DNA of 64,000 nucleotides from Burkholderiales bacterium. GTDB lineage: Bacteria > Pseudomonadota > Gammaproteobacteria > Burkholderiales > JAEUOS01. The position numbers and the translations under genes are program-made. The notes below the pieces were generated by a model. That model worked only from the letters and a program-made list of their open reading frames with translations. It was not told the DNA's origin and did no database searches. Numbering within the stretch: the stretch's first letter is position 1; each line of letters opens with the position of its first letter. The stretch is taken from positions 1,880 through 65,879 of the forward strand of contig JAEUOR010000060.1 of NCBI GenBank assembly GCA_016790635.1, written 5' to 3'. Positions 1-64,000 of the stretch are shown here, piece after piece.

Positions 1-2328
1 CAGTTCCTGGTCACGCAGTGCGAGGCGCAGGGCTTCCGCCACATCACCTGGTACCCGGACCGCCCGGACGTGATGAGCCGCTATACGGTCACGCTGGTGG
101 CCGACCGCGAGCGCTTTCCGGTGCTGCTGTCCAACGGCAATCCCGAAGCCGCCGGCTTCGCGGAGGGCAACACGCACTGGGCGCGCTGGAACGACCCGCA
201 TCCCAAGCCCTGCTACCTGTTCGCGCTGGTGGCCGGGCGCCTCGACCACATCGAGGACCGTTACGTCACCGCCGAGGGACGCGCGGTGCTGCTGCGCATC
301 TGGGCCGAGCGCGACGCCATCGCGCGCTGCCACCACGCCATGGAATGCGTCAAGCGCGCCATGCGCTGGGACGAGCAGCGCTTCGGCCGCTGCTACGACC
401 TCGACGTGTTCAACATCGTCGCCACCCACGATTTCAACATGGGCGCGATGGAGAACAAGGGCCTCAACATCTTCAACGCCAAGTACATCGTCGCCGACGC
501 CACCAGCGCCACCGACGACGACTTCCTCCACGTCGAGGGCGTGGTGGCGCACGAGTACTTCCACAACTGGACCGGCAACCGCGTCACCTGCCGCGACTGG
601 TTCCAGCTTTCGCTCAAGGAGGGGCTCACGGTCTTTCGCGACCAGGAATTCTCCATGGACATGAGCGGCAACGCCGACGGGCGCGCGGTGCGGCGCATCG
701 GCGACGTGCGCGTGCTGCGCAGCGCGCAGTTTCCCGAGGACGCCGGCCCCATGGCGCACCCGGTGCGCCCCGACGCCTACCAGGAAATCAACAACTTCTA
801 TACCGTCACCATCTACGAGAAGGGTGCCGAGGTCGTGCGCATGGCGCAGACCATCTTCGGCCGGGCGGGTTTCCGTCGCGGCATGGACCTCTACTTCAAG
901 CGCCACGACGGGCAGGCTGTCACCTGCGAGGACTTTTTCGCAGCCATGGCCGATGCCAACCCCGGCGCGCTGTCGCCGACCGAACGCGCGCAGTGGTTCC
1001 GCTGGTACGACCAGGCCGGGACGCCGCGCCTGACCGCCAACGGGGAATACGACGCCAAGGCGCGCACCTACACACTGCGCCTGACGCAGTCCTGCGCTGC
1101 CACCCCGGGCCAGGCGCACAAGGCGCCGTTCGTCATTCCCGTGACCCTGGGTCTGGTGGCGCGCGACGGCGCGGCGCTGCCCCTGCACATTTACGGCGAG
1201 TCAGCCGCGCGCGGCACGGAGGCGACGCTGCTCGCCTCCGGCACCAGCAACGTGTTCGTCTTCCAGAACGTGCCGCAGGCGCCGGTGCCCTCGCTCCTGC
1301 GCGGCTTCTCGGCACCGGTGATGCTTGACATCGAGCAGGGCGACGCCGACCTGGCGCTGCTGCTCGCCCACGACAGCGACGCTTTCAATCGCTGGGAGGC
1401 CGGGCAGCGGCTGTACCTGCGCCTCCTCACCAGCCTGGCGCGGACCGCGGCCGCAGGCGGCGCGCTTGCGGTGCCGGCGGCGGTTACGCGCGCGTTTCGC
1501 CGCGTGCTGGCCGACCCGGCGCTCGACGCGGCGTTCAAGGCCGAGGCGCTGGCACTGCCCAGCGAGACCTACGTGGCGGAGCAACTGGACGAAGTCGATC
1601 CGGTCGCCGTCCACACGGCGCGCGTGTTCGTGCGCCGCTCGCTGGCGCGCGCGGCAAGCGCCGATCTCAAGCGCGCCGTCAGCGCCAATGCGGTCAAGGG
1701 GACCTACTCGCCGGACCCGCGCTCGGCAGGAAAGCGCAGCCTGCAAGGCCTGGCGCTGGGGTACCTGGCGGAACTGGCGGAACCGGCATTGGAACGCGCC
1801 GCGCACGACCTCTACCTGGCCGCAGGCAACATGACTGACCGCATGAACGCGCTGGGCGCGCTCATGCTCTCCCGGTCCGAGCTGCGCAGCGACGCGCTGG
1901 CGCGCTTCTACGCGACCTTTCGCGACGACGCGCTGGTCATGGACAAATGGTTCGCCCTGCAGGCAGGCGCCCGCAGCGGCGCGGACGGCGGTGCGACGCT
2001 CGACACCGTGCGCAGCCTCCTCAACCACCCGGGGTTCTCGATCAAGAATCCCAACAAGGCACGTGCCCTGATCGGCACCTTCTGCCACGGCAATCCGGCC
2101 GGGTTTCACGCGGCCGATGCCGGCGGCTACGACTTCTGGGCCGACCGCGTGCTCGAGATCGACGCCTTCAACCCGCAGGTTGCAGCGCGCCTGGCGCGTG
2201 CCGCATCCGCATGGAGAAAGCTCGAACCCAAGCGCCGCGCCGCGCTTGAGGCACGCCTGCAGCGCATCGCCGCGGCCTCGGCCCTGTCCAAGGACACGCG
2301 CGAAGTCGTCTCCAAGACCCTGGGTTAG
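1..2328 (+). CDS. pepN: Aminopeptidase N (M1 family), 5'-truncated by the window edge
   Basis: Frame 1 is open from nt 1; [24 protein letters not shown] precedes the first Met at 70. GAMEN exopeptidase motif (NMGAMENKG) and HEXXH zinc site ([12 protein letters not shown]) are present. Stop at 2326-2328. Confidence 0.92.
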
Positions 2329-2332
2329 CGCC

Positions 2333-2818
2333 ATGCGTGAAAAGGTACTCGCCAACGCGAGCGTCAAGCGTGTGGTCGCCGCGCTGGATGCCGCCGGCAT
2401 CGCCACCGAGATCATCGTCACTGAGGAAGCCACGCCCTCCTCCCAGGCGGCGGCCGTCAAGCACGGTTGCGACGTCGCGCAGATCGCCAAGTCGGTGATC
2501 TTTCGCGGCCTGACCTCCGACCGCGTGGTGCTCGTCATCACCAGCGGTGCGAACCGCGTGGATGAGGCACGGGTGGTCGAGGCCATCGGCGAGGCGATCG
2601 GGCGCGCGGATGCTGCCTTCGTCAAGGAGCGCACCGGCTTTTCCATTGGCGGGGTCGCGCCGCTGGGGCATCTGCAGGCGCCGATCACCCTGTTCGATGA
2701 GACGCTCCTGGCTTTCGAGGTCATCTACCCGGCCGCCGGCCATCCCAACACCGGATTTGCGGTGGCGCCGCGCGCACTCGCTGAGGCCACGGCTGCGCGT
2801 GTCCTCGTCGTCGCATGA
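2333..2818 (+). CDS. YbaK/EbsC-type aminoacyl-tRNA editing (deacylase) domain protein
   Basis: ATG at 2333, 4 nt after the pepN stop. 161 aa with YbaK-like layout (MREKVLANASVKRVVAALDAAG...GFSIGGVAPLGH). The upstream part of track ORF 2117 overlaps pepN and is Arg/Pro-rich shadow sequence. Confidence 0.8.
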   Translation: MREKVLANASVKRVVAALDAAGIATEIIVTEEATPSSQAAAVKHGCDVAQIAKSVIFRGLTSDRVVLVITSGANRVDEARVVEAIGEAIGRADAAFVKERTGFSIGGVAPLGHLQAPITLFDETLLAFEVIYPAAGHPNTGFAVAPRALAEATAARVLVVA

Positions 2819-2834
2819 TTGGCACATTCAGACA

Positions 2835-3791
2835 ATGAAACTCCTGGTTCTCGGCGCCGGCGCGACCGGCGGCTACTTCGGCGGGCGCCTGGCCCAGGCG
2901 GCCCAATTGGGCAAGAGCGACATCGAAGTCGATTTCCTGGTGCGGCCGCGACGCGCCGACGCCCTGCGCGCACAAGGCCTCAAGGTCGTCAGCCCGCAAG
3001 GCGACTTCACCATCCCGGTCAATGCGGTGCTGCACACCGAACTCAAGCCCGTCTACGACCTGGTGCTGCTGTCGTGCAAGGCCTGGGACCTGGAGTCCTC
3101 GATCCTCTCCATCTACCCCGGCCTTACCCCGGACACCGCCATCCTGCCGGTCTTGAACGGACTGGCGCACTTCGACCGGCTCGATGCCGAATTCGGCGCC
3201 GGCCGCGTGCTGGGCGGCTGCTGCCACATCGGCGGCAACCTGGGGCCGGATGGCGTGGTACGGCAAATGACCGATTTGCAGCGCATCACCTTCGGCCTGC
3301 GCCCGCGCAACGACCGGTCGCAGCAGGCGCGCCTGGACGCCCTTGCCACGGCGTATCGCGCGACACCGGTGGATGTTCGCGCCAGCGACGATGTCGATCA
3401 GGACCTGTGGGAAAAATTCGTTCTGCTGGCAAGCCTGGCCGCCATGACCTGCCTGATGCGCGCCAACGTCGGCGACATCGTGTCGACCGACGACGGCGAA
3501 CACCTGATGCGCGCGGTCTATGCCGAGTGCGAGGCCGCCGCGCGCCACGCCAACCATGCGCCGCGCGCGGCTGCGCGCGACGCGACCCTGGCCACGCTGA
3601 CCCAGCGCGGGTCCAACTTCACCGCCTCGATGCTGCGCGACCTGGAGTCCGGCGGCAACATCGAAGCGGCGCACATCGTCGGCGACATGCGTGCCCGCGC
3701 GCGCGCCGCTGGCGACCCCGCGCCCCTCTTGTCGGTCGCCTGGGCGCACCTGCAGGCGCGCGATGCGCGGCGCGCCCGGGAAAACGGCTGA
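2835..3791 (+). CDS. 2-dehydropantoate 2-reductase family (PanE/ApbA) oxidoreductase
   Basis: ATG at 2835. N-terminal Rossmann motif MKLLVLGAGATGGYFGG; about 318 aa, typical ketopantoate-reductase length and layout. Confidence 0.8.
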   Translation: MKLLVLGAGATGGYFGGRLAQAAQLGKSDIEVDFLVRPRRADALRAQGLKVVSPQGDFTIPVNAVLHTELKPVYDLVLLSCKAWDLESSILSIYPGLTPDTAILPVLNGLAHFDRLDAEFGAGRVLGGCCHIGGNLGPDGVVRQMTDLQRITFGLRPRNDRSQQARLDALATAYRATPVDVRASDDVDQDLWEKFVLLASLAAMTCLMRANVGDIVSTDDGEHLMRAVYAECEAAARHANHAPRAAARDATLATLTQRGSNFTASMLRDLESGGNIEAAHIVGDMRARARAAGDPAPLLSVAWAHLQARDARRARENG

Positions 3792-3792
3792 A

Positions 3793-4638
3793 ATGGCACG
3801 CGTCGCCGGCCTCCACCTCTACCCGGTCAAGAGCTGCGCCGGGATCTCGCTCCAATCCGTCACCATCGGCCGTGCCGGCTTCGAGCATGCCGGCGTCGGC
3901 GACCGCGAGTGGATGGTCGTGGACGGTGTGACCGGCATCTTCCTCACCCAACGCCAATTGCCGCGCATGGCCTTGATCCAGCCGGCCATGCAGGCCTCGG
4001 CGCTGCAACTCACGGCACCGGGCCAGGCACCGCTTTCCGTGCCCCTGGGTGACTTTGCGCTGCACCAGGCGACGCTCTCGGTCAAGGTGTGGAACCACAG
4101 CTGCATGGCTTTCGACGAAGGCGATGCCGCAGCCGCCTGGCTCACGGGCGTGCTCGGCCGGCCCGCGCGCCTGGCCCGCTTCGACCCGTCGCATCGGCGC
4201 CTCTCGAATCGCGAATGGACGCAGAACGTCGAGGCGCTGAACCGCTTTTCCGATGGCTACCCCATCCTGACGATCTCGCAGTCTTCGCTCGACGAATTGA
4301 ACGACCGGCTCGCCGAAGCCGGGCGCGACCCGCTACCCATGAACCGCTTTCGCCCCAACCTGGTGATCGACGATGTCGGCCCGGGCGACGAGGACCGTTT
4401 CGTCTCCCTCACCCGCGGCGACCTTGCCCTGGCGCCGGTCAAGCCCTGCCCGCGCTGCCCGATCCCGTCGATCGACCAGGCGACCGGCACCTTCGGTGAC
4501 GACCCGCTGGACATCCTGTCCCGCTATCGCGACCACAAGACCCTGGGCGTCGTGTTCGGCCAGAACACCGTCGTCACCGCCGGCTTCGGCGCGACGCTGA
4601 CAGTCGGCGAGCGCTTCACCACGGAGTGGAACTTTTGA
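3793..4638 (+). CDS. MOSC domain-containing protein (YcbX-like)
   Basis: ATG at 3793, 1 nt after the preceding stop. MOSC_N-like start (VAGLHLYPVKSCAG) and a C-terminal MOSC region with conserved Cys (VKPCPRCPIPSIDQ). Confidence 0.8.
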   Translation: MARVAGLHLYPVKSCAGISLQSVTIGRAGFEHAGVGDREWMVVDGVTGIFLTQRQLPRMALIQPAMQASALQLTAPGQAPLSVPLGDFALHQATLSVKVWNHSCMAFDEGDAAAAWLTGVLGRPARLARFDPSHRRLSNREWTQNVEALNRFSDGYPILTISQSSLDELNDRLAEAGRDPLPMNRFRPNLVIDDVGPGDEDRFVSLTRGDLALAPVKPCPRCPIPSIDQATGTFGDDPLDILSRYRDHKTLGVVFGQNTVVTAGFGATLTVGERFTTEWNF

Positions 4639-5525
4639 GCGCGGCGCCAAGCCACGCCGAGCGCAACGGATTGCTCTTGGGATTGGTCGGTGTCGTGATC
4701 TTCAGCGCGACGCTGCCGGCCACGCGCATCGCGGTCCTGCACCTGGACCCGATCTTCGTCGGCCTCGGGCGATCCCTCGTTGCGGCAGTGCCGGCGGCGT
4801 TGTTCCTCCTGGCGATCCGCGCCCCGTGGCCCTCGCGCCGCCAGGCACTGCGCCTCCTGACGGTCGCCTTCGGCGTGGTGCTGGGTTTCCCGGCACTGAC
4901 CTCGCTCGCGATGCGTCATGTCCCCTCCGCGCACGGCGCGATCGTGGTCGGCCTCCTGCCGCTCTTTACCGCGATCATGGGCGCGTGGCTCAACCGCGAG
5001 CGGCCGTCCGTGGGATTCTGGATCACCGCGGTCACCGGCAGCACACTGGTGGTCACGTTCGCGATCTTCAACGGCGGCGGCGCCCTGCACCTGGCGGACC
5101 TGGCGCTTTTTGTTGCGGTGGTGGTCGGCGCCTTCGGTTACGCCGAAGGCGCACGCCTGACGCGTGAACTCGGTGGCCGCGAGACCATCAGCTGGGCCAT
5201 CCTCGCAAGCAGCCCCTTTCTCGTCTGGCCGGTCATAGGCGGCGTGGCACGCAGCGACTTTGCCTCCGCCGGCTGGCCGCAATGGGCCGGCTTTTTCTAC
5301 GTCGCGATCTTCTCGCAGTTCTTGGGCTTTTTCGCCTGGTACAAGGGGCTGGACCTGGGCGGCGTCGCGCGCGTTTCGCAGGTGCAACTGTCGCAGGTCT
5401 TTTTCACCATGCTGATCGCCGCGTGGCTGCTGGGTGAAAAGGTGACGCCCTTGATGATCGTCTTCGCCGTCGCCGTGGTGGCAACGGTGGCGATCGGCCG
5501 GCGCATGCCGGTTAAGCGCGCTTGA
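4626..5525 (+). CDS. DMT superfamily (EamA-like) transporter
   Basis: GTG start overlapping the end of the MOSC gene. 299 aa, about 10 hydrophobic segments arranged as two EamA-like halves. Confidence 0.8.
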   Translation: MELLSAAPSHAERNGLLLGLVGVVIFSATLPATRIAVLHLDPIFVGLGRSLVAAVPAALFLLAIRAPWPSRRQALRLLTVAFGVVLGFPALTSLAMRHVPSAHGAIVVGLLPLFTAIMGAWLNRERPSVGFWITAVTGSTLVVTFAIFNGGGALHLADLALFVAVVVGAFGYAEGARLTRELGGRETISWAILASSPFLVWPVIGGVARSDFASAGWPQWAGFFYVAIFSQFLGFFAWYKGLDLGGVARVSQVQLSQVFFTMLIAAWLLGEKVTPLMIVFAVAVVATVAIGRRMPVKRA

Positions 5526-5546
5526 GTACCGTTTGGCAGCGGACCT

Positions 5547-6536
5547 TCAATCCGCCTTCAACCCCAGACGCCGGATCAGCGGCACCCAGCGTTCGGTCTC
5601 GGCGCGGATCAGGTTGCCGAAATCCTGCGGCGTGCCGCCGGTAAGCGTGCCGCCCATCTGCGTGACCAGGCGCTCGCGCACCTCGGGCAGGTTGATGGCC
5701 TTGTTGAACTCCGCGTTGAGCCGCTGCACGATCTCGCCCGGCGTACCCGTCGGAACGACGAATCCGGAAAACGCCGTCGCCTCCGCTCTGGGATAACCCA
5801 GCTCGCGCACCGTCGGCACGTCCGGCAAGGCACGTAAACGCGTCGGATGGGTCACCGCCAGCGCACGCAGGCGCCCCTGCTGCACCGGGCCTAAGGAAGT
5901 CGTGACGGCGTCGAAGAACACCGGCACCTGGCCCGACATCGCATCCTGCAAGGCCGGGCCGCTGCCCTTGTACGGGATATGCAGAAAGCGGGTCTGGTAT
6001 TCGGCGTTGAGCACCTGGCCCACCAGGTGCATGAGGGTGCCATTGCCGGGCGAGGCATAGGGCAGCTCGCTGCCGGGCCGGCGCGCGGCGGCCAGCAGGT
6101 CGGCAAAGGTCTTGAACGGTTGCTTGTCGTTGACCGTGATCAGGAAGCCCTGGGCGCTCACGTTGATCACAGGCGCCAGGTCGCGCAGCGCATCGTAAGG
6201 CAGGGTCGCCATGAGGCCGGGGTTGGTCGCGATCGGCGCCGAGACCATCAGGATGGTGTAGCCGTCCGGCCGCGCGCGCACCGCCGCCTCGGTGCCGATG
6301 ACCGTGCCGCCGCCCGGCCTGTTCTCGATCACCACCGACTGGCCGACGCTCTCGCCCAAGACCTTGCCGAACACGCGCGCCATGATGTCGGTCGCGCCGC
6401 CGGGCGCGAAGGGCACGATGATGCGGATCGGCCGCGACGGCCAGGCGTCCTGGGCCACAACGGACGTGGCGAGCGGAAGCGTGGCGACGGCACTTGCGAA
6501 CCAGCGGGTGACCAGTTGACGCAGGCTCCTAGACAT
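5547..6536 (-). CDS. Tripartite tricarboxylate transporter substrate-binding protein (Bug/TctC family)
   Basis: Trimmed to the ATG at 6536 (MSRSLRQLVTRWFASAVATLPLATSVVAQ signal peptide). Bug-family hallmark PIRIIVPFAPGGATD. Confidence 0.85.
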   Translation of the reverse strand: MSRSLRQLVTRWFASAVATLPLATSVVAQDAWPSRPIRIIVPFAPGGATDIMARVFGKVLGESVGQSVVIENRPGGGTVIGTEAAVRARPDGYTILMVSAPIATNPGLMATLPYDALRDLAPVINVSAQGFLITVNDKQPFKTFADLLAAARRPGSELPYASPGNGTLMHLVGQVLNAEYQTRFLHIPYKGSGPALQDAMSGQVPVFFDAVTTSLGPVQQGRLRALAVTHPTRLRALPDVPTVRELGYPRAEATAFSGFVVPTGTPGEIVQRLNAEFNKAINLPEVRERLVTQMGGTLTGGTPQDFGNLIRAETERWVPLIRRLGLKAD

Positions 6537-7221
6537 GGTCCTCCGCGCCGGTTGCGACGCCCTCGCGCGCCAGGCCCGCGCGCGCGAGTCGCCAACGCAA
6601 GGTGTCGATGCGGTCCTCACCGAAAAACGGCTCGCCTTTGAAGACGAAGGTCGGCACACCCCAATGGCCGCTGGCGGCCAGCGCGGCCTGACTGGCCTCG
6701 ATCTCGGCCTGGTGCGACGCCGGGTCGGCGATCGCCGCTTCCATGGACTTAAGGTCCAAGCCGGCGCGCGCGGTGGCATCGGCCAAATGCGTGCCTTCGT
6801 TCCAGCCGCGCGTGCCGCCGAAGATCAACGCGGAGACTTCGCGCGCAAAGGCCAGGCCGCGACCGCGGCGCTGTGCCTCGACCCCCAGGCGGGTCAGGCG
6901 GTGGATGTGCGGCTGCTCGGCGGCGATCTGGTAGGTCGTGAGGTCCTGCACGATGGGGTCGGGCTTCGGCCAGGCGTGCGGCATGCCCAGCATCTCGGCG
7001 CGACGTAGCCAGTCCAGCGCGATGTAGCGGGCGCGCTTCAGGTTGTCCGGGCTGAAAAATCCGGGCTCGCGCACCGCCAGCGGCAACACCGGGCGAAAGA
7101 CCACCCGCACGCGAAAGTCGGTCTCCAGGCGCTGGGCGCCCGGGACGGCCAGATAGGAATAGGGGCTGCGAAACGACCAGAAGAGGTCGACGCCCTGCAG
7201 TTCGTCTGCGTTGGAGCTCAT
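6529..7221 (-). CDS. DsbA-family 2-hydroxychromene-2-carboxylate isomerase-like protein
   Basis: Trimmed to the ATG at 7221 (MSSNADELQGVDLFWSFRSPYSYLA). Thioredoxin-fold HCCA-isomerase-like sequence. The 3' end overlaps the start of the downstream Bug gene by 8 nt. Confidence 0.72.
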   Translation of the reverse strand: MSSNADELQGVDLFWSFRSPYSYLAVPGAQRLETDFRVRVVFRPVLPLAVREPGFFSPDNLKRARYIALDWLRRAEMLGMPHAWPKPDPIVQDLTTYQIAAEQPHIHRLTRLGVEAQRRGRGLAFAREVSALIFGGTRGWNEGTHLADATARAGLDLKSMEAAIADPASHQAEIEASQAALAASGHWGVPTFVFKGEPFFGEDRIDTLRWRLARAGLAREGVATGAEDHV

Positions 7222-7240
7222 GGTCGCGCCCGGCGCCGCT

Positions 7241-8917
7241 TCAGGCCCACACCACCGGCGTGCTGGCCTTGACCCAGGCCTCGAACTGCGGCCCGTAGAC
7301 CTCGTCGATGCGATTGCGTCTGACCTTGAGCGTGGGCGTGACAAAGCCGGACTCCGGTGTCCACGGCGTGGTCACGGCGGCGATGCATTGCAGCTTTTCA
7401 TGCGCGTCGAGCTTTTCGTTCACGCTCTTCAAGTGCGCCGCGAGTTGCTCGGCCAGCGCCGCCCGGCCGGCTCCCTTGGCGGCCGCCGCCGCCTCGGGCG
7501 AGAGCATGACCAGGCCGACCGGCTGGTCCAGGTTGCCGCCGGAGACCACGGCGGCCTCGATGGCCGGGTGATTGACCAGCAGGTCCTCGATCGGCGCGGG
7601 CGCGACGTACTTGCCCTTGCTGGTCTTGAAGATGTCCTTGACCCGGCCCGTGATCACCAGGCATCCGTTGGCGTCGATGCGCCCCTTGTCACCGGTGCGC
7701 AGCCAGCCGTCGGCAGTGAAGGCGGCCTGCGTAAGTTCGGGCTCCTTGTAGTAGCCGGCCATGACCGCCGGCGAGCGCATCTGCACTTCGCCGGTCTCGG
7801 GGTCGAGGCGCGATTCCACTCCCGTGTAGGGCACGCCGACCGTGCCGGGATGGCTGGTGCCCGGCAAGGTGGCATGTGAAATCGCGGCATTCTCGGTCAT
7901 GCCGTAACCCTCGACCATGTCCAGCCCCAGGTCGCGGTACCAGCGCAGCACCTCCGCCGGCAACGGGGCCGCGCCACTGCCGGCCAGGCGACAGTGCTCC
8001 AGCCCCAGGCCGGCGAGGACCTTCCTGCGCACGATGCCACGCAGGATGGGGATGCGCAGCAGGCGCTTCAGCTTTTGCGGCGGCATCTTGGCGTGTACAC
8101 CCTGCTGGAACTTGACCCACAGGCGCGGCACCGACATGAAGACGGTCGGACGCGCGCGCTTCAGGTCGGCCAGGAAGGTATCGAGCGCGTCGGCAAAGTA
8201 GACATGCGCACCGTAGTGCACGGCCGGCACCTCCAGCACCACCCGCTCCATGATGTGCGCCAAGGGCAGGTAGGACAGAAAACGGTCGTCGCCGGTGATG
8301 CGGACGCGCGCCATCGACGGGCCTGCGGCCCACTTGAGGGCGGCGAACTTGAGCATCACGCCCTTGGAACGCCCGGTCGTCCCCGAGGTGTAGACGATGG
8401 TCCACAGGTCCTCGGGGCTGTTGACCGGCGACTCCTTGAGAGGCGCGGTCTGCTTGATGATGGCATCCCACGGCGTTCCCGACACTGCCGCGGGCGAGAG
8501 CGGCAGGGTGACGATCGGCAGCCCCGGCGGCACGCCGTCCTTGAGACCGCCGATCTCGTCCAGCTTGCCGACAAAGCACGCACGCGACTCGCTGTGGGTG
8601 AGTATGTAGTTGAGCGCGTCGGCGCTGAAGGTCGAATACATCGGCACCGAGACGTGGCCTGCCATCATGACCGCCAGGTCGGAGAGCATCCAGTGCGCGC
8701 TGTTCTTGCCGAGGATGGCGACCCGGCTGCCGGCCGGCCAGCCCTGGGCCTTGAGCCACGCGGCGATACGCCGCACTTCGTCGCCGGCCTCGCGCCAGGT
8801 GATGTCGCGCACCACCCCGCCGGGCGCGGGCTGGGTCAGGAACACCTTGTCAGGCGTGGTCCGCTCCCAGTGATAAAAGTACTCGAGCGGAACCTTGCCT
8901 TCCTGATCCTGGGCCAT
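7241..8917 (-). CDS. AMP-dependent synthetase/ligase (long-chain acyl-CoA synthetase-like)
   Basis: Trimmed to the ATG at 8917 (MAQDQEGKVPLEYFYHWE). AMP-binding signature YTSGTTGRSKGV and a C-terminal TGD...GR.KD-type motif (RTGDKGRIDANGCLVITGRVKD). Confidence 0.88.
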   Translation of the reverse strand: MAQDQEGKVPLEYFYHWERTTPDKVFLTQPAPGGVVRDITWREAGDEVRRIAAWLKAQGWPAGSRVAILGKNSAHWMLSDLAVMMAGHVSVPMYSTFSADALNYILTHSESRACFVGKLDEIGGLKDGVPPGLPIVTLPLSPAAVSGTPWDAIIKQTAPLKESPVNSPEDLWTIVYTSGTTGRSKGVMLKFAALKWAAGPSMARVRITGDDRFLSYLPLAHIMERVVLEVPAVHYGAHVYFADALDTFLADLKRARPTVFMSVPRLWVKFQQGVHAKMPPQKLKRLLRIPILRGIVRRKVLAGLGLEHCRLAGSGAAPLPAEVLRWYRDLGLDMVEGYGMTENAAISHATLPGTSHPGTVGVPYTGVESRLDPETGEVQMRSPAVMAGYYKEPELTQAAFTADGWLRTGDKGRIDANGCLVITGRVKDIFKTSKGKYVAPAPIEDLLVNHPAIEAAVVSGGNLDQPVGLVMLSPEAAAAAKGAGRAALAEQLAAHLKSVNEKLDAHEKLQCIAAVTTPWTPESGFVTPTLKVRRNRIDEVYGPQFEAWVKASTPVVWA

Positions 8918-9038
8918 GCGAAGTCTCCGGGCTTTTTTGGTTGAAGGCGCGGATGGTAAACCAGGAGTGCGCACGGCCCCTCGCTGCCGCGCGCTTCGCA
9001 ATGGCCTGCGACCCGCGTCTCTGACGGCGGGCCCGGGT

Positions 9039-10649
9039 TCAGTTCCCCGCGCGTATCGCTTCGGCGGCGCGCTCGGCGATCATGATGGTGGGCGCATTGG
9101 TGTTGCCGGAAATCAGCGCCGGCATGATCGAGGCGTCGACCACGCGCAGGCCATCCACGCCGCGCACCTTCAAGCGCGTGTCGACCACCGATCCGGCATC
9201 GCTGCCCATGCGGCAGGTGCCGACCGGGTGGTAGATGGTGTCGGCGCGCTCGCGGATCGCCTGTTCGATGCCCCTGTCGTCGTCCTCGCGCAGCGCCACG
9301 GTGTAGAGCTCGCGCCCGCGATAGGGTGCAAAGGCGGGTGCATTCAGGATGCGCCGCATGAGCTTGAAGCTGCGGATGAGCGTGTCGACATCCTCGCGGT
9401 CGGTGAGGAAGCCGGGATCGATCAGGGGCGCGTCGCGCGCGTCGGCGGAGTTCAGCCGCAGGCTGCCGCGCGAACGGGGATTGAGCACGCAGGAGTGCAG
9501 CGAGTAGCCGTGCCCCAGGTGGCGCGTGCGGTTGTGGTTGTCCACCATGCCGATCACGAAGTGGAACTGCACGTCCGGATCGGCCAGATCGGGCCGGGAC
9601 TTGACGAAGCCGCCGACCTCGGCGAAGTTGGAGGTGACCTTGCCGCGCTGCTCGCGGCGATAGCGACCGATCTCGGAAATGAGATTGACGATGCCGCCGA
9701 AGGACATGCCGAACAGTTCGGTCGAGGCGTGGCGCCGATTGATGATGTAGTCGACATGGTCGTGCAGGTTGGCACCGACCTCGGGCGCGTCGACGATGGC
9801 TGCGATGCCATGTTCCAGCAGGTGCGACTTGGGGCCGATGCCGGAGCACATCAGGACCTGCGGCGACTGCAGCGCGCCGGCCGAGATGATGACCTCGCGC
9901 GCGGCGGCGATCTCCTTGACCGTGCCGCCGTGATCGACCAGCACGCCGACGGCACGCCGTTCGCGCAGCATGATCTTGAGCGTGGTCGCCGCGGTCAGCA
10001 CGGTGAGATTGGGGCGCCCCAACGCCGGGTGCAGGTAGGCACGCGCCGCGCTCATGCGCTGGCCGCCCTTTTGCGTGACCTGGTAACGGCCGACGCCTTC
10101 CTGGTCACCGGTATTGAAGTCGTCGACCTCGCTGAACCCGGCCTGTTTGGCAGCGTCGATGAAGACCTGGCCGAATCGGCTGGGCGTGCGCAGATCGGCA
10201 ACATTGAGCGGCCCGTCCTTGCCGTGCAATGGCGCCCCCAGGCGCTCGTTGCCCTCGGCCTTGATGAAGGTCGGCAGCACGTCCTGCCAGGACCAGCCGT
10301 CGCAGCCGTGGCCGCCCTCGGCGACCGGCTTGGCCCAGGTGTCGTAGTCGGAGGCGCGGCCGCGGATGTAGATCATCGCGTTCGTCGAGCTGGAGCCCCC
10401 CAGGGTCTTGCCGCGCGGCTGGTAGCCGCGGCGACCGTTCAGGCCGGGCTGCGGCACGGTCTCGAAGCCCCAGTTGCGGATTTTCATCGGCACCATGAGT
10501 GCCGCACCGGCCGGTGCGCGCACCAGCGGCGAATCGTCGCTTTGCCCTGCTTCCAGGAGGCAGACCCGCACTGCCGGGTCCTCGGACAGACGCCCTGCCA
10601 ATACACAGCCGGCCGAACCGCCGCCGACGATCACATAGTCGAATTGCAT
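9039..10649 (-). CDS. GMC family oxidoreductase (choline/alcohol dehydrogenase-like)
   Basis: N-terminal FAD fold MQFDYVIVGGGSAGCVLAGRLSED; full-length 536-aa GMC layout with C-terminal HPVGTCRMG. Confidence 0.9.
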   Translation of the reverse strand: MQFDYVIVGGGSAGCVLAGRLSEDPAVRVCLLEAGQSDDSPLVRAPAGAALMVPMKIRNWGFETVPQPGLNGRRGYQPRGKTLGGSSSTNAMIYIRGRASDYDTWAKPVAEGGHGCDGWSWQDVLPTFIKAEGNERLGAPLHGKDGPLNVADLRTPSRFGQVFIDAAKQAGFSEVDDFNTGDQEGVGRYQVTQKGGQRMSAARAYLHPALGRPNLTVLTAATTLKIMLRERRAVGVLVDHGGTVKEIAAAREVIISAGALQSPQVLMCSGIGPKSHLLEHGIAAIVDAPEVGANLHDHVDYIINRRHASTELFGMSFGGIVNLISEIGRYRREQRGKVTSNFAEVGGFVKSRPDLADPDVQFHFVIGMVDNHNRTRHLGHGYSLHSCVLNPRSRGSLRLNSADARDAPLIDPGFLTDREDVDTLIRSFKLMRRILNAPAFAPYRGRELYTVALREDDDRGIEQAIRERADTIYHPVGTCRMGSDAGSVVDTRLKVRGVDGLRVVDASIMPALISGNTNAPTIMIAERAAEAIRAGN

Positions 10650-10889
10650 GAAACGAGCCTTTTCAAGTGGCGCCGGCCCGGCATCGTGGCGATGTGCGGT
10701 CCAAGCACGTTGAGCAACCCGGGTCCCTCCGCGTCGGGCTCGTGTACTGCCGGTTGATTATCGCATCCGCTCCTGCCGCGTACAGGTCCTTCAGCGCATT
10801 TTGGAGGGAAGTCTCGGTTTTTCGATGCTGCAGTGTTTCTTATAGAATCCGCCCGGCTTTTTTTGACCTCTCCCTACCCAAGTCATTCC

Positions 10890-11861
10890 ATGACAATTCC
10901 TTCAACACGCCGTCGACTGGTTCAAGCGCTTTGCGCGAGCGTTCTTCCGTTGCCGCGCCTTGCCGGCGCACAAGGCGCTTTTCCCAACCGCTCGCTGCGT
11001 GTCATCGTGCCCTTGCCAGCAGGCGGTGCAGCTGACGTGTCGGTACGCATTCTGGGTGAGTTCATGCAGCCGCTTCTCGGCCAGAGCATCGTCGTCGACA
11101 ACCGGCCGGGCGGTCTGTTCCAGGTCGGCATGCAGGCCCTGGGTTCCGCCCCACCGGATGGCTACACGCTCATCCATCTCAACACCACCATGGGCGCCAT
11201 CCAGGCCTCGTACAAGCGCTTCGACCTCCTGAAGCAACTGACCCCGGTAGGCGTCATCGGCACCACCATTGCCGTGCTGTGTCTCGCCAACAATGCGCCA
11301 TTCAAGACTCTTCCGGAGATGGCCGCATGGGCAAAGGCCAATCCGGGGAGGCTTACCTATGGCTCCTTGGGCCCCGGCAGCATGGAACACCTGGCGATGG
11401 TCACCCTGCTGGGTCGGGCAGGTGCGAGCGGAACCAACGTGCCCTTCAAGGGCGGGCCGGACGGCGCGTTGGCCCTGGCACAGGGCGAAATTCATGCGAT
11501 GCCCTTGCCAATGCCCCTGGTCCTCCAGTTCAAGGACAAGTTCCGACCGGCTGCAACCCTGGTTGAACAGCGCAACCCTCTTCTTCCCGACGTGCCGACG
11601 GCGCGTGAGCAGGGACTGGACATCCCGCCGGTGCAATACTGGGGCGGGCTGGCCGCGCCGGCCGGAACACCGAGGGCGTCGGTAGAAGCACTGGAGAAGG
11701 CGCTGGCTTCGGCGGTCAACAACCCCGCTTTGCGGCAGCGTTACATGCCTCTGGGGCTCGATCCCTTGTCAGGCGACTCGCAGGCGTTGACACGCATGAT
11801 CGAGGCGGACCTGCGCTGGTTCGGCGACGCGGTCCGGGCAGCAAACCTCAATCTGAGCTGA
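10890..11861 (+). CDS. Tripartite tricarboxylate transporter substrate-binding protein (Bug/TctC family)
   Basis: ATG at 10890 with an RR-containing signal (MTIPSTRRRLVQALCASVL). Bug hallmark LRVIVPLPAGGAADV. Confidence 0.85.
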   Translation: MTIPSTRRRLVQALCASVLPLPRLAGAQGAFPNRSLRVIVPLPAGGAADVSVRILGEFMQPLLGQSIVVDNRPGGLFQVGMQALGSAPPDGYTLIHLNTTMGAIQASYKRFDLLKQLTPVGVIGTTIAVLCLANNAPFKTLPEMAAWAKANPGRLTYGSLGPGSMEHLAMVTLLGRAGASGTNVPFKGGPDGALALAQGEIHAMPLPMPLVLQFKDKFRPAATLVEQRNPLLPDVPTAREQGLDIPPVQYWGGLAAPAGTPRASVEALEKALASAVNNPALRQRYMPLGLDPLSGDSQALTRMIEADLRWFGDAVRAANLNLS

Positions 11862-11888
11862 GGCCCGCTGCGGTCTTCCCGCTCCGCC

Positions 11889-12959
11889 TCAGCGCGGGGA
11901 CAACCGCAGCGTCTCACCGTGCCTGACGGCCACGAAGCGCGCCGGGTCGATGGCGGCCTCCTTGAGCGCCATGGCGAGCTTTTTCGGCGGCTCGTCGAGC
12001 GGCTCGTCGGTCATCTCGAAGGTGCCCCAGTGGACACCCAGTGACAGGTGCGCCCCGAGGTCCTGGTGGATGCGCACGGCTTCGGCCGGGTCGACGTGCT
12101 GGGTGCGCATGAACCAGCGCGGCTCATAGGCGCCGATCGGCAGCATCGCGAAATCGACCCGACCGAGGCGCGTCGCGATGTCCTGGAAGTCCTTCGAATA
12201 TCCGGTGTCGCCGGCGAAAAGTATGTTCATGCCGGCGCCGCGCATGTACCAGCCACCCCACAGGGTCTGCGACCGATCGGTCCAGCTGCGTGCCGACCAG
12301 TGCTGCGCCGGGGTGAAGTGGAACTCGACCCCACCGAACGTAGTGCGATCCCACCAGTCGAATTCGTCGACTTCCATGATGCCGAGACCCGTGAACCAGG
12401 CCTTGACGCCGAGCGGCACCAGAAAGCGCGGGCCTCCGCCGGACTGCGCGGCCAGGCGGCGCACCGTGCCTTCATCGAGGTGGTCATAGTGGTTGTGCGA
12501 GATCACCACCACGTCGATGCGCGGCAGTTCTTCGAACATGAGCGCCGGCGGAACCTTGCGGACAGGCCCGGCGAAGGACACCGGCGAGGCGCGCGCGGTC
12601 AGGTGCGGGTCGGTAAGGATGTTGACGCCGCCGATCTGCAGCAACACCGTCGCGTGGCCGATCCAGGTCGCGGTGCGCTCGCTGCGGTTGGCCTTGAGAT
12701 ACGGCACATCGGCGGCAACGATCGGAAACGCGTAGCCGTTGGCGGGCGGCCGCGGCAGGCCCGCACGCAGGCGCTCCCACTGCCATTTCCAGAAGCTCGC
12801 GCGGTCGTTGCCGAGCTCCTCGACATAGTTGTTGCGGAATCCGGTCGGCGTGTGGTGCGGCTTGGAGCGGTCGTATTGCGGATTGACGGTGGTCGCGCAC
12901 GACGCCGCCAGCATGGCGAGGCCCGCGGCCAGGATCAGCGCCGTCGCCGTCGACCTCAT
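11889..12959 (-). CDS. MBL-fold metallo-hydrolase lipoprotein (NAPE-PLD-like)
   Basis: Trimmed to the ATG at 12959. Lipoprotein-type signal [21 protein letters not shown]. Metallo-beta-lactamase motif [12 protein letters not shown]. The ATG overlaps the parC stop (ATGA). Confidence 0.8.
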
Positions 12960-15511
12960 TCCGATGCCGGCCGCATGCCCGCGGCGCGAATGCGCTCGAC
13001 CAGGAGCTTGCCCTTGCGCGCGCGGCGCCCTTCGTAGGTCTTGAGGGCTTTTACGCCCAGCGGCACGTTGAATTCCTTGCCGCCGCGGCCCGCGCCCTCG
13101 ATCACCACCCCGCCGGGACCGACCGCGCTCACCGCCAAGAGGGTTTCCTTGCGCTCCATTTCCATGAGGATCACGCCGCGCCCGGCCGTCAGGGTACTGA
13201 CCTCGTCGATGGCAAACACCAGGAGGCGCTGCAGCGACCCCATGACCGCGACGCGGGTCGTGCCCTCGGCGATCAGGGCGGGGCGGATGGGCTCGCTTTG
13301 TGCATCGACCTTGAGAAAGGCCTTGCCGCCCTTGACCCTGGAGACCATGTCGGCAATCCTGCATGCGAAGCCATAGCCGTTGGTCGCGGCCACCAGGACA
13401 CGCGTCTCAGCTGGCCCGGCCAGCATGTGCAGGATGCGCGTGCCTGCCTCCAGGTCGATCAAGGTCGTGACCGGCACGCCGTCGCCGCGCGCGCCGGGCA
13501 GCTGCGCCACGGGCACCGAATAGGCGCGACCGTTGGAGCCAAGCAGGACAGCCTGATCCACGCTGCGGCACTCGAAGGCCGCGTACAGGGAATCACCCTC
13601 CTTAAAACTGAAGAGCGTCGCGTCGTGGCCATGGCCGGTGCGCGAGCGCACCCAGCCCTTCTCCGAAAAGATCACCGTGACCGGCTCGTCGGGCACGCTC
13701 TGCGAGACGACCGAACGGCCGGCTTCCTCGATGAGCGTGCGGCGCGCGTCGCCGTACTGCTTTGCGTCGGCCTCGATCTCGCGGATGACCAGCTTCTTCA
13801 TCGCGCCTTCGTCGGCCAGGAGGTTCTCCAGTTCCTTTTTCTCGGCCTTCAGGTCCTTCAGTTCCTGCTCGATGCGGATGCCTTCCAGGCGCGCCAGCTG
13901 GCGCAGGCGTATCTCCAGGATGTCCTCGGCCTGGATCGCTGAAAGCTTGAACTTTTCCATCAGTGCCGGCTTGGGTTCGTCGGACTCGCGGATGATCTTG
14001 ATGACCCGATCGATGTTCAGGTACACGATCATGCGGCCATCGAGGATATGGATGCGATCGTCCACCTTGCCCAATCGGTGGCGCGTGCGCCTGGTGACGG
14101 TCTGGAAACGGAACTCGCACCATTCCTCCAGCATGGTCTTGAGCGACTTCTGCTGCGGCCGGCCGTCGTTGCCCACGCTCACCATGTTGACCGGGACCGA
14201 GGACTCCATGCTGGTGTGGGCCAGCAGCACGGTCATGAATTCTGTCTGGTCGATCTTGGAGGTGCGTGGTTCGAAGACCAGGCGAACGGCGGCTTCCTTG
14301 CCGGATTCGTCGCGCACACGGTCCAGCACCGACAGCAGCAAGGCCTTCTGGTTCTGCTGCTCGGGCGAGAGCGACTTCTTGCCGGCGCGCACCTTGGGGT
14401 TGGAGAGTTCCTCGATCTCTTCCATGACCTTCTGCGTCGAGGTACCGGGCGGCAATTCGCCCACCACCACCTGCCACTGGCCGCGCGCCAGTTCCTCGAT
14501 GTTCCAGCGGGCACGCACCTTGATCGAGCCGCGCCCGCTCGCGTAGGCGTCGGCAATTTCGCTGGCCGGGGAAATGATCTGCCCGCCCCCGGGAAAATCG
14601 GGGCCGCTGACGTGCTCCAGGAGTTCGGCATCGCTGATGCGCGGCTTGCGGATCAAGGCCACCGCGGCGCGGGCGATCTCGCGCAGGTTGTGCGACGGAA
14701 TCTCGGTGGCCATGCCCACGGCGATGCCGGACGCACCGTTGGCCAAAAGCATGGGCAGGCGCGCCGGCAGGCGCTTGGGCTCCTGGATCGAACCGTCGTA
14801 GTTGGGCACGAAATCGACCGTGCCCATGTCGATCTCATCCAACAGGAGGCGCGCGATCGGCGTCAGGCGCGCTTCGGTGTAGCGCATGGCCGCGGCGGAG
14901 TCGCCGTCGCGACTGCCGAAGTTGCCCTGCCCGTCAATGAGTGGATAGCGCAGCGTGAAGCCCTGCGCCAGGCGCACCAGCGCATCGTAGGCGGACTGGT
15001 CGCCGTGCGGATGGAACTTGCCCAGCACGTCGCCGACCACGCGCGCGCTCTTGACCGGCTTGGCGCCGGCGCCCAGTCCCATCTCGTGCATCGCGAAAAC
15101 GATGCGCCGCTGCACCGGCTTCTGGCCATCGGCGACATCCGGCAGCGCGCGGCCCTTGACTACCGAGACCGCGTAGTCGAGGTAGGCGCGCTCGGCATAG
15201 AGACCCAGCGGCAGGTAGTCGCCTTCGGGCAGAGGTGGCAGCGGGCCGCCACCGCCGGACGGCGGGTGGCCTCCGCCCGCCGGCGGCGCATCGTTGCCTG
15301 CGGCGGTCGTGGGGGTGTCGGTGCTGTCGGCGGCGAGCACTTCGACGCCCACGGGTGCTTCGGATGCAGGCGCTTCCAGGATGTCGGTCGCCGCTTCGGA
15401 TTGTGTTTCCATGTCTTGCAAACTCGGGCCTTCCTCGGACTGTTGGGTTGGGTTGAAAAGATCTTCCTGCAGGCTGCCGGCGGCAGCCTTGTACTTGAGG
15501 CGCGGCTTCAT
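12956..15511 (-). CDS. parC: DNA topoisomerase IV subunit A
   Basis: GyrA/ParC N-terminal core ([32 protein letters not shown], active-site region [10 protein letters not shown]). Called ParC because a ParE-type partner lies 2.6 kb away. About 90 aa of acidic/Pro-Gly-rich N-terminal extension, so the start is uncertain (alternative Met at codon 34). Confidence 0.88.
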
Positions 15512-16356
15512 CGTGTGGCCGGTTCGGTCGCGGCCGCAGCCGCGGGGTCACGCATCAGCCCGGGCACATGGCGCCCGCCGGGCGGCAGATTGCTGCGCGC
15601 CGGCAAGGTGATGCGAATGCGGTCACGCTCCGACTGCGATACCGCCGGCGGCATGGCAGGACCGCGCCTGGCCCCGCCGCCAAAATGTTCGTAGAAACGC
15701 AGCACCAGCTTGACATAGGCCTGGGTTTCGGGAAACGGCGGAATGGTGTTGCGAAAGCGTTGCACGGCACCCTCGCCCGCGTTGTAGCCCGCCAGCGCCA
15801 GGGACAGATCACCCTTGAAGAGGTCGATCAGTTCACGCAGGTAGCGCGTGCCGCCGCGGATGTTCTCCTCGGGGTCGAAGCTGCGCTTGACGCCAAAGCG
15901 TTCCGCCGTCCCCGGGATGAGCTGCATGAGCCCCATCGCCCCCTTGCGCGACACCGCCTGTGGCTCATAGGCCGATTCAACGGCGATGACCGCCTTGACC
16001 AGCGCGGCATCGAGGCGCTGGCGCTCGGCCGCGGCCAGCACCAGCGACTCGAAGCGCGCTACGTTGGGGCTCTTTTGCAGGCGCCTGAAAATGACGTGAT
16101 CCGCCAGGTCGTCCGGCACCGGCAGGTATTTGAGCTCGGCGGCGATCTCGGAATCGCGTCCCGAATCCAGCACACGCTTGAATTCGGTCGTCGTCTCGCC
16201 CTTGACGAAGAGCTCGTAACGCGCGTCGAGCTTCTCGTTGGCCAGATGGATCTGACCCTTTTCGTCGATATAGCCGTACAGGTCGGCCCGCGCGCATGCG
16301 CTTGCGACCAGAAGGCCCGACATCAAGAGGAGGGACGGCAACAACGACGATTTCAC
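15508..16356 (-). CDS. Lytic transglycosylase (SLT domain) protein
   Basis: GTG start and signal peptide. SLT catalytic region [34 protein letters not shown]. The stop overlaps the parC ATG (ATGA). Confidence 0.85.
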
Positions 16357-16383
16357 TGCGCGATTTTAACTCTGCACCAGACC

Positions 16384-17052
16384 CTAGTCGTATTCGGGTC
16401 GATCGTGCTTGGTGGACAGCACGCGCATGTTTTCCGACAACGCGGCCATGAAGGCGCGCTTGTCGCCGCCCGCCGCGTCGTCCTGCCAGGTCATCGGCAT
16501 GCCGACGTAGACATCGACAAAAAACGGCACCGGCACGAAGGCGCCCTTGGGCATGGACTTGCCCAGGCCGTGCATGAACACCGGCACCACGGGCACATCC
16601 GGAAAGCGCGACGCCAGCACCGCCACGCCGGACTTCAGCTCCTGCATGCGCTCCGGTTCGCCGCGCGTGCCTTCCGGAAAAATGATGAGAATCTCGCCGC
16701 GCGCAAGGGCTTCGTAACAGGCTGCCAGGGGGTCGGCGCCATCGTCGCCGCGCCGGCGCACGATCGGAATGATGCCGACGAAATTGAGCGAAAACCAGCC
16801 CAGGAAACCGGTCTTGAGGAAGTAGTCCGCCGCCGCCACCGGGCGCACCCGCGGAATGCGCCGCAGCGGAAACAGCGTCAGCATGGCCAGCGTGTCCAGG
16901 TGGCTGTTGTGATTGGGGGTGACGATCGCGGGTCCGCGCGTGGGCAGGCGGTTGCGATGGCGCACGTTCATGCCGAGCACGACCAGGCAGATCGGCCAGG
17001 CAAGCAGCACCACGAAGAGCCAGCGGCACAGGGCGCGCAACCAGAGGGGCAT
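16384..17052 (-). CDS. Lysophospholipid (1-acyl-sn-glycerol-3-phosphate) acyltransferase family protein
   Basis: HX4D acyltransferase motif (PNHNSHLDTL) and a downstream FPEGTRG motif; N-terminal TM segment. Confidence 0.8.
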   Translation of the reverse strand: MPLWLRALCRWLFVVLLAWPICLVVLGMNVRHRNRLPTRGPAIVTPNHNSHLDTLAMLTLFPLRRIPRVRPVAAADYFLKTGFLGWFSLNFVGIIPIVRRRGDDGADPLAACYEALARGEILIIFPEGTRGEPERMQELKSGVAVLASRFPDVPVVPVFMHGLGKSMPKGAFVPVPFFVDVYVGMPMTWQDDAAGGDKRAFMAALSENMRVLSTKHDRPEYD

Positions 17053-17058
17053 GGCGTG

Positions 17059-18075
17059 CTAGAAGTGCAGGAAGTAGACGAAATGAAAGAACAGCGGCGC
17101 GGTGAAGGTGAGGCTGTCGACCCGCCCGAGGATGCCGCCATGGCCTGCCGTGAGCGCATCGCCTTCGGACAGGCGCAGGTCGCGCTTGATGGCCGTGATG
17201 GTCACATCGCCCAGGAATCCGCCGAAGCCGATCAAGAGGCCGGCGGCGGCGGCCTGCAGATGATCCAGCGGCGTGAGCCAGGGCGCCAGCACCAGCGCGA
17301 GCGCGACCGTGCCCAGGGTGCCGCCCACGAGCCCCTCGGCCGTCTTGCCGGGGTGGACCGCCGGTGTCACCTGCCGCCGCCCCCACAACTTGCCGGCGAC
17401 GTATTGCAGCACGTCGTTCATCTGCGTCAGGAAGACCAGAAAGAAGAGCAAGGCGACGCCACCGCCATTGGGGTTGCCCGCCTCCGGCAGGACCAGCAGG
17501 TAGGCCATGTGCGAGAGCGAGAATACGCAGGTCATGAGCCCGAACTGCAACAGACCCACCGCGCGCAGGAAACCCTGGGTCTCGCCGATCAGCACCATGC
17601 GCATGGGCAGCATCAGGCACCAGAACACCGGGATGAAGATGATGAACAGCCCGTACCAGCCGATGCCGGCGATCGTGTACTGCACCGGAATGGCCATGTA
17701 GGCCCAGAAGAGCACACGGTGGTCGGAGCGCCGCGTCGGAATCAGGGTCAGGTATTCCTTGAAGGCGACGAAACTGACGAAGCCGATCACCACGATCGAC
17801 ACATAACGGTTGAAGCCCAGCGCCAGGGTGGCCAGGACGAGGATGCCCCAGAAGCTCCTGACCTTGCGGCGCATGTCGGTGAAGTCGCGCCCGGGTCGCA
17901 CGCGCTTCAGGATTTGCAGCGCGAGCGTGACCGCGACCAGGAGCGCATAGGCGCCGGCGAAGGCGAAGCCGACCGCCTCGGGAAACTGCGGCTGCGGAAT
18001 CGATTTGGGCACGGCTTCGATACCGGCCTTGAGCGTCTGCGCGCCCTTTTCCAGCGGTCCGGCCAGCGTGCTCAT
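17059..18075 (-). CDS. Phosphatidate cytidylyltransferase (CdsA) family protein
   Basis: Trimmed to the ATG at 18075. Polytopic membrane protein with the CdsA C-terminal signature region (SAIKRDLRLSEGDALTAGHGGILGRVDSL). About 60-aa N-terminal extension relative to canonical CdsA length. Confidence 0.78.
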   Translation of the reverse strand: MSTLAGPLEKGAQTLKAGIEAVPKSIPQPQFPEAVGFAFAGAYALLVAVTLALQILKRVRPGRDFTDMRRKVRSFWGILVLATLALGFNRYVSIVVIGFVSFVAFKEYLTLIPTRRSDHRVLFWAYMAIPVQYTIAGIGWYGLFIIFIPVFWCLMLPMRMVLIGETQGFLRAVGLLQFGLMTCVFSLSHMAYLLVLPEAGNPNGGGVALLFFLVFLTQMNDVLQYVAGKLWGRRQVTPAVHPGKTAEGLVGGTLGTVALALVLAPWLTPLDHLQAAAAGLLIGFGGFLGDVTITAIKRDLRLSEGDALTAGHGGILGRVDSLTFTAPLFFHFVYFLHF

Positions 18076-18124
18076 GACCCTCCCCTGCCCCGTTGCAGCC
18101 CGCGGGCCGCAATGCGGCGACGCT

Positions 18125-20080
18125 TCAGATGTCCGCTTCGGCCTCGTTGCCGTGTTCTTCGAGCCAGGCGCGGCGTGCTGCGGCTTCACCCTTGCCCATC
18201 AGCATGTTGAATTTCTCGCCGGTCGAGGCGAAGTCGAGGTCGCCATAGCGCACCTGCAGGAGGCGGCGCGTATCCGGGTTCATGGTCGTATCCCACAGCT
18301 GTTCGGCGCTCATTTCGCCCAAGCCCTTGAAACGCGAGATCTGCCATGACCCGGCACGCACCCCCTCCTTGGCGAGCTTGTCTTCGGTGATCTCGAGTTC
18401 CGTCTCATCCAGACAATAGAGTTTGCGCATCGGCCGCTTGCCCGCCGCCGGCACATCGACGCGAAACAGCGGCGGCCGCGCCACGTACACATGGCCGGCA
18501 TCGATCAGCGCCGGGAAATGGCGAAAAAAGAGCGTCAGCAGCAATACTTGGATGTGCGAGCCATCGACGTCCGCATCGGAGAGGATGCACACCTTGCCAT
18601 AGCGCAGGCCCGAGAGGTCGACCGCGTCGCCGCGCACGTGCGGGTCCACCCCGATGGCCACCGCGATGTCGTGCACCTCGTTGTTGGCGAACAGGCGGTC
18701 GCGCTCGGTCTCCCAGGTATTGAGCACCTTGCCGCGCAGCGGCAGCACCGCCTGGAACTCCTTGTCGCGCCCCATCTTGGCGCTGCCGCCGGCCGAATCG
18801 CCCTCGACCAAGAACACCTCGGTTCGCCCGGCATCGGTGGACTCGCAGTCGGTGAGCTTGCCCGGCAGCACGGCCACACCCGAGCTTTTCTTCTTCTCGA
18901 CCTTCTGGCCGGCCTTCATGCGCGCCTGCGCCTGCGAGACAACCAGCTCGGCCAGCTTCCTGCCGTACTCGACATGCGAGTTGAGCCACAACTCCAGGGG
19001 CGAACGCACCATGGAGGACACCAGCCGCACCGCGTCGCGGCTGTTCAGGCGCTCCTTGATCTGGCCCTGGAACTGCGGGTCGAGCACCTTGGCGGAGAGG
19101 ACGAAGGAAGCGCGCGCAAAGACGTCGTCGGGCAGGAGCTTGACCCCCTTGGGCAGGAGGGAATGCAGTTCGATGAAGCTTTTGACTGCGCCGAACAGGC
19201 CCTCGCGCAGGCCCGACTCGTGGGTGCCGCCGGCGGTCGTCGGTATCAGGTTGACGTAGCTCTCGCGTGCGATCGCGCCTTCCTCGGTCCAGGCCACGAC
19301 CCACTGCGCGCCTTCGCCCGCGGCAAAGGTATCGTCGGCCTCCTCGATGTGGCGTTCCCCCTCGAACCAGGGGATCACCGGCGCCGCGCCGGCGAGCGCC
19401 TCCTCGAGATAGCCCCGCAGGCCATCGCGATACAGCCAGGTGTGCGATTCGCCGCTCTTCTCGATGGTCAGGGTGACGGTCACCCCGCCCAGGAGCACGG
19501 CCTTGCTGCGCAACAGGCGCTTCAAGTCCTCGGTCGGAACCGCCACGTTGTCGAAATATCTGGGGTCGGGCCAGGCGCGCACCAGGGTGCCGTTCTTGTC
19601 GCTGCGCCCGGATTTCTTCAGGGCTTGCGCGACTTCGCCGCCCTCGAAGGCAATGCGATGCTCGGCGCCATCGCGCCACACGGTGGCTTCCAGGCGCTTC
19701 GACAGGGCATTGGTCACCGAGACGCCGACGCCGTGCAGGCCGCCGGAAAAGGTATAGGCGCCGCCGCCCTTCTTGTCGAACTTGCCGCCCGCGTGCAGGC
19801 GCGTGAAGACGATCTCGACGACCGGCACCTTCTCCTCGGGATGCATGCCAACCGGAATGCCACGTCCGTCGTCGGAGACCGATACCGAGCCGTCGCTGTG
19901 CTGCACGACGTCAATGCGCTTGGCAAATCCCGCCAGCGCCTCGTCGGAGGCATTGTCCAGCACCTCCTGGATGATGTGCAGGGGGCTGTCGGTGCGCGTG
20001 TACATGCCCGGGCGCTCGCGCACGGGTTCCAGGCCTTTCAAGACGCGGATCGATGATTCGGTATAGGAATTTCGGGCCAT
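18125..20080 (-). CDS. parE: DNA topoisomerase IV subunit B
   Basis: Trimmed to the ATG at 20080 (MARNSYTESSIRVLKGLEPVRERPGMYT). GHKL ATPase, TOPRIM (LVEGDSAGGSA) and ...PDADVDGSHI-type motifs (ILSDADVDGSHI). About 650 aa, the ParE rather than GyrB length. Confidence 0.92.
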   Translation of the reverse strand: MARNSYTESSIRVLKGLEPVRERPGMYTRTDSPLHIIQEVLDNASDEALAGFAKRIDVVQHSDGSVSVSDDGRGIPVGMHPEEKVPVVEIVFTRLHAGGKFDKKGGGAYTFSGGLHGVGVSVTNALSKRLEATVWRDGAEHRIAFEGGEVAQALKKSGRSDKNGTLVRAWPDPRYFDNVAVPTEDLKRLLRSKAVLLGGVTVTLTIEKSGESHTWLYRDGLRGYLEEALAGAAPVIPWFEGERHIEEADDTFAAGEGAQWVVAWTEEGAIARESYVNLIPTTAGGTHESGLREGLFGAVKSFIELHSLLPKGVKLLPDDVFARASFVLSAKVLDPQFQGQIKERLNSRDAVRLVSSMVRSPLELWLNSHVEYGRKLAELVVSQAQARMKAGQKVEKKKSSGVAVLPGKLTDCESTDAGRTEVFLVEGDSAGGSAKMGRDKEFQAVLPLRGKVLNTWETERDRLFANNEVHDIAVAIGVDPHVRGDAVDLSGLRYGKVCILSDADVDGSHIQVLLLTLFFRHFPALIDAGHVYVARPPLFRVDVPAAGKRPMRKLYCLDETELEITEDKLAKEGVRAGSWQISRFKGLGEMSAEQLWDTTMNPDTRRLLQVRYGDLDFASTGEKFNMLMGKGEAAARRAWLEEHGNEAEADI

Positions 20081-20224
20081 GCTCTTTATCGATACAGAAG
20101 ATTCGGGAAGTTGTCGGTCAAAAGCTCGCGCGACCATCCACGGTCTGCGAGCCTGCTGGCGCGGCGCCAGTGCCGCGCCCTGCTGGAGTCAACCTTGTGC
20201 CGAAGGGTCGGCACCACCACCGGC

Positions 20225-20443
20225 TCAACCGCAAAACACCAGGTTGGCGAACTCGAACACCATGTTCGGCGACAGCCAGGCTGCGAAGGTCAGGCCCAGG
20301 GTCGACGCAAGCACGACGACGAGCGCAACTCGTGCCCACCGCGCCCGCGGCAGCCACTCCAGCGACTGCGCGTGGTCATCTGCGGCGGCGTCGGCGCTCA
20401 ACGGGGGCGAAGCTCCGGCGGCGAACAGTGGAGAAAGACTCAT
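20225..20443 (-). CDS. Hypothetical small membrane protein (72 aa)
   Basis: ATG ORF beginning 8 nt after the ABC-F stop. One clear TM helix (VALVVVLASTLGLTFAAWL). No convincing Shine-Dalgarno. Not recognisable by eye. Confidence 0.35.
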   Translation of the reverse strand: MSLSPLFAAGASPPLSADAAADDHAQSLEWLPRARWARVALVVVLASTLGLTFAAWLSPNMVFEFANLVFCG

Positions 20444-20451
20444 GCAACGGA

Positions 20452-22380
20452 TTATAAAGTCTTCGTCGCGACCGCCTCGCGACGTTGCTCGAGCGCCTCC
20501 CAGCGCTCCAGCAATGCCATGAGTTCGCCCTCGATGGCCTCGATGCGCTCGCGGGCCGGGCCGACCTCGTTGGGCGCACGCGTATAGATGTCTGGGTCGG
20601 CCAGACGCGCGTTCAGACCTGCCTGCTCGGCCTCGATGGCGCTGATGCGGCCGGGCAACTCCTCAAGCTCGCGCGCCTCGCGGAACGAAAGCTTGCGCGG
20701 CGCGGCGTCGCGTCCGCGGCGCGCGTCGCGCGGACTGGCGCGCGGCGCATCGGCAGCGGCACCTGAATGTTCGGCGCGCGCCGAAGCACGCCGCTTGAGG
20801 ACCGCCTCCCAGTCGGCATGCCCGCCCGGGTTCTCGGTCCACCGCCCGCCGCCCTCGGCGACAAGCACCTGGGTGGCGACGTTGTCGATGAAGCGCCGAT
20901 CATGACTCACCAGCACCACCGTGCCGTTGAACTGCTGCAGCAGCGATTCCAGGAGCTCCAAGGTATCGATGTCGAGGTCGTTGGTGGGTTCGTCGAGCAC
21001 CAGCAGGTTCGCCGGGCGCGCAAAGAGTCGCGCCAGGAGCAGGCGGTTGCGCTCGCCCCCGGACAGCGCGCCGACCTTGGCCAGCGCGCGCTCCGGCGGA
21101 AACAGGAAGTCGCCCAGGTAGCCGATCACATGGCGCCGGCCGGCAGCGGTCTCCACCGACTCCGAGCCCGGGCTGATCGCATCGACCAGCGTCGCCTCGT
21201 CGTCCAGGGCGGTGCGGAACTGGTCGAAATACGCGACCTCCTGCCGCGTACCGCGCCGCACGCTGCCGGAATCGGGAGCAAGCTCGCCCAGCATCAGGCG
21301 GATCAGCGTGGACTTGCCCGCGCCGTTGGGTCCGATGATGGCAAGCTTGTCACCGCGCATGAGCGTCAAGTCCAGATCCTGCACGATGGGGGGCCCCGCA
21401 AAAGCCTTGCTGACCGCGGTGAACTCGGCCACCAGTTGCCCGGAGCGCTGCGAATCATCGATCGCCATGGCAACACGCCCCTGGCGTTCCTGGCGCCTGG
21501 CACGCTCGCGACGCAAGGCCTCCAGGCGTCGCACGCGCCCCTCGTTGCGCGTGCGGCGCGCCTCGATGCCCTTGCGAATCCAGACTTCTTCCTGCGCAAG
21601 AAAGCGGTCGAACTTCGCGTTGACGACGCGTTCGACATCGATTTGCGCGGCCTTGCGTTCCTGGTAGGCCGCATAACTGCCCGGAAACGAGAGCAGTCGT
21701 CCGCGGTCCAGCTCGGCGATGCGCGTCGCGACCCGGTCCAGGAACGCCCGATCGTGGGTCACCATGAGGAGCGCGCCGCGATAGCCAAGCGCCCACTCTT
21801 CCAGCCAGCCGATGCCGTCGATATCCAGGTGGTTGGTGGGTTCGTCCAACAACAGGAGGTCGGGCTCGCAGGCGAGCGCACGCGCCAGTGCGACACGCTT
21901 TTGCTCGCCGCCCGAGCACTGTGCAACCAGGCGCGCCGGGTCGAGCCCGAGGCGCTCGATCACCGCCATGAGGCGCCGGCGCGCGTCCCAGGCGCCGGCC
22001 TTCTCGATGCGCGTTTCAAGTTCAGCCAGTCGCACAGCAGCACCATCGGTGTCGTCCAGGCGCCTGGCCGCCTCCTCGTACTCCTGCAGTAGCGCACCCT
22101 CCTGCCCCAGCGACGCCGCGACCGCATCCAGTACAGTCGCGTGGGCGGCAAAACGCGGTTCCTGCTCGACCACGCCCACCCGGGCCCCGGGAGTGATGCG
22201 CACCGCGCCATCGTCAAGTAATCGCGCGCCGGCCAGTACGGCCAGGAGGGAGGACTTGCCGGCACCATTGCGGCCGATCAGCGCGATGCGCTCCCCGGCT
22301 TCGACGGCGAAGTCGACGCGGTCGAGGAGCGGCACATGCCCGTACGCAAGCTCTGCCCGCACCAGCGTGGCAATCGGCAC
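20452..22380 (-). CDS. ABC-F family ATPase (Uup-like, two ABC domains, no TM domain)
   Basis: Two Walker A sites (GRNGAGKSSLL, GPNGAGKSTLI), two signature motifs (CSGGEQKR, LSGGERNR) and a C-terminal coiled-coil tail. GTG start. Confidence 0.9.
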   Translation of the reverse strand: MPIATLVRAELAYGHVPLLDRVDFAVEAGERIALIGRNGAGKSSLLAVLAGARLLDDGAVRITPGARVGVVEQEPRFAAHATVLDAVAASLGQEGALLQEYEEAARRLDDTDGAAVRLAELETRIEKAGAWDARRRLMAVIERLGLDPARLVAQCSGGEQKRVALARALACEPDLLLLDEPTNHLDIDGIGWLEEWALGYRGALLMVTHDRAFLDRVATRIAELDRGRLLSFPGSYAAYQERKAAQIDVERVVNAKFDRFLAQEEVWIRKGIEARRTRNEGRVRRLEALRRERARRQERQGRVAMAIDDSQRSGQLVAEFTAVSKAFAGPPIVQDLDLTLMRGDKLAIIGPNGAGKSTLIRLMLGELAPDSGSVRRGTRQEVAYFDQFRTALDDEATLVDAISPGSESVETAAGRRHVIGYLGDFLFPPERALAKVGALSGGERNRLLLARLFARPANLLVLDEPTNDLDIDTLELLESLLQQFNGTVVLVSHDRRFIDNVATQVLVAEGGGRWTENPGGHADWEAVLKRRASARAEHSGAAADAPRASPRDARRGRDAAPRKLSFREARELEELPGRISAIEAEQAGLNARLADPDIYTRAPNEVGPARERIEAIEGELMALLERWEALEQRREAVATKTL

Positions 22381-22391
22381 GGTGACCCGGC

Positions 22392-22793
22392 CTAGTCCGG
22401 CCAGCGCTCGGCGACCTCGACCAGATTGCCGTCCGGATCGCGCAGGTAGATCGACCGGATCGGCCAGCGCGCCCCGGTGCGGCGCACCGGTCCGACCTCG
22501 ATGGGCACGCCAAGCGAAGTCACATGCACGATCACATCGTCCAGCGGGACCGCGGCGATCAGGCAGAAGTCAAGCGAACCGGGAGACGGTGCGCGCGCGT
22601 AGATGTCGGTGACCGAGCGGTCGCCGGCCTGGTGCAGGTTGAACTTCTGGCCCCCGAACACCAGCGCCTTGCGGCGCGGCTTGGGAGGTTCGCCGAACTC
22701 CTCCAGGCGCATGCCCAGCACGCGGGTATAGAAGTCCACCGTGGCGCCCAGGTCCCGGCAGGTGATGACGACATGGTCGATGCTTGAGATCAT
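22392..22793 (-). CDS. VOC family (glyoxalase/bleomycin-resistance/dioxygenase fold) protein
   Basis: 133 aa; MISSIDHVVITCRDLGATVDFYTRVLGM is a typical VOC beta-alpha-beta-beta-beta start. Confidence 0.85.
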   Translation of the reverse strand: MISSIDHVVITCRDLGATVDFYTRVLGMRLEEFGEPPKPRRKALVFGGQKFNLHQAGDRSVTDIYARAPSPGSLDFCLIAAVPLDDVIVHVTSLGVPIEVGPVRRTGARWPIRSIYLRDPDGNLVEVAERWPD

Positions 22794-22915
22794 ATACCTG
22801 ATTTTAACCGGGCCAAGGCGTTGTTTCGATGGGCTGGGGCCGCACGAATGGCGCCATGCTCGCAGCAGTCGGTCGGCGCTTCGGACCGGCTAGAATGCGC
22901 CCGCAAGTCGCCGCG

Positions 22916-22990
22916 CTCGCCGTAGTTCAATGGATAGAACGAGTGCCTCCTAAGCGCTAGATACAGGTTCGATTCCTGTCGGCGGGACCA
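22916..22990 (+). tRNA. tRNA-Arg (anticodon CCT), CCA encoded
   Basis: Hand-folded cloverleaf. Acceptor CTCGCCG/CGGCGGG (one G-U). D arm GTTC-AATGGATA-GAAC. Anticodon arm AGTGC-CT[CCT]AA-GCGCT. T arm ACAGG-TTCGATT-CCTGT. Discriminator A plus CCA. Confidence 0.85.
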
Positions 22991-23447
22991 ACCTGCCAGG
23001 CCCCGCTGCGCTCGCTCCCGATCGGTTCTTCATCTCGGCTTGCGCCAGGCCGCTGCCGTTGTGCGAGGAAAGTTCCCGATGCGCGCTGCGCGCATCGCGC
23101 AAGACCCCCGGGGGCGGCCTGCGCGGAAAAACCGGTGCCAACGTGCCCCCTGCGGCCCACCGTGATCCATGGCACTCCGGCCTCAGGAAAACAAGCCTCT
23201 TTGCGCCATATGTCACAAGCAGGTCACGGAAATGGAAGAAATTTGCGATTTTGTGGCGGAAAATTCATTTCGTGAGGATTCGCCTGCAATTTGACATGTT
23301 TCCTGCACCGAACGGGGCTCTGTCGATGCCATTGTCATCACTTTTTTGCTGTGGGTTCAGCTTGCCGGGCAAGGACCCGTTTGAGAGCGGCCGGGCGTCC
23401 GCGAGATTTCAGCGGGATTGTGAAATTGTGTTCCATCGGCCATGCGA

Positions 23448-23461
23448 GTGACATATGTCAC
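23448..23461. promoter_or_regulatory. Perfect 14-bp palindrome GTGACATATGTCAC in the leader upstream of the priming transferase gene (candidate operator)
   Basis: Read directly from the sequence. The half-site CATATGTCAC recurs at 23207-23216. The function is inferred only. Confidence 0.3.
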
Positions 23462-23636
23462 CTGCATAGGCCATCAAGTTGACATGTTTTGACATTCGCA
23501 CCACCCCGTGGCAGTCCTAGCTGGAGTACCTTCGCATCCACGCCGAAGCGACCAAGAAGAATGACTTTTCCGCCCCTCTTCATTTTCCCCGCGAGCCGGC
23601 TTGCGGCGCGCCGTTTTCCTGGCACCGGGAGCTAGC

Positions 23637-25019
23637 ATGATTCGTTTGTTCAGCCACTGGTTGCGGGCCCGCACGATCTTCGATCTGGCCGCCGACTTCT
23701 CTTTTGTCCTGGTCGGAGTCGCCGCAGCAATTTTCTGGGTCGGCAGTCACATGCAGATCGATCCGTTGGTCGTGCTGGCGTGTGCGCTGGCGCTGGCGAT
23801 CACCACACTGTCGTTCAACGCCTGGATGGGCTTCTACCAATCGACCCACTCGCGCTCCCTCGCCCAATCGCTTTTGCGCGGCGCTTTCTCGCTCGGGTTG
23901 GCGGGCGCTGTGGCCTACGCGATTTTCACCTTCGCCCCGCTGGCCGACACCAGCCGCGACCTGCTCGCCGTGCCTGCCATGACGGCAGTTTTCGGCATGG
24001 TCGTGCATCGCCTGGGGGTAGCGCACGCTGGCAGCACGCCAATGCTGGTGCGCCGGGTGCTGGTGTTCGGTGCCGGCGAGCACGCCCTGGCGGTGCGCCG
24101 CGCGCTCGACAAGTCCGATCCCAACGTCCAGATCGTGGGCTTCTATCCCAGCCCTGCGGAAGAGGATATCCGGGTCCCGGCCGACCGCCTGCTCCCCAAC
24201 ACACAGTCGCTGACCGACACCGCGCGAGCCCTCAAGGTCGACGAAATCGTGGTCGCATTGAGCGAGCGCCGGGGCGGCGCCATGCCGTTGCGCGAACTGC
24301 TCGACTGCAAGCTGATCGGCGTCAAGGTGCTCGACCTGGCCAGCCACTTCGAGCAAACCCTGGGCCAGATCCGCCTTGATTCGCTGCGCGCAGGCTGGCT
24401 GATCTTCGGCGACGGGTTTCGCCAGGGAGCGTTCCGCGCCTTCCTGAAACGCCTGTTCGACATCGTCTGCGCCAGCATCCTGCTTCTCGTGTCACTGCCG
24501 GTCATGCTGATCACCGCGGTCGTCATCGTCATCGAAAGCGGATTCCCGATCTTCTACCGTCAGGAGCGTGTCGGGCGCAACGGGCGCCTCTTCAACGTCA
24601 TCAAGTTCCGCAGCATGGTCACCGATGCCGAAAAGGACGGCAAGCCGCAGTGGGCAACCGGCAATGACGCCCGCGTGACGCGCGTCGGCCGCTTCATTCG
24701 CAAGACCCGCATCGACGAACTGCCGCAGATCATCAATGTGCTGCGCGGCGACATGAGCCTGGTGGGCCCGCGCCCGGAGCGGCCCTACTTCGTCGATCAG
24801 CTGACTCGTGAAATCCCCTTCTATGCGGTGCGCCATAGCGTCAAGCCCGGCGTGACCGGCTGGGCGCAGGTGCGCTATCACTACGGCGCCACGGTCGAGG
24901 ATTCGGCCGAGAAGCTGCAGTACGACCTGTACTACGTCAAGAACAACTCCCTGTTCCTCGACATCCTGGTGCTGTTCGAGACCATTGGCGTGGTCTTGAC
25001 CGGCAAGGGGGCGCGTTAG
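23637..25019 (+). CDS. EpsB-type undecaprenyl-phosphate sugar phosphotransferase (PEP-CTERM-system-associated sugar transferase family)
   Basis: ATG at 23637 ([27 protein letters not shown]). N-terminal TM bundle plus a Rossmann-like middle. C-terminal bacterial sugar transferase domain ([13 protein letters not shown]...FKFRSM...[24 protein letters not shown]). Confidence 0.9.
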
Positions 25020-25255
25020 ACCGCCTGACCTTCGACAGCTCTTCCGCTACTAGAAGATCGCGGAAGGAATCGGGGTTTCACTGCAGTGTGGGCAGTCCGT
25101 CCCCGAAGCATCATCCCGCAACCAGGTTTTTCAGGATACGATGCTCGCCGTGGTCACGGCGCCTCCGCCCATCCGTTGCAATGTTCCTGCACCACAAGGC
25201 GCGGAGCACGACACGCTGCCCCCGAATTGCCTAGACCGCTCGACAACATAGCGCC

Positions 25256-27355
25256 ATGACCGTCATCGTTTGGGCCTACGGCGTGGCCGCGCTGCTGTAT
25301 GCGGCGTTTGCGGGCCATCTCGCTTGGTCCAAGCGAGACTGGCGCGCCGGCCCTGCCAGTGCCGCCATGTTCGCAGCAGCTTGTCTGACCGCGACGTGGG
25401 CAGGACTCAGCGTTGCGGTCGGTCTTGCACGCGAGGTGACACTCCTGCCGGTCGCGTTCATCGCGGATGCGCTGCGCTACGGCGCGTGGTATGCGTTCCT
25501 GCTCCTGCTGATTCGACCTGTCGGTGCAGCGCGCTCCCCGGCGCGATTCCTGGCTCCGGCGGCCGGCGTGCTCGTCGTGACTGCGGTCGGCATCCACGGC
25601 CATGCGGCACTTGTTGGTTCCCCTGCGCAGACCGAATCTTTGGCGTCCCTGAACGCGCTGGCAATGATCATTTTCGGGCTGGTGCTGCTTGAGCAGGTGT
25701 TCCGCAACGTCGAGATCGACTCGCGCTGGAACGTCAAGCCGCTGGCCCTGGGGTTGGGTGCGGCGTTCCTTTTCGACCTTTACCTGTTTGCGCACGCCCT
25801 GCTGTTCGGCCGCCTCGACGGCGCGATTTTCGCCGCGCGCGGACTAGTGCACGCCTGCGTGCTGCCCATTCTGCTGGTTTCTACCCTGCGCACCAAGGAC
25901 TGGGGCGCCAAGATCCGCCTGTCGCAAAAGGCTGCATTCCATTCGGCAACGCTGGTTGTCATCGGCGGCTACCTCCTATTCATGGCCGCAGTCGGCTATT
26001 GGGTACGCAACTTCGGGGGCGACTGGGGTAGCACATTGCAAGTCGCGCTGGTGGCCGGCGCCATGGTCGGGCTGGCAGTGCTGGTGTTCTCCGGCTCAAT
26101 GCGGGCCAAGATGCGGGTCTTCATCGGCAAGCATTTTTTCAGCTACCGCTATGACTATCGCGAGGAATGGCTGCGCTTCACGCAGACCCTGTCGAGCGAG
26201 AACAGCGCGGCGAGTCTGGAACAGCAGGCGATCCGCGCCATGGCCAACCTGGTCGAAAGCCCCGGTGGCGGCCTGTGGATGCGCGGGGACGAGGGACGCA
26301 GTTTCACCCAGACCGCTCGGTGGAATGTTCCGGACCAGACCGTCGCCGAACCAGTCCATTCGTCGCTGTGCCGTTTCCTGTCCGAGAGCGGCTGGGTCAT
26401 CAATCTTGAAGAGTTTCGCAGCTATCCGCGCCGCTATGAGGCTCTGGAACTGCCGCACTGGTTGTCCGACTTGCCGAACGCCTGGCTGATCGTCCCTCTG
26501 CTCGACGGCAATTCGTTGATGGGGTATGTGGTCCTTTCGAGCGCGCGAACGTCGATGGATGTCAACTGGGAAGTCAACGACCTCTTGCGTACCGCCGGCC
26601 GGCAGGCCGCCAGCTACCTGGCGCAGATGCGCGCCAACAACGCCTTGCTGGAGGCACGCAAGTTCGACGCCTTTAACCGCATGTCGGCTTTTGTGGTCCA
26701 CGACCTGAAGAACATCGTCTCGCAGCTCGCATTGATGCTGAAGAATGCCGAGCGTCATCGCGCCAACCCGGAGTTCCAGAAAGACATGCTGATGACCGTC
26801 GAGCACTCGGTCGAGCGCATGCGACAGCTGATGCTGCAGCTGCGTGAAGGGGCCACGCCTCCGGGGACGCCGGTTGGCGTGGATCTTGGAACGATCATCG
26901 AACGGATTCACGCTGCCAAGACGGCGCAGGGCCGCGAAGTCGAGCTTTTCCTGCAAGAGCGCCTGATGACCCGCGGTCATCCGGAGCGCATCGAACGTGT
27001 GATCGGGCACCTGATACAGAACGCGCTGGATGCGACCGAAGGCACCCCTGCTCGTTCGGTGCGCGTGCGGCTTGGCCGCCAGGGCGGCCAAGCGCTCCTC
27101 GAGGTGGAGGATAATGGTACAGGGATGAGCCAGGAATTCGTGCGCGAGCGCCTTTTCAAACCATTCCAGACCACCAAGGATGCGGGCATGGGCATAGGCG
27201 CCTACGAAAGCTTTCAGTACTTGCAGGAATTGGGCGGCAAGATCAGCGTGGATAGCCGCGTCGGGGAAGGTACCCGCATTGGCGTGTTGCTGCCGCTTTT
27301 CGAAGTGGAGCCCGCGATGTCCATGTCGCGGCCGACGGCGCGGCAGGCAGCGTGA
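25256..27355 (+). CDS. prsK: PEP-CTERM system sensor histidine kinase PrsK
   Basis: About 8 N-terminal TM helices, a GAF-like middle, an H-box (FVVHDLKNIVSQL) and an HATPase_c region (DNGTGM...GMGIGAYE). Sits immediately upstream of, and overlapping, the sigma-54 response regulator gene. Confidence 0.85.
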   Translation: MTVIVWAYGVAALLYAAFAGHLAWSKRDWRAGPASAAMFAAACLTATWAGLSVAVGLAREVTLLPVAFIADALRYGAWYAFLLLLIRPVGAARSPARFLAPAAGVLVVTAVGIHGHAALVGSPAQTESLASLNALAMIIFGLVLLEQVFRNVEIDSRWNVKPLALGLGAAFLFDLYLFAHALLFGRLDGAIFAARGLVHACVLPILLVSTLRTKDWGAKIRLSQKAAFHSATLVVIGGYLLFMAAVGYWVRNFGGDWGSTLQVALVAGAMVGLAVLVFSGSMRAKMRVFIGKHFFSYRYDYREEWLRFTQTLSSENSAASLEQQAIRAMANLVESPGGGLWMRGDEGRSFTQTARWNVPDQTVAEPVHSSLCRFLSESGWVINLEEFRSYPRRYEALELPHWLSDLPNAWLIVPLLDGNSLMGYVVLSSARTSMDVNWEVNDLLRTAGRQAASYLAQMRANNALLEARKFDAFNRMSAFVVHDLKNIVSQLALMLKNAERHRANPEFQKDMLMTVEHSVERMRQLMLQLREGATPPGTPVGVDLGTIIERIHAAKTAQGREVELFLQERLMTRGHPERIERVIGHLIQNALDATEGTPARSVRVRLGRQGGQALLEVEDNGTGMSQEFVRERLFKPFQTTKDAGMGIGAYESFQYLQELGGKISVDSRVGEGTRIGVLLPLFEVEPAMSMSRPTARQAA

Positions 27356-28716
27356 CCAGTCCTCCTGCAAAACCGCGCCCGCTCCTGATCGTCGAGGATG
27401 ACCCCGCGCTGCAAAAGCAGCTGCGCTGGTCCCTGGACAAGTTCGAGGCCCTGACGGCAGACGACGGCGAATCCGCTCTGGCCCAGGTGCGCCGTCACGA
27501 GCCCGCCGTGGTGACCATGGACCTGGGGCTGCCGCCAGACCCGGATTCAGTCTCGGAAGGGTTCAAGCTGCTTGAGAGTCTTCTGTCGTTGGCGCCCGAC
27601 ACCAAGGTCATCGTCCTGACCGGACAGAACGACCAGTCCAACGCGTTGCGCGCTATCGCCATGGGGGCCTATGACTTCCTGGCCAAGCCCATCGAGCCGG
27701 AACTGCTATCGCTGACGATCGAGCGCGCGTTTCGATTGCATGATCTGCAGGCGGAAAATCGCCGGCTGGCGCAGATGCGGCAGCCCGATTCACTGGGCGG
27801 CTTGCTTACGCGAGACCCGCAGATGCTCAAGTTATGCCGCACGATAGAAAAAGTAGCGGCGACGAGTGCAACCGTGCTCCTGCTGGGCGAGTCCGGAACC
27901 GGCAAGGAGTTGCTGGCACGCGGGCTCCACGACGCTTCGCCACGCAAGAATGAACGCTTCGTGGCAATCAACTGCGCGGCGATTCCCGAGAACCTGCTGG
28001 AGAGCGAGTTGTTCGGGTACGAAAAGGGCGCCTTCACGGGAGCCGCCAAGACCACCCCGGGTCGCATCGAGGCGGCCAATCGCGGCACGCTTTTTCTCGA
28101 TGAGATAGGCGACCTACCGCTTCCCTTGCAGTCCAAGCTGCTGCGTTTCCTGCAAGAGCGTGTCATCGAGCGCCTTGGCGGCCGGCAGGAGATCGCCGTC
28201 GATGTGCGAATCGTCGGCGCGACGCATCAGGATCTGCGCGCATTGACCCGGGAATCCCGGTTCCGCGAGGACCTGTATTTCCGCCTCGCCGAGATCGTCG
28301 TGGCGATTCCCCCGTTGCGCGAGCGCATTGGCGACGTCGCACTCTTGGCCCATGCATTCGTGCGCCGTTTCGCTGACGAAAACAAGCGCGCCGGGCTGAG
28401 CCTGGGCGAATCGGCGCTGCATGCCCTGGAAACACATGCCTGGCCGGGTAACGTTCGCGAACTGGAAAACTGCATCAAGCGCGCGGTCATCATGGCTGAG
28501 GCCGAGCAGATCGATGCCGCCGATATCGGACTGGGCACTCCCGAGGCGTCGCAACCCGAAGATCTTAGTTTGCGCCGGATTCGTGAAGAAGCAGAACGGC
28601 GCGCGATCATCGCCGCAATATCACGCTCAAATGGCAATCTCGCCAAAGCCGCCGAGATCCTGGGAATCAGCCGCCCGACGCTCTACGACTTGATGCACCG
28701 GTTCGGACTACGGTGA
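27352..28716 (+). CDS. prsR: PEP-CTERM-box sigma-54-dependent response regulator PrsR
   Basis: GTG start overlapping the prsK stop. Receiver domain (LLIVEDDP...VVTMDLGLPPD). AAA+ sigma-54 activator domain with Walker A GESGTGKE and the GAFTGA loop (YEKGAFTGAAK). C-terminal Fis-type HTH (NLAKAAEILGISRPTLYDLM). Confidence 0.9.
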   Translation: MTSPPAKPRPLLIVEDDPALQKQLRWSLDKFEALTADDGESALAQVRRHEPAVVTMDLGLPPDPDSVSEGFKLLESLLSLAPDTKVIVLTGQNDQSNALRAIAMGAYDFLAKPIEPELLSLTIERAFRLHDLQAENRRLAQMRQPDSLGGLLTRDPQMLKLCRTIEKVAATSATVLLLGESGTGKELLARGLHDASPRKNERFVAINCAAIPENLLESELFGYEKGAFTGAAKTTPGRIEAANRGTLFLDEIGDLPLPLQSKLLRFLQERVIERLGGRQEIAVDVRIVGATHQDLRALTRESRFREDLYFRLAEIVVAIPPLRERIGDVALLAHAFVRRFADENKRAGLSLGESALHALETHAWPGNVRELENCIKRAVIMAEAEQIDAADIGLGTPEASQPEDLSLRRIREEAERRAIIAAISRSNGNLAKAAEILGISRPTLYDLMHRFGLR

Positions 28717-28864
28717 ATGCAGGCAGCGTCGGCAGCGAGCCAGACAAGACGCGAGATGGCGTTGCTCCAATAGTCCTCCCAAAGCGTCGATATTTTTTAC
28801 ATATAACTGACACATGGAATCGCTATTTTTTATAAGTAATTGATTTTATGTGTTAATTTATTTT

Positions 28865-28880
28865 TGGCACGACAGATGCT
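28865..28880 (+). promoter_or_regulatory. Sigma-54 (-24/-12) promoter for the PEP-CTERM protein gene
   Basis: TGGCACGacagATGCT: GG at 28866-28867 and GC at 28878-28879, exactly 10 nt between them. It matches TGGCACG-N4-TTGCW except T->A in the -12 box. Lies in an AT-rich intergenic tract about 85 nt upstream of the start codon and directly downstream of prsR. Confidence 0.6.
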
Positions 28881-28961
28881 TAATAGAAGACATGGAACGG
28901 GCCAGGCATGAATGGTCCGAAAATTTGAAGTTGATCTGATGCCTTGCCAACCTAGAGAGGA

Positions 28962-29924
28962 ATGAATATGAAACTCAAACACACACTCCGGGCAGCCTTG
29001 GCTGCGGCTGCGGTGTCGGCGTCGGTAGCATCGGCTCCGGCCAATGCCGTTTTGCTGCTGCAGTTTTTTGACGGCGCCGATTCCAGCCTCGGTTTCTTGC
29101 TGAACCCGAACCCCGGGCCTTTCAGCACGGCCGCAGCGACCCTGTCGTTTACCGGCGTTGTCAACGGCTGGTCGATCAGCGCGACTTCGGGCACTACCAA
29201 CAACACCGTTGTGAACCCTGGGTATGGCCAGGTGCTCACCTTTACCGCCTTCCGGACGACGGAAGCAAATGACTGCGGCATCACCGGGGTCCCTGGTGTT
29301 GGTTTGGCAGGCTGCGGGCTGGGAAACACCGCCAATCAGGGCATCCTGAAGATGCGATTCACTGACACGGGATTCCCGCTTACCCTTGGCAGCAATCTTC
29401 TCTTCAACGCCAGCCTTGCCGTGACCAACGGTAACAACACTCAGCAGAACGGTGGGAACACTGCTTCGGCAAATTATGGCCTGGGCTATAACGCGTTGGT
29501 GCAAGCCGGTCCTCAGACAGGCGTTCCGGGTGTTGCGGAGGCTTACAACCAGTACAACTTCCTGGCTGGCGGTACCAATCTGATCGGCAATGGTTCCTGG
29601 AACGGCAATAATCCTGTCAACGCGTCGCGTGGCTTCACCCTTCCGTTCGGTCAATCCACAGCCAATCCTTTCTTCATGGTCAGCGGTGTTGACCTGGTGG
29701 CGCCCGGTGTCAGCGACTACAATCCCTTGACGGCTCAGGGTGGTTCGGTTGAAACGACCAACTTCGGCGGGCCTGGCTACTCCGGATCGAATGGCAACGC
29801 TTTCGCGGGAACGTTGACCGTGCAAGCCGTCACCCGAGTGCCTGAGCCGGGTACCCTGGCGTTGCTTGGAGTATCCCTCCTGGGTGTCGCTGCGATGCGT
29901 CGGCGCAAGACCCCCCAAGCTTGA
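28962..29924 (+). CDS. PEP-CTERM sorting-domain protein (putative exosortase substrate)
   Basis: Signal peptide (MKLKHTLRAALAAAAVSASVASAPANA). Asn/Gly/Thr/Ser-rich body. C-terminus VPEPGTLALLGVSLLGVAAMRRRK gives the PEP motif, a TM helix and a basic cluster. A second ATG at 28968 has better spacing to GAGAGG (28955-28960). Confidence 0.9.
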   Translation: MNMKLKHTLRAALAAAAVSASVASAPANAVLLLQFFDGADSSLGFLLNPNPGPFSTAAATLSFTGVVNGWSISATSGTTNNTVVNPGYGQVLTFTAFRTTEANDCGITGVPGVGLAGCGLGNTANQGILKMRFTDTGFPLTLGSNLLFNASLAVTNGNNTQQNGGNTASANYGLGYNALVQAGPQTGVPGVAEAYNQYNFLAGGTNLIGNGSWNGNNPVNASRGFTLPFGQSTANPFFMVSGVDLVAPGVSDYNPLTAQGGSVETTNFGGPGYSGSNGNAFAGTLTVQAVTRVPEPGTLALLGVSLLGVAAMRRRKTPQA

Positions 29925-29946
29925 TCGTCAGACCGCTTTGTGAAAA

Positions 29947-29971
29947 GGCCCGCTTCGGCGGGCCTTTTTTT
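29947..29971 (+). terminator. Rho-independent terminator, probably bidirectional
   Basis: GGCCCGC-TTCG-GCGGGCC followed by T7, 22 nt after the PEP-CTERM gene stop. An A4 run on the other side gives a U-tract for the convergent minus-strand gene ending at 30063. Confidence 0.85.
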
Positions 29972-30062
29972 GTCGCTGTTTGCCGCGTTCGGAAAACGTC
30001 ACCAAAATGATTGGCCGCCCCGGATCCTACACTTGCCCGCGCAACTGACGAGGACGCTGGCC

Positions 30063-31220
30063 CTATCTTCTGGTCAGCAATGCCGCGACCTTGCGCGCCA
30101 CCTCAGCAACGCCACCAACCCGGAACGCTTCCCGCACTTGCAACTGGCGCAATCGAAGGGCTGCCAGGCTGCGCCGCCACGCGGGCTGTGCGGTGAGCAT
30201 GCGCCTGGCGCCGATTGGGACACCATTAGCAGTCAGCCTCTCCATCCAAGCCGGTGCGTTGACGTTGAGAGCATAGCGCCGGTGCGCGACGATGCGGGCC
30301 TGCCTGCCAAGGTGCTGGCGCAACGTCGGGTCAGTCACGAGCCTGCTGATTGCCATTTGCCAATCGAGCGAATGCTCTGCAACTAGGAGGCCGGTGACGC
30401 CTGATTCGACACTACGTCGATACGGCGCCACGTCCGCGTAAGCGCCGGCGATCCCGCAGGCCGCGAATTCCCGGAACTTGTTGTCGGTCTTGCATCGATT
30501 CGCTTCGGTATCGCGCAGCGGCGCCAAGCCGATATCCCAGCGGCGCGATGCCTGGAACGCGACATACGTCGCGTAGTCCCTGACGTGCGGGAAATGACGC
30601 ACGCGCCGGCACGCAGCCAGGCCCGATGGCATCACCCCAGCGAACTCGAACACGACCCTTGCATCCAGGTCCAAAACAGGATGGATCAGCGGGACGAGCA
30701 CACCGAGATCGTCGATGCGCGATGGACTGCCCGCAAAACCGATGCGGATCTCACCCGTTGACCCGCCGGATTCAGACGCGACAAGTGCATCGTCGAAGAA
30801 AGTCGGCAAGACGACCACCCGGGTGCTAAATCGACCGACAAACTCAGCCAATTCAGGCGACTGGGTCAAGACCAGGGACGCGTTGGCAACTGCATGTTCG
30901 ATCGACCCACGCACGGCCGGATGGCGATAGTGATGCGCGAGCGCCGAGTCGCCATCGATGCGCCAGAAATTGTCGTCCAGATAATAGAGATAGGGGCGCC
31001 TGGCGCGGGTCAAGGTATCGACCCACGAACGCAATAGCGGCGCATCGCAGCGGACAAACAACGGCACGCCGGTCGTGCCGAGATCCGCGGGGCAAAGCGT
31101 CGCCAGGCTGGTCTTTGTCCAATGCAGTCCGCGTCGCGCACACTCCCGCAACATGCCTTCGATGATTTGCGTGGTGGCGATCTCTGCCTCGGCCACCAGC
31201 ACGATCTGCAGGTCGGGCAC
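30063..31220 (-). CDS. Glycosyltransferase-like protein (GT-B-like C-terminal half), family not recognised
   Basis: GTG start. 385 aa. Shares several collinear motifs with the central module of the 1086-aa glycosyltransferase: IRIGFAGSPSR / VRIGFAGSSAR, DIGLAPL / DIMLAPL, NKFREFAACGIAGAYADV / IKFLEITAAGAVGIYSDV. Confidence 0.6.
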   Translation of the reverse strand: MPDLQIVLVAEAEIATTQIIEGMLRECARRGLHWTKTSLATLCPADLGTTGVPLFVRCDAPLLRSWVDTLTRARRPYLYYLDDNFWRIDGDSALAHHYRHPAVRGSIEHAVANASLVLTQSPELAEFVGRFSTRVVVLPTFFDDALVASESGGSTGEIRIGFAGSPSRIDDLGVLVPLIHPVLDLDARVVFEFAGVMPSGLAACRRVRHFPHVRDYATYVAFQASRRWDIGLAPLRDTEANRCKTDNKFREFAACGIAGAYADVAPYRRSVESGVTGLLVAEHSLDWQMAISRLVTDPTLRQHLGRQARIVAHRRYALNVNAPAWMERLTANGVPIGARRMLTAQPAWRRSLAALRLRQLQVREAFRVGGVAEVARKVAALLTRR

Positions 31221-31238
31221 GTCGCGTCAGCGATGCAA

Positions 31239-32882
31239 TTAGCGAAAGATCGCGAACGGCGCCAGAACCGGCTCCGGGCGCAGCAGGCGCGGACGCGCAA
31301 TCTCGTACACTGCCACGGGGATAGGGGCGTCGCGCACAAACACGCGCACCCGCCAGCCCGGAAACAGGGGACCCAGCACCTCGCTCAGCATGAATTCGGC
31401 GGGTTGAAACGGATCGAGGTTCGCAAGCGGCAACATGGTCTGTGCGATGATTCGCTCATCGTGGGACACAATCTCGATCCCCACCACACCCGCGCGCGCG
31501 CGCAACAGAGGCCGTATCGCGAACCCCAGGCAGCTGAGTGTCTGCTGCCGACTTTCAATCCGGTACTCGCGAAATGGCACCGTTCGCAAATCTACGCTCA
31601 ACTGCAGACGCCACGCATGTCCATCGCGAAACCGCCCCTCGGTGTATGCACGCAGTCCGTTGTAGCCCGGCGCAATTGCGTCCCACAGAGGGTCATGGCG
31701 CCTGAGCCAGACCATCAGGCGCTGTTGCAATGACCAGCGACCGGCGATGGCCTGCGCCATGAGATTGCCGACGACATCGCCGGCATCTCGCCAATCAGCA
31801 GCATCGCGCACAGCGTCCGCAGAGTTCGCCTCGGCGGCGTGGCGATGGGCTTCCTCTTCCCGCGCCCGGTACCAGGCGAGCAATCCGTTGGCAGCCTCGA
31901 GTTCGGTATCTATGAGCGAGGCGCGCATTCGCTCCCGCTCCGCGGACAATAGTTGGTCGTGCAGACGCCGATTTTCTTCGTGAGCGCCGGCGAGAACTTC
32001 CACCCTGCCCGTCTGCGCGGCTATGCTCGTCCTGACTTCTGCCAGTTCAGAACGCAAGTCTTCAGCCAGTTTTTCCCCTCTGAGCAAATGATCGTTGATC
32101 ATTGCCTGCAGAGCGCGCCCGAGAGCCTCCACCCCGGCACTCTCGCGGCGCTCGGCGACGTCGAGCCGATTCTGCAATGCCTCGATTCGCTTCGCCGCGT
32201 GCGCCATTCCATCGCTCAGGTCCGCTGCCCGCCGCCTTGCGATGTAGGCGGGCTCGACGAAGGCGAGGCTGCCGTCGCCGGTGACCTGCGCAGACAGCCC
32301 GGTCCCGCTGTTGGGCTTCCAAGCCACCAGGTGATAGACGATTTGATCGCAGACGTCGAGCCTTTCCCGACGCAGTTGGCGCTGCCGCTCAGGCGACAGG
32401 CCGCGATAGTCGGGAAAATAGAAGAACTCCATGTGCACGAGCCTCAGGTCGACAGCCGCAGAGTTGCCGCCGGAGTCAGCCAAGCCCCATTGGAGCGCAT
32501 GCGGATGACGATACTCATCGAGGTCGATCGCGACATTCGAGCTTGTGGTCCAGAAACGCGGCGTGTGCTCGTTGAATGCGCCGAGATGATAGGGATTGGC
32601 GAGGCTGAGCTTCTGCTCATTGTAGGGAGCCACGATGCAGATGGCGGCGCCATGTCGGCACACCCGGTAGATCTCCCTGATCGCATGCATCAGGTCGCGG
32701 ACGTGCTCAAGGCTATGGGAAGCGACGAGGCAGTCGACACAATCATCCGCCAAAGGCAGATCCGCATCCAGATCGGCAACGATATCCACGCCCGCCGCCG
32801 GGCTGCGATCCAGGCCGATGAATCCCTCCTCCTTGCGGGCACCGCAGCCCAGATCTATTCGAACCGGCATTCGGCTGCTCAT
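31239..32882 (-). CDS. Class I SAM-dependent methyltransferase with a central coiled coil and an unknown C-terminal domain
   Basis: N-terminal methyltransferase motifs (IDLGCGARKEEGFIGLD, LVASHSLEHV). About 130 aa of Ala/Glu/Arg/Leu-rich heptad-like sequence (AAKRIEALQNRLDVAERRES...AWYRAREEEAHRHAAEA). About 170-aa beta-rich C-terminus. The ATG overlaps the upstream stop (ATGA). Confidence 0.75.
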   Translation of the reverse strand: MSSRMPVRIDLGCGARKEEGFIGLDRSPAAGVDIVADLDADLPLADDCVDCLVASHSLEHVRDLMHAIREIYRVCRHGAAICIVAPYNEQKLSLANPYHLGAFNEHTPRFWTTSSNVAIDLDEYRHPHALQWGLADSGGNSAAVDLRLVHMEFFYFPDYRGLSPERQRQLRRERLDVCDQIVYHLVAWKPNSGTGLSAQVTGDGSLAFVEPAYIARRRAADLSDGMAHAAKRIEALQNRLDVAERRESAGVEALGRALQAMINDHLLRGEKLAEDLRSELAEVRTSIAAQTGRVEVLAGAHEENRRLHDQLLSAERERMRASLIDTELEAANGLLAWYRAREEEAHRHAAEANSADAVRDAADWRDAGDVVGNLMAQAIAGRWSLQQRLMVWLRRHDPLWDAIAPGYNGLRAYTEGRFRDGHAWRLQLSVDLRTVPFREYRIESRQQTLSCLGFAIRPLLRARAGVVGIEIVSHDERIIAQTMLPLANLDPFQPAEFMLSEVLGPLFPGWRVRVFVRDAPIPVAVYEIARPRLLRPEPVLAPFAIFR

Positions 32883-35800
32883 GCCTGCTCCGCCGCCATC
32901 GACCTTAACCTGGCGCGCAAGCGTTCCAGCGTATCCGCGAGTACCCGCCCGCTGCGGCCGTCAGCCCCTGCCTCCGCCTGGGTTGCAGGATCGGGACATC
33001 GCTGAGCGGCATCCCGATACATGCGGAATAGCGCGCCGGCAACGACGTCCTCGGTCGCCTCGGACTCGACGATTGTTCTGGCCAGAGCCAGTCGCCTCGC
33101 GCGTTCGCCGTCGTCCATGCGCAAAGCCTCGACCAGTCCTGCAAGAATGGCATCGGCGCTGTTGTCGCCAATGAGCACCCCGCACCGGGACGAGAGCACA
33201 TCTCCGATTCCGCCGACCGCTGGTGCGACGACCAATCTGCGCGCCGCCATCGCCTCGAGGACGACTTGCGGAAGAGATTCCCAGTCACTGGCGCACAGGA
33301 CCACATCGACATCGGCAAACATGGCCGTCGGGTCCGATACGAAACCAGTCAATCGAAGTCGCTCGCCGATACCGGCGTCGCGGGACGCGTCCAGACACGC
33401 CTGGACATAATCGGGGAAAAAGTGGTTATAGCCAACCAGACGTAGTTCGACCTCGATGCCGTGTAACTGGCGCAATTGGCCGACTGCCTGGATTGCCTGC
33501 AGTTGCCCCTTGCGCGCCTGGAGTGTCCCGAAAACACCAACGACCGGGACCTCCCGATCCCGACGCGGGCGTTCACCGATCTGAAAGTATGCAGCCGGCA
33601 CCGGCGATGGAATGCGATACGCGGGCGAACCCAGGACTTTCGACCAAGCGTTGGCATACCGAAATGAATCCGAGTGGATGCCATCACAGTGCGACCATGC
33701 CACTGCCGCGTCGCTGGATGTAGCGTATAGCGAGGACACGTGGGGAACCCCTGCACGGCGGCATGCTTCGCCGACCTCGCGCATCAGAGTCACGCTGTGT
33801 ACCAGCGAGATGTCGCGTGCATTCAACCAGCGCCACAGCTCTGCGATACAGCCATGGTCGAGCTGACGCTGATCTTGCACTTCTGTCTCAACCAAGAACG
33901 GCAGATATTCGACCTCGATTCCTGCCGCACGCGCGATGCGCGGCACTTCGCCATCCACCCCTTTGGAATTGAGAGGCAGGACCAGCACCGTGTCGAACGA
34001 GTATCGCTGCGCCAGTTGTGCATGGCGCAAGAGATGGTTTTCCCCTCCCCCAAGAAAAGGGCTATGGCAAAAGTACGCAATCCGGGCCCTGCGTGACTCC
34101 AGGCGTCGCTTGAGGCTTGCCCGGAAAGCTGCAGCATCAAGAGCCGCACCCAGCTGCCGCGCTCGCGACTCGCTGAGAAAATCCGCTTCGACCTTGCGCA
34201 GTGCTGCCCGCAGCATCGCAACCCTGCCGGCCACGCCAGCGGCGACCGCGGCGAGAATTGCATCCCGCCACTCTTCCGGCGAGGGGCCGCACTTGATGCC
34301 ATCCAGACCATGGGTCACTACGCCATTCGGCTCGACATCGGAATAGATGCCGACAGCACCCGCAGCCGTGATTTCCAGAAACTTGATCGGACATTTTGCC
34401 TGCTTGGCCCTTCGCTCCGTCATCAGCGGAGCCAACATGATGTCGAATCCGCTTGTAGTGAGCCGATCGAGGTACTCCCCGTAACTGAAAGTGAACTCCT
34501 CACACTCCCACGGCGACTCGATCTGTTCGAGACCGGCTGGCCTGAATCCCCAAAAGCAGAACTCTGCCGCACTACCGAGCGATCGGCTGACGTCCACAAT
34601 CGCGGGCCAGAGCCTCTCCAGTTCCTCACGCCGGGCGCTACTGCCGGCAAAGCCAATGCGGACCCGCTTGGAAGGTGCCGTCGCAGTCGACTTGACATAG
34701 GCCTTGCGCCTGGCCTCGTCAAGACGAAAGGAAGGGATGCTGGTCTGCAGCTGAACCCAGCGAGGGTTGAGGCCCGCGATCGAATCTACGATCAGGCGCG
34801 AATAACCCAGCGCGAGGTCCGCGTGGCGAATCTGCACCTCAAGGGATGCGCGATAAGGCGCTCCCGGGGCAAGATACGAAAATTCCTCACCCAGTTCATG
34901 GAACCACAAGAGGTCGTCATCCATGAGGAACACGACCGCTTTGCCGGCACGACGCGCGCAGCGGGCGAGCTCTTCCGCACGTGGTTCAATGGTCCTGTGC
35001 AACAGCAAAATATCGCACGCGGCCACATGGGATTCTTCGGCCTGGCTCTGTGGAACAAATGTGAATGCAAAACGAGGTTCGAGCCACGCCGCATTGTCGA
35101 GAATCGTTATGTCAAGTGTCGTGTCGAAATGCGCCTTCACCACCATCACATGCAACTTGCGCGACGGCGGGAGGATCTCCGGAAACCTGTCGCGATGCCT
35201 GGTGCGAAACGGTCCGATCTGCTGCCTCCAAATCGCTGCCGTCTTTTCCCCGCCGAGATGTCGGAGATGGCCGAGGCCGTCGATCCGATAGTCAGGAAAG
35301 CTCGCGGGCCGGAGTAGATGATCCCGGGGCAAGGCCATGTGCACACGCGCAGCATACGAGTCATAGTGCACGGTACGTCCCAAAGAGTCCGCGACGGCGG
35401 CATCGACCAGGCTTACGACCTCCGGAACATAAAGAAACCTTACGTGGCGAGCCCAGCGCAGCCAAAGGTCCCAATCGCACAACCGGCGCATGACAACATG
35501 GGCGTCATAGCCGCCGAAGCGCTCGAAAACGGCGCGCCGATGAAGAATGCTGTTATTGGCGATGTAATTCGACTCGACCAGGCGACTGTAGTTGAACGGA
35601 GAAGCAAGCTGGTACTCGGCATCCGCCTGTCGAAACACGCAGATTCCGTAGGCCACCTCGTAGTTCGGCTCCCGTTCCAGTGCGCCGACCAGGGTATCCA
35701 GCGCCCCCTGAGTCCAGCGATCGTCGTCAAACTGATAAGCGCAAAACTCCCCGCGCGCCATCGCAAGACCTTCGTTGACCCGCAATGCAGGCAGGCCGCT

Positions 35801-36139
35801 GTTTGAATCATGACGAACGTGCACGACGCGCTCATCGGCACGGACGTAGTCCGCAATCAGATCTTCGGTTCCGTCTGTCGAACCGTCGTCCATGACCAGC
35901 AATTCGAACGAGCCGAACGATTGAGAGAGTACCGACTCCATCGCCTGCGCCAGCAGGCCGCTGCGTGCGCGACAGAAGGTCGGCAGGATGACCGATACCT
36001 TGGGGTTCTCGATGAGGCACTTGCGTCGGTTGACCCTCGCACCCGCAAGAAAGTCGGCGGCGCGCATTTCCCGATGCGGTGAAAAAGTAGGGCCAGCCTC
36101 AGGAAAGTCGTCGAGGGCGGGTTCAGTGCCAGTTGCCAT
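32879..36139 (-). CDS. Three-module glycosyltransferase (GT2 + GT-like middle module + GT4/GT1-type C-terminal module)
   Basis: N-terminal GT2 signature (VSVILPTFCRARSGLLAQAMESVLSQSFGSFELLVMDDGSTDGT). Middle module paralogous to the 385-aa protein. C-terminal GT-B module (PVVGVFGTLQARKGQ...CASDWESLPQVVLEAMAARRLVVAPAVGG). Confidence 0.8.
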   Translation of the reverse strand: MATGTEPALDDFPEAGPTFSPHREMRAADFLAGARVNRRKCLIENPKVSVILPTFCRARSGLLAQAMESVLSQSFGSFELLVMDDGSTDGTEDLIADYVRADERVVHVRHDSNSGLPALRVNEGLAMARGEFCAYQFDDDRWTQGALDTLVGALEREPNYEVAYGICVFRQADAEYQLASPFNYSRLVESNYIANNSILHRRAVFERFGGYDAHVVMRRLCDWDLWLRWARHVRFLYVPEVVSLVDAAVADSLGRTVHYDSYAARVHMALPRDHLLRPASFPDYRIDGLGHLRHLGGEKTAAIWRQQIGPFRTRHRDRFPEILPPSRKLHVMVVKAHFDTTLDITILDNAAWLEPRFAFTFVPQSQAEESHVAACDILLLHRTIEPRAEELARCARRAGKAVVFLMDDDLLWFHELGEEFSYLAPGAPYRASLEVQIRHADLALGYSRLIVDSIAGLNPRWVQLQTSIPSFRLDEARRKAYVKSTATAPSKRVRIGFAGSSARREELERLWPAIVDVSRSLGSAAEFCFWGFRPAGLEQIESPWECEEFTFSYGEYLDRLTTSGFDIMLAPLMTERRAKQAKCPIKFLEITAAGAVGIYSDVEPNGVVTHGLDGIKCGPSPEEWRDAILAAVAAGVAGRVAMLRAALRKVEADFLSESRARQLGAALDAAAFRASLKRRLESRRARIAYFCHSPFLGGGENHLLRHAQLAQRYSFDTVLVLPLNSKGVDGEVPRIARAAGIEVEYLPFLVETEVQDQRQLDHGCIAELWRWLNARDISLVHSVTLMREVGEACRRAGVPHVSSLYATSSDAAVAWSHCDGIHSDSFRYANAWSKVLGSPAYRIPSPVPAAYFQIGERPRRDREVPVVGVFGTLQARKGQLQAIQAVGQLRQLHGIEVELRLVGYNHFFPDYVQACLDASRDAGIGERLRLTGFVSDPTAMFADVDVVLCASDWESLPQVVLEAMAARRLVVAPAVGGIGDVLSSRCGVLIGDNSADAILAGLVEALRMDDGERARRLALARTIVESEATEDVVAGALFRMYRDAAQRCPDPATQAEAGADGRSGRVLADTLERLRARLRSMAAEQA

Positions 36140-36140
36140 G

Positions 36141-36647
36141 TCACTCTACCCGCAGCACCCGCCGGGTATCGCAACGCAAGACCTCCTTGCCGGACAGGAT
36201 CAAGATGAATAGGCGGTGGCTGCCTGGTGCGATATTCAAGGCAATCCTTTCAACCTTGAATCCACCGCGATCAAGCGCCGGATTGCCAAGCGCAGCCCCC
36301 AGCCCGTTGCGCACATAGCTTTCGCCAGAGACGAAGAACGCGGGATCTGTGCCGACCTGCACCGCTCTGGCCGCGCCAATAGTCCCGGCGCGCACATCCA
36401 CAACGGCCCATCCCGCCAGTGCCAGGCTGGCCCCGCGCCGCAAAGGCATCGGAGAATTCTCGAACAGGGCGAAGTTCAACGCATCAATCTCACATCGCCC
36501 GCCGTCCTTGACAGGCAGGCCGGCGAATGATGGCGGCATCGAGCGGCTGAATTGCCTCGAGTCGGCGGCACCGGACGATCCCGGCACCAGGGCCGCCAGC
36601 GCACAAATCACTATGCAAACCAATTTATGGAAGAAAACCCGTCTCAT
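36141..36647 (-). CDS. Hypothetical secreted protein (168 aa)
   Basis: Good SD (AAGGA). Sec-type signal MRRVFFHKLVCIVICALAALVPGSSGA. The stop lies 1 nt before the ATG of the three-module glycosyltransferase. No family recognised. Confidence 0.55.
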   Translation of the reverse strand: MRRVFFHKLVCIVICALAALVPGSSGAADSRQFSRSMPPSFAGLPVKDGGRCEIDALNFALFENSPMPLRRGASLALAGWAVVDVRAGTIGAARAVQVGTDPAFFVSGESYVRNGLGAALGNPALDRGGFKVERIALNIAPGSHRLFILILSGKEVLRCDTRRVLRVE

Positions 36648-36782
36648 TGATCATCCTTTCTACATCTGTCGAAGAACACCACCTGCGACCAGGCGGTGCC
36701 CGGGAAAATTGCCGCGTGGCCACGATCTCGCGCTGGAGCACCGCGGCGATCAAAGGACCCATCTCGCGATTGCCCATTACGA

Positions 36783-37556
36783 TCACATCGCCGCTGGCGA
36801 AGTCCTGACGCCGGACGCTCCAAACGCGAGATATTGATCGACCACATCGGACGCCCGGCCATCGCTGACAACCTCACCCCGGTCGATCCAGACCACGCGC
36901 TCGCACATTGTCTTGAGATGTTCCAGGTTATGGGTTGCGAAAACCAGTATCTTCCCTTGCTCCATGAAGGACTGCATGCGGCGCGCCGCCTTGTCTGCGA
37001 AGCGGACATCGCCAGCCCCCATGACCTCATCGATCAGGAGGATTTCCGGATCAACGCTGGTCGAGATCGAGAACGCCAGGCGGATGAACATGCCTGCCGA
37101 GTAAGTGCGAACCGGGTAGTCCAGGAATTCTCCCAGATCCGTAAATTCCGCAATCGCCGGCATCTTCGCCTCGATTTCCTCCTGCGTCATGCCAACCAAC
37201 ATGCCGCGAATGCGAATGTTGTCCCAACCGGATTGATTCATTTCGAAACCGGTAGCGAACTCAAACAGTGGGCATACGCGTCCCCGAACCACGACAGCCC
37301 CCTCGGTCGGTGGGTAGATTCCTGCCATTACCTTGAGCAGGCTTGATTTTCCGGCCCCGTTGAGGCCAATCAACCCGACCCGCTGGCCCTGCGATATCTT
37401 GAGGCTCACCTGACGCAAGGCCTGCACCGAGAAGCCCGATTTTCGTTCTCGACCCGACACGCGGTCGACGAGCCATCCCCGGAGGCCGGCCTGGGTATCG
37501 ATTCGGCCGTCGAATCTCAGGCCGACGCCCTTGAGTTCAATCCCGATCTCGCTCAC
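36783..37556 (-). CDS. wzt: Polysaccharide ABC exporter ATP-binding protein (Wzt/KpsT/TagH type, NBD only)
   Basis: Walker A GLNGAGKSSLL, signature YSAGM, Walker B ILLIDEV. 257 aa, so no C-terminal carbohydrate-binding extension. The GTG start overlaps the wzm stop (GTGA). Confidence 0.88.
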   Translation of the reverse strand: MSEIGIELKGVGLRFDGRIDTQAGLRGWLVDRVSGRERKSGFSVQALRQVSLKISQGQRVGLIGLNGAGKSSLLKVMAGIYPPTEGAVVVRGRVCPLFEFATGFEMNQSGWDNIRIRGMLVGMTQEEIEAKMPAIAEFTDLGEFLDYPVRTYSAGMFIRLAFSISTSVDPEILLIDEVMGAGDVRFADKAARRMQSFMEQGKILVFATHNLEHLKTMCERVVWIDRGEVVSDGRASDVVDQYLAFGASGVRTSPAAM

Positions 37557-38350
37557 AGCAGGTACACCACGCGTCGATCAAGCCGGATCGTCACAGCAAG
37601 CGCCAGCAACCACGTGACCGCAAGATACGTCAGGCAGAATGCATAACTCGACGACGCGGCCCACCCGCCTTCGAGTATCGGCGTACGAATGACATCGAGC
37701 AGATAGTGCCCGGGATTGAACCGATACACGAAGTCAAGCCCTCTTTCCTTGAGCAAGTGAACCGGGTACATGATCGGTGTCACGAAAAAGAGCACCTGAA
37801 AAATGCTCGAAGTTACGTGCGCGAGGTCACGAAATCGCGTCCCAAGATAGGCAAAGATGGTGATATGCGCCAGCGCCGTAAGCAGAACCAGCACGAGCCC
37901 TGGTACAGACAGTATCCAGCCCAATGGCTGAAATTTCCCGAACCAGAGTTGAATCGGCGGCAGAATGGCGAGACCGGCAGCCAAGACCAGTGCCTGGGTC
38001 ACCAGACAACGTAGCAGGTAAATCTGCTTCGGATAACAGAATTGCTTGATGTATCCCTCGGCGTTGACGAACGCATTCGCGCCGTCCACACAAGTCGCCA
38101 CCAGAAAGGCCCAAAGAACCACCCCCGCAGTCAGGAAAGGGACGGCCACTTCCACTGGCTGCGCAAACATCAGGCCGAAGAAGACACCGGCACCGACTAC
38201 GAAGAATCCGGTGTAAATCAGCAGCCAAAGCGGCCCGAAAAAGGAGCGTTGAAAGCGAAACCGAATGTCCTGGCAGCCCAGAAAAGTCCACACGCGCCAA
38301 TCGGCGAGCGCCTTTTGCCAGTCGGCGACCAGCCTCGCAGCTTCAGGCAT
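37553..38350 (-). CDS. wzm: ABC-2 type polysaccharide exporter permease (Wzm/KpsM type)
   Basis: 265 aa with about 6 TM helices. Typical ABC-2 N-terminal region (RFQRSFFGPLWLLIYTGFFV). Adjacent and coupled to the NBD gene. Confidence 0.85.
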   Translation of the reverse strand: MPEAARLVADWQKALADWRVWTFLGCQDIRFRFQRSFFGPLWLLIYTGFFVVGAGVFFGLMFAQPVEVAVPFLTAGVVLWAFLVATCVDGANAFVNAEGYIKQFCYPKQIYLLRCLVTQALVLAAGLAILPPIQLWFGKFQPLGWILSVPGLVLVLLTALAHITIFAYLGTRFRDLAHVTSSIFQVLFFVTPIMYPVHLLKERGLDFVYRFNPGHYLLDVIRTPILEGGWAASSSYAFCLTYLAVTWLLALAVTIRLDRRVVYLL

Positions 38351-38862
38351 CAGACTGTACCCGCGGGCTTCCGGAGCGCGAGTCCCATGCGGACCATGCC
38401 TGCACTTCGGGACTCCTCGAGGAATCCGGCGCGCGAATACACGTGAATCGCTCGTGCATTTTCGGACTTCACGTCAAGATAAACGTATTGAAGTCCAAGA
38501 TCGCGTGCGCACCATTCGAGGAGTGCGGCACACGCCTTGGCGACATAGCCCTGGCCGGACATACCGGGCGCCGCGAGAAACCTCCCGATTTCCGCCTGCC
38601 TTCGAACGGGCTCGACACGGTACACGGCGGCCTGCGCCACCGCGATCCCGCTGCACTCGGCGACGAACATGAAATCGTCATCGCGCTCAAGATAATCCTC
38701 AAACCAGCGTAGATGATCTGCGCGAGGAATGACGTCCGAATGCTTGAACCAAACCCGCGCGTCGTCGCGGTTTCGCCAGCGCAGGAGCATGTCGATGTCC
38801 TTGCGTTCGACAAGGCGCAGCGACACCGGACCTTCCGTAACCAGCCGTACCGCTGGCTTCAT
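38350..38862 (-). CDS. GNAT family N-acetyltransferase
   Basis: 170 aa. RimJ/RimL-like layout with an acetyl-CoA-binding region (FLAAPGMSGQGYVAKA). The ATG overlaps the aminotransferase stop (ATGA). Confidence 0.8.
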   Translation of the reverse strand: MKPAVRLVTEGPVSLRLVERKDIDMLLRWRNRDDARVWFKHSDVIPRADHLRWFEDYLERDDDFMFVAECSGIAVAQAAVYRVEPVRRQAEIGRFLAAPGMSGQGYVAKACAALLEWCARDLGLQYVYLDVKSENARAIHVYSRAGFLEESRSAGMVRMGLALRKPAGTV

Positions 38863-39992
38863 CGGGCGTAGCGCAGGACGAGCGAAACCACGCGGCGAAC
38901 ATCGTCGAACCCGAGTCCGAGATGCATCGGAAGGGAGATCAATTCATCACTCGCACGCGCGGCTTCCGGGCAGGTACCCTGGGCGTAGGCATACATGCGA
39001 TAGAGTGTGTTGTCCCGATAATGGACACCCGGATACACCTGATGCTCATTGAGGGCAAGCATCAGTGCATCGCGATTGCCGACCCGTATCTGAAACAGGT
39101 GGCAGGATGACTCGCAGCCGGGCACGACATCCACGGAGCGCACCGCGGCCTGGCCTGCCAGGCCCGCGCGGTACCACGATGCCAATTGACGCCGGTATGC
39201 GTTATCTCTTTCGACGTAGCGCAACTGCACCAGGCCGATTGCGGCCATGATCGAATTGCCGTGGTGCTTGAATCCGACCTCCTCGACGTCGTACATCCAC
39301 TTGTAAGCGCCGCCCCCCGTGGTCCGTGTGTAGGTATCCTTGTTGATGCCTAGCCAGGCGAGTTTGCGCACCAATTCATCATGCTCGGCCAGACGAAAGC
39401 AGATCATCCCGGAATCGGCCGTTGGCAGGTTCTTGACCGCCTGAAAACTGAATACAGTCGCGTCCGCTTCGCCCCCTATGTGCCGCCCAAGCCAGCGAGT
39501 GCCGGTCATGTGTGCGGCGTCAATGACGAGCTTTAGTCCGCGTTCCGAGCATATTTTGGCGATCTCATCGAGTCTGCCGGTATTGCCCCCCATGCCGACA
39601 AATACGACGGCACGGGTGCGCGGCGTGATCCGCTGCAGCACGCTCTGCGGGTCGAGGCACAAGCTGGCATCGATATCGGCAAACACCGGCCGCAGGCCGT
39701 TGTACAGAATCGCGTGATTGGTCGAGACGAAAGTGAGGGGAGTCGTCACCACCTCGTCACCGTCCACCCATCCCCCTGCCCCCTTGAGCACATTGATAGC
39801 CAAATGAAGCCCGGCGGTCGCCGAGGAAAGAAAGTGCCCGTAGGGGAGGCCGGTGTAGTCGCACCATGCCTTTTCGAAGGCAACTGTCTTGAAGCCAAGC
39901 CCGGTCCAGCCCTTTTCGAGACATTCACGGATTTCGGTGAGGCACTCTTCGATGCGGAACTGTGGAACGAAGAGCTGGATCGGGTCGCTCAA
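38859..39992 (-). CDS. DegT/DnrJ/EryC1/StrS family sugar aminotransferase (PLP-dependent)
   Basis: Family-typical sequence (VVTTPLTFVSTNHAILYNG...VFSFQAVKNL with the PLP Lys). I place the start at TTG 39992 (GGAG 6 nt upstream, MSDPIQLFVPQF...). The track start at 40100 would overlap prsT by 71 nt. Confidence 0.83.
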   Translation of the reverse strand: MSDPIQLFVPQFRIEECLTEIRECLEKGWTGLGFKTVAFEKAWCDYTGLPYGHFLSSATAGLHLAINVLKGAGGWVDGDEVVTTPLTFVSTNHAILYNGLRPVFADIDASLCLDPQSVLQRITPRTRAVVFVGMGGNTGRLDEIAKICSERGLKLVIDAAHMTGTRWLGRHIGGEADATVFSFQAVKNLPTADSGMICFRLAEHDELVRKLAWLGINKDTYTRTTGGGAYKWMYDVEEVGFKHHGNSIMAAIGLVQLRYVERDNAYRRQLASWYRAGLAGQAAVRSVDVVPGCESSCHLFQIRVGNRDALMLALNEHQVYPGVHYRDNTLYRMYAYAQGTCPEAARASDELISLPMHLGLGFDDVRRVVSLVLRYAR

Positions 39993-40029
39993 ATCAATCT
40001 CCGTAAACGCCGTTGCCGATGATTCAGCG

Positions 40030-42807
40030 TCACTCGCGAAGCAGGCGCTGAACTTCCGCTTGTCCCTTGAAGCGAGCGCCCAAAGCCGCCAACGCCTCAA
40101 GCTCGCGCCTCGCTTCAGCCCGCTTTCCGGCTTTGTTCAGGACAACTGCGTAATGAAGGCGAATCGGGGAATCCGGCGGCGATTTCGTCGACGCCTTCTC
40201 AAGCAAAGTCAGCGCACGACCCACATCGCCCTTGTCGACAAGCACCGATGCGAGGGTATCCATTATCGCCGGGTTGTTCGGCACGAGCTTGTAGGCACGC
40301 TCTGCCAAATCCAGCGCGTCCGGTTGCTTCAATTCACGAGCCAGCGACGCAAGATTGTTCAGGATCGCCGGATCGTTTGGCAGCAAAGCAAGCATGGCGC
40401 GGTAGTGCGCGGCCGCCGCGGAGAATTCCCGGCGCGAAATCGCGCTTTCAGCGACAAATCGACGAAATACGGTGTCGTTGGGAAATTCCTTGATGCGCGC
40501 AAGCGCGAACTGATCCGCGGCCGCCAACTTGCCCTGTGCCCCCATGACCGCGAATAACTTGATCGCGGTCTCGCTGGTGTCGGCGATCTTCATGGCACTG
40601 CGAAACGCCGCTTCGGCTTCCGCAAGTTCCTTTGTAACCAGCCGCACTTCTCCTTCCAGAACGAACCCTTGGGACGATCGAGGTTGTTCTCGCTGCAAGT
40701 TGCGTGCAAAAGCCAATGCATCGGGTGCCCGCCCTGTCCGGACATAGATAGCAACGATACGCAATTGGGCCGGAACAAAACCCGGGTTAGCACGCAATGC
40801 CTTCTGCAGGGACTCGATGGCACCACTATTGTTGCCCGCCGCTTCATGTGCATCGGCCATTCCCATATGACCGCCCATCGCGGTCGACTCTGCGGCCGCC
40901 ATTTTCCCAAACGTCACCAGCGCTTGATTGAATTCACCGGCAACAATCTGTGCCTGCCCGAGAAGGGAAGCGATGTCTGCGGATGACGGCATCGCGGCGT
41001 ACGCATTCTGCGCCGCGCTCAACGCCCGCCGCTTATCGCCCGCATCGATCAAGTGCCTCACCAGTGCCAGTCGCGGCGCAGGATCGGCAGGAGATGCCTC
41101 TACCGCCTTTTGAATCAGCGCCTCGATTTCCGCGGCAGGGGACTTTTGTGCAGCCTTGAGGCCTGCTAACGCGAGCATCGCAGGTACATGGCGAGGCTCC
41201 GCTGCCAGAACCTTCTCGAGGCGCGCCAACGCGTCCGCGCCCTTGTCTTGCGCGATATCCAGCTCCGCGAGGGACATGGCTGCCGGGAGGAAACTTGGGC
41301 TGAGGGCCACAGCATTCTCGAAGCTGCGCCGGGCGTCTGCGGTTTTTCCAGCGGCCAACAAAATCCGTCCACGCAGGTTCTGGACCATGGCATCGCGCGG
41401 GCGCTTCTTTTCCAGTTGCGTCAGGGACGACAGTGCTTTTTCGTATGATCGCTTCTCAAAATGCGCCGCGACAAGCGCAAGATCGGCGGTGATGCCGCTG
41501 TCGGTCTCGGCCATGCGCTCCAGATCGCGAGTACCCGCCTCAAATTGCCCTGCCGCCAATCGCGCAAATGCGAGTTGCAGGCGCTTCGAGGAGTCGTCCG
41601 GCTTCAGTTCAACCGCCTTGCGAAAAAAGCCCTCAGCCCGCTTGAAATCTCCCGCCTGCATGAATACTTCTCCGGCCACATGCAGCATGTCCGGATCATT
41701 CTCAATGTCGCGTAACGCCGGAGTGATGGTTTCGATCGCCCGGCTCATCTGACCCAAGCCGATATACGTAAGGGCGAGCCAACGCCGCACCGGAACAGAT
41801 TTCGAGTCAATCTGCAGCGCGCGACGGAGATGGTTCTCTGCTTCGACAAAGGCGCCAAGCCTGTAACGCAAGGCCCCGGCTAGCTGCAATACACTGAAAT
41901 CGTTTGGAAACGAGCGCAAAACCAACTGAATCCGTTCGGAAGCTTGTTGCAGATCGCCTTTGTAATATGCGACCTGCGCTTCCAGGAAAATCGTGCGGAC
42001 CTGATTAGGTAATGCACGCTTCATTTCGGCCAGTTCTGCCTCGGCCGCAGCGAAATGGGGGGATTCCGGGCTGAAGCCGGCGCGCTGAAGTCTCACGAAC
42101 ACCAGGGCGCCTCGCGCAGAAGGATCATCCTTGCGAAGCTCGAGTGCCTTGCGATAACCCTGCTCCGATTGGTCATACTGCTGAAGCGCGAACAGGACCG
42201 AGGCGCGAAGATACTGCCCGTCATAGTCGCGCGGATGCTTGGCGATGAGTGCGTCCAAGAGACTGAGCGCAGCCTTCACGTCTCCGGCGGCAAGCTTGAT
42301 ACGTGCCTCAACCAGCATTGCCAGAGGATGATCGGACTGGGTAGCCAGCCCCTCCGCGATCTCCTTCGCCGCCGAGCCCTTGTCTCCGATAGCTAGGTAG
42401 GCAAGACTGAGATATGCCTTTGCCTCCACCTTTGCAGACGGTGAGGTGAGAAGTACGCCAGCAGCTTCGTGTATCACCTTGCGCGCCTCGCCTTTCGCCA
42501 AAAGGCTGCGCAACAAAAGCGGCAGAACCTGATCTACGGGAAACTTCTCATCCTTGGCTCTGCGCAATTCAATCTCGGCTCCCGCCGGGTTCCCGGATTC
42601 AAGCAAGGCCTTCCCGAGCAGATATCTTGCTTCCGGCGAATCCGCACGGTTGGCGATCACGTTCTTTACTTCGAGAATGGCAGCAGCGTGCTCTCCTTTC
42701 GCGAGAAATTCCTTGGCCTTTTCGAGTGAGCCGGAATTGCTGGCAGGATTGCAGCCGGTCGCAGCGATACAGAAAAGCGAGGCAAACAAATAAGCCGAGA
42801 GTCGCAT
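40030..42807 (-). CDS. prsT: PEP-CTERM system TPR-repeat lipoprotein PrsT
   Basis: 925 aa. Lipoprotein signal MRLSAYLFASLFCIAATGC, followed by TPR repeats throughout. Size, architecture and locus context match the PrsT family. Confidence 0.85.
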   Translation of the reverse strand: MRLSAYLFASLFCIAATGCNPASNSGSLEKAKEFLAKGEHAAAILEVKNVIANRADSPEARYLLGKALLESGNPAGAEIELRRAKDEKFPVDQVLPLLLRSLLAKGEARKVIHEAAGVLLTSPSAKVEAKAYLSLAYLAIGDKGSAAKEIAEGLATQSDHPLAMLVEARIKLAAGDVKAALSLLDALIAKHPRDYDGQYLRASVLFALQQYDQSEQGYRKALELRKDDPSARGALVFVRLQRAGFSPESPHFAAAEAELAEMKRALPNQVRTIFLEAQVAYYKGDLQQASERIQLVLRSFPNDFSVLQLAGALRYRLGAFVEAENHLRRALQIDSKSVPVRRWLALTYIGLGQMSRAIETITPALRDIENDPDMLHVAGEVFMQAGDFKRAEGFFRKAVELKPDDSSKRLQLAFARLAAGQFEAGTRDLERMAETDSGITADLALVAAHFEKRSYEKALSSLTQLEKKRPRDAMVQNLRGRILLAAGKTADARRSFENAVALSPSFLPAAMSLAELDIAQDKGADALARLEKVLAAEPRHVPAMLALAGLKAAQKSPAAEIEALIQKAVEASPADPAPRLALVRHLIDAGDKRRALSAAQNAYAAMPSSADIASLLGQAQIVAGEFNQALVTFGKMAAAESTAMGGHMGMADAHEAAGNNSGAIESLQKALRANPGFVPAQLRIVAIYVRTGRAPDALAFARNLQREQPRSSQGFVLEGEVRLVTKELAEAEAAFRSAMKIADTSETAIKLFAVMGAQGKLAAADQFALARIKEFPNDTVFRRFVAESAISRREFSAAAAHYRAMLALLPNDPAILNNLASLARELKQPDALDLAERAYKLVPNNPAIMDTLASVLVDKGDVGRALTLLEKASTKSPPDSPIRLHYAVVLNKAGKRAEARRELEALAALGARFKGQAEVQRLLRE

Positions 42808-42867
42808 AGCTAGGCTACCGGATCAATGGGTGCATCGAACCCCGCCATCAGGGTTCCAACAGTGGCA

Positions 42868-42898
42868 GTCTTTTCCACAAATTCCCGTCTTTTTCACA
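42868..42898 (-). repeat. Imperfect 12-nt direct repeat (plus-strand GTCTTTTCCACA / GTCTTTTTCACA, 19-bp period) between a TATAAT box and prsT
   Basis: Read directly: 42868-42879 and 42887-42898, 11/12 identical. On the minus strand these read TGTGGAAAAGAC and TGTGAAAAAGAC, immediately downstream of TATAAT (42903-42908). Function unknown. Confidence 0.4.
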
Positions 42899-42920
42899 GG
42901 GAATTATACCGTCGCAGGCC

Positions 42921-42939
42921 GAGGGGCACCTTGCCCCTC
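42921..42939 (-). other. 8-bp GC-rich hairpin GAGGGGCA-CCT-TGCCCCTC (no U-tract)
   Basis: Perfect inverted repeat read directly. Lies 95 nt downstream of the GT2 gene stop and upstream of the prsT promoter region. It is not a canonical intrinsic terminator. Confidence 0.3.
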
Positions 42940-43033
42940 TCACAGCGAATCACCGGAAGCAATCGACTACTCGCGCATGTTTTGATCCTTGACCGTATGC
43001 GCAGACGCGATCGACACCGGCCAAGCAATTTGC

Positions 43034-44047
43034 TTAGAGGCGGTTGAGAATCGTCGCCACTGCCAACCCGAGGTTTGCAAGCGGTGTCTGGCAGTACACC
43101 CCTGCAGAAAGAACTCCCTTGATCCGGCCCAGCGTACCTGAACGCCTGGCTAGCGCAAAGCAATCGACGGTCTCCTTGCAATCTTTGTCCATCTTGTGGC
43201 GCAGTCGGGACAACGCCGTCATGTTGCGTTCGTTCATTTCTCGAAAATGTCCGGCCAGCAAACGGGCAGCCCGCCGCACACGGCCCCGCATGAAGATATT
43301 GCTGCCAACCAGATTCGCAGCGTGTTGGCGGTATGCGACTGAACAATGAGAATCGTAGTGGATCACACCCCCGCAGGCAGCAACCACCAGATAGGTCCAC
43401 CAGTCATGTGTTTGGACATCGATATCCGGGCCCGCCTCAACAAGCAAGGTACGAGCAGCCCCGTTGATCATCATAGTGTTCCCGCCTGCGACGCTTTGCA
43501 CGAGCGCATTCCTGATTCCGACAGGGCGGGTGAACAAGGGCGAGAATCCGATCGTCTCGCCGTGCACATCAACCAGGCGCGTCCTTCCACAGTAAAGCGC
43601 GGGGGTGTCCTTCGGTTGGTTACTTAACCATCGAACCGCACGTTCTAGTTTGTCTGGCTCCCAAAGATCGTCCTGGTCACAGTATGCGAAATAGTCTGCC
43701 TGGATGTCGACCGCGCAAACCAAAGACAGGAAATTCGCGCAAAACCCATGCGCCGGGCCGCGCCGGACTTGCAGGCGTGCGTCTCCCCAACGACGCCGAT
43801 AGCTTGCAAGAACGTCGAGCGTCGAGTCCTTGGATCCGTCGTCCGAGGCCTCGATCGACCAGTCGCGATGGCTTTGCTCCTGGATGCTGTCCAACTGTTG
43901 CGGAAGGAATGCGGCGCCATCCAGGGTGCCCAGCAGGATAGCAACATGCGCAGCCCTTGGGCCAGAAGCGCCATGCCGCTGTTGCCCTTGAGTCAACTCC
44001 TCAGGCACGATTGCTTCAATAGCTCCGACCAGTTTCCTGCCCAGCAA
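43034..44047 (-). CDS. Family 2 glycosyltransferase
   Basis: GT2 N-terminal signature (VAILLGTLDGAAFLPQQLDSIQEQSHRDWSIEASDDGSKDST) and a DxD-like CDQDD. The track start is TTG and overlaps the upstream gene by 55 nt. An alternative TTG at 43996 would give a TTGA start/stop overlap. The start is uncertain. Confidence 0.78.
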   Translation of the reverse strand: MLGRKLVGAIEAIVPEELTQGQQRHGASGPRAAHVAILLGTLDGAAFLPQQLDSIQEQSHRDWSIEASDDGSKDSTLDVLASYRRRWGDARLQVRRGPAHGFCANFLSLVCAVDIQADYFAYCDQDDLWEPDKLERAVRWLSNQPKDTPALYCGRTRLVDVHGETIGFSPLFTRPVGIRNALVQSVAGGNTMMINGAARTLLVEAGPDIDVQTHDWWTYLVVAACGGVIHYDSHCSVAYRQHAANLVGSNIFMRGRVRRAARLLAGHFREMNERNMTALSRLRHKMDKDCKETVDCFALARRSGTLGRIKGVLSAGVYCQTPLANLGLAVATILNRL

Positions 44048-44793
44048 CAGTCATGACCGTACCTAGGCACATCCACTACCTGGCTGTGAGGCGCCTGGGC
44101 CAGGTAGCGGGAGATTGTGTGCAGCGGGACAACCTGATCTTGTACACCGCGAAAGTGCGTCTGACGCACAGAAGTCGGCAGAGGGAAGTTCGTCGGATTG
44201 AGCGATCCGTACAGAGGCGTGACCTGTTTGGCAACCGTCCAGGCATCAATGTCCAGGGGAGCAGCGACAGTCACCAAGCAAGAAACGTCGCTTCTTCTGG
44301 ATGCCACCAGAACCGCCATTGCTCCGCCTCCCGAGTAGCCGACAAGGTCGATCCTGCTTGCGCCGTGTCTGCGCCGCAGTTCTTCGACTGCAGCGTTGGT
44401 CATTGCCACTGCGGCCTCGCTGAATCGTCCCAAGGTCCAGAAAGCCGGGTCGCACACCGCCAGTCGATCAGGCCGCAGATACTGGCACGGTCGCCCGACA
44501 TAGGCCACCGCCGGCGCGCGATCAGCCGCAGCCATACGCACCACTGTCGGAACCACTGGCGTAGGATCACTCGGTGGCTCATCTGGCCACGGCCAAGGCG
44601 CACCATCACTCTCGAGATAGATCGTCAGGCGCTCCGCCCGCGCGCCCCGGCCAAACGCAACCATGCGGTCGTCGGGTAACGCAAAAGAAACCAGGCTCGC
44701 CTCTGCGAGGATGACGGCCGCGCGTTCGCCCGGCGATTCGACCAACGCACAGCCGGCAACCAAAAAAAATGCCGATGCGGTCATCAGCCGCAT
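43993..44793 (-). CDS. Alpha/beta hydrolase lipoprotein
   Basis: Trimmed to the ATG at 44793. Lipobox MRLMTASAFFLVAGC. Nucleophile elbow GYSGGG (DLVGYSGGGAMAV). Confidence 0.75.
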   Translation of the reverse strand: MRLMTASAFFLVAGCALVESPGERAAVILAEASLVSFALPDDRMVAFGRGARAERLTIYLESDGAPWPWPDEPPSDPTPVVPTVVRMAAADRAPAVAYVGRPCQYLRPDRLAVCDPAFWTLGRFSEAAVAMTNAAVEELRRRHGASRIDLVGYSGGGAMAVLVASRRSDVSCLVTVAAPLDIDAWTVAKQVTPLYGSLNPTNFPLPTSVRQTHFRGVQDQVVPLHTISRYLAQAPHSQVVDVPRYGHDCCWAGNWSELLKQSCLRS

Positions 44794-44848
44794 CGGCAAG
44801 GAACTCCCGAACCTGCCTGAAAAGCCGGTGTCGGCGGTTTTCTGTTGT

Positions 44849-45892
44849 CTAGAAACGCAACCCAAGGTTGAACAACCATTGATTGTTCTTGACCTCCGAG
44901 CGGCTTTGCTCCGACGAATACTGGATACCGCCATACAAGGACCCACCCGAATTGAAGCGGATGCCGATGGTGGGCGTCCAAGCATCGCGGTCGTTGGCCG
45001 CACTCTGACCCGCAACAGGCTGCTGTGTCGGGCGATTGATGTCATGCACGTACGTCAGTCCGACATATGGCACGACGCCGCCAAAGTTGTAGCCGGCTTG
45101 GCCACCCAGGCGAAGCTGCGTCACGTTGACTGTACCGTCCGGAATGAAGGTTCCATTCGAGAGCGTGTATGCGCCGAGCCGATCATTGGCAAACAGGAGC
45201 GCGCCACGACCGGAAAGCTGCCAATTGCCCATGCTGGTGCGATAGGTCGATCCCACCGAACCAATAGTCCGCTCGGAGCGATACGTTCCGGTGCCGCCTC
45301 CGGAATTGATGTCCGTGCTGGTCCGGCCCAGCCCGATGGTCGCATCCAGTGCCCAGTTCCGATTCAGGGGCACGCCGATATACGGGGCGATCGTCCAGCC
45401 GCTACCGGAGAGGTTGCCTCCATTGAAATTGAGGCCGATCCTGCTTCGGTCGCCAGCAACCGCGACGCCCACGATCACCCGATTGGCCAGGGTGTAGTCG
45501 ACACCAACCAGGCCGACCTCGATGTTGCCGCTGGACTGACGGGGGGCGAAATTGAATGCCACATCACTGCGGGAATAGGCGACCCAGGCATTCCATGCCG
45601 GTTGGCTGGCGCCCGCCAAGCCGGTCTGCCCCTGCCCTGGCAAGGCAAAGCGACGCATGCCGGTCCCGCCCACCGTCTGACCACCGCTAGCGATTGCTGC
45701 CACACCGCCGCCGATCACTAGTCCCACATTGCGCGAACCTTCCTGGGCCGCATTTTTCGAGGCGTCCGTGGCCGCGCCTTGGATCACTTCGGACGACGGG
45801 GTATTGCTGCTAGTCGCCGCTGCGGCGCCTGCCGCAACAACGAGAACCATGGCTAGCAAGCCGGAAACGAACTTCCGATTATGCAATTGCAT
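44849..45892 (-). CDS. Outer-membrane beta-barrel protein (autotransporter beta-domain-like, no passenger)
   Basis: Signal peptide (LLAMVLVVAAGAAAA). Alternating amphipathic beta-strand pattern. Terminal aromatic residue (NLGLRF). Only about 50 residues lie between the signal peptide and the barrel. Confidence 0.68.
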   Translation of the reverse strand: MQLHNRKFVSGLLAMVLVVAAGAAAATSSNTPSSEVIQGAATDASKNAAQEGSRNVGLVIGGGVAAIASGGQTVGGTGMRRFALPGQGQTGLAGASQPAWNAWVAYSRSDVAFNFAPRQSSGNIEVGLVGVDYTLANRVIVGVAVAGDRSRIGLNFNGGNLSGSGWTIAPYIGVPLNRNWALDATIGLGRTSTDINSGGGTGTYRSERTIGSVGSTYRTSMGNWQLSGRGALLFANDRLGAYTLSNGTFIPDGTVNVTQLRLGGQAGYNFGGVVPYVGLTYVHDINRPTQQPVAGQSAANDRDAWTPTIGIRFNSGGSLYGGIQYSSEQSRSEVKNNQWLFNLGLRF

Positions 45893-46042
45893 TTTCGCTT
45901 TCCCCTTTATCCGAAGACACCTGAGCTGCTGCGTCTTGCAGTGCCGGACCCATAGGCCAGCGCAAACCGCAATACCTCTTTCAGAATGATAGCACGTGCC
46001 GCAACGCGATTCTGAGGTGAACTCCGAGCATATTGCTGCATG

Positions 46043-48823
46043 TCACTCATTTTGTTGCGGATTTGCAACGCGCAACACCTGTGCCAGAAGTTCCGGGGGG
46101 AGGCGCGACCTGGCCCGCGCCAGCGCTGCCGAAATGGTGCCCGAATCCTGTCGCGCGCGCGCCATCACAATTCTCTCGACATAGGGCTCGGCCTGCGCCG
46201 GAATGATCGCCTCCATTCGGTCAAGGAGTGCGTCGGCAAGTTCGAAGTTGCCTCGATCATGCTCCAGTTGCGCCCAGTTGCGATAAACCTGAGGCTGCAC
46301 GGGGAACGCGATGCGCGCACGCTCGAACAGCGCGCGCGCATCCTCGTAAGCACGGTCGCCGCCGACCGGGTCGAAGCGCCGCAGCGCGGAGAGAGAACGC
46401 ACCTGAAGGACGTTGCAAAGCGCGAGCATGACCCAGGGATCATCGGGAAAGCGCGCCAACGCCTCCTGGCCGGCAGCCTCGGCAGCGCCAAGTTCTGCAC
46501 TGAACTCAACCCAATCGAAGCCTCGTTCCGCCCTGCGAATGCGATCCATGGCCGGTTCCAGCAACCCGAAAACGCGTCGCCGATGGAACTCCCTTTCTTC
46601 CGGCATGCGCCGGACCGCCTGTTCGCGCAGCAGCATCGCCATGGTCGGTCTTGGCTCATTCACCCACTGCGAGGCATGCAGCATCACCTCTGCATCTATC
46701 AGTCGCGCCACGGCGATGCCGCTGCCAAGGCAGAGCGCACCGCCGATGATCGCCAACGCCGCCCCGTTCAAGTGTCTCCCGACCTCATCGGATGTGCGAC
46801 GCGCCCCAAGCACCCCACCCATGACGACACACAGCACCGGCAACACTAGCAGCGGCAGCAAAACCGCCACCCGCAGGCCCCAGACGAATCCGTCGTCGCC
46901 ACGCATGGACCAGGACACCCTTAGCATCAGGTACGAAACGGCGATGACCAAAGCTGCCCCGCCCCAAAAAATCCAGATGGTGCGCGCCCTGGCCGTCTCC
47001 CCTCGCGGCGCACGGATTCCCGGACCACCCCCGGCTAAGCCGCTGCGCGGCGCAACTGCGAACACAAGCAGCGCGAAACCCGACGCTGCGAGCATGGGCA
47101 ACGCCGGGCGCCACGCCGACGTGGCCGCCGCCCCGCTTTCGGCTTGGGTCTCCGTGAGAACGGACACAAAACTGATGAACGCGGATATCAGCGCCAGCCC
47201 CGTCGCTGCTGCCAGCACATTGGCGTCGGCATCCGGCTGCCAGGCCGGCGGATCGTCGATAGCGGCGATCAGCACGGCCGCTGCGGCAAATGCCATCAGT
47301 CGTGTGGTCAATATCGGCACGTTGATTTGCGCGTCCAGCCAGTAGACCAGCAACGCAGCCGCCAAGCCGCATCGGATCGCGAACGCTTGCCAATCCGGCC
47401 GTGAACCGCCAGGCACCGCCGACAGGCCGCGAAAGCGCCAGGCCGCCCGCGCCAGCATCGCGATCCACCCTGCCGCCGCGCCCAGACCGAACGCAGGCGC
47501 TACGAAGGCCGCGAACAGTTGCCACGCCGCAAATGCCCCGCAGGCGGCCGCCAAGAGGCTGACCGCGCACCAGGCGATGGCCGGACCCGCTGCCGCGTCG
47601 CCGAACATGGCGCGCGCCCCCCCGTGCAGGGCCAAGCAGAATATCGCCCAGTACGCGAGCCAGCCAAGGATTCCATAGTTGAGGACGATGTCGTAGACAT
47701 CGGCATGCAAGCGATCGTAATTGGTGACCGCCCAGTAACCTTCCAGATGCATGACCGACTCGGGAAGATGTCGGTAACCCCGCTCGTAGGCCAGATCAGG
47801 GCCCCGCCCGATCAGAAGCTCGCCAAGCTTCATTTCTGCCAGTGCGGAACGACCTGCCTGCCACAAGCCGAAACGGATTTCAATGCTGCGCGACGAAGCC
47901 TGGGTGCGCTCGGTCGCCGCGCTGCCCGGCTCGAATACCAGCCGTTGCAAGAACGGCTGGTGCTGCGCCCACTGGCGTGGCGCTTCGAAGAGGTTGATCA
48001 CGAGCATTGCGGCGACAAGCGCGACTGGCGCTGTACTCAACCAGGCCACACCCCGCCACGCGCCGCGACGGGCGAGCAAGCACGCCGCGAACACAAACCC
48101 CGCTACCAGCAGCGCAAGGACCGGCCCGCGGCTCTGGGTGGCATAGATCGCGGCGCACTGGCACAGCGCAAGCAATCCCCACGGCAGGCGCTCCCACCTC
48201 GTGAATCCCGAGGTCATCACACGCGCCAGGGTAGGTACCAAAGCCATCGCAAGGTATGCAGCGAGAAAGTTCGGGTTGCCGAACGAACCGTTGACCCGCT
48301 CGGGGTCGCTGATGACAAACACATAAAAGTCGAGCCCGAGGCGTTGTTGCAACGCATACGCCGCTGGAATCACAGAGCCGATCACAAAGGCATCGCTTAA
48401 CTGACGCATCCGCCCCGGCGCACGGGCCAGCAGGACGGTGGCTGTGAAAAACATGCCGCAGGCGATCCATGAAAGCAGGCCTTCGCGTCGGAACTGCGTT
48501 CCGTAGAACGCAGCGGCGGGCGCAGCTGACCAAATTGCGGACAATGAGGCCACCAGGACAAAAGCGGCCATCGCGGCCAGCGCGACACGGGCGTGAAGGT
48601 CCAGGCGCATGCTGCCGATGTTCCCTGCCGCCAGCGAAGCGGCGAATGCAGGCGCCGCGAGCAATACGGCCAGCGCGAGCTTGGGAACCATGAAGCCACG
48701 CTCCACCGCGACACTGCCGATCACCGGGACGGCCGCGAAGACGCCGACCACGCACAAGAATGCAATTGTCCCTGCGGCGCTCTGCGCGCCCGCCGCGGCT
48801 TGCGCTGCCGATACCTTAGTCAT
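46043..48823 (-). CDS. O-antigen ligase/polymerase-like (Wzy_C-type) polytopic membrane protein with a C-terminal TPR-like domain
   Basis: Trimmed to the ATG at 48823, which overlaps the upstream stop by 8 nt. Family-typical motifs GSFGNPNFLAAYL, ATQSRGPVLALLV, IEIRFGLWQ and HADVYDIVLNYGILGW. About 20 hydrophobic segments. The last roughly 230 aa are soluble helical repeats. Confidence 0.75.
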   Translation of the reverse strand: MTKVSAAQAAAGAQSAAGTIAFLCVVGVFAAVPVIGSVAVERGFMVPKLALAVLLAAPAFAASLAAGNIGSMRLDLHARVALAAMAAFVLVASLSAIWSAAPAAAFYGTQFRREGLLSWIACGMFFTATVLLARAPGRMRQLSDAFVIGSVIPAAYALQQRLGLDFYVFVISDPERVNGSFGNPNFLAAYLAMALVPTLARVMTSGFTRWERLPWGLLALCQCAAIYATQSRGPVLALLVAGFVFAACLLARRGAWRGVAWLSTAPVALVAAMLVINLFEAPRQWAQHQPFLQRLVFEPGSAATERTQASSRSIEIRFGLWQAGRSALAEMKLGELLIGRGPDLAYERGYRHLPESVMHLEGYWAVTNYDRLHADVYDIVLNYGILGWLAYWAIFCLALHGGARAMFGDAAAGPAIAWCAVSLLAAACGAFAAWQLFAAFVAPAFGLGAAAGWIAMLARAAWRFRGLSAVPGGSRPDWQAFAIRCGLAAALLVYWLDAQINVPILTTRLMAFAAAAVLIAAIDDPPAWQPDADANVLAAATGLALISAFISFVSVLTETQAESGAAATSAWRPALPMLAASGFALLVFAVAPRSGLAGGGPGIRAPRGETARARTIWIFWGGAALVIAVSYLMLRVSWSMRGDDGFVWGLRVAVLLPLLVLPVLCVVMGGVLGARRTSDEVGRHLNGAALAIIGGALCLGSGIAVARLIDAEVMLHASQWVNEPRPTMAMLLREQAVRRMPEEREFHRRRVFGLLEPAMDRIRRAERGFDWVEFSAELGAAEAAGQEALARFPDDPWVMLALCNVLQVRSLSALRRFDPVGGDRAYEDARALFERARIAFPVQPQVYRNWAQLEHDRGNFELADALLDRMEAIIPAQAEPYVERIVMARARQDSGTISAALARARSRLPPELLAQVLRVANPQQNE

Positions 48824-49943
48824 CGCGGGCCTTGCGCAAAACCAGCCAGCGCGGCGAGCGAAAGCGGGCGATGCGCGAATAAACGGCAACGTAACCCACG
48901 GCGAAAGCTGCGCACCCGACCTGCAGCGCCAGGGTGTTGTTCCAGAAGAGCGTAGCCGGAACAACACCGGCGCCAGCAACGGTCCAGAGATAGGGTGCAG
49001 TGAGCGCGTTGCGTTGGGTGCGATGCACTGCCAGATGCGTGCCGATCAGCCAGCGCACCAAACGCTTGTAAACCAGATGGTGCAGGTGCGCGACATCCGG
49101 CAAGCCGGGGTGGCTGCGGCGGATCACCACGCGGCGGTAGATCGTAAACAAGGTCTCGAAGATGGGATACGAACACACCAGTACCGGAAACCAGGCTGAA
49201 ACCCCAGGATTGCGCGACACCAGGAGGATCAGGAGGACCGCGATCCAGAAACCAATCAGGTACGCCCCGCCGTCGCCCATGTAGATCAAGCCGCGCGGGT
49301 AGTTGAGCAGCATGAAACCCGTGATCGCACCAACCGCAGTCAGCGCGCACGCCAAGACGGCAATGTCTCCTGACTTGAAGGCCACATAGGCGATGCCGAG
49401 CAGGATCAGGACCGCCACGCCGCCCGCAAGACCGTTGAAACCGTCGATCAGGTTGAACGCGTTGGCAAGCCCTGCAACGGCAAAGCAGGTGAAAAAGACC
49501 GCCACGACCGGCAACGCCAGGACGCTAGCGAGCATCGCGATGTCGATGCGGGTAATCCAGGCCTCCAGCAAGTACCCGGCCACTGCGGCCGAGCAGACGG
49601 CGGCACCCAGCCGCAACCAGATACTCAAGCCCTGCAGAAAATCTTCGATCAGCCCGGCACAAAAAACCGGCACAGCTGAGACGAGCAGCAAAATACCAAT
49701 GCGCGCCGCGTCAGAGGCCCCCGGCGCGTCATCTCCGAGTCGAACCAGCAGGCTGACCAACAGGCCGGCCGCGATTCCCACGCCGCCGGCCCGCCCGTAA
49801 CCGCGCAAGTGCGCAGGGCGCACCCAACCCGCCCTGCGCGTTGCAAACAGATGTCTCTGGTTGCGGTTGCGCGTCAGATTGCCGCGAATGAGCAGCAGTG
49901 TGACAAGGAGGGAGACGGCCAGCGCAGCGAAGATGAATGCCAA
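48816..49943 (-). CDS. WecA/MraY-family polyprenyl-phosphate N-acetylhexosamine-1-phosphate transferase (GT4 family of PNPTs)
   Basis: Polytopic. Signature NAFNLIDGFNGLAGG and a downstream MGDGGAY motif. TTG start, so the start is uncertain. Confidence 0.83.
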   Translation of the reverse strand: MAFIFAALAVSLLVTLLLIRGNLTRNRNQRHLFATRRAGWVRPAHLRGYGRAGGVGIAAGLLVSLLVRLGDDAPGASDAARIGILLLVSAVPVFCAGLIEDFLQGLSIWLRLGAAVCSAAVAGYLLEAWITRIDIAMLASVLALPVVAVFFTCFAVAGLANAFNLIDGFNGLAGGVAVLILLGIAYVAFKSGDIAVLACALTAVGAITGFMLLNYPRGLIYMGDGGAYLIGFWIAVLLILLVSRNPGVSAWFPVLVCSYPIFETLFTIYRRVVIRRSHPGLPDVAHLHHLVYKRLVRWLIGTHLAVHRTQRNALTAPYLWTVAGAGVVPATLFWNNTLALQVGCAAFAVGYVAVYSRIARFRSPRWLVLRKARDD

Positions 49944-50163
49944 ATCGGCTCCAGCGTACTGTCACGGAACATGGTTTTGCAGCCGCACGCGCCGCACCCG
50001 GTCAAAGGATCGGCCGACGTCGTTGCACGTTGCAAGTAACTCGCTTTCAATCGCAGAGTTTTCTCGCCGCGGATTCTATTGGAACCCTGCCATTCACCAG
50101 ACATGCGGCGCCTTGGAGCGGCGCCCAATACAGCCCGCCCGCCAGATATCATGCACGTCGTTC

Positions 50164-51339
50164 TCAAGCAGTCGATTGCAGCGCACCCGGACTAAGGGGG
50201 CGCCCGGGCAGCAATCGTGACCTAGCCGGATGAACGTACTCCCGCTCCGGTACCATGCCCGCCGCCTCCAGGTCGGCATGCGGCGCGGCCCGCCCGACCC
50301 AGGGCGATCGCGCCCGCAATCTGTAATCATGCCTATCCGGGTCGTGAAATTCGTTGCGCGACAGGCGCGGATTATCCCGCAGGTCACCCTGGCCACCCGT
50401 CAGCAGATTGGCGTTGCCGGCCAACAGATTGTTGGCGAACAATATGCCGTCCGCTCCCGCCGCGACGCGCAGTGCGATACCGCTGGGGCGCTCGTCGACA
50501 AAGGTGTTGTAGCAGGCGTAGAGGACGTTGGCGGGCCGGGGGTAGCCCTCGGCGCCGAAGGACAGCATGGTCGAATTCTGCGTCGTCGCGGACTGTTGAA
50601 TCAGATTGCCCAGCACACGCACCATACCACCCCACGGGAACTCAAGCTCATAGCTGGCGTGGCCGTCATCGCCATCGACGAAGCGGTTGTAGGCGATCAG
50701 GCTCGTCAACGCCCGGCTCTTGAGCAGATGACCGACACGCGCGCCGTAGAACCAGCTGGCCCTCACCGAAAGCCGGCCAATGGCGCCGACGTACAGGTTG
50801 TGTGACTGGCCGTCGCCGGCACCATTGCCCCCGAACCGGCAACGCTCGATGACCAGTTCGCTGGCTTGGTGGCCGCTGGTCAGAATGCCGTTCTCATTGT
50901 CAAAGAACCCGCATTCTTCCAGCGTCAGCCGGCCGCGTTCAAGGCGGATGCCGGCACCGTTGCGATCGCGCACCCGCGCACCGATGAAATCGATACCCTC
51001 GACACGTATGGCGCCACCGCGAACTACCCAGATCGCCTTTTCCTCCGCTGCTTGCCCGGAGGCCAGCAGTCGCACCGGACCGCCGACCGCGCGGATGACC
51101 AGGCGATCATGCGTCCAGACCGAAGTGTCACCCGCGTAGTCGCCCGCATCGACCTCGATCGTGTCGCCATCGCGCGCCTGTGCGGCGGCGGCCGCAAGCG
51201 AACGCAGCGCGCGTTGTGGCCCCACTGGAATGGCGCGTCCGGCAACGGCGGGCGCAGGTGCGAACGCCGCGGCGCCGGCCGCCAGCAGCAGGCGGCGGCG
51301 CGCCCGGCTATTGCGGCTTGGCGGGCTCCTCGCTGCCAC
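50164..51339 (-). CDS. Secreted right-handed parallel beta-helix repeat protein (pectin-lyase fold; probable polysaccharide lyase/epimerase/hydrolase)
   Basis: Tat-like signal (SRNSRARRRLLLAAGAAAFAPAPAVA). Repeated beta-helix turns (IRVEGIDFIGARV..NGAGIRLERGRLTLEECGFFDNENGILT...IERCRFGGNG). Confidence 0.7.
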   Translation of the reverse strand: MAARSPPSRNSRARRRLLLAAGAAAFAPAPAVAGRAIPVGPQRALRSLAAAAAQARDGDTIEVDAGDYAGDTSVWTHDRLVIRAVGGPVRLLASGQAAEEKAIWVVRGGAIRVEGIDFIGARVRDRNGAGIRLERGRLTLEECGFFDNENGILTSGHQASELVIERCRFGGNGAGDGQSHNLYVGAIGRLSVRASWFYGARVGHLLKSRALTSLIAYNRFVDGDDGHASYELEFPWGGMVRVLGNLIQQSATTQNSTMLSFGAEGYPRPANVLYACYNTFVDERPSGIALRVAAGADGILFANNLLAGNANLLTGGQGDLRDNPRLSRNEFHDPDRHDYRLRARSPWVGRAAPHADLEAAGMVPEREYVHPARSRLLPGRPLSPGALQSTA

Positions 51340-52009
51340 GCGATGTCTCGCTGGTCGACGGCGGTGCCGCCGCCGGCGCCGGTTCCCGCCACTTGCCGGC
51401 AGCGGTCAGCTTGCCTTTCAAACCGGGAAGATTGAATCCGCCCAGATAGGCCCGGTGAGCGCTTGCCAGCGCCTTGTCAAATTCCCCAACCTCGAAGTAC
51501 GCGAGTCCCAGGTTGTACTGAAACACCGGGCTCGCGATACCACTCGCCTCGGCAACCTTCAGTTGCTCGAGAGCTCCCTTGCGGTCGCCCTTCTTGCCCA
51601 GAAACGTCGCAAAAATCATGCGCACCATGCCGTCATCAGGCCGAAATCGCACCGCGCGTTCGAAGTAGCAGTCGATCGTGCGACCCGAGCCCGTGGGCTT
51701 GCTCTTCTTTTCACGCTCGGCGAGGCGCATCATGGAGACCAGTGCGCGCGTATGGTTCGGGAACCTTTCCAGCGTGTAGGAAATATCGCCTCCGAGCGGC
51801 GCCGTTATACCCTTGATTAAGCCTTCGACCTGAGGAGTAAAGTGTGCATTCTCGACAATAGGAAGCTTGTCCTTATCGTGGCGGTAATCGTATGGTCCAT
51901 ATCTGCCAGGCGCAGGCTGTGGAGTGCCACAGCCACCCAAATCCTCGCGCTCCTGCGCAACCGCGCCCCAGATTACAGCCAAAAATACCAAGGGTAACAA
52001 TCCACGCAT
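51308..52009 (-). CDS. Secreted TPR-like protein, family not recognised
   Basis: Trimmed to the ATG at 52009. Signal peptide MRGLLPLVFLAVIWGAVAQ. TPR-like helices near the C-terminus (PVFQYNLGLAYFEVGEFDKALASAHRAY). The 3' end overlaps the next gene by 32 nt. Confidence 0.55.
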   Translation of the reverse strand: MRGLLPLVFLAVIWGAVAQEREDLGGCGTPQPAPGRYGPYDYRHDKDKLPIVENAHFTPQVEGLIKGITAPLGGDISYTLERFPNHTRALVSMMRLAEREKKSKPTGSGRTIDCYFERAVRFRPDDGMVRMIFATFLGKKGDRKGALEQLKVAEASGIASPVFQYNLGLAYFEVGEFDKALASAHRAYLGGFNLPGLKGKLTAAGKWREPAPAAAPPSTSETSRGSEEPAKPQ

Positions 52010-52429
52010 CGCACCGCTCCCTTCCACCCCAACGGCCCCCGCCCGCTGCCCACGACAATGCAATCAAAGACCGAGCCAAGGCCGCCTCAAACTGCAGCAC
52101 CTCGGAATTCAAGCGATCCGTATCAATGATTTACGAAGTGGCTGAAGCTATTGTGCCATAACCCGGCTTCCACCGGAAAATGAACGTGCGACGATGCAAG
52201 CCAGGGACGCCAACACGCGCCCCGCGCTCAACGGCTAGCCAGCGGCGGCTTGGATTTATGAAAAACACCCCTGCTTCCTGCCGAGCATCACGGTCCCGAG
52301 TCTGAGGTGACCGAGTTTTTTCGATACGGCTCGCTCTTAGGGCCGCGCTGCCAATTCGCCGCGGCATTTCCACTCTCGGCTCAGTGCAGCCCATCGCGAG
52401 ACTTCCACGCCGCAACATGCCGCCGCGGA

Positions 52430-54337
52430 CTACCCGGCGGCAACTTGCTCGGTTGCTGTCTTGGGCACAGCGTCGTGCTGTTGGCACCATAACTCGAATT
52501 GGACTACATCAAATATTGAAGGCGACATTTCTTGTTGACCCGTACGATGGCGATCGAGGTCCTGAACGATGGTGTCTACGCGATAAATCCCGCGCTCGCG
52601 CGCGGAGCGGCTGGCAAGCGTGTCACGCAGCGGCTCATAGAGCGGGCCCGCGAACCACTGAGACGATGGCACGGGAAAGCCCATCTTGTCGACTCTCGCG
52701 CGTACCACTTCCGGGATGCGCCCGCGCATCCCTTCACGTTGAATGAACTTGTTCCAGGGGCCGCTCATCCGCCAGCGGTCAGGCAAGCGGAACAAGAATT
52801 CCACCAGTCGGTAGTCCAGGAACGGCACTCTCGCTTCAACCGAATGCGCACTCGAATTACGATCCTCGACGCGCAAAATGCGCGGCAATGGGTCGCTGTG
52901 TACCGACCGAACCAGCGCCGAACGCAATCGATAGTCGGGCGCCTCGTCGAGCCGATCGCTGACGTGATGCGCCATTTCCGGCGCCAGCCAGCGATGCGAA
53001 CGAAACGCGCGCAATTCGCGGTGGCGGGAGGCCACCTGCCATCCAGGCAGGCGCGCGGCAAGCGTGCGCCCCAGAAATCCGAGCTGAGTCAGGAACAATC
53101 GCGTCGCGTCCTCGCCGTGAGCGCGACTGTAGTCCGCAAGCTCTCGCCACGCCTCTCGCACGCGACCGCCCCGCAGCATGCTGTGCCAATAGTTGATGAA
53201 GTAGCTCGGGTAGCCCGCAGCGGTTTCATCCGCGCCTTGTCCGTTGAGAACCACTTTCAAGCCCCGCGCCGCAGTGAGCCGCATGAGTTGAAAGCCGACG
53301 ACGGCGGTGAGTGAGTACACCGGTTCATCCTGAAAATGCAGTACCTTCGGCAGGTCATCCCAAAGCTTGAGCGCATCGGTATTCAGGAGCACCGGGGTCG
53401 CGGCGGTTTGCTTGAAGGTGGCTTCCAGGTACTGGCTCTCGTCGAATTCGCGCGGGGTAAAGCAAAATGCCATGAGGGGGTAATCGGTACCGGCCTCAGC
53501 ACGGATACGCGCCGCAGCGCATGCGATGGCCGTCGAATCAAGTCCACCCGATAGGTGCACGCCAACAGGCACGTCGCTGCGCATGTGCAGGCGCATAGCG
53601 TCCTCAAACAGTTCCGCGTAATCGGCCGCCGGATCTGCCATCTCCTCAGGGGAAAAGTCATCGAGGCCCCAGTAGCGCCATTCACGATAGCGGCCGTCGA
53701 ACTCCATCTCGAAAGCGCAGCCAGCACCGACCTGCTCGATCCCGGCGAAGAAGCATTGCGCCGAACGATCCAGTGCACCACGCAGCAGAAAATCCGCTGC
53801 AACGCGCCAATTGGTCTGATCGGCGTATTCCCCTGAGGCACGGATTGCCTTGATCTCGGAAGCGAACATGGCCGTACTGGCACTTCGATAGCGAAACAGC
53901 GGCTTGATTCCGAGACGATCGCGCGAGCCGAATAAGCGCCGCTCATACTTGTCGAAAATCACGAATGCCCACATGCCATTCAAGCGATTCACGCATTCGC
54001 GGCCCCATTCAAGGTAAGCACGCAACAACACTTCGGTGTCGCCGGAGGAATGAAACTGATGCCCACGCGCAGCCAGTTCGCGGCGAAGTTCCAGGTAGTT
54101 GTAGATCTCGCCGTTGAACACGATGGCGAATCGGTTGTCGGCGGATACCATCGGTTGATGACCCGCGGGCGAGAGATCAAGGATGGAAAGTCTGCGAAAA
54201 CCGAGCCCGACTCCACCATCGCTGAAATAACCCTCGTCGTCCGGTCCGCGATGGTATATGGCGTCAGTCATGCGACGCACCTGTTGCATGTCTGCAGCCG
54301 AGCCATCCAGACGGAGGCATACAACCAATCCGCACAT
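52430..54337 (-). CDS. Glutamine-hydrolysing asparagine synthetase family amidotransferase (exosortase-A-system-associated type)
   Basis: N-terminal nucleophile MCG (MCGLVVCL). Ntn amidotransferase domain plus the synthetase PP-loop (VGVHLSGGLDS). 635 aa. Confidence 0.9.
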   Translation of the reverse strand: MCGLVVCLRLDGSAADMQQVRRMTDAIYHRGPDDEGYFSDGGVGLGFRRLSILDLSPAGHQPMVSADNRFAIVFNGEIYNYLELRRELAARGHQFHSSGDTEVLLRAYLEWGRECVNRLNGMWAFVIFDKYERRLFGSRDRLGIKPLFRYRSASTAMFASEIKAIRASGEYADQTNWRVAADFLLRGALDRSAQCFFAGIEQVGAGCAFEMEFDGRYREWRYWGLDDFSPEEMADPAADYAELFEDAMRLHMRSDVPVGVHLSGGLDSTAIACAAARIRAEAGTDYPLMAFCFTPREFDESQYLEATFKQTAATPVLLNTDALKLWDDLPKVLHFQDEPVYSLTAVVGFQLMRLTAARGLKVVLNGQGADETAAGYPSYFINYWHSMLRGGRVREAWRELADYSRAHGEDATRLFLTQLGFLGRTLAARLPGWQVASRHRELRAFRSHRWLAPEMAHHVSDRLDEAPDYRLRSALVRSVHSDPLPRILRVEDRNSSAHSVEARVPFLDYRLVEFLFRLPDRWRMSGPWNKFIQREGMRGRIPEVVRARVDKMGFPVPSSQWFAGPLYEPLRDTLASRSARERGIYRVDTIVQDLDRHRTGQQEMSPSIFDVVQFELWCQQHDAVPKTATEQVAAG

Positions 54338-54367
54338 GTTTCTGCTCCGGTCGCGCCTGCGCGCTCC

Positions 54368-55852
54368 TCAATTTGCTTTGCCGTTATTCCCAGCTTTGCC
54401 GCCATGCCGCTTGAAAATCCATCCGAGGACCTCGCGCAACTCATCGCGTAAAGGCCCCCCTGACAGCCACAAGACGCCGACATAAATGACGGCACCGACT
54501 CCGGAACATACTGCCAGACGTGTCACAGCAATGCCGAGTTCATCGCCCTTGATCAACAGCTGCAGAACCAGCACCGCGACCGTCATGAACAAGGCGGCGT
54601 TTGTCGGCGCACGCAGCTGGTCCCAAAACATCCGCCATGGCAGCTCGATTTCTCGGAAGGCCTCGCCTATCATGCGAGTCATGACGAGCGGATAAACCAC
54701 CACCCACGCAGTTGCAACTCCCACCCCGCCGCCAGAATGTGCACCGACCAGGAATGCAAGCGGCATGACCACAAACAGGACGGCATTGTAGGCAGCGAGA
54801 AACGTGGTCCTAAAGCGCGCTCGCAGAACGGGCGCAATCAACACGTCGATCGACCTGATCAGGGACAGGACGGACAGTAGCTGCAGGACCGGCACCATCG
54901 GTAGCCATTTGTCCGACAACACGACTCGAACCAAATCCTCTGCAACCAGGATGAAACCGAGGCAGATCGGCGTGGAGACACTGGCCGTTAGACGCAGCCC
55001 ACGCAGCAGCATCTTGCGCATCGCGACACGGTCGTCTTGCAATGTCGCCATCAGTGGTACCGACATTTGATTGACGAGCGAGGAAATGCGCGTGACCGGA
55101 ATACTCGCAAGGTCGCGTGCCATGGTGTAGAACCCCAGTGCCACTTCCCCGGATACTTTTCCTAGAACGAGGCTATCGCTCTGATCGTACAGAGTCCACA
55201 TCAGACGCGAGCCGAATGTGGCGGAGCTGAAATCGAGGATTTCCCGCCTTCTGGATCCACTCACGCGCCAACCGGGACGCCAAGGCCAATAAAGGTACAA
55301 CGCAAACGACTGAACCGCGGCGCGCGCCAGCATGCCGTAGATCAGCGCCCACACGCCCGCGCCATTCCAGGCCAGTGCCAATACAGTCACTAGCGAAACA
55401 ACCGCTCCGCTGACTTCCGCCTTGGTGACCTTGTCCAACTGTAATTGCTTGCGCAGCAAGCCATCCGGGATGATGGCCAGCGCGCTGATCAGCAGCGTCA
55501 GTCCAACGACTCGCAACACGTCTGCGAGCGCGGGCGCATTGAACCAGTCACCGATGAAAGGCGCGGCGAAGTAAAGTGCCGCATAGCAGATGCTGGCGAG
55601 GCTGAAGCCGAGGTAAAAACAGAAATTGAGTTCTTCAACGGACAAGTCGCGAAACTGCAAGACAGCGGCGCCAAGTCCAAACTCCGAGATTAGGACCAGG
55701 ACTGATATCCAGATTCCCGCGAGCGCCATCAAGCCATAGTCCGACGGGCTCAGCCATCGCGCGACCACAATCGTCGTGATGAAGGAAAGGACCTGCAATA
55801 CACCGCGCGACCAGACCATCCAGAAAACGGATTTCGCGACTTGTTCTTTCAT
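54368..55852 (-). CDS. wzx: MOP-superfamily polysaccharide flippase (Wzx-like)
   Basis: 494 aa with about 14 TM helices. The N-terminus is typical of polysaccharide biosynthesis proteins (KSVFWMVWSRGVLQVLSFITTIVVARWLSPSDYGLMALA). Confidence 0.8.
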   Translation of the reverse strand: MKEQVAKSVFWMVWSRGVLQVLSFITTIVVARWLSPSDYGLMALAGIWISVLVLISEFGLGAAVLQFRDLSVEELNFCFYLGFSLASICYAALYFAAPFIGDWFNAPALADVLRVVGLTLLISALAIIPDGLLRKQLQLDKVTKAEVSGAVVSLVTVLALAWNGAGVWALIYGMLARAAVQSFALYLYWPWRPGWRVSGSRRREILDFSSATFGSRLMWTLYDQSDSLVLGKVSGEVALGFYTMARDLASIPVTRISSLVNQMSVPLMATLQDDRVAMRKMLLRGLRLTASVSTPICLGFILVAEDLVRVVLSDKWLPMVPVLQLLSVLSLIRSIDVLIAPVLRARFRTTFLAAYNAVLFVVMPLAFLVGAHSGGGVGVATAWVVVYPLVMTRMIGEAFREIELPWRMFWDQLRAPTNAALFMTVAVLVLQLLIKGDELGIAVTRLAVCSGVGAVIYVGVLWLSGGPLRDELREVLGWIFKRHGGKAGNNGKAN

Positions 55853-55901
55853 CCGCGTTTACCAAAGGATGGCAGGTGCGCTTGCGGCGAATCCAAGGCG
55901 A

Positions 55902-57914
55902 TCAAACTGGACTCTTCCTCGCCACGCCCAGATGCAATGCAAGCGACTGGGCCGCACGGAGCATGCGCTGCCGCCAATCGATGTCCAGCAGCAATTTGGA
56001 AGGATGATGTCCCGTTACCTCGCGCACCCAGTAGGCCAATGCGGCTGATCGCATCCACGTGGCCGGCATGCCGGTCCGCTCAGCCAATTTTACGACCGCC
56101 GCGTTTTCCACACGATCGGCACCGCTGCCCTGCAGCCAATCGGAGAAAACGTCGCTCCACTGGCGGCCGGTTTTGAACATACGCCTATAGCAGATATAGT
56201 GAAGCAGGTCATTGCTGGAGAAGTCCTGCTCCGCCCAACGGTCCCAATCGATCAAAGCAAGCCGCCCTTGGTCTGCGTTAAAAAGCACATTGCCCCACCA
56301 ATAGTCGCCATGGGTAAACCCGACGGAAGGCGGCTCGGTCTCTCCGCGCTCCGCGAATTCCAGCATGGGTGCGACATATTGCCGCTCGCCTGCGTCCGGC
56401 AATCGTGTCAGTAAATCGTGCAGCGGCGCCACGACCATCTCCCGCCAGACGTCCGCCGGTTCAAGCACGGCCGCGGCGGCGTCACGATAGGTCTTCAGTT
56501 CAATCAACAGGTCGAACGCTTGCTGGTCACCGCATTCGCGCTCCTGCTCCGAAATGCCGGCGTACGATGTACCGCTGACGTGGGACTCCACCGTATACGG
56601 AACACCATGAAACCGGTCGCTATATAGCGGCTGCGGACAGAGAAACGACTTGTGCTTGTGCGCAAGGCCATGCGCCCTCTCGAGGCCCGCAAAATTCTTG
56701 GCGACCCGCGATTCGCAGACAGGATCGAGCGCGACGCGAACAACCGCGCGGCTCTGCAAGGTGACAATCAAGCCCGCGGTGGAGGTCGCGCTTACCTTGA
56801 CTCTGGGAAAACTCCGGTCGCCCTGGATCGAAAGGCGACGGCGCGTATCGTCGGCAAGTTCCTGAATCCAACTTGGTTGTACCTTATCGCGTCCGGCCAC
56901 GACTCCGTACGAGGGAGTGAATGCACGGCTGCGCTCTAGCCTTTGCTTTATTCTCTTGCGCCACCCACCGGCCTCTCGGCCCGTCCTGGGCTCACTGCCG
57001 TCTAGCGCATATAGTTCGTGGAAGGTTCTGTAGTCTGGAATTGGCGCGAAAAATGAAGTACCGGGGAAGCCCGCCTCCGCCAACAAGTCACGCAGCTCGT
57101 TGCAGCCGTAAGTATAGGTTCTGTAAGGGTGCCCAGTGGTGCGACCAACCAGCATATCGGCCGCCCAGCGCGGCACAAGCGCAGCGTACTTGACACCAGT
57201 GTGATCCTCGGGCGCACCGAGAAAATAGGTATATCCGTAGCGGTTTTCAATACCAACGTAAAGATGTCCGTCCGGTTTGAGAATGCGCCGAACCTCACCG
57301 AGAAACGCGAGCTGCCCTTCGCGCACTGGTTGGCTCCCTTCCGCAGCCGACCATTCAAGTACCCCGTTCAGCACCACGCAATCGAAACTCCCCTCAGGAA
57401 AAGGCAATGGTCGGGTATCACCCGCACAAACAGCGCGAACATTGGTGAAACCCATCTCCCTCGCCCGCAGGGCAAGAAAGGTCACCCTCTCCAAGGTCAA
57501 GTCGCAGGACACCACTTCGCGCGCCCAGCGCGCCAAGCCGATCGATGTGATTCCGCTTCCACATCCGAGGTCGAGAACGCGTCGATTCTGCAGGGGCGGC
57601 AATACCGCCTTGAACGCAGCGCGGTTCTCGTCGGTAAAGACCGTGTGCAGTGCACGGCGATTGCGCTCTGGCGCTTTTGCGATCTGCTCGGCCAGCGCGC
57701 TTCGCCAATCGCCGTTGCGGCTTTGCCCAATCAGTTCACGCATCCGATCTTGCGGCAAAAGTTCATGGTAGTAAGCACTGTTTTCACGAACGATCGGGAT
57801 GCCGTCTTGGACCGGATACGAAGTAGAACAGCCTGAACAATTCAGGGTTGCCGAATCGGGCCAATTCAGGTGCGTGCGGCATTTTGGGCAGAGCAACTGC
57901 ATAGGATTTTTCAT
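55902..57914 (-). CDS. Tri-domain protein: Trm112-like zinc ribbon + class I SAM methyltransferase + aminoglycoside-phosphotransferase-type kinase
   Basis: Trimmed to the ATG at 57914. CxxC...CxxC ribbon (LLCPKCRTHL...CSGCSTSYPVQDGIPIV). Methyltransferase motif I VLDLGCGSGITS. Kinase Brenner motif HGDYWWGNVLF followed by IDWDRW. Confidence 0.8.
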   Translation of the reverse strand: MKNPMQLLCPKCRTHLNWPDSATLNCSGCSTSYPVQDGIPIVRENSAYYHELLPQDRMRELIGQSRNGDWRSALAEQIAKAPERNRRALHTVFTDENRAAFKAVLPPLQNRRVLDLGCGSGITSIGLARWAREVVSCDLTLERVTFLALRAREMGFTNVRAVCAGDTRPLPFPEGSFDCVVLNGVLEWSAAEGSQPVREGQLAFLGEVRRILKPDGHLYVGIENRYGYTYFLGAPEDHTGVKYAALVPRWAADMLVGRTTGHPYRTYTYGCNELRDLLAEAGFPGTSFFAPIPDYRTFHELYALDGSEPRTGREAGGWRKRIKQRLERSRAFTPSYGVVAGRDKVQPSWIQELADDTRRRLSIQGDRSFPRVKVSATSTAGLIVTLQSRAVVRVALDPVCESRVAKNFAGLERAHGLAHKHKSFLCPQPLYSDRFHGVPYTVESHVSGTSYAGISEQERECGDQQAFDLLIELKTYRDAAAAVLEPADVWREMVVAPLHDLLTRLPDAGERQYVAPMLEFAERGETEPPSVGFTHGDYWWGNVLFNADQGRLALIDWDRWAEQDFSSNDLLHYICYRRMFKTGRQWSDVFSDWLQGSGADRVENAAVVKLAERTGMPATWMRSAALAYWVREVTGHHPSKLLLDIDWRQRMLRAAQSLALHLGVARKSPV

Positions 57915-58105
57915 TGTGAAGTATAAGCTGGTGAATTGCCATGCTGTCTCAGAGCGAAAGCACGTGCTGAGAGCAGTTGATGGTATCGCATTTTGGGCCA
58001 ACAACGATCGCACAACACGTGCCAAGTCGATATGGCTTGACGAGATGGGTTCCAGGACTCAAACACAAATTGTGCATGCTGCGCAGCGAATCCGGTACCG
58101 GGAAC

Positions 58106-59338
58106 TCATAGGCAATCGAGCAGGGCCGCGAACTCCCTGCTGCGCGCCTCGCGCGACATCCCCGTCACGACATCCACGGCAGGAACACCTGCCCGGCCTT
58201 CGGCAAGCTGTCGAACGAAATTCATAAGCGTCGATTCGATCGCATCAGCCGATTCCAGCTTGGCGATGGCATCGATACCGGCACGGCGCACCAGGTCCGC
58301 CGTGTCACCAGCCGGATCCGTGATTGCAAGGATCGGTCTTCCCGCACGCAGGTACTCGTAGGCCTTGGCCGGGATCTGGTCGTTGCACCCTGCGTCCTGC
58401 ATGATGAGCAATGCATCGACGCTCAGCATTTCCGCCAGCGCGTCCAGATATGGCAACGATGGTGCCAATTCCACGAACTCACCGACCCCTTGCTCCGCCG
58501 CGAGTCGGCGGATGTGGTCGTCGTGCGCCGATGCGCGAAAACGCAGCCGCACCTGCGCCGGCGTCAGGCGCCCCGTCGCATGCAGTCGCCGCAGGGCGCT
58601 GAACAGATGCGTCGGATCACGCTCCTGCGGGTAGAGGATGCCGCTGTGCAGGACGATCAGTGGACCGCCTTTGCGCCCGGCCCTTTCCGCGCGCAGCGCC
58701 GCCTGCGCGAAACTGCCTTCGTCAAAGCCGTTCTCCAGCAGCAGCATGCGATCAGCCGATCGCGGATAGCGCTCGCGGTAGGTGCGGACCGCGCCGGGTG
58801 TCGTGAATGTACAGGCCCTGGCTTGCGCTGCAGCGGTTGCCTCGATCGCCAAGAATTGCCTGTGGATCACCGGGTCGGCCGGGTAGCCGGGCTGCGCCAT
58901 GGGATCGCGAAAGTCGGCGATCCAGGGTAGGCCGCTGCGGCGCGCGACCTCCGCGCCGATCAGGTGCGCGGTGGCGAACGGATAGGTGGACCAGATCATC
59001 GCAGGCGCGAATTCCCGCACCATGCGCACGCCCTGCCGGACGCCGTCGTACCTCCAGCTCACCCATCGATCCGGGCGCGCCGTGAAAGCGGCGTATCGCC
59101 CGAACAGCGCCAGGTGACGTGCCGAATCGAGCGCGAAGGCACGGCGCACCACGAGTCCGGCCGGAACTTCGGCGAGCAAGTCGTCGCTCGTTTGCACATA
59201 GGCGCGCGGGTGGGCAGTCAACACCAGTGGTTCCCAGCCGTGCGAGGGTAACTGTTGCACGAAGCGCAGCGTGCGCTGTATGCCGCTGCTGCCGGACAGG
59301 GGCGGGAAATGGTAAGCGATCATGAGGATGCGCTTCAT
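58106..59338 (-). CDS. GT4-type (GT-B fold) glycosyltransferase
   Basis: Trimmed to the ATG at 59338, which overlaps the upstream stop (ATGA). MKRILMIAYHFPPLSGSSGIQRTLRF is a typical GT4 N-terminus. The 185 upstream codons of the track ORF are Arg/Gly-rich and overlap the real upstream gene. Confidence 0.8.
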   Translation of the reverse strand: MKRILMIAYHFPPLSGSSGIQRTLRFVQQLPSHGWEPLVLTAHPRAYVQTSDDLLAEVPAGLVVRRAFALDSARHLALFGRYAAFTARPDRWVSWRYDGVRQGVRMVREFAPAMIWSTYPFATAHLIGAEVARRSGLPWIADFRDPMAQPGYPADPVIHRQFLAIEATAAAQARACTFTTPGAVRTYRERYPRSADRMLLLENGFDEGSFAQAALRAERAGRKGGPLIVLHSGILYPQERDPTHLFSALRRLHATGRLTPAQVRLRFRASAHDDHIRRLAAEQGVGEFVELAPSLPYLDALAEMLSVDALLIMQDAGCNDQIPAKAYEYLRAGRPILAITDPAGDTADLVRRAGIDAIAKLESADAIESTLMNFVRQLAEGRAGVPAVDVVTGMSREARSREFAALLDCL

Positions 59339-60189
59339 GCAGGCTCTCCCAGGCCGGCAAGCCAATCCAGCGTTATTTCCTCGACGCGCGCCCGCCAGGC
59401 CGCGCTGGAAAAGGTATGGTCCGCTCCCTCGATGGTGACGCCGAGGACCCCGCCCGTCCCGACCAGACCGTGCCACGCCGGATCGGCTTGCGCGAACTCG
59501 ACGAATTCCTTGGCCGTGTAGTCGCGTTCGCTCAGCACCAGGCGCACGCTGCCGCGAAAGCCGCGCAGTCCTGCCGCCATGCGTTCCTGGAAGCTGCCGG
59601 CCTGCAGTGCATTTGCGCCGCGCGACAGCCGCAGTTTGCCCAGCCATTCCGCAAGCGCCGTCCTGACCGCGACGCCGCCTCCGAACAGCTTGCGCCAGAA
59701 CGCCACCGTCAGCAGCCGTTGCCTGTAGTAGTGGCGAACCTCGGTGCGGGCCAGGCTTGCTGCCGAGCGTACCCACGGATTGAGCAGGCACAGGCCGCCG
59801 ATGCAGGCATCGTGGCGGGACTGCATGTACAAAAGGGCTGCTGAAGCGCCATCGCACAGGCCCCACAAGCCGATGCTCCGCACTGCGTCGCACTCGCGCT
59901 TGAGCACGGCGATTGCGGCCTCGATGTCCCCATCCACGGCTTCAAAACCGGGAAAGTCGCCATCGCTGTCGCCCATGCCGCGCAGATCGAAGCGTAACGA
60001 AGCGTAACCCGCCTCGGCCGCGTGCCGCGCCAGCAACACGAATTGCCTGTGACTACCGACACGGTACTGCGGGCCGCCCACCACCACCACCAGACCTGCC
60101 CCCTTAGGGTTTTTGGGGACGCACACGACCCCGCACAAGCGTGCCCCGCCGCTGTTGAACAGGACTGCCTTCTCGACAAAGCCGCTCAC
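59335..60189 (-). CDS. Alpha/beta-fold protein with a Cys at the nucleophile elbow (one of the exosortase-A-associated 'hydrolase 1/2' pair)
   Basis: GTG start at 60189 overlapping the upstream TGA (GTGA). Elbow IGLWGLCDGASA (G-x-C-x-G). Candidate acid LSERDY and His GADHTF. Confidence 0.8.
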   Translation of the reverse strand: MSGFVEKAVLFNSGGARLCGVVCVPKNPKGAGLVVVVGGPQYRVGSHRQFVLLARHAAEAGYASLRFDLRGMGDSDGDFPGFEAVDGDIEAAIAVLKRECDAVRSIGLWGLCDGASAALLYMQSRHDACIGGLCLLNPWVRSAASLARTEVRHYYRQRLLTVAFWRKLFGGGVAVRTALAEWLGKLRLSRGANALQAGSFQERMAAGLRGFRGSVRLVLSERDYTAKEFVEFAQADPAWHGLVGTGGVLGVTIEGADHTFSSAAWRARVEEITLDWLAGLGEPA

Positions 60190-61046
60190 GCAGATTCCGC
60201 CGCGAACGCGAGCGTGGCCGCGAGCAGGCCCGGCGCGGTCTCGATTTCCTGGGTCTGCCAGAACCCGCTGCCGGTAATCGGCCGTGCGTCCACTTGCCAC
60301 CCGGCGGCCTGCCACTCCGCAGTGGCGGTCCGGGACACCGGCGACAAGGTCGGTTCCGCTGCCCCAGAAACTTCGAACCAGCCGACCACTCCAGTGCCGG
60401 GCGGCGGCGACAGGCGCGCGGCGTCCAGACCGGCGGCGACTTGCGGCGACAGCGAATAGCCGGCCACCTCGACGGTCTCTCCGTCGAGCAGCGCCTCGCG
60501 CGGCCCGCGGCGCGCGTCGCCGCCGTTGTCCCGCCCTGTCAACCGGTCGCCGGCGAGCTTCAAGCGCAGGAACTGCTGCAGATGCTGCCGCCCCGAGACG
60601 ACCGGTTGCCAGAAGATCATGCCGGGGCAGTCGGCCATGGACGGCGCCGCGGCGCTTGCCAAAAGGCAGCCCGCGCGCAGGCCCCACAACCATACCGGCA
60701 GACCGGCATGATCGGCCAACCACTCAGCCCCCGAGACGCCGTCGGCAACCCAGAGGTCCCACGCCGCTGCGCTGAAATCCGCCTCGCTGTCGCCGCAGCC
60801 GAAGTGGTCCTGCTGCAGCACCAGCCATCCGGCCGCTGCCAGCGCGCGCGCCTGCAAAGCCGCCATCCGGCGCGCCTTGTTCATCTCTTCGGCAAACGGA
60901 TGCAGATAGAGGCAGGCGGCCAGCGGCGGCCGATTGACCGGCGCGTGCAATGCGCAGAACAAGCGGCCCTTTTGTCCGTCGCGGTAGAAGACTTCAAGCG
61001 ACGGCGGCGCGAAGGCGATGTCAGGCACCGAGCTTTTGACGCGCAA
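60186..61046 (-). CDS. Alpha/beta-fold protein lacking an obvious Ser/Cys nucleophile (second member of the exosortase-A-associated 'hydrolase 1/2' pair)
   Basis: Alpha/beta-fold layout (LYLHPFAEEMN...QQDHFGCGDSEADF). The elbow position reads WLWGLRAGCLLA (G-x-R-x-G). No C-terminal His motif seen by eye. Start is either TTG 61046 (overlaps the ACP gene) or GTG 61028. Confidence 0.72.
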   Translation of the reverse strand: MRVKSSVPDIAFAPPSLEVFYRDGQKGRLFCALHAPVNRPPLAACLYLHPFAEEMNKARRMAALQARALAAAGWLVLQQDHFGCGDSEADFSAAAWDLWVADGVSGAEWLADHAGLPVWLWGLRAGCLLASAAAPSMADCPGMIFWQPVVSGRQHLQQFLRLKLAGDRLTGRDNGGDARRGPREALLDGETVEVAGYSLSPQVAAGLDAARLSPPPGTGVVGWFEVSGAAEPTLSPVSRTATAEWQAAGWQVDARPITGSGFWQTQEIETAPGLLAATLAFAAESA

Positions 61047-61272
61047 ATCCGACCAGCGAACCCAGGGTTACGAAGACCGCGCCGTCGACCTCGTCATCTT
61101 CGACCGCGAAACCGCAACGTTCCTCGAGAAGCGTCAGGATCGAGACGACGGCCATCGAATCGAGTTCTGGAATCGCGCCCAGCAGAGGCGAATCCTCCGA
61201 CAACATGGCAGCCCGCTCACCCAGGCCCAGTACCTCACCCAAAATCGCTACTACTTCACGCCTGATGTCCAA
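61021..61272 (-). CDS. Acyl carrier protein (exosortase-A-locus type)
   Basis: I place the start at TTG 61272 (GGAG 6 nt upstream), giving 83 aa. Phosphopantetheine-attachment context PELDSMAVVSIL. The longer track ORF (to 61491) adds an Arg/Cys-rich, non-ACP-like N-terminus. Confidence 0.75.
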   Translation of the reverse strand: MDIRREVVAILGEVLGLGERAAMLSEDSPLLGAIPELDSMAVVSILTLLEERCGFAVEDDEVDGAVFVTLGSLVGFARQKLGA

Positions 61273-61397
61273 AGCATTCTCCAACCACGCGCAGGCATTG
61301 GTCGTCGCGCACGCCCTCCGCGCCCGCCCGCAATAGTGCGAATCATACCCGGGCGGCCGCGCCGCACGCGAAACCGGTAACATGCCCGCTGCCCGAA

Positions 61398-62657
61398 ATG
61401 GCAGATCAAAAAGCAATGGCTCGATCGCCGCAGCGTGACATCCCTCCGCACCGTTCGGTGCCCTGCTATCCCGTTTTCGGCCAAGCGACATTCGACGGCC
61501 CGCGCGAGTCTCCGCTACCCTGCCTGCTCGACCGACCCGGCGTCATACTCACTGCCAGCGGTCGCGTCGCGACTGCCCTGGCACTAGCCGGGTTCGGCAT
61601 CGGACCGGGTGACCGGGTGCTGTTGCCCTCCTACCATTGCCCGACCATGGTCACTCCGGTATTGCACGTCGGAGCGACCCCGATTTTCTACGCGCTGGAC
61701 GACAACGGAGCCCCGTGCCAGGCGAGCATCGAGGCGCAAGCGGCTGACAACAGGCCGCGGGCAATTGTCGTGGCCCACCTGTTCGGCATCGGTCTCGATC
61801 TGCGCGAGCTGCGTACCTGGTGCACCAAGCATGCCGTCGTGCTCATCGAGGATTGCGCGCACGCGCTGTTCGGCAGTGTCGGCGGTCAGCCACTAGGCGA
61901 CAGCGGCGACGCGGCGATCGGTAGCCTGCCCAAGTTCCTGCCCCTGCACGAAGGCGGCTGCCTGGTGTTCAAGCGCCCCCCCGAACGTCGCCCCGCCCTG
62001 ACCCGGAGCGGCATGCTGCGTCAAATCAAGGCCGCCGCGAATCTCCTGGAAGCAGGGTCGCGCGATAGCCGGCTCGGCGTCTGGTCGAGGCCATTGCAAG
62101 CATTGTTTGATCTCAAGCAGCGTCTGCGCCGCACCGCGCAGTATGAAGACGGGGGCGCAACGCCGCGCGACGGTTCGAGCCACGCACTCGCCGCGCCAGT
62201 TACGGTCGCCCCGCCTCCGCCCGCCAATGCCTGGATGGACGAAGCACGACTTCGAACCGCGGACATGGCGCGGCTGCCGACACGAGTCACGCGCTGGCTG
62301 GCCGCGCGGGCGCATCGCGAACGCATCGTTGCGTTGCGCCGCGCCCGCTTCGCTGAGTATCTCGCCCATGTCCGGAACCTCGAAGGGGTGCGTGCGGCAG
62401 TTCCAATACTGCCGGCGGGCAGCGTGCCATATGTGTTTCCTATCGTCGTCGAAAAGCCTGACCAGGTATTCGCCGCCTTGCGAACAGCCGGTGTCCCTGC
62501 CCTGCGCTGGGATCGCAGGTGGCCCGGAACACCCGCCCGTCCCGAGGACGTCGCGACGCGCTGGTCGCACGCCCTCCTGCAGCTTCCGTGTCACCAAGAT
62601 CTGGATTGCTGTGACATGGGTCACATACTTGCGATCTGCCGTGCCGCCGCGGCCTGA
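61398..62657 (+). CDS. DegT/DnrJ/EryC1-like aminotransferase-fold protein
   Basis: Divergent from the ACP operon. LLPSYHCPTMVTPVLHVGATPIFY, VVAHLFGIGLDL, LIEDCAHALFG and a candidate PLP Lys in GSLPKFLPL. Alternative Met at 61416. Confidence 0.72.
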   Translation: MADQKAMARSPQRDIPPHRSVPCYPVFGQATFDGPRESPLPCLLDRPGVILTASGRVATALALAGFGIGPGDRVLLPSYHCPTMVTPVLHVGATPIFYALDDNGAPCQASIEAQAADNRPRAIVVAHLFGIGLDLRELRTWCTKHAVVLIEDCAHALFGSVGGQPLGDSGDAAIGSLPKFLPLHEGGCLVFKRPPERRPALTRSGMLRQIKAAANLLEAGSRDSRLGVWSRPLQALFDLKQRLRRTAQYEDGGATPRDGSSHALAAPVTVAPPPPANAWMDEARLRTADMARLPTRVTRWLAARAHRERIVALRRARFAEYLAHVRNLEGVRAAVPILPAGSVPYVFPIVVEKPDQVFAALRTAGVPALRWDRRWPGTPARPEDVATRWSHALLQLPCHQDLDCCDMGHILAICRAAAA

Positions 62658-62866
62658 ATGCACCGGGCCATTCAAGCTGCAGGCGCCGCGGTGCCGGGGG
62701 TCCGCCGGGCTGCCTGCGGCGTGGAAATGCGGCACCAAAAGTAACCTTCTCCCGGCTTCTGGCCGTCCGCGCGTTCCGGTATGATCCGAAGACCAAAGAC
62801 ATTCCTGTCTCCTGTCTGCCTGCGCCGCCGCCAATCGCGCATTGCGCGTGTGAGCGCTGCGACCCG

Positions 62867-64000
62867 ATGCCCGCCGAATTGTCTTCATTGCGAAATTTTC
62901 ACGTCGCGTCAGACGCCGCACGCCGCGCCGAAGTCGTGACAGGAACGACGCGGCCTGCCGCCGACTTCGAATGGCAACTCCTCGCGCCCGGCAGCTTTTC
63001 CGCAAGGCACGCTGAATGGGATGCGTTCAATGACGCATTGTGGAATACGCCGTTGCTGTCGGCGTCCTTCGTCGGGGCCGCCCTGGACCATTTCGGCGAC
63101 GGGTCCGAGCGTCTGGCAGTCGCCCGCGACGTGGACGGCGTTGTCGCGATGACCGTCCTGACCAAGGGCGAGCGTCTTGCCCTCAAGGCGTTCCAGGCTT
63201 CGCAACTGCCGCTCTGCCCGTGGATGCAGCGGCCGGGCAGATCTCTCGACACTCTTGGACGCGCATTGCTTGCTTGCACGCCGCCTTGGAAGCGTGTGTT
63301 GTCGCTCTCGCCACTTGACCCAGCAAAGCTACCGCGCATTCAAGACAATGGCTTGATACACACGAGCCGATACATCGATACCGGTCGCATCGAGTTGCCG
63401 GGCGATCTCGCCACCTTCGAGAGTGGCCTCAGTGCGAAATTTCGCGCCAACCTGATGCGGCGGCACCGCGCAGCGAGCGCTACGTTCGGCGATGTCACCC
63501 TCGAGGTCGAAACGCGCCCCGAACGCATGCAAGCCTGCATCGACCAATATGCTCACCTGGAAGGCGCGGGCTGGAAGGCGGACGCAGGCACCGCGGTGCG
63601 CGCAGGTGAAGCGCAGTTCGACTTTTATGTCGACATGCTGACAAGACTTGCACAAAAGGAACAAGCGCTGGTATTCCTACTTCGCTTCGGGGCGCGCGTT
63701 GCCGCCATGCAGTTGGCGGTCGCGCGTGATTCACGCCTCTATTTTCTCAAGACCACATACGACGAGGGCCTCGGCGCCCACGGACCCGGTGTGTTGCTGA
63801 AGTGGAAGCTGTTTGAAGCAGTTCTCACCGGTCAGTTGCCTTTTCGCCGTTGCGACTTGTACGGCCGCGTCAACGATTCGAATCGGAACTGGGTAACCAC
63901 AGGACGCAGCCTGTATCACGCTAACATCTACCGGGGACCTTCAACGGCTGCACTGCACTTGATTTCTCGCGCTTTTCGGTCAGGCAGCGTGGCACCGGCC
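62867..64000 (+). CDS. GNAT-fold CelD/BcsL / FemAB-like acyltransferase family protein, 3'-truncated by the window edge
   Basis: Not in the ORF track because no stop lies inside the window. I translated frame 2 from ATG 62867 to nt 64000 without a stop: MPAELSSLRNFHV...HAEWDAFNDALWNTPLLSASFVGAALDHFGDGSERLAVARDVDGVVAMTVL...YFLKTTYDEGLGAHGPGVLLKWKLFEAV. The pattern resembles CelD/FemAB-type proteins of EPS loci. Confidence 0.68.
   Translation, partial: MPAELSSLRNFHVASDAARRAEVVTGTTRPAADFEWQLLAPGSFSARHAEWDAFNDALWNTPLLSASFVGAALDHFGDGSERLAVARDVDGVVAMTVLTKGERLALKAFQASQLPLCPWMQRPGRSLDTLGRALLACTPPWKRVLSLSPLDPAKLPRIQDNGLIHTSRYIDTGRIELPGDLATFESGLSAKFRANLMRRHRAASATFGDVTLEVETRPERMQACIDQYAHLEGAGWKADAGTAVRAGEAQFDFYVDMLTRLAQKEQALVFLLRFGARVAAMQLAVARDSRLYFLKTTYDEGLGAHGPGVLLKWKLFEAVLTGQLPFRRCDLYGRVNDSNRNWVTTGRSLYHANIYRGPSTAALHLISRAFRSGSVAPA

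What the first reader, a model, noticed from the sequence alone, without database searches (positions are those of the whole stretch)
30063..42807. prsT heads a 9-to-10-gene operon encoding a complete ABC-transporter-dependent glycan pathway inside a PEP-CTERM locus
The gene order on the minus strand is PrsT lipoprotein, DegT aminotransferase, GNAT, Wzm, Wzt, a 135-bp gap, a secreted 168-aa protein, a three-module glycosyltransferase, a methyltransferase with a coiled coil, a GT-like protein, and the terminator. Gaps between genes are 37 nt or less, or they overlap, except for the one 135-bp gap.

Established knowledge: Wzm/Wzt together with a multi-domain polymerising GT and a chain-terminating modifying enzyme is the architecture of ABC-transporter-dependent O-antigen/glycan assembly, as in E. 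coli O8/O9a. By contrast, exosortase loci are usually described with Wzx/Wzy- or Wza/Wzc-type EPS machinery.

Inference: the PEP-CTERM system's signature TPR lipoprotein is co-transcribed with, and possibly functionally tied to, a lipid-linked homopolymer-type glycan containing an N-acetylated amino sugar. Such a defined-length glycan is a plausible candidate for the still unknown acceptor or partner of exosortase-processed proteins.
Basis: partly seen in the sequence, partly recalled or inferred. Interest (0 to 1): 0.68.

Follow-up and report, generated by a model that had tools for sequence, protein, structure and literature searches.

The report
O-antigen-type glycan cassette lodged behind prsT
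The nine-gene array is real, but eight of its genes are a widespread, mobile O-antigen-type gene cassette that lies next to the PEP-CTERM gene prsT only in this bacterial lineage, so the adjacency is weak evidence for a functional tie.

Summary
Nine minus-strand genes (prsT, DegT, GNAT, Wzm, Wzt, a 168-aa exported protein, a 1086-aa three-module glycosyltransferase, a methyltransferase with a coiled coil, and a 385-aa GT) are packed with gaps of 37 nt or less, except one of 135 nt. They end at a bidirectional terminator.

Genes 2-9 are collinear, at 36-70% identity, with O-antigen-type clusters of Cupriavidus taiwanensis and Aeromonas dhakensis. There they sit between rmlBDAC and wecA.

In 76 of 78 informative species-level PrsT loci, prsT directly follows prsK-prsR. 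None of the 80 loci examined carries this cassette or any Wzm. Seven other cassette loci carry no PEP-CTERM genes. Only one close relative shows the same PEP-CTERM-side junction.

The pathway is not complete in the operon. No rml genes or adaptor GTs were found in the window. A WecA-like gene lies 6 kb upstream. Wzt lacks the carbohydrate-binding module of O8/O9a-type systems.

prsT need not head the unit. Two same-strand genes precede it, after a strong terminator.

Verdict: a new member of a known kind, in a lineage-specific rearranged locus. Interest is modest.

The parts
40030..42807 (-). prsT, the XrtA/PEP-CTERM system TPR lipoprotein (925 aa)
   Evidence: TIGR02917 scores 703 bits against a cutoff of 312, full length. 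There are TPR Pfam hits. The lipobox Cys19 is invariant. The nearest homologue outside this organism is only 42% identical.
38859..39992 (-). DegT-family sugar C4-aminotransferase (377 aa)
   Evidence: PF01041 scores 269 bits. Nearest solved relatives are TlmJ (1e-53) and ArnB (4e-50). It is 70% and 63% identical to the gene that follows rmlC in the Cupriavidus and Aeromonas O-antigen-type loci.
38350..38862 (-). GNAT N-acyltransferase (170 aa)
   Evidence: Acetyltransf_3 and Acetyltransf_1 hits. Weak PseH-like match. 37-39% identical to its positional counterparts in L086 and L087.
37553..38350 (-). Wzm, the ABC-2 permease (265 aa)
   Evidence: PF01061 scores 30.3 bits against a cutoff of 26.9. 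NF050109 Wzm/RfbD gives 3e-47, below its equivalog cutoff. 41% identical to the Wzm of L086 and L087.
36783..37556 (-). Wzt, the ABC ATPase in its short form (257 aa) without a C-terminal carbohydrate-binding module
   Evidence: NF050108 Wzt/RfbE gives 4e-73. The best solved relatives are mycobacterial RfbE (260-263 aa, 3e-63), TarH, and only the nucleotide-binding domain (residues 37-238) of the 404-aa Aquifex Wzt.
36648..36782 (-). 135-nt intergenic gap between wzt and the 168-aa gene
   Evidence: Read directly. I saw no hairpin followed by a T-run. AAGGA lies before the ATG.
36141..36647 (-). 168-aa exported protein, a member of a conserved uncharacterised family encoded directly upstream of this GT family
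   Evidence: It has a signal peptide. Homologues at 41-47% identity lie directly upstream of the GT in L085, L089, L090 and L091; I read those four as lipoproteins. The L084 copy is 86% identical. Two Cys residues are invariant. No Pfam, NCBIfam or PDB relative was found.
32879..36139 (-). 1086-aa three-module glycosyltransferase, the putative polymerase
   Evidence: GT2 at residues 46-240 and GT4 at 860-1043. The middle part, ~400-625, is paralogous to the 385-aa protein. Full-length homologues at 48-55% identity occur in Cupriavidus, Aeromonas, Paraburkholderia, Burkholderia and Solibacter.
31239..32882 (-). 547-aa methyltransferase + long coiled coil + C-terminal beta-sandwich domain, the candidate chain modifier or terminator
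   Evidence: AlphaFold gives pLDDT 83.6, with a methyltransferase domain at 1-190, a helix at 212-352 and a beta domain at 425-547. The profile hits sugar O-methyltransferases and coiled-coil proteins. The spacer varies from 111 to 313 residues among 42 homologues, and the closest relative has a 55-residue insertion in it.
30063..31220 (-). 385-aa single-module GT-B-like glycosyltransferase
   Evidence: Weak Glyco_trans_1_4 match. The family profile matches the C-terminal halves of TarM, PglA and WlaC. 36-40% identical to its positional counterparts in L086 and L087. The family has 10,221 representatives, often as repeated modules in larger proteins.
29943..29971 (.). Bidirectional intrinsic terminator shared with the convergent PEP-CTERM gene
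   Evidence: Read directly: AAAAAAAGGCCCGC-cgaa-GCGGGCCTTTT.
42808..43033 (-). 226-nt region upstream of prsT. It contains the hairpin GAGGGGCA-agg-TGCCCCTC (42922-42940) and a TATAAT (42904-42909) with no -35 element that I could recognise
   Evidence: Read directly. No sigma-54 match at 2 mismatches or fewer, and no sigma-70 consensus hit here.
43034..44047 (-). GT2 glycosyltransferase gene upstream of prsT on the same strand
   Evidence: PF00535 scores 51 bits. Called as 337 aa. It is not orthologous to the adaptor GT2s of L086 and L087.
43993..44793 (-). Lipoprotein with an alpha/beta-hydrolase fold
   Evidence: Abhydrolase_1 gives 7e-8. Lipobox FFLVAGC.
44770..44798 (-). Strong intrinsic terminator (11-bp stem, T8) after the autotransporter-beta-domain gene. 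It is the nearest clear upstream transcription stop
48816..49943 (-). WecA/MraY-family polyprenyl-phosphate sugar-1-phosphate transferase, a possible initiator lying outside the array
   Evidence: PF00953 scores 99 bits and the WecA model gives 2e-22. Only 30% identical to the WecA of L086.
25256..28716 (+). prsK-prsR two-component pair, convergent with the array
   Evidence: TIGR02916 scores 839 bits and TIGR02915 scores 729 bits.
28865..29924 (+). Sigma-54-like promoter (28865-28880) and a PEP-CTERM protein gene (28962-29924)
   Evidence: TGGCACGACAGATGCT has one mismatch to the consensus. PF07589 PEP-CTERM motif at residues 293-315.

Best explanation
**Identity of the cassette (shown by synteny and homology).** Genes 2-9 (DegT, GNAT, Wzm, Wzt, small exported protein, three-module GT, methyltransferase-coiled-coil protein, single-module GT) form a conserved cassette. 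It has probably moved horizontally and is of the ABC-transporter-dependent O-polysaccharide type.

**Likely mechanism (inferred).**
- A polyprenol-linked primer is made by an enzyme encoded elsewhere, possibly the WecA-like gene 6 kb upstream.
- The primer is extended at the cytoplasmic face by the GT2 + GT-B-like + GT4 polymerase and its paralogous single-module GT.
- A 4-amino-4,6-dideoxy-type sugar, made by DegT and N-acylated by the GNAT, is incorporated.
- The methyltransferase, held at the far end of a ~140-180-residue coiled coil, methylates the chain. It may cap it and so limit its length.
- A short Wzm/Wzt transporter flips the chain to the periplasm without recognising a cap through a Wzt carbohydrate-binding module.
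- A conserved periplasmic protein of unknown role acts there.
- The glycan is then most likely ligated to lipid A-core or another acceptor by an enzyme not encoded in the array.

**Relation to prsT.** In this Burkholderiales lineage the cassette lies 37 nt downstream of prsT. The locus is rearranged, so that prsT has left its usual position directly after prsK-prsR. Read-through co-transcription with prsT is plausible. The adjacency is lineage-specific. It is best read as the clustering of polysaccharide genes, not as a general coupling between the PEP-CTERM system and this glycan.
For: **Gene content and packing.**

**Collinearity with O-antigen-type loci.** Cupriavidus taiwanensis (L086) and Aeromonas dhakensis (L087) carry rmlB-rmlD-rmlA-rmlC-DegT-GNAT-Wzm-Wzt-GT-MT-X-GT2-GT2-(epimerase)-WecA. 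Identities to the window proteins are:
- DegT: 70% and 63%
- GNAT: 39% and 37%
- Wzm: 41% and 41%
- Wzt: 57% and 58%
- GT: 51% and 51%
- MT: 48% and 36%
- X: 36% and 40%

The core of the cassette is also found on metagenomic contigs L088, L089 and L091, with variable extra genes. L085 and L090 carry the small protein plus the GT without an adjacent Wzm/Wzt.

**Linkage is not general.**
- In 76 of the 78 loci with a PrsR hit, the order is epsB2-prsK-prsR-prsT, with 40-285 nt between prsR and prsT.
- 0 of 80 loci have tblastn hits for DegT, GNAT, Wzm, the GT, the MT, X or the 168-aa protein.
- 0 of 80 loci match a Wzm family HMM at E<=1, while the window itself scores 2e-133.
- The nine weak 'Wzt' hits fall in ORFs of other ABC kinds. 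Two, tested against NCBIfam, are LolD/MacB/DevA-type. The rest are 533-700-aa fused or double-ATPase ORFs, judged from size and neighbours only.
- The usual neighbours downstream of prsT are TviB/TviC-like sugar-nucleotide enzymes, a lytic transglycosylase and a trypsin-like protease.

**Terminator-type protein.** AlphaFold architecture, coiled-coil profile hits and a spacer that varies from 111 to 313 residues, with a 55-residue indel in the closest relative. The literature describes an extended coiled coil as the marker of polymerase-terminator systems (PMC11231755).

**Short Wzt.**

**Same junction in a relative.** In L084 (GT 86% identical) the array is again followed by the PEP-CTERM gene and prsR.
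Against: - No transcript data exist. Co-transcription and the promoter are inferred.
- The rml genes needed for the presumed DegT substrate have no tblastn hit anywhere in the 64-kb window. The sugar identity is therefore uncertain.
- In every characterised terminated O-polysaccharide system, Wzt carries a CBM (PMC11231755). Its absence here means the methyltransferase may not be a terminator at all.
- The 80 comparison loci are the best-scoring of at least 471. They are nearly all Betaproteobacteria, so more distant PrsT loci were not examined.
- The cassette is physically nested between prsKR, the PEP-CTERM gene and prsT. That would also fit real functional integration in this lineage.
Confidence: 0.62

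Rival explanations
1. PrsT is functionally tied to the cassette, and the defined-length, lipid-linked glycan is the acceptor or partner of exosortase-processed PEP-CTERM proteins.
For: - The prsT-DegT gap is 37 nt and no terminator-like site was found in it.
- The cassette is nested between the PEP-CTERM gene with prsKR and prsT.
- The PEP-CTERM-side junction is the same in a relative whose GT is 86% identical.
- The exosortase acceptor is still unknown. [quoted passage not shown]
Against: - The linkage is absent from 80 of 80 other species-level PrsT loci.
- Seven other cassette loci carry no PEP-CTERM system genes.
- The cassette sits in classical O-antigen positions, next to rmlBDAC and wecA, in Cupriavidus and Aeromonas.
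- A general acceptor should co-occur with the system, and this one does not.
- No paper in the library mentions PEP-CTERM, exosortase and wzm together.
Confidence: 0.07
2. This is lineage-specific functional integration without any covalent role. The lineage has replaced the sugar-precursor and EPS genes that usually follow prsT with this ABC-transporter cassette. The cassette's glycan is now the matrix polysaccharide, or one of them, co-expressed with the PEP-CTERM system.
For: - In canonical loci prsT is immediately followed by sugar-nucleotide genes: TviB-like in 38 loci at about 130 nt, and TviC-like in 26.
- Here DegT occupies that position, at 37 nt.
- The whole block from about 29 to 58 kb shares a lower GC3 (0.64-0.78) than the housekeeping genes (0.82-0.90).
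- Other EPS genes lie in the same block: Wzx, a Wzy_C-domain protein, a priming transferase and AsnB.
Against: - The array contains no outer-membrane export component for a free EPS.
- The cassette's homologues sit in O-antigen-type loci.
- There is no expression evidence.
- No sigma-54 promoter lies upstream of prsT at 2 mismatches or fewer.
Confidence: 0.2
3. The cassette is an incomplete, non-functional remnant of a transferred O-antigen cluster. It has lost its rml genes, its adaptor GT2s and its wecA.
For: rmlBDAC and the two adaptor GT2 genes of L086 and L087 have no counterpart in the window. The WecA-like gene is only 30% identical and lies 6 kb away.
Against: - All eight ORFs are intact, and their start and stop codons overlap in a way that suggests translational coupling.
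- The genes are identical across assemblies from at least three sequencing runs.
- They are 81-98% identical in a diverged relative, with no frameshifts.
- rml genes are often encoded elsewhere in a genome. PMC11231755 gives an example in which the host's own rmlBDAC copies supplied the precursor for a cloned cluster.
Confidence: 0.08

Closest known systems
O-antigen-type clusters of Cupriavidus taiwanensis (CP016950, locus L086) and Aeromonas dhakensis (JAABKG010000008, locus L087). They are annotated but, as far as I could find, not characterised biochemically.
   Same: The order DegT-GNAT-Wzm-Wzt(short)-GT(~1075 aa)-MT(~500 aa)-X(~400 aa) is collinear with the window, at 36-70% protein identity.
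   Different: - There the cassette is preceded by rmlBDAC and followed by two GT2 genes and wecA. Here it is preceded by prsT and followed by a terminator.
- Those two loci have no gene for the small exported protein.
- They have no PEP-CTERM system genes nearby.
E. coli O8/O9a (= Klebsiella pneumoniae O5/O3) WbdA-WbdD-Wzm-Wzt polymerase-terminator system
   Same: A multi-module cytoplasmic polymerase, a separate protein with an N-terminal methyltransferase and an extended coiled coil of variable length, and Wzm/Wzt export (PMC11231755 and PMC3482155).
   Different: - Wzt here lacks the C-terminal carbohydrate-binding module that gates the export of capped chains.
- No WbdD structure appeared among the sequence matches or the 50 fold matches listed.
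- The C-terminus is a beta-sandwich domain, not an amphipathic helix.
- The sugars differ: an amino-sugar pathway instead of GDP-mannose.
CBM-less Wzm/Wzt exporters: mycobacterial galactan RfbD/RfbE and, from my own knowledge, Klebsiella O2a
   Same: A short Wzt of about 250-260 aa. The best solved-structure match is RfbE, at 3e-63. The best NCBIfam models are the galactan Wzm and Wzt.
   Different: From my own knowledge, those systems are described without a coiled-coil terminator protein. Scores here are below the equivalog cutoffs (161 against 380, and 246 against 400), so this is not an orthologue.
Canonical betaproteobacterial PEP-CTERM regulatory locus epsB2-prsK-prsR-prsT (Zoogloea, Aquincola, Dechloromonas, Accumulibacter)
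   Same: All four genes are present in the window and score above their equivalog or subfamily cutoffs. A PEP-CTERM gene with a sigma-54-like promoter is also present.
   Different: - prsT is on the opposite strand, 11.3 kb from prsR. In 76 of 78 loci it lies 40-285 nt downstream on the same strand.
- The usual downstream neighbours (TviB/TviC-like enzymes, a transglycosylase, a protease) are replaced by the cassette.

Membership tests
ABC-transporter-dependent O-polysaccharide (Wzm/Wzt) assembly cluster | ABC-2 permease (Wzm) and a cognate ATPase (Wzt) encoded together | tested here: met
   - PF01061 scores 30.3 bits against a cutoff of 26.9.
- NF050109 gives 3e-47 and NF050108 gives 4e-73.
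- The two genes overlap by 4 nt.
- RfbE, TarH and Aquifex Wzt are the best solved relatives.
ABC-transporter-dependent O-polysaccharide (Wzm/Wzt) assembly cluster | Cytoplasmic multi-module glycosyltransferase able to polymerise on a lipid-linked primer | tested here: inconclusive
   Three GT modules are recognised by homology: GT2, a GT-B-like middle module and GT4. Polymerase activity itself cannot be tested here.
ABC-transporter-dependent O-polysaccharide (Wzm/Wzt) assembly cluster | Synteny with recognised O-antigen loci (sugar-nucleotide genes, wecA) | tested here: met
   Collinear with L086 and L087, which are flanked by rmlBDAC and wecA. In the window itself the rml genes are absent.
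ABC-transporter-dependent O-polysaccharide (Wzm/Wzt) assembly cluster | Initiating polyprenyl-phosphate transferase, and a ligase to lipid A-core, belonging to the pathway | tested here: inconclusive
   A WecA-like gene (48816-49943) and a gene for a protein with a Wzy_C (O-antigen-ligase) domain plus weak C-terminal TPR matches (46043-48823) lie upstream of prsT, outside the array. Whether they serve this pathway is unknown.
Polymerase-terminator, chain-length-controlled systems (E. coli O8/O9a WbdD type) | Modifying enzyme placed at the distal end of an extended coiled coil | tested here: met
   - Methyltransferase domain at 1-190 and a helix at 212-352, with further helices to 417.
- Coiled-coil profile hits.
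- The spacer varies from 111 to 313 residues.
Polymerase-terminator, chain-length-controlled systems (E. coli O8/O9a WbdD type) | Carbohydrate-binding module on the C-terminus of Wzt that recognises the cap | tested here: not met
   Wzt is 257 aa. [quoted passage not shown] The Wzt proteins of L086-L091 are 246-250 aa.
Polymerase-terminator, chain-length-controlled systems (E. coli O8/O9a WbdD type) | Homology to WbdD itself | tested here: not met
   No WbdD chain appeared among the sequence matches, the profile matches listed, or the 50 fold matches listed. Only generic class I methyltransferases did.
Polymerase-terminator, chain-length-controlled systems (E. coli O8/O9a WbdD type) | A non-reducing-end cap (methyl or phosphomethyl) on the glycan | not testable with these tools
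   This needs a structural analysis of the glycan.
XrtA/PEP-CTERM system protein PrsT | Full-length match to TIGR02917 above its cutoff, and a lipoprotein signal | tested here: met
   703 bits against a cutoff of 312, residues 7-907. Cys19 is invariant.
XrtA/PEP-CTERM system protein PrsT | Genomic association with prsK, prsR and PEP-CTERM genes | tested here: met
   PrsK, PrsR and a PEP-CTERM gene lie within 15 kb. However, prsT is convergent with them rather than in the usual tandem order.
   0 of 80 loci by tblastn and by the Wzm HMM. 0 of 7 other cassette loci carry PEP-CTERM genes. Only the close relative L084 shares the PEP-CTERM-side junction.

The most novel reading that the evidence does not exclude
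In this Burkholderiales lineage prsT has been captured into an O-polysaccharide-type operon. The PEP-CTERM sorting system is therefore expressed with, and acts on or through, an ABC-transporter-exported, ruler-limited glycan.

The cassette family would itself be an undescribed variant of the polymerase-terminator pathway. Cap recognition by a Wzt carbohydrate-binding module would be replaced by something else. [quoted passage not shown]
Probability: 0.1. Interest if true: 0.7.

Novelty: new member of a known kind. Interest (0 to 1): 0.3.

Why it matters
If the linkage were functional, it would offer a tractable candidate for the unknown partner of exosortase-processed proteins. That is an open question dating from 2006. 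The comparative evidence makes this unlikely.

What remains useful is narrower:
1. A clear example of a mobile O-antigen-type cassette inserted into the regulatory core of a PEP-CTERM locus.
2. A widespread cassette family that pairs a coiled-coil methyltransferase with a Wzt lacking a carbohydrate-binding module, and with a conserved, uncharacterised periplasmic protein. This departs from the rule, stated in recent literature, that terminated O-polysaccharides are exported by Wzt proteins carrying such a module.

Tried and rejected
- **20-sequence PrsT alignment.** It was too divergent for the locus search. A 7-sequence alignment worked.
- **Metagenome scan.** A scan of metagenome contigs with the window PrsT found no close relative. 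The extent of the linkage within the clade therefore rests on one 9.6-kb contig, L084. That contig does not reach prsT.
- **Weak 'Wzt' hits.** Weak tblastn hits in 9 PrsT loci looked like counter-examples. They fall in ORFs of other ABC kinds. Two, tested against NCBIfam, are LolD/MacB/DevA-type. The rest are 533-700-aa fused or double-ATPase ORFs, judged from size and neighbours only.
- **C-terminal domain of the methyltransferase protein.** I tested whether it is a Wzt-type carbohydrate-binding module. The model is confident (pLDDT 92), but it gives only weak, generic jelly-roll matches with TM <= 0.43: nucleoplasmin core, GOLD domain and the BC2L-C lectin N-terminal domain. I rejected it as evidence.
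- **Homology to WbdD.** No WbdD appeared among the matches listed for the 547-aa protein or for the 707-aa methyltransferase-kinase at 55902-58025.
- **Mobile-element scars.** I looked for IS elements or long repeats flanking the cassette and found none.
- **Base composition.** GC3 does not separate prsT (0.64) from the cassette (0.67-0.73). It therefore cannot date or orient the rearrangement.
- **Literature.** A search for PEP-CTERM + exosortase + wzm returned nothing.
- **The 5.5-kb prsR-prsT gap in L059.** It looked like a similar insertion. A 930-aa ORF directly follows prsR there. From its size and position I take it to be a second PrsT-like gene, but I did not test this.

Full report
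**Observation**

Gene calls made independently on other assemblies of the same organism give the same nine genes.

Family searches give the following:
- **PrsT:** TIGR02917, 703 bits against a cutoff of 312, full length.
- **DegT:** a DegT/DnrJ aminotransferase.
- **GNAT:** an N-acyltransferase.
- **Wzm:** an ABC-2 permease whose best model is Wzm/RfbD.
- **Wzt:** an ABC ATPase whose best model is Wzt/RfbE.
- **168-aa protein:** a signal peptide and no family match.
- **1086-aa GT:** GT2 at residues 46-240 and GT4 at 860-1043.
- **547-aa protein:** an N-terminal methyltransferase domain.
- **385-aa protein:** faint GT4-like matches.

The junctions are, in order: a 37-nt gap, overlaps of 4, 1 and 4 nt, a 135-nt gap, a 1-nt gap, a 4-nt overlap and an 18-nt gap.

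A bidirectional terminator lies at 29943-29971, between the array and the convergent PEP-CTERM gene.

The coiled coil is supported by an AlphaFold model with a single helix over residues 212-352. It is also supported by profile matches to rootletin, tropomyosin and SMC.

The 'third module' of the large GT is real. Its residues ~400-625 are paralogous to the 385-aa protein. That protein's family profile matches the C-terminal halves of GT-B enzymes such as TarM and PglA.

**Context**

The window comes from a Burkholderiales metagenome-assembled genome. Housekeeping genes (pepN, parC, parE, uup) occupy 1-22 kb. A tRNA-Arg gene lies at 22916-22990.

From 23.6 kb onward lies a polysaccharide and PEP-CTERM region:
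- the TIGR03013 priming transferase, PrsK and PrsR on the plus strand;
- a sigma-54-like promoter and a PEP-CTERM gene;
- the convergent nine-gene array;
- further upstream on the minus strand: a GT2, a lipoprotein hydrolase, an autotransporter-beta-domain protein, a protein with a Wzy_C domain and weak C-terminal TPR matches, a WecA-like transferase, AsnB, a Wzx flippase, a methyltransferase-kinase and hydr1_PEP.

**Does prsT head the unit?**

The nearest strong terminator upstream of prsT is at 44770-44798. Two same-strand genes lie between it and prsT.

The 226-nt region before prsT holds a hairpin with no T-run and a TATAAT with no -35 element that I could recognise. It has no sigma-54 match.

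prsT may have its own promoter, or it may be the third gene of an 11-gene unit. The sequence cannot decide between these.

**What the cassette is**

The 1086-aa GT has full-length homologues at 48-55% identity in Cupriavidus, Aeromonas, Paraburkholderia, Burkholderia and Solibacter. More distant full-length homologues (35-37%) occur in Chloroflexi. By contrast, the nearest PrsT from another organism is only 42% identical.

In Cupriavidus taiwanensis and Aeromonas dhakensis the neighbourhood is a textbook O-antigen-type locus. Its order is rmlB-rmlD-rmlA-rmlC-DegT-GNAT-Wzm-Wzt-GT-MT-X-GT2-GT2-(epimerase)-WecA.

All eight window genes except the 168-aa one have collinear counterparts there, at 36-70% identity.

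The core of the cassette recurs on metagenomic contigs L088, L089 and L091 with variable additions (a sulfotransferase, an acyltransferase). L085 and L090 carry the small protein and the GT without an adjacent Wzm/Wzt. None of these seven loci has PEP-CTERM system genes.

**Is the prsT linkage general?**

I retrieved 80 species-representative PrsT loci with 10-kb flanks, 1.5 Mb in all.
- In 76 of the 78 with a PrsR hit, the order is epsB2-prsK-prsR-prsT on one strand, with prsT 40-285 nt after prsR.
- None has a tblastn hit to the window's DegT, GNAT, Wzm, GT, MT, X or 168-aa protein.
- An HMM built from six cassette Wzm proteins finds only the window's own Wzm, even at E<=1.
- Nine weak Wzt hits fall in ORFs of other ABC kinds. 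Two, tested against NCBIfam, are LolD/MacB/DevA-type. The rest are 533-700-aa fused or double-ATPase ORFs, judged from size and neighbours only.

The usual genes after prsT are TviB- and TviC-like sugar-nucleotide enzymes, a lytic transglycosylase and a trypsin-like protease.

Only L084, a 9.6-kb contig whose GT is 86% identical, shows the same junction of cassette, PEP-CTERM gene and prsR. It does not reach prsT.

One caveat applies. The 80 loci are the best of at least 471 confirmed and are nearly all Betaproteobacteria. Haft et al. already noted that prsT is tandem with prsKR in only 4 of 13 proteobacterial genomes (PMC1569441).

It is met at the level of this lineage.

**Completeness**

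The rml genes and adaptor GT2s of the reference loci have no counterpart anywhere in the window. The WecA-like gene is 30% identical to the reference WecA and lies 6 kb upstream of prsT. The array encodes no ligase or outer-membrane step. The pathway is therefore not complete within the operon.

**Mechanism**

DegT is closest to TlmJ and ArnB, which are C4 aminotransferases acting on 4-keto sugars. In the reference loci it follows rmlC. A 4-amino-4,6-dideoxyhexose, N-acylated by the GNAT, is the most likely special sugar. This is an inference.

The 547-aa protein has the polymerase-terminator hallmark: a catalytic domain at the far end of a long coiled coil.
- The spacer varies from 111 to 313 residues among 42 homologues whose flanking domains are conserved.
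- The closest relative has a 55-residue insertion inside the coil.
- The literature treats such coiled coils as molecular rulers and as markers of this assembly strategy (PMC11231755; PMC3482155).

However, that same literature states that every characterised terminated O-polysaccharide is exported by a Wzt carrying a C-terminal carbohydrate-binding module.
- Here, and throughout the cassette family, Wzt is 246-257 aa with no such module.
- No WbdD structure appeared among the sequence or fold matches listed.

The system therefore works like an O8-type polymerase-terminator system in architecture. It fails one defining test of that family.

**Verdict**

The gene array is real and tidy. Its core is a probably mobile, O-antigen-type ABC-transporter cassette of a known kind that has landed behind prsT in a rearranged locus. 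The proposed functional tie to exosortase substrates is not excluded, but the comparative data give it no support. Interest is modest (0.3).

The family-level oddities may deserve separate attention. They are the Wzt lacking a carbohydrate-binding module alongside a coiled-coil methyltransferase, and the conserved periplasmic protein.

Noticed in passing
window 36141-36647 (-); L085:9266-9952, L089:8336-8884, L090:6526-7101, L091:9410-9997, L084:977-1483: The 168-aa 'secreted protein' belongs to a conserved, unannotated family encoded directly upstream of the ~1080-aa GT in distant bacteria. Members share 41-47% identity over a ~135-aa domain, two invariant Cys residues, and GWA..D, GLG..L.N..LD and LLRCDT motifs. 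I read four of the homologues as lipoproteins. No Pfam, NCBIfam or PDB relative was found. A dedicated periplasmic partner is not part of the textbook ABC-transporter-dependent pathway.
   Followed up: partly
window 55902-58025 (-): A 707-aa protein carries a class I methyltransferase domain (residues 150-257) and an APH-type kinase domain (400-597). This is the same domain pair as the O9a terminator WbdD. It is encoded next to a Wzx flippase, not next to Wzm/Wzt. No sequence match to WbdD structures was found.
   Followed up: partly
window 28865-28880 (+), upstream of 28962-29924: A sigma-54-type -24/-12 element, TGGCACGACAGATGCT (one mismatch), lies about 80 nt upstream of the PEP-CTERM protein gene. 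This fits the RpoN- and PrsR-dependent expression described for pepA in Aquincola.
   Followed up: no
window 31239-32882 (-); L084:4739-6547: The coiled-coil spacer of the methyltransferase protein differs by a clean 55-residue insertion, after residue 337, between this organism and its 81%-identical relative. It ranges from 111 to 313 residues across 42 homologues. This is the behaviour expected of a chain-length ruler.
   Followed up: yes
window 31242-31688 (-) (residues 398-547 of the 547-aa protein): The C-terminal domain is a confidently modelled beta-sandwich (pLDDT 92) with no convincing solved-structure relative. The best matches have TM <= 0.43. It sits where WbdD has its membrane anchor and polymerase-recruitment region.
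   Followed up: yes
window 44770-44798 (-) and 43993-44793 (-): A very strong intrinsic terminator (11 pairs, T8) follows the autotransporter-beta-domain gene and overlaps the start codon and signal-peptide coding region of the next gene, a lipoprotein hydrolase. The T-run encodes the Phe-Phe-Leu of the lipobox region.
   Followed up: no
window 44849-45892 (-): A 347-aa protein has a signal peptide and an autotransporter beta-domain (PF03797, 2e-19) but almost no passenger domain. It ends in ...NLGLRF.
   Followed up: no
window 46043-48823 (-): A 926-aa membrane protein combines a Wzy_C (O-antigen ligase/polymerase) domain with weak C-terminal TPR-like matches. It lies immediately downstream of the WecA-like gene and is a candidate ligase or polymerase for one of the locus glycans.
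   Followed up: no
window 22916-22990 (+) and 23600-58000: A tRNA-Arg(CCT) gene marks the boundary between the housekeeping genes (GC3 0.82-0.90) and the polysaccharide/PEP-CTERM block (GC3 0.64-0.78, apart from the priming-transferase gene next to the boundary, at 0.85). prsT has the lowest GC3 of all, at 0.644.
   Followed up: partly
L001-L080, 0-7 kb downstream of prsT: In related Betaproteobacteria prsT is typically followed by TviB-like (38 loci, ~130 nt downstream) and TviC-like (26 loci) sugar-nucleotide enzymes, a lytic transglycosylase (41), a trypsin-like protease (54) and HprK-related kinase A (24). Having prsT lead into sugar-precursor genes is therefore the norm, only with different genes.
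   Followed up: partly
L059:4430-7222 and L059:9911-12709: Roseateles saccharophilus appears to carry two PrsT-sized genes. A 930-aa ORF lies directly after prsR, and a second lies 5.5 kb further on. The first was not tested against the PrsT model.
   Followed up: no
window 30063-31220 (-): The family of the 385-aa GT-B-like protein is large (10,221 cluster representatives at E<=1e-3). It often occurs as two or three repeated modules inside proteins of 700-3600 aa, yet current Pfam models barely detect it.
   Followed up: partly

Follow-up and report, generated by a model that had tools for sequence, protein, structure and literature searches.

Bacteria from wastewater and the environment require exosortase A (XrtA)/PEP-CTERM systems to form flocs and biofilms (PMC9850573). 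These systems come with a conserved cassette of a ligase, a decarboxylase, an acyl carrier protein (ACP) and two "hydrolases". In the BtrI/BtrJ/BtrK (butirosin) and VinL/VinN/VinO (vicenistatin) modules, an amino acid is tethered to a free ACP and then decarboxylated by a PLP enzyme of the alanine-racemase fold (PMC7857480, PMC11284099); BtrK is the L-glutamyl-[BtrI ACP] decarboxylase, acting on ACP-tethered glutamate (PMC7857480). The free-standing alpha/beta-fold aminoacyl-transferases CmaE, SyrC, and LgnA form a covalent intermediate from a carrier thioester, and the group is passed on, not hydrolysed (PMC8748450).

The window analysed here is a stretch of 64,000 nucleotides from a contig of a Burkholderiales bacterium, in which three genes occupy positions 59335-61272, all on the minus strand, with gene calls, motifs and coordinates as given in the original prediction. 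The first codes for a free-standing acyl/peptidyl carrier protein of 83 aa (61021-61272, minus strand) with a TTG start, a second possible TTG start being located at 61284. Its score against the Pfam model PF00550 (PP-binding; 23.1 bits, gathering score 20.8) and the conserved D-S attachment motif, with the predicted attachment Ser within IPELDSMAVV, place it by sequence in this family. A solved orthologue is available (PDB 2LKI, 72.6 bits) in which IPELDSMAVV is identical, and E-L-D-S-M-A was found in ca. 64 of 70 ACP homologues across loci, the majority of them 252 nt in length. The GTG start of hydrolase 2 (60186-61028, minus strand) overlaps the ACP stop, reading GTGCCTGA, and the stop of hydrolase 2 and the start of hydrolase 1 (59335-60189, minus strand) share a GTGA overlap. 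Both proteins belong to the exosortase A system-associated hydrolase families to which they had been assigned, scoring far above the curated NCBIfam cut-offs: hydrolase 2 reached 284.9 bits against TIGR03101 (cut-off 202.75, E 6e-85, profile positions 2-263 of 266) and hydrolase 1 316.5 bits against TIGR03100 (cut-off 168.45, E 1e-94, profile positions 2-272 of 274). The AF2 models gave a confident alpha/beta fold for hydrolase 1 (pLDDT 87.6) and a canonical one for hydrolase 2 (pLDDT 89.4). The residues of hydrolase 2 are numbered here on its longest ORF (286 aa, start at 61046); the NCBI product has 280 aa.

The trio corresponds to the conserved ACP/hydrolase 2/hydrolase 1 cassette of XrtA/PEP-CTERM exopolysaccharide loci, and the locus is a typical member of this known cassette and no special variant. 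PrsK, PrsR, PrsT, and EpsB_2 are encoded in the same window, whose scanned ORFs included no XrtA gene. The divergent neighbour, correctly recognized as DegT-like, codes for a DegT/DnrJ/EryC1-like PLP enzyme (61398-62657, plus strand; PF01041, 92.8 bits) in which the match covers the N-terminal half only, the C-terminal half being atypical. Of 80 loci, 22 have this gene, and the same variant (32% identity full-length) appears in a distant locus, L085, near an ACP and a fused hydrolase 2-hydrolase 1. The next gene codes for a protein of 751 aa similar to FemAB-like GNAT proteins (PF13480); only its N-terminal part is within the window (62867-64000, plus strand), as the gene runs off the window end. 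At the other end of the trio, a gene for a 410-aa protein (58106-59338, minus strand) overlaps hydrolase 1 through an ATGA. This fourth coupled gene was not part of the trio as first described, and its product had no Pfam, NCBIfam or PDB sequence match. Homologues of it are located at 10 kb or less from hydrolase 1 in 17 of 80 loci, mostly just downstream, and it is possible that this translationally coupled protein is a downstream partner of the trio.

The ligase and the decarboxylase had been considered not to be adjacent. They are in fact part of this divergent cluster, a short way past the end of the window. For the genes beyond it we used a locus (L081) that is 100% identical to window positions 62600-64000 and continues past the window end. 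The DegT-like gene is the first of a divergent operon that continues to the ligase (TIGR03098, 772.8 bits; ca. 65206-66810 in window numbering, plus strand) and a fragment of the decarboxylase (TIGR03099, 239.6 bits; from ca. 66845, plus strand), both on the same contig as the trio and 1.2-3 kb past the window end. In L081 one strand carries, in this order, the genes for the decarboxylase, the ligase, the PF13480 protein and the DegT-like protein, from which those for ACP, hydrolase 2 and hydrolase 1 diverge. Ligase and decarboxylase are also the usual divergent neighbours in other loci; the ligase is directly divergent from the ACP in 29 of 53, and the DegT-like gene comes first in 3 of 53. 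There are several loci (e.g., L012, L016, L025, and L085) with ACP-hydrolase 2-hydrolase 1 but without ligase or decarboxylase within 8-10 kb, so the acyl donor may be different there or encoded elsewhere.

Among solved structures, the best relatives of the ligase are adenylation domains of NRPSs and stand-alone enzymes that load carrier proteins; 46 of 54 family members retain the Asp in the core motif F-D-x-S. For the decarboxylase family, with the Rhodocyclus orthologue from L056 as query, the top solved relative was BtrK (269 bits), the best diaminopimelate decarboxylase reaching 157 bits. A predicted loader, a free carrier and a putative PLP decarboxylase of the alanine-racemase fold are encoded together, as in the BtrIJK/VinLNO-type module. 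For this logic of ligase, free ACP and PLP decarboxylase, VinN/VinL/VinO provide a precedent (PMC11284099).

The nucleophile elbow of hydrolase 1 reads W-G-L-C112-D-G, with an acid in LSERD223Y and a His in GADH258TF, i.e., a predicted complete Cys-Asp-His set in which Cys replaces the Ser of the canonical triad. In hydrolase 2 the elbow is W-G-L-R124-A-G. In profile alignments to solved serine esterases, Cys112 and Arg124 each coincide with the G-x-S-x-G Ser, and in a profile-profile alignment of the two families Cys112 falls on Arg124. Both residues do occupy the nucleophile position, but they are not, as the original prediction had it, new from this sequence: among representatives of 50%-identity clusters the Cys is kept in 138 of 139 hydrolase 1 domains and the Arg in 91 of 92 hydrolase 2 domains. 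The Asp and His of hydrolase 1 are kept in all 125 representative domains (125/125), and Asp113, beside the Cys, is nearly invariant (135/139). In the alignment of the hydrolase 2 family, the loops that follow beta7 and beta8 contained neither a conserved His nor a conserved acid. With an Arg at the elbow and no His/acid pair, hydrolase 2 lacks the canonical triad of alpha/beta serine hydrolases, and in this respect the description of a catalytically incomplete partner was right. However, it is not a decaying pseudo-enzyme, with ca. a dozen near-invariant polar residues in the family (among 93 domains, Arg124, E54, N56, R59, D80, Q158, R161, Y197, W263, and E267 stand out as near-invariant).

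The two hydrolases also travel together. Hydrolase 1 adjoins its TIGR03101 partner in 77 of 80 loci, with a junction that is ATGA in 57 of 77 and GTGA in 10 of 77 (67/77 together), and the gene order ACP-hydrolase 2-hydrolase 1 was kept in ca. 70 of 80 species loci. Natural fusions make up 82 of the 150 best cluster representatives, which puts the number of clusters with a fusion at 82 or more. These proteins have 550-640 aa, always with hydrolase 2 first and hydrolase 1 second, and were seen repeatedly on many independent contigs. This strongly supports the view that the two act as a unit. Coupled translation, gene order and fusions together indicate that hydrolase 1 and hydrolase 2 probably form a single functional unit fed by the ACP, as the original prediction proposed. 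One could still imagine two independent esterases or deacylases that remodel polysaccharide or lipids, with the ACP as a mere neighbour, as both proteins have the alpha/beta hydrolase fold and many polysaccharide-modifying enzymes are encoded in these loci. This we consider the least probable of the explanations: hydrolase 2 lacks a nucleophile as well as an acid and a His, and the conserved order, overlapping codons and many fusions point to one carrier-tied unit. On inspection, no signal peptide or membrane segment was seen at the N-termini of the ACP and the two hydrolases, so the chemistry is probably cytoplasmic, whereas the mature polysaccharide is extracytoplasmic. The family-wide features rather suggest that the pair is a single cysteine-based acyl-transfer enzyme and not two esterases.

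We believe, with a probability of ca. 0.55, that an ACP-bound, decarboxylated aminoacyl group is off-loaded by acyl transfer through the cysteine of hydrolase 1. By homology, the TIGR03098 ligase would charge the 83-aa carrier protein with an amino acid, which is probably acidic and attached via the carboxylate of its side chain, and the BtrK-like PLP decarboxylase (TIGR03099) would strip the free alpha-carboxylate from the still-tethered residue. The product would be an omega-aminoacyl-S-ACP, e.g., of the beta-alanyl or 4-aminobutyryl type. Within a presumed heterodimer of hydrolase 1 and hydrolase 2, for which co-translation and the fusions in many lineages argue, Cys112 would attack the thioester to give an acyl-S-enzyme, in line with the invariance of Cys112-Asp223-His258. 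The acyl group would then be transferred to a cytoplasmic acceptor rather than hydrolysed, most plausibly to an amine or a hydroxyl on a polysaccharide sugar that is linked to a nucleotide or a lipid. Hydrolase 2 would supply no nucleophile and may bind the carrier protein or an anionic acceptor, a role drawn from the elbow Arg and the conserved Arg59, Arg161, Gln158, Tyr197, and Glu267. We found no biochemical data in the literature for any family member. All close structural neighbours of both proteins are esterases or lipases, which we counted against acyl transfer, and the loci with no ligase or decarboxylase nearby likewise count against the proposed pathway.

Alpha/beta enzymes with Cys-His-Asp can be plain hydrolases, as dienelactone hydrolase illustrates. 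Hydrolase 1 could be a thioesterase that releases a free small molecule (e.g., an omega-amino acid or acyl product) or proofreads mis-loaded carrier, with hydrolase 2 as an adaptor. In favour of this, type II thioesterases, free-standing and of the alpha/beta fold, are common companions of carrier proteins (PMC8748450), both proteins have hydrolases as their nearest solved structures, and public annotation also names them so. We nevertheless regard this explanation as rather unlikely, since editing thioesterases use Ser and hydrolase 1 almost always keeps its Cys. A Cys nucleophile is more usual in enzymes that retain an acyl group and hand it over. Besides, simple hydrolysis does not call for a partner of its own, co-translated or fused, in which a polar pocket is conserved, and the costly route through ligase, ACP and decarboxylase to a free common metabolite makes little sense in a polysaccharide locus.

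If acyl transfer is indeed the reaction, what does the acyl group serve for? One idea, which we find improbable, is that the cassette builds an omega-aminoacyl thioester and the Arg/Cys heterodimer puts the aminoacyl group on a sugar linked to a lipid or a nucleotide. The polysaccharide, or a lipid, would thereby gain a free primary amino group, and this would be the long-sought nucleophile that accepts PEP-CTERM proteins from exosortase A once they have been cleaved. The direct acylation of the processed PEP-CTERM protein, one of the targets originally contemplated, is unlikely, as by inspection neither the ACP nor the two alpha/beta proteins have export signals. Should the transfer reading be true, the pathway would decorate the polysaccharide, or else its anchor, with an aminoacyl group. 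The universal Cys-Asp-His of hydrolase 1, the universal and often fused Arg-elbow hydrolase 2 and the BtrK-like decarboxylase turn a vague annotation into a concrete pathway that can be tested.

Compared with known systems, both proteins come closest, in fold and in sequence, to solved small esterases and lipases of the HGFTG type (Foldseek E 1e-12 to 1e-16, TM-scores 0.6-0.78; profile E down to 5e-20), e.g., TTL lipase (7Q4H/9H0Z), PET46 (8B4U), the feruloyl esterases 7Z2X/3PF8 and Est1E (2WTM). However, all of these have Ser-His-Asp, where hydrolase 1 has Cys and hydrolase 2 an Arg with no His or acid. PhaC, which works through a covalent thioester intermediate like the one proposed for hydrolase 1, shares with it the G-x-C-x-G box (G110-L-C112-D-G in hydrolase 1) and the residues of a Cys-His-Asp triad (D223, H258) within an alpha/beta fold. 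Could the pair be a PHA-synthase-like condensing or polymerising enzyme that makes an ester or amide oligomer or polymer from ACP-bound monomers through Cys-Asp-His? The near-invariant Asp113 could serve as general base, and the substrate would bear both a thioester and a nucleophilic amine. Yet neither protein matched an NCBIfam PhaC model, and no PHA synthase was present among the 60 PDB sequence matches listed or the top 50 Foldseek matches for either of them, so that membership of the PhaC family was rejected. With ca. 280 aa they are half the size of PhaC and fall in the HGFTG-type small-esterase subgroup, and their context is an ACP, not CoA. This possibility appears very improbable, and the condensing analogy, the other half of the proposed ACP-fed complex, finds no detectable sequence or preferential fold similarity behind it.

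The transfer reading finds a better parallel in CmaE, SyrC, and LgnA, which resemble the proposed shuttle of hydrolase 1 in mode of action. SyrC and CmaE use an active-site Cys. On the other hand, the recipient of these enzymes is a second carrier protein of an NRPS line, they are not known to have a partner with an Arg elbow, and LgnA uses Ser. The BtrIJK and VinLNO modules agree in the free ACP of ca. 85 aa, an ATP-dependent loader and a diaminopimelate decarboxylase-like PLP enzyme, all in one locus, and the ligase here is also, like VinN, of the adenylation type with the amino-binding Asp kept. They differ in that they serve antibiotic synthesis in Gram-positive bacteria. BtrJ, moreover, belongs to the ATP-grasp enzymes and is not an adenylating ligase, and the off-loading enzymes BtrH and VinK are not known to be Cys enzymes of the alpha/beta fold. 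The nearest relative is the TIGR03100/TIGR03101 and TIGR03098/TIGR03099 cassette itself, with full-length matches, hydrolases adjacent to each other and to the ACP, and ligase and decarboxylase on the same contig. Only the local gene order is different, with the DegT-like and the 751-aa PF13480 genes placed between the ACP and the ligase.

The three overlapping genes at 59335 to 61272 (minus strand) are textbook members of named families that were already known. The first encodes a carrier protein (ACP) of 83 amino acids with a TTG start and the motif IPELDSMAVV (61021-61272, minus strand), which passed the Pfam PP-binding threshold and has a solved orthologue with the identical motif (PDB 2LKI, 72.6 bits). 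Its stop overlaps the GTG start of hydrolase 2 (60186-61028, minus strand; NCBIfam TIGR03101, 284.9 bits), and this is followed through a GTGA overlap by hydrolase 1 (59335-60189, minus strand; NCBIfam TIGR03100, 316.5 bits). The original prediction had thus described the trio accurately as to coordinates, motifs and families, and the database copies of the two hydrolases, from a Burkholderiales MAG, already carry the names hydrolase 1 and hydrolase 2. Literature searches (families by accession, exosortase A accessory genes and floc-formation work) found no relevant functional studies of these families. Next to the trio, an ATGA overlap provides translational coupling of hydrolase 1 to a 410-aa protein (58106-59338, minus strand) with no match in Pfam, NCBIfam or PDB sequence searches. 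Of 80 species-level loci, 17 have a homologue of it no more than 10 kb from hydrolase 1, in most cases immediately downstream. Judged by eye, its N-terminus resembles GT-B glycosyltransferases.

Both alpha/beta-fold proteins depart from the usual esterase at the nucleophile elbow. In profile searches against solved structures, the position of the catalytic Ser in G-x-S-x-G esterases is taken by Cys112 in hydrolase 1 and by Arg124 in hydrolase 2, and when the two family profiles are aligned with each other "LWGLCD" pairs with "LWGLRA". The AlphaFold models are confident (pLDDT 87.6 for hydrolase 1 and 89.4 for hydrolase 2) and have canonical alpha/beta folds, with small esterases and lipases (TTL lipase, PET46, feruloyl esterases and monoglyceride lipases) as the nearest structural neighbours of both. 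The only named match of hydrolase 1 outside its family was SglT (46 bits), and the paper on SglT is silent about its catalytic residues.

The Cys and the Arg were invariant among the 120 closest homologues of each protein. The peptide pattern used to scan genomes for relatives of hydrolase 1, which gave the 80 loci, included the Cys; these loci are therefore uninformative on its conservation and serve here for gene context, hydrolase 2 and the ACP only. For this reason the Cys was checked with a concatenated query of both proteins in an index-free search that covered 1.84 billion cluster representatives. Among 139 hydrolase 1 domains the Cys was found in 138, with Asp223 and His258 each present in 125 of 125, and among 93 hydrolase 2 domains Arg124 accounted for 91 of the 92 residues at the elbow position. 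The Cys triad and the Arg elbow, which had been presented as new in this sequence, are consequently traits of the families and no peculiarity of the window. In the same 93 domains the loops that follow beta7 and beta8 of hydrolase 2 lacked any conserved His or acid, and E54, N56, R59, D80, Q158, R161, Y197, W263 and E267 were nearly invariant. Judging from its sequences, hydrolase 2 is strongly constrained and no decaying relic.

Gene order, stop/start overlaps and fusions strongly suggest that hydrolase 2 and hydrolase 1 work as a single unit. The order ACP, hydrolase 2, hydrolase 1 is retained in about 70 of the 80 loci, and in 67 of 77 the stop of hydrolase 2 and the start of hydrolase 1 share an ATGA or GTGA. 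Moreover, 82 of the 150 best representatives (P0241-P0389) carry both proteins as one natural chain of 550-640 aa, with hydrolase 2 invariably at the N-terminus; clustered at 50% identity, such fusions number at least 82. Several were found repeatedly on many independent contigs, under the JGI label "hydrolase 1/hydrolase 2", and one, from a Sedimenticola MAG, is annotated as "hydrolase 1" only. In the distant locus L085 the fusion (8001-9698) has an 82-aa ACP, 48% identical, directly upstream. Apparent fusions in loci L013 and L080, frameshifted read-throughs in long-read MAGs and likely artefacts, and an ambiguous one in L032 were excluded from the count. All-against-all clustering of the ORFs of the loci suffered from too much noise, these genomes being high in GC, and we relied on targeted BLAST with named queries. 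That the two proteins are independent esterases, like the enzymes nearest to them in structure, appears highly improbable for partners so often encoded as one polypeptide.

Divergent from the ACP is a DegT-like PLP enzyme (61398-62657, plus strand), as had been noted before, with a family model matching its N-terminal half only. None of the window ORFs scanned matched the cognate ligase (TIGR03098) or decarboxylase (TIGR03099), and both had been described as not adjacent to the trio. The only ligase among these ORFs, an acyl-CoA ligase at 7241-9001, was rejected as the partner because it is a distant, generic sequence (only ca. 25% identical to the cognate family) in housekeeping surroundings. 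However, L081, an assembly of this DNA that extends further (100% identical to window positions 62600-64000), places both genes in the same divergent operon, beyond the end of the window. The order is the DegT-like gene, a 751-aa protein, the ligase (772.8 bits on TIGR03098) and the start of the decarboxylase. The 751-aa protein (62867-64000, plus strand, continuing outside the window to ca. 65122; L081 2217-4472) has similarity to FemAB-like GNAT proteins (PF13480), apparently with two such halves; PF13480-type proteins occur within 10 kb of the trio in 35 of the 80 loci and again in L085. The genes directly divergent from the ACP in other species are usually the ligase and decarboxylase, and the layout with the DegT-like gene first is in the minority. 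The same DegT-like variant (4391-5470, 32% identity, full length) is again near the trio in L085, where there is no ligase or decarboxylase inside 8 kb, which hints at membership of the same pathway; the enzyme perhaps makes an amino-sugar acceptor.

As the window organism's decarboxylase is only partly assembled, the Rhodocyclus orthologue was used as query. The best solved relative of the family is BtrK, the L-glutamyl-[BtrI acyl-carrier-protein] decarboxylase (269 bits, vs 157 for the best diaminopimelate decarboxylase). The ligase is closest to NRPS adenylation domains and to stand-alone loaders of free carrier proteins, and its F-D-x-S core motif retains the Asp in 46 of 54 family members. 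In adenylation domains this Asp binds the amino group of the substrate. BtrK acts on glutamate attached to a carrier protein of 87 aa and yields a 4-aminobutyryl-S-carrier (PMC7857480). In vicenistatin biosynthesis (VinN/VinL/VinO), an acidic amino acid is loaded onto a free ACP by an adenylating enzyme and then undergoes on-carrier PLP decarboxylation (PMC11284099), and the ligase, ACP and decarboxylase of this cassette would follow the same three-part logic. Taken together, these analogies make an ACP-bound omega-aminoacyl thioester the most likely product of the cassette, and such a product requires an off-loading enzyme.

The window also contains PrsK (25256-27355), PrsR (27352-28716), PrsT (40030-42807) and a TIGR03013 priming transferase (23601-25019). 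The window ORFs scanned included no exosortase A gene, which presumably lies elsewhere in the genome. Inside the polysaccharide array, a class I SAM methyltransferase domain is fused to an APH-type phosphotransferase (kinase) domain at 55902-58025 (minus strand). A further alpha/beta-fold ORF (43993-45045, minus strand) has the ordinary Ser at its elbow (V-G-Y-S-G-G-G), and its N-terminal segment is hydrophobic and lipoprotein-like; a class III PhaC model matches it weakly, in the elbow region only. The 978-aa ORF at 46043-48979 (minus strand) had no family match, and the 2-kb bin adjoining it (48001-50000) has an unusually high AT skew of 0.335. A Wzm/Wzt-type ABC polysaccharide exporter and a Wzx-type flippase (36783-38350 and 54368-55852, both minus strand) occur in one gene array, implying two export routes or two glycans. 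The GC content is 0.58-0.61 across much of the array (28000-46000 and 52000-58000) vs 0.65-0.70 in the flanking housekeeping genes, which would fit parts of the locus having been acquired horizontally.

We propose that Cys112 of hydrolase 1, with His258 and Asp223 as relay, would accept the acyl group and pass it on to an acceptor, while hydrolase 2, bound or fused to hydrolase 1, would offer a conserved, positively charged pocket to receive the carrier protein or an anionic acceptor. On inspection, the N-termini of all components lack export signals, so that the acceptor is probably cytoplasmic, for example an activated or lipid-linked sugar, rather than the processed PEP-CTERM protein originally suggested among the targets. 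An analogy with PHA synthases had also been drawn, on which the unit would act as a polymerase, but neither protein had a PHA synthase among the matches listed in NCBIfam, PDB sequence-profile or structural-neighbour searches; we reject the kinship and regard a polymerase as quite improbable. Off-loading could also be a simple thioesterase release, which we consider unlikely. Acyl transfer by Cys112 with hydrolase 2 as partner is the reading that we favour, at slightly better than even odds (roughly 55%). An ACP-fed unit of one catalytic and one non-catalytic alpha/beta-fold protein was already a reasonable proposal and is now better supported. Three results go beyond current annotation, namely the Cys/Arg pattern across the families, the wide occurrence of fusions and the link to BtrK, and together they make the role of this exosortase A accessory cassette directly testable. 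SyrC and CmaE use Cys. Along with LgnA, they are small alpha/beta-fold enzymes that ferry aminoacyl groups off carrier proteins without hydrolysis (PMC8748450), a functional precedent for the acyl transfer proposed here for hydrolase 1.
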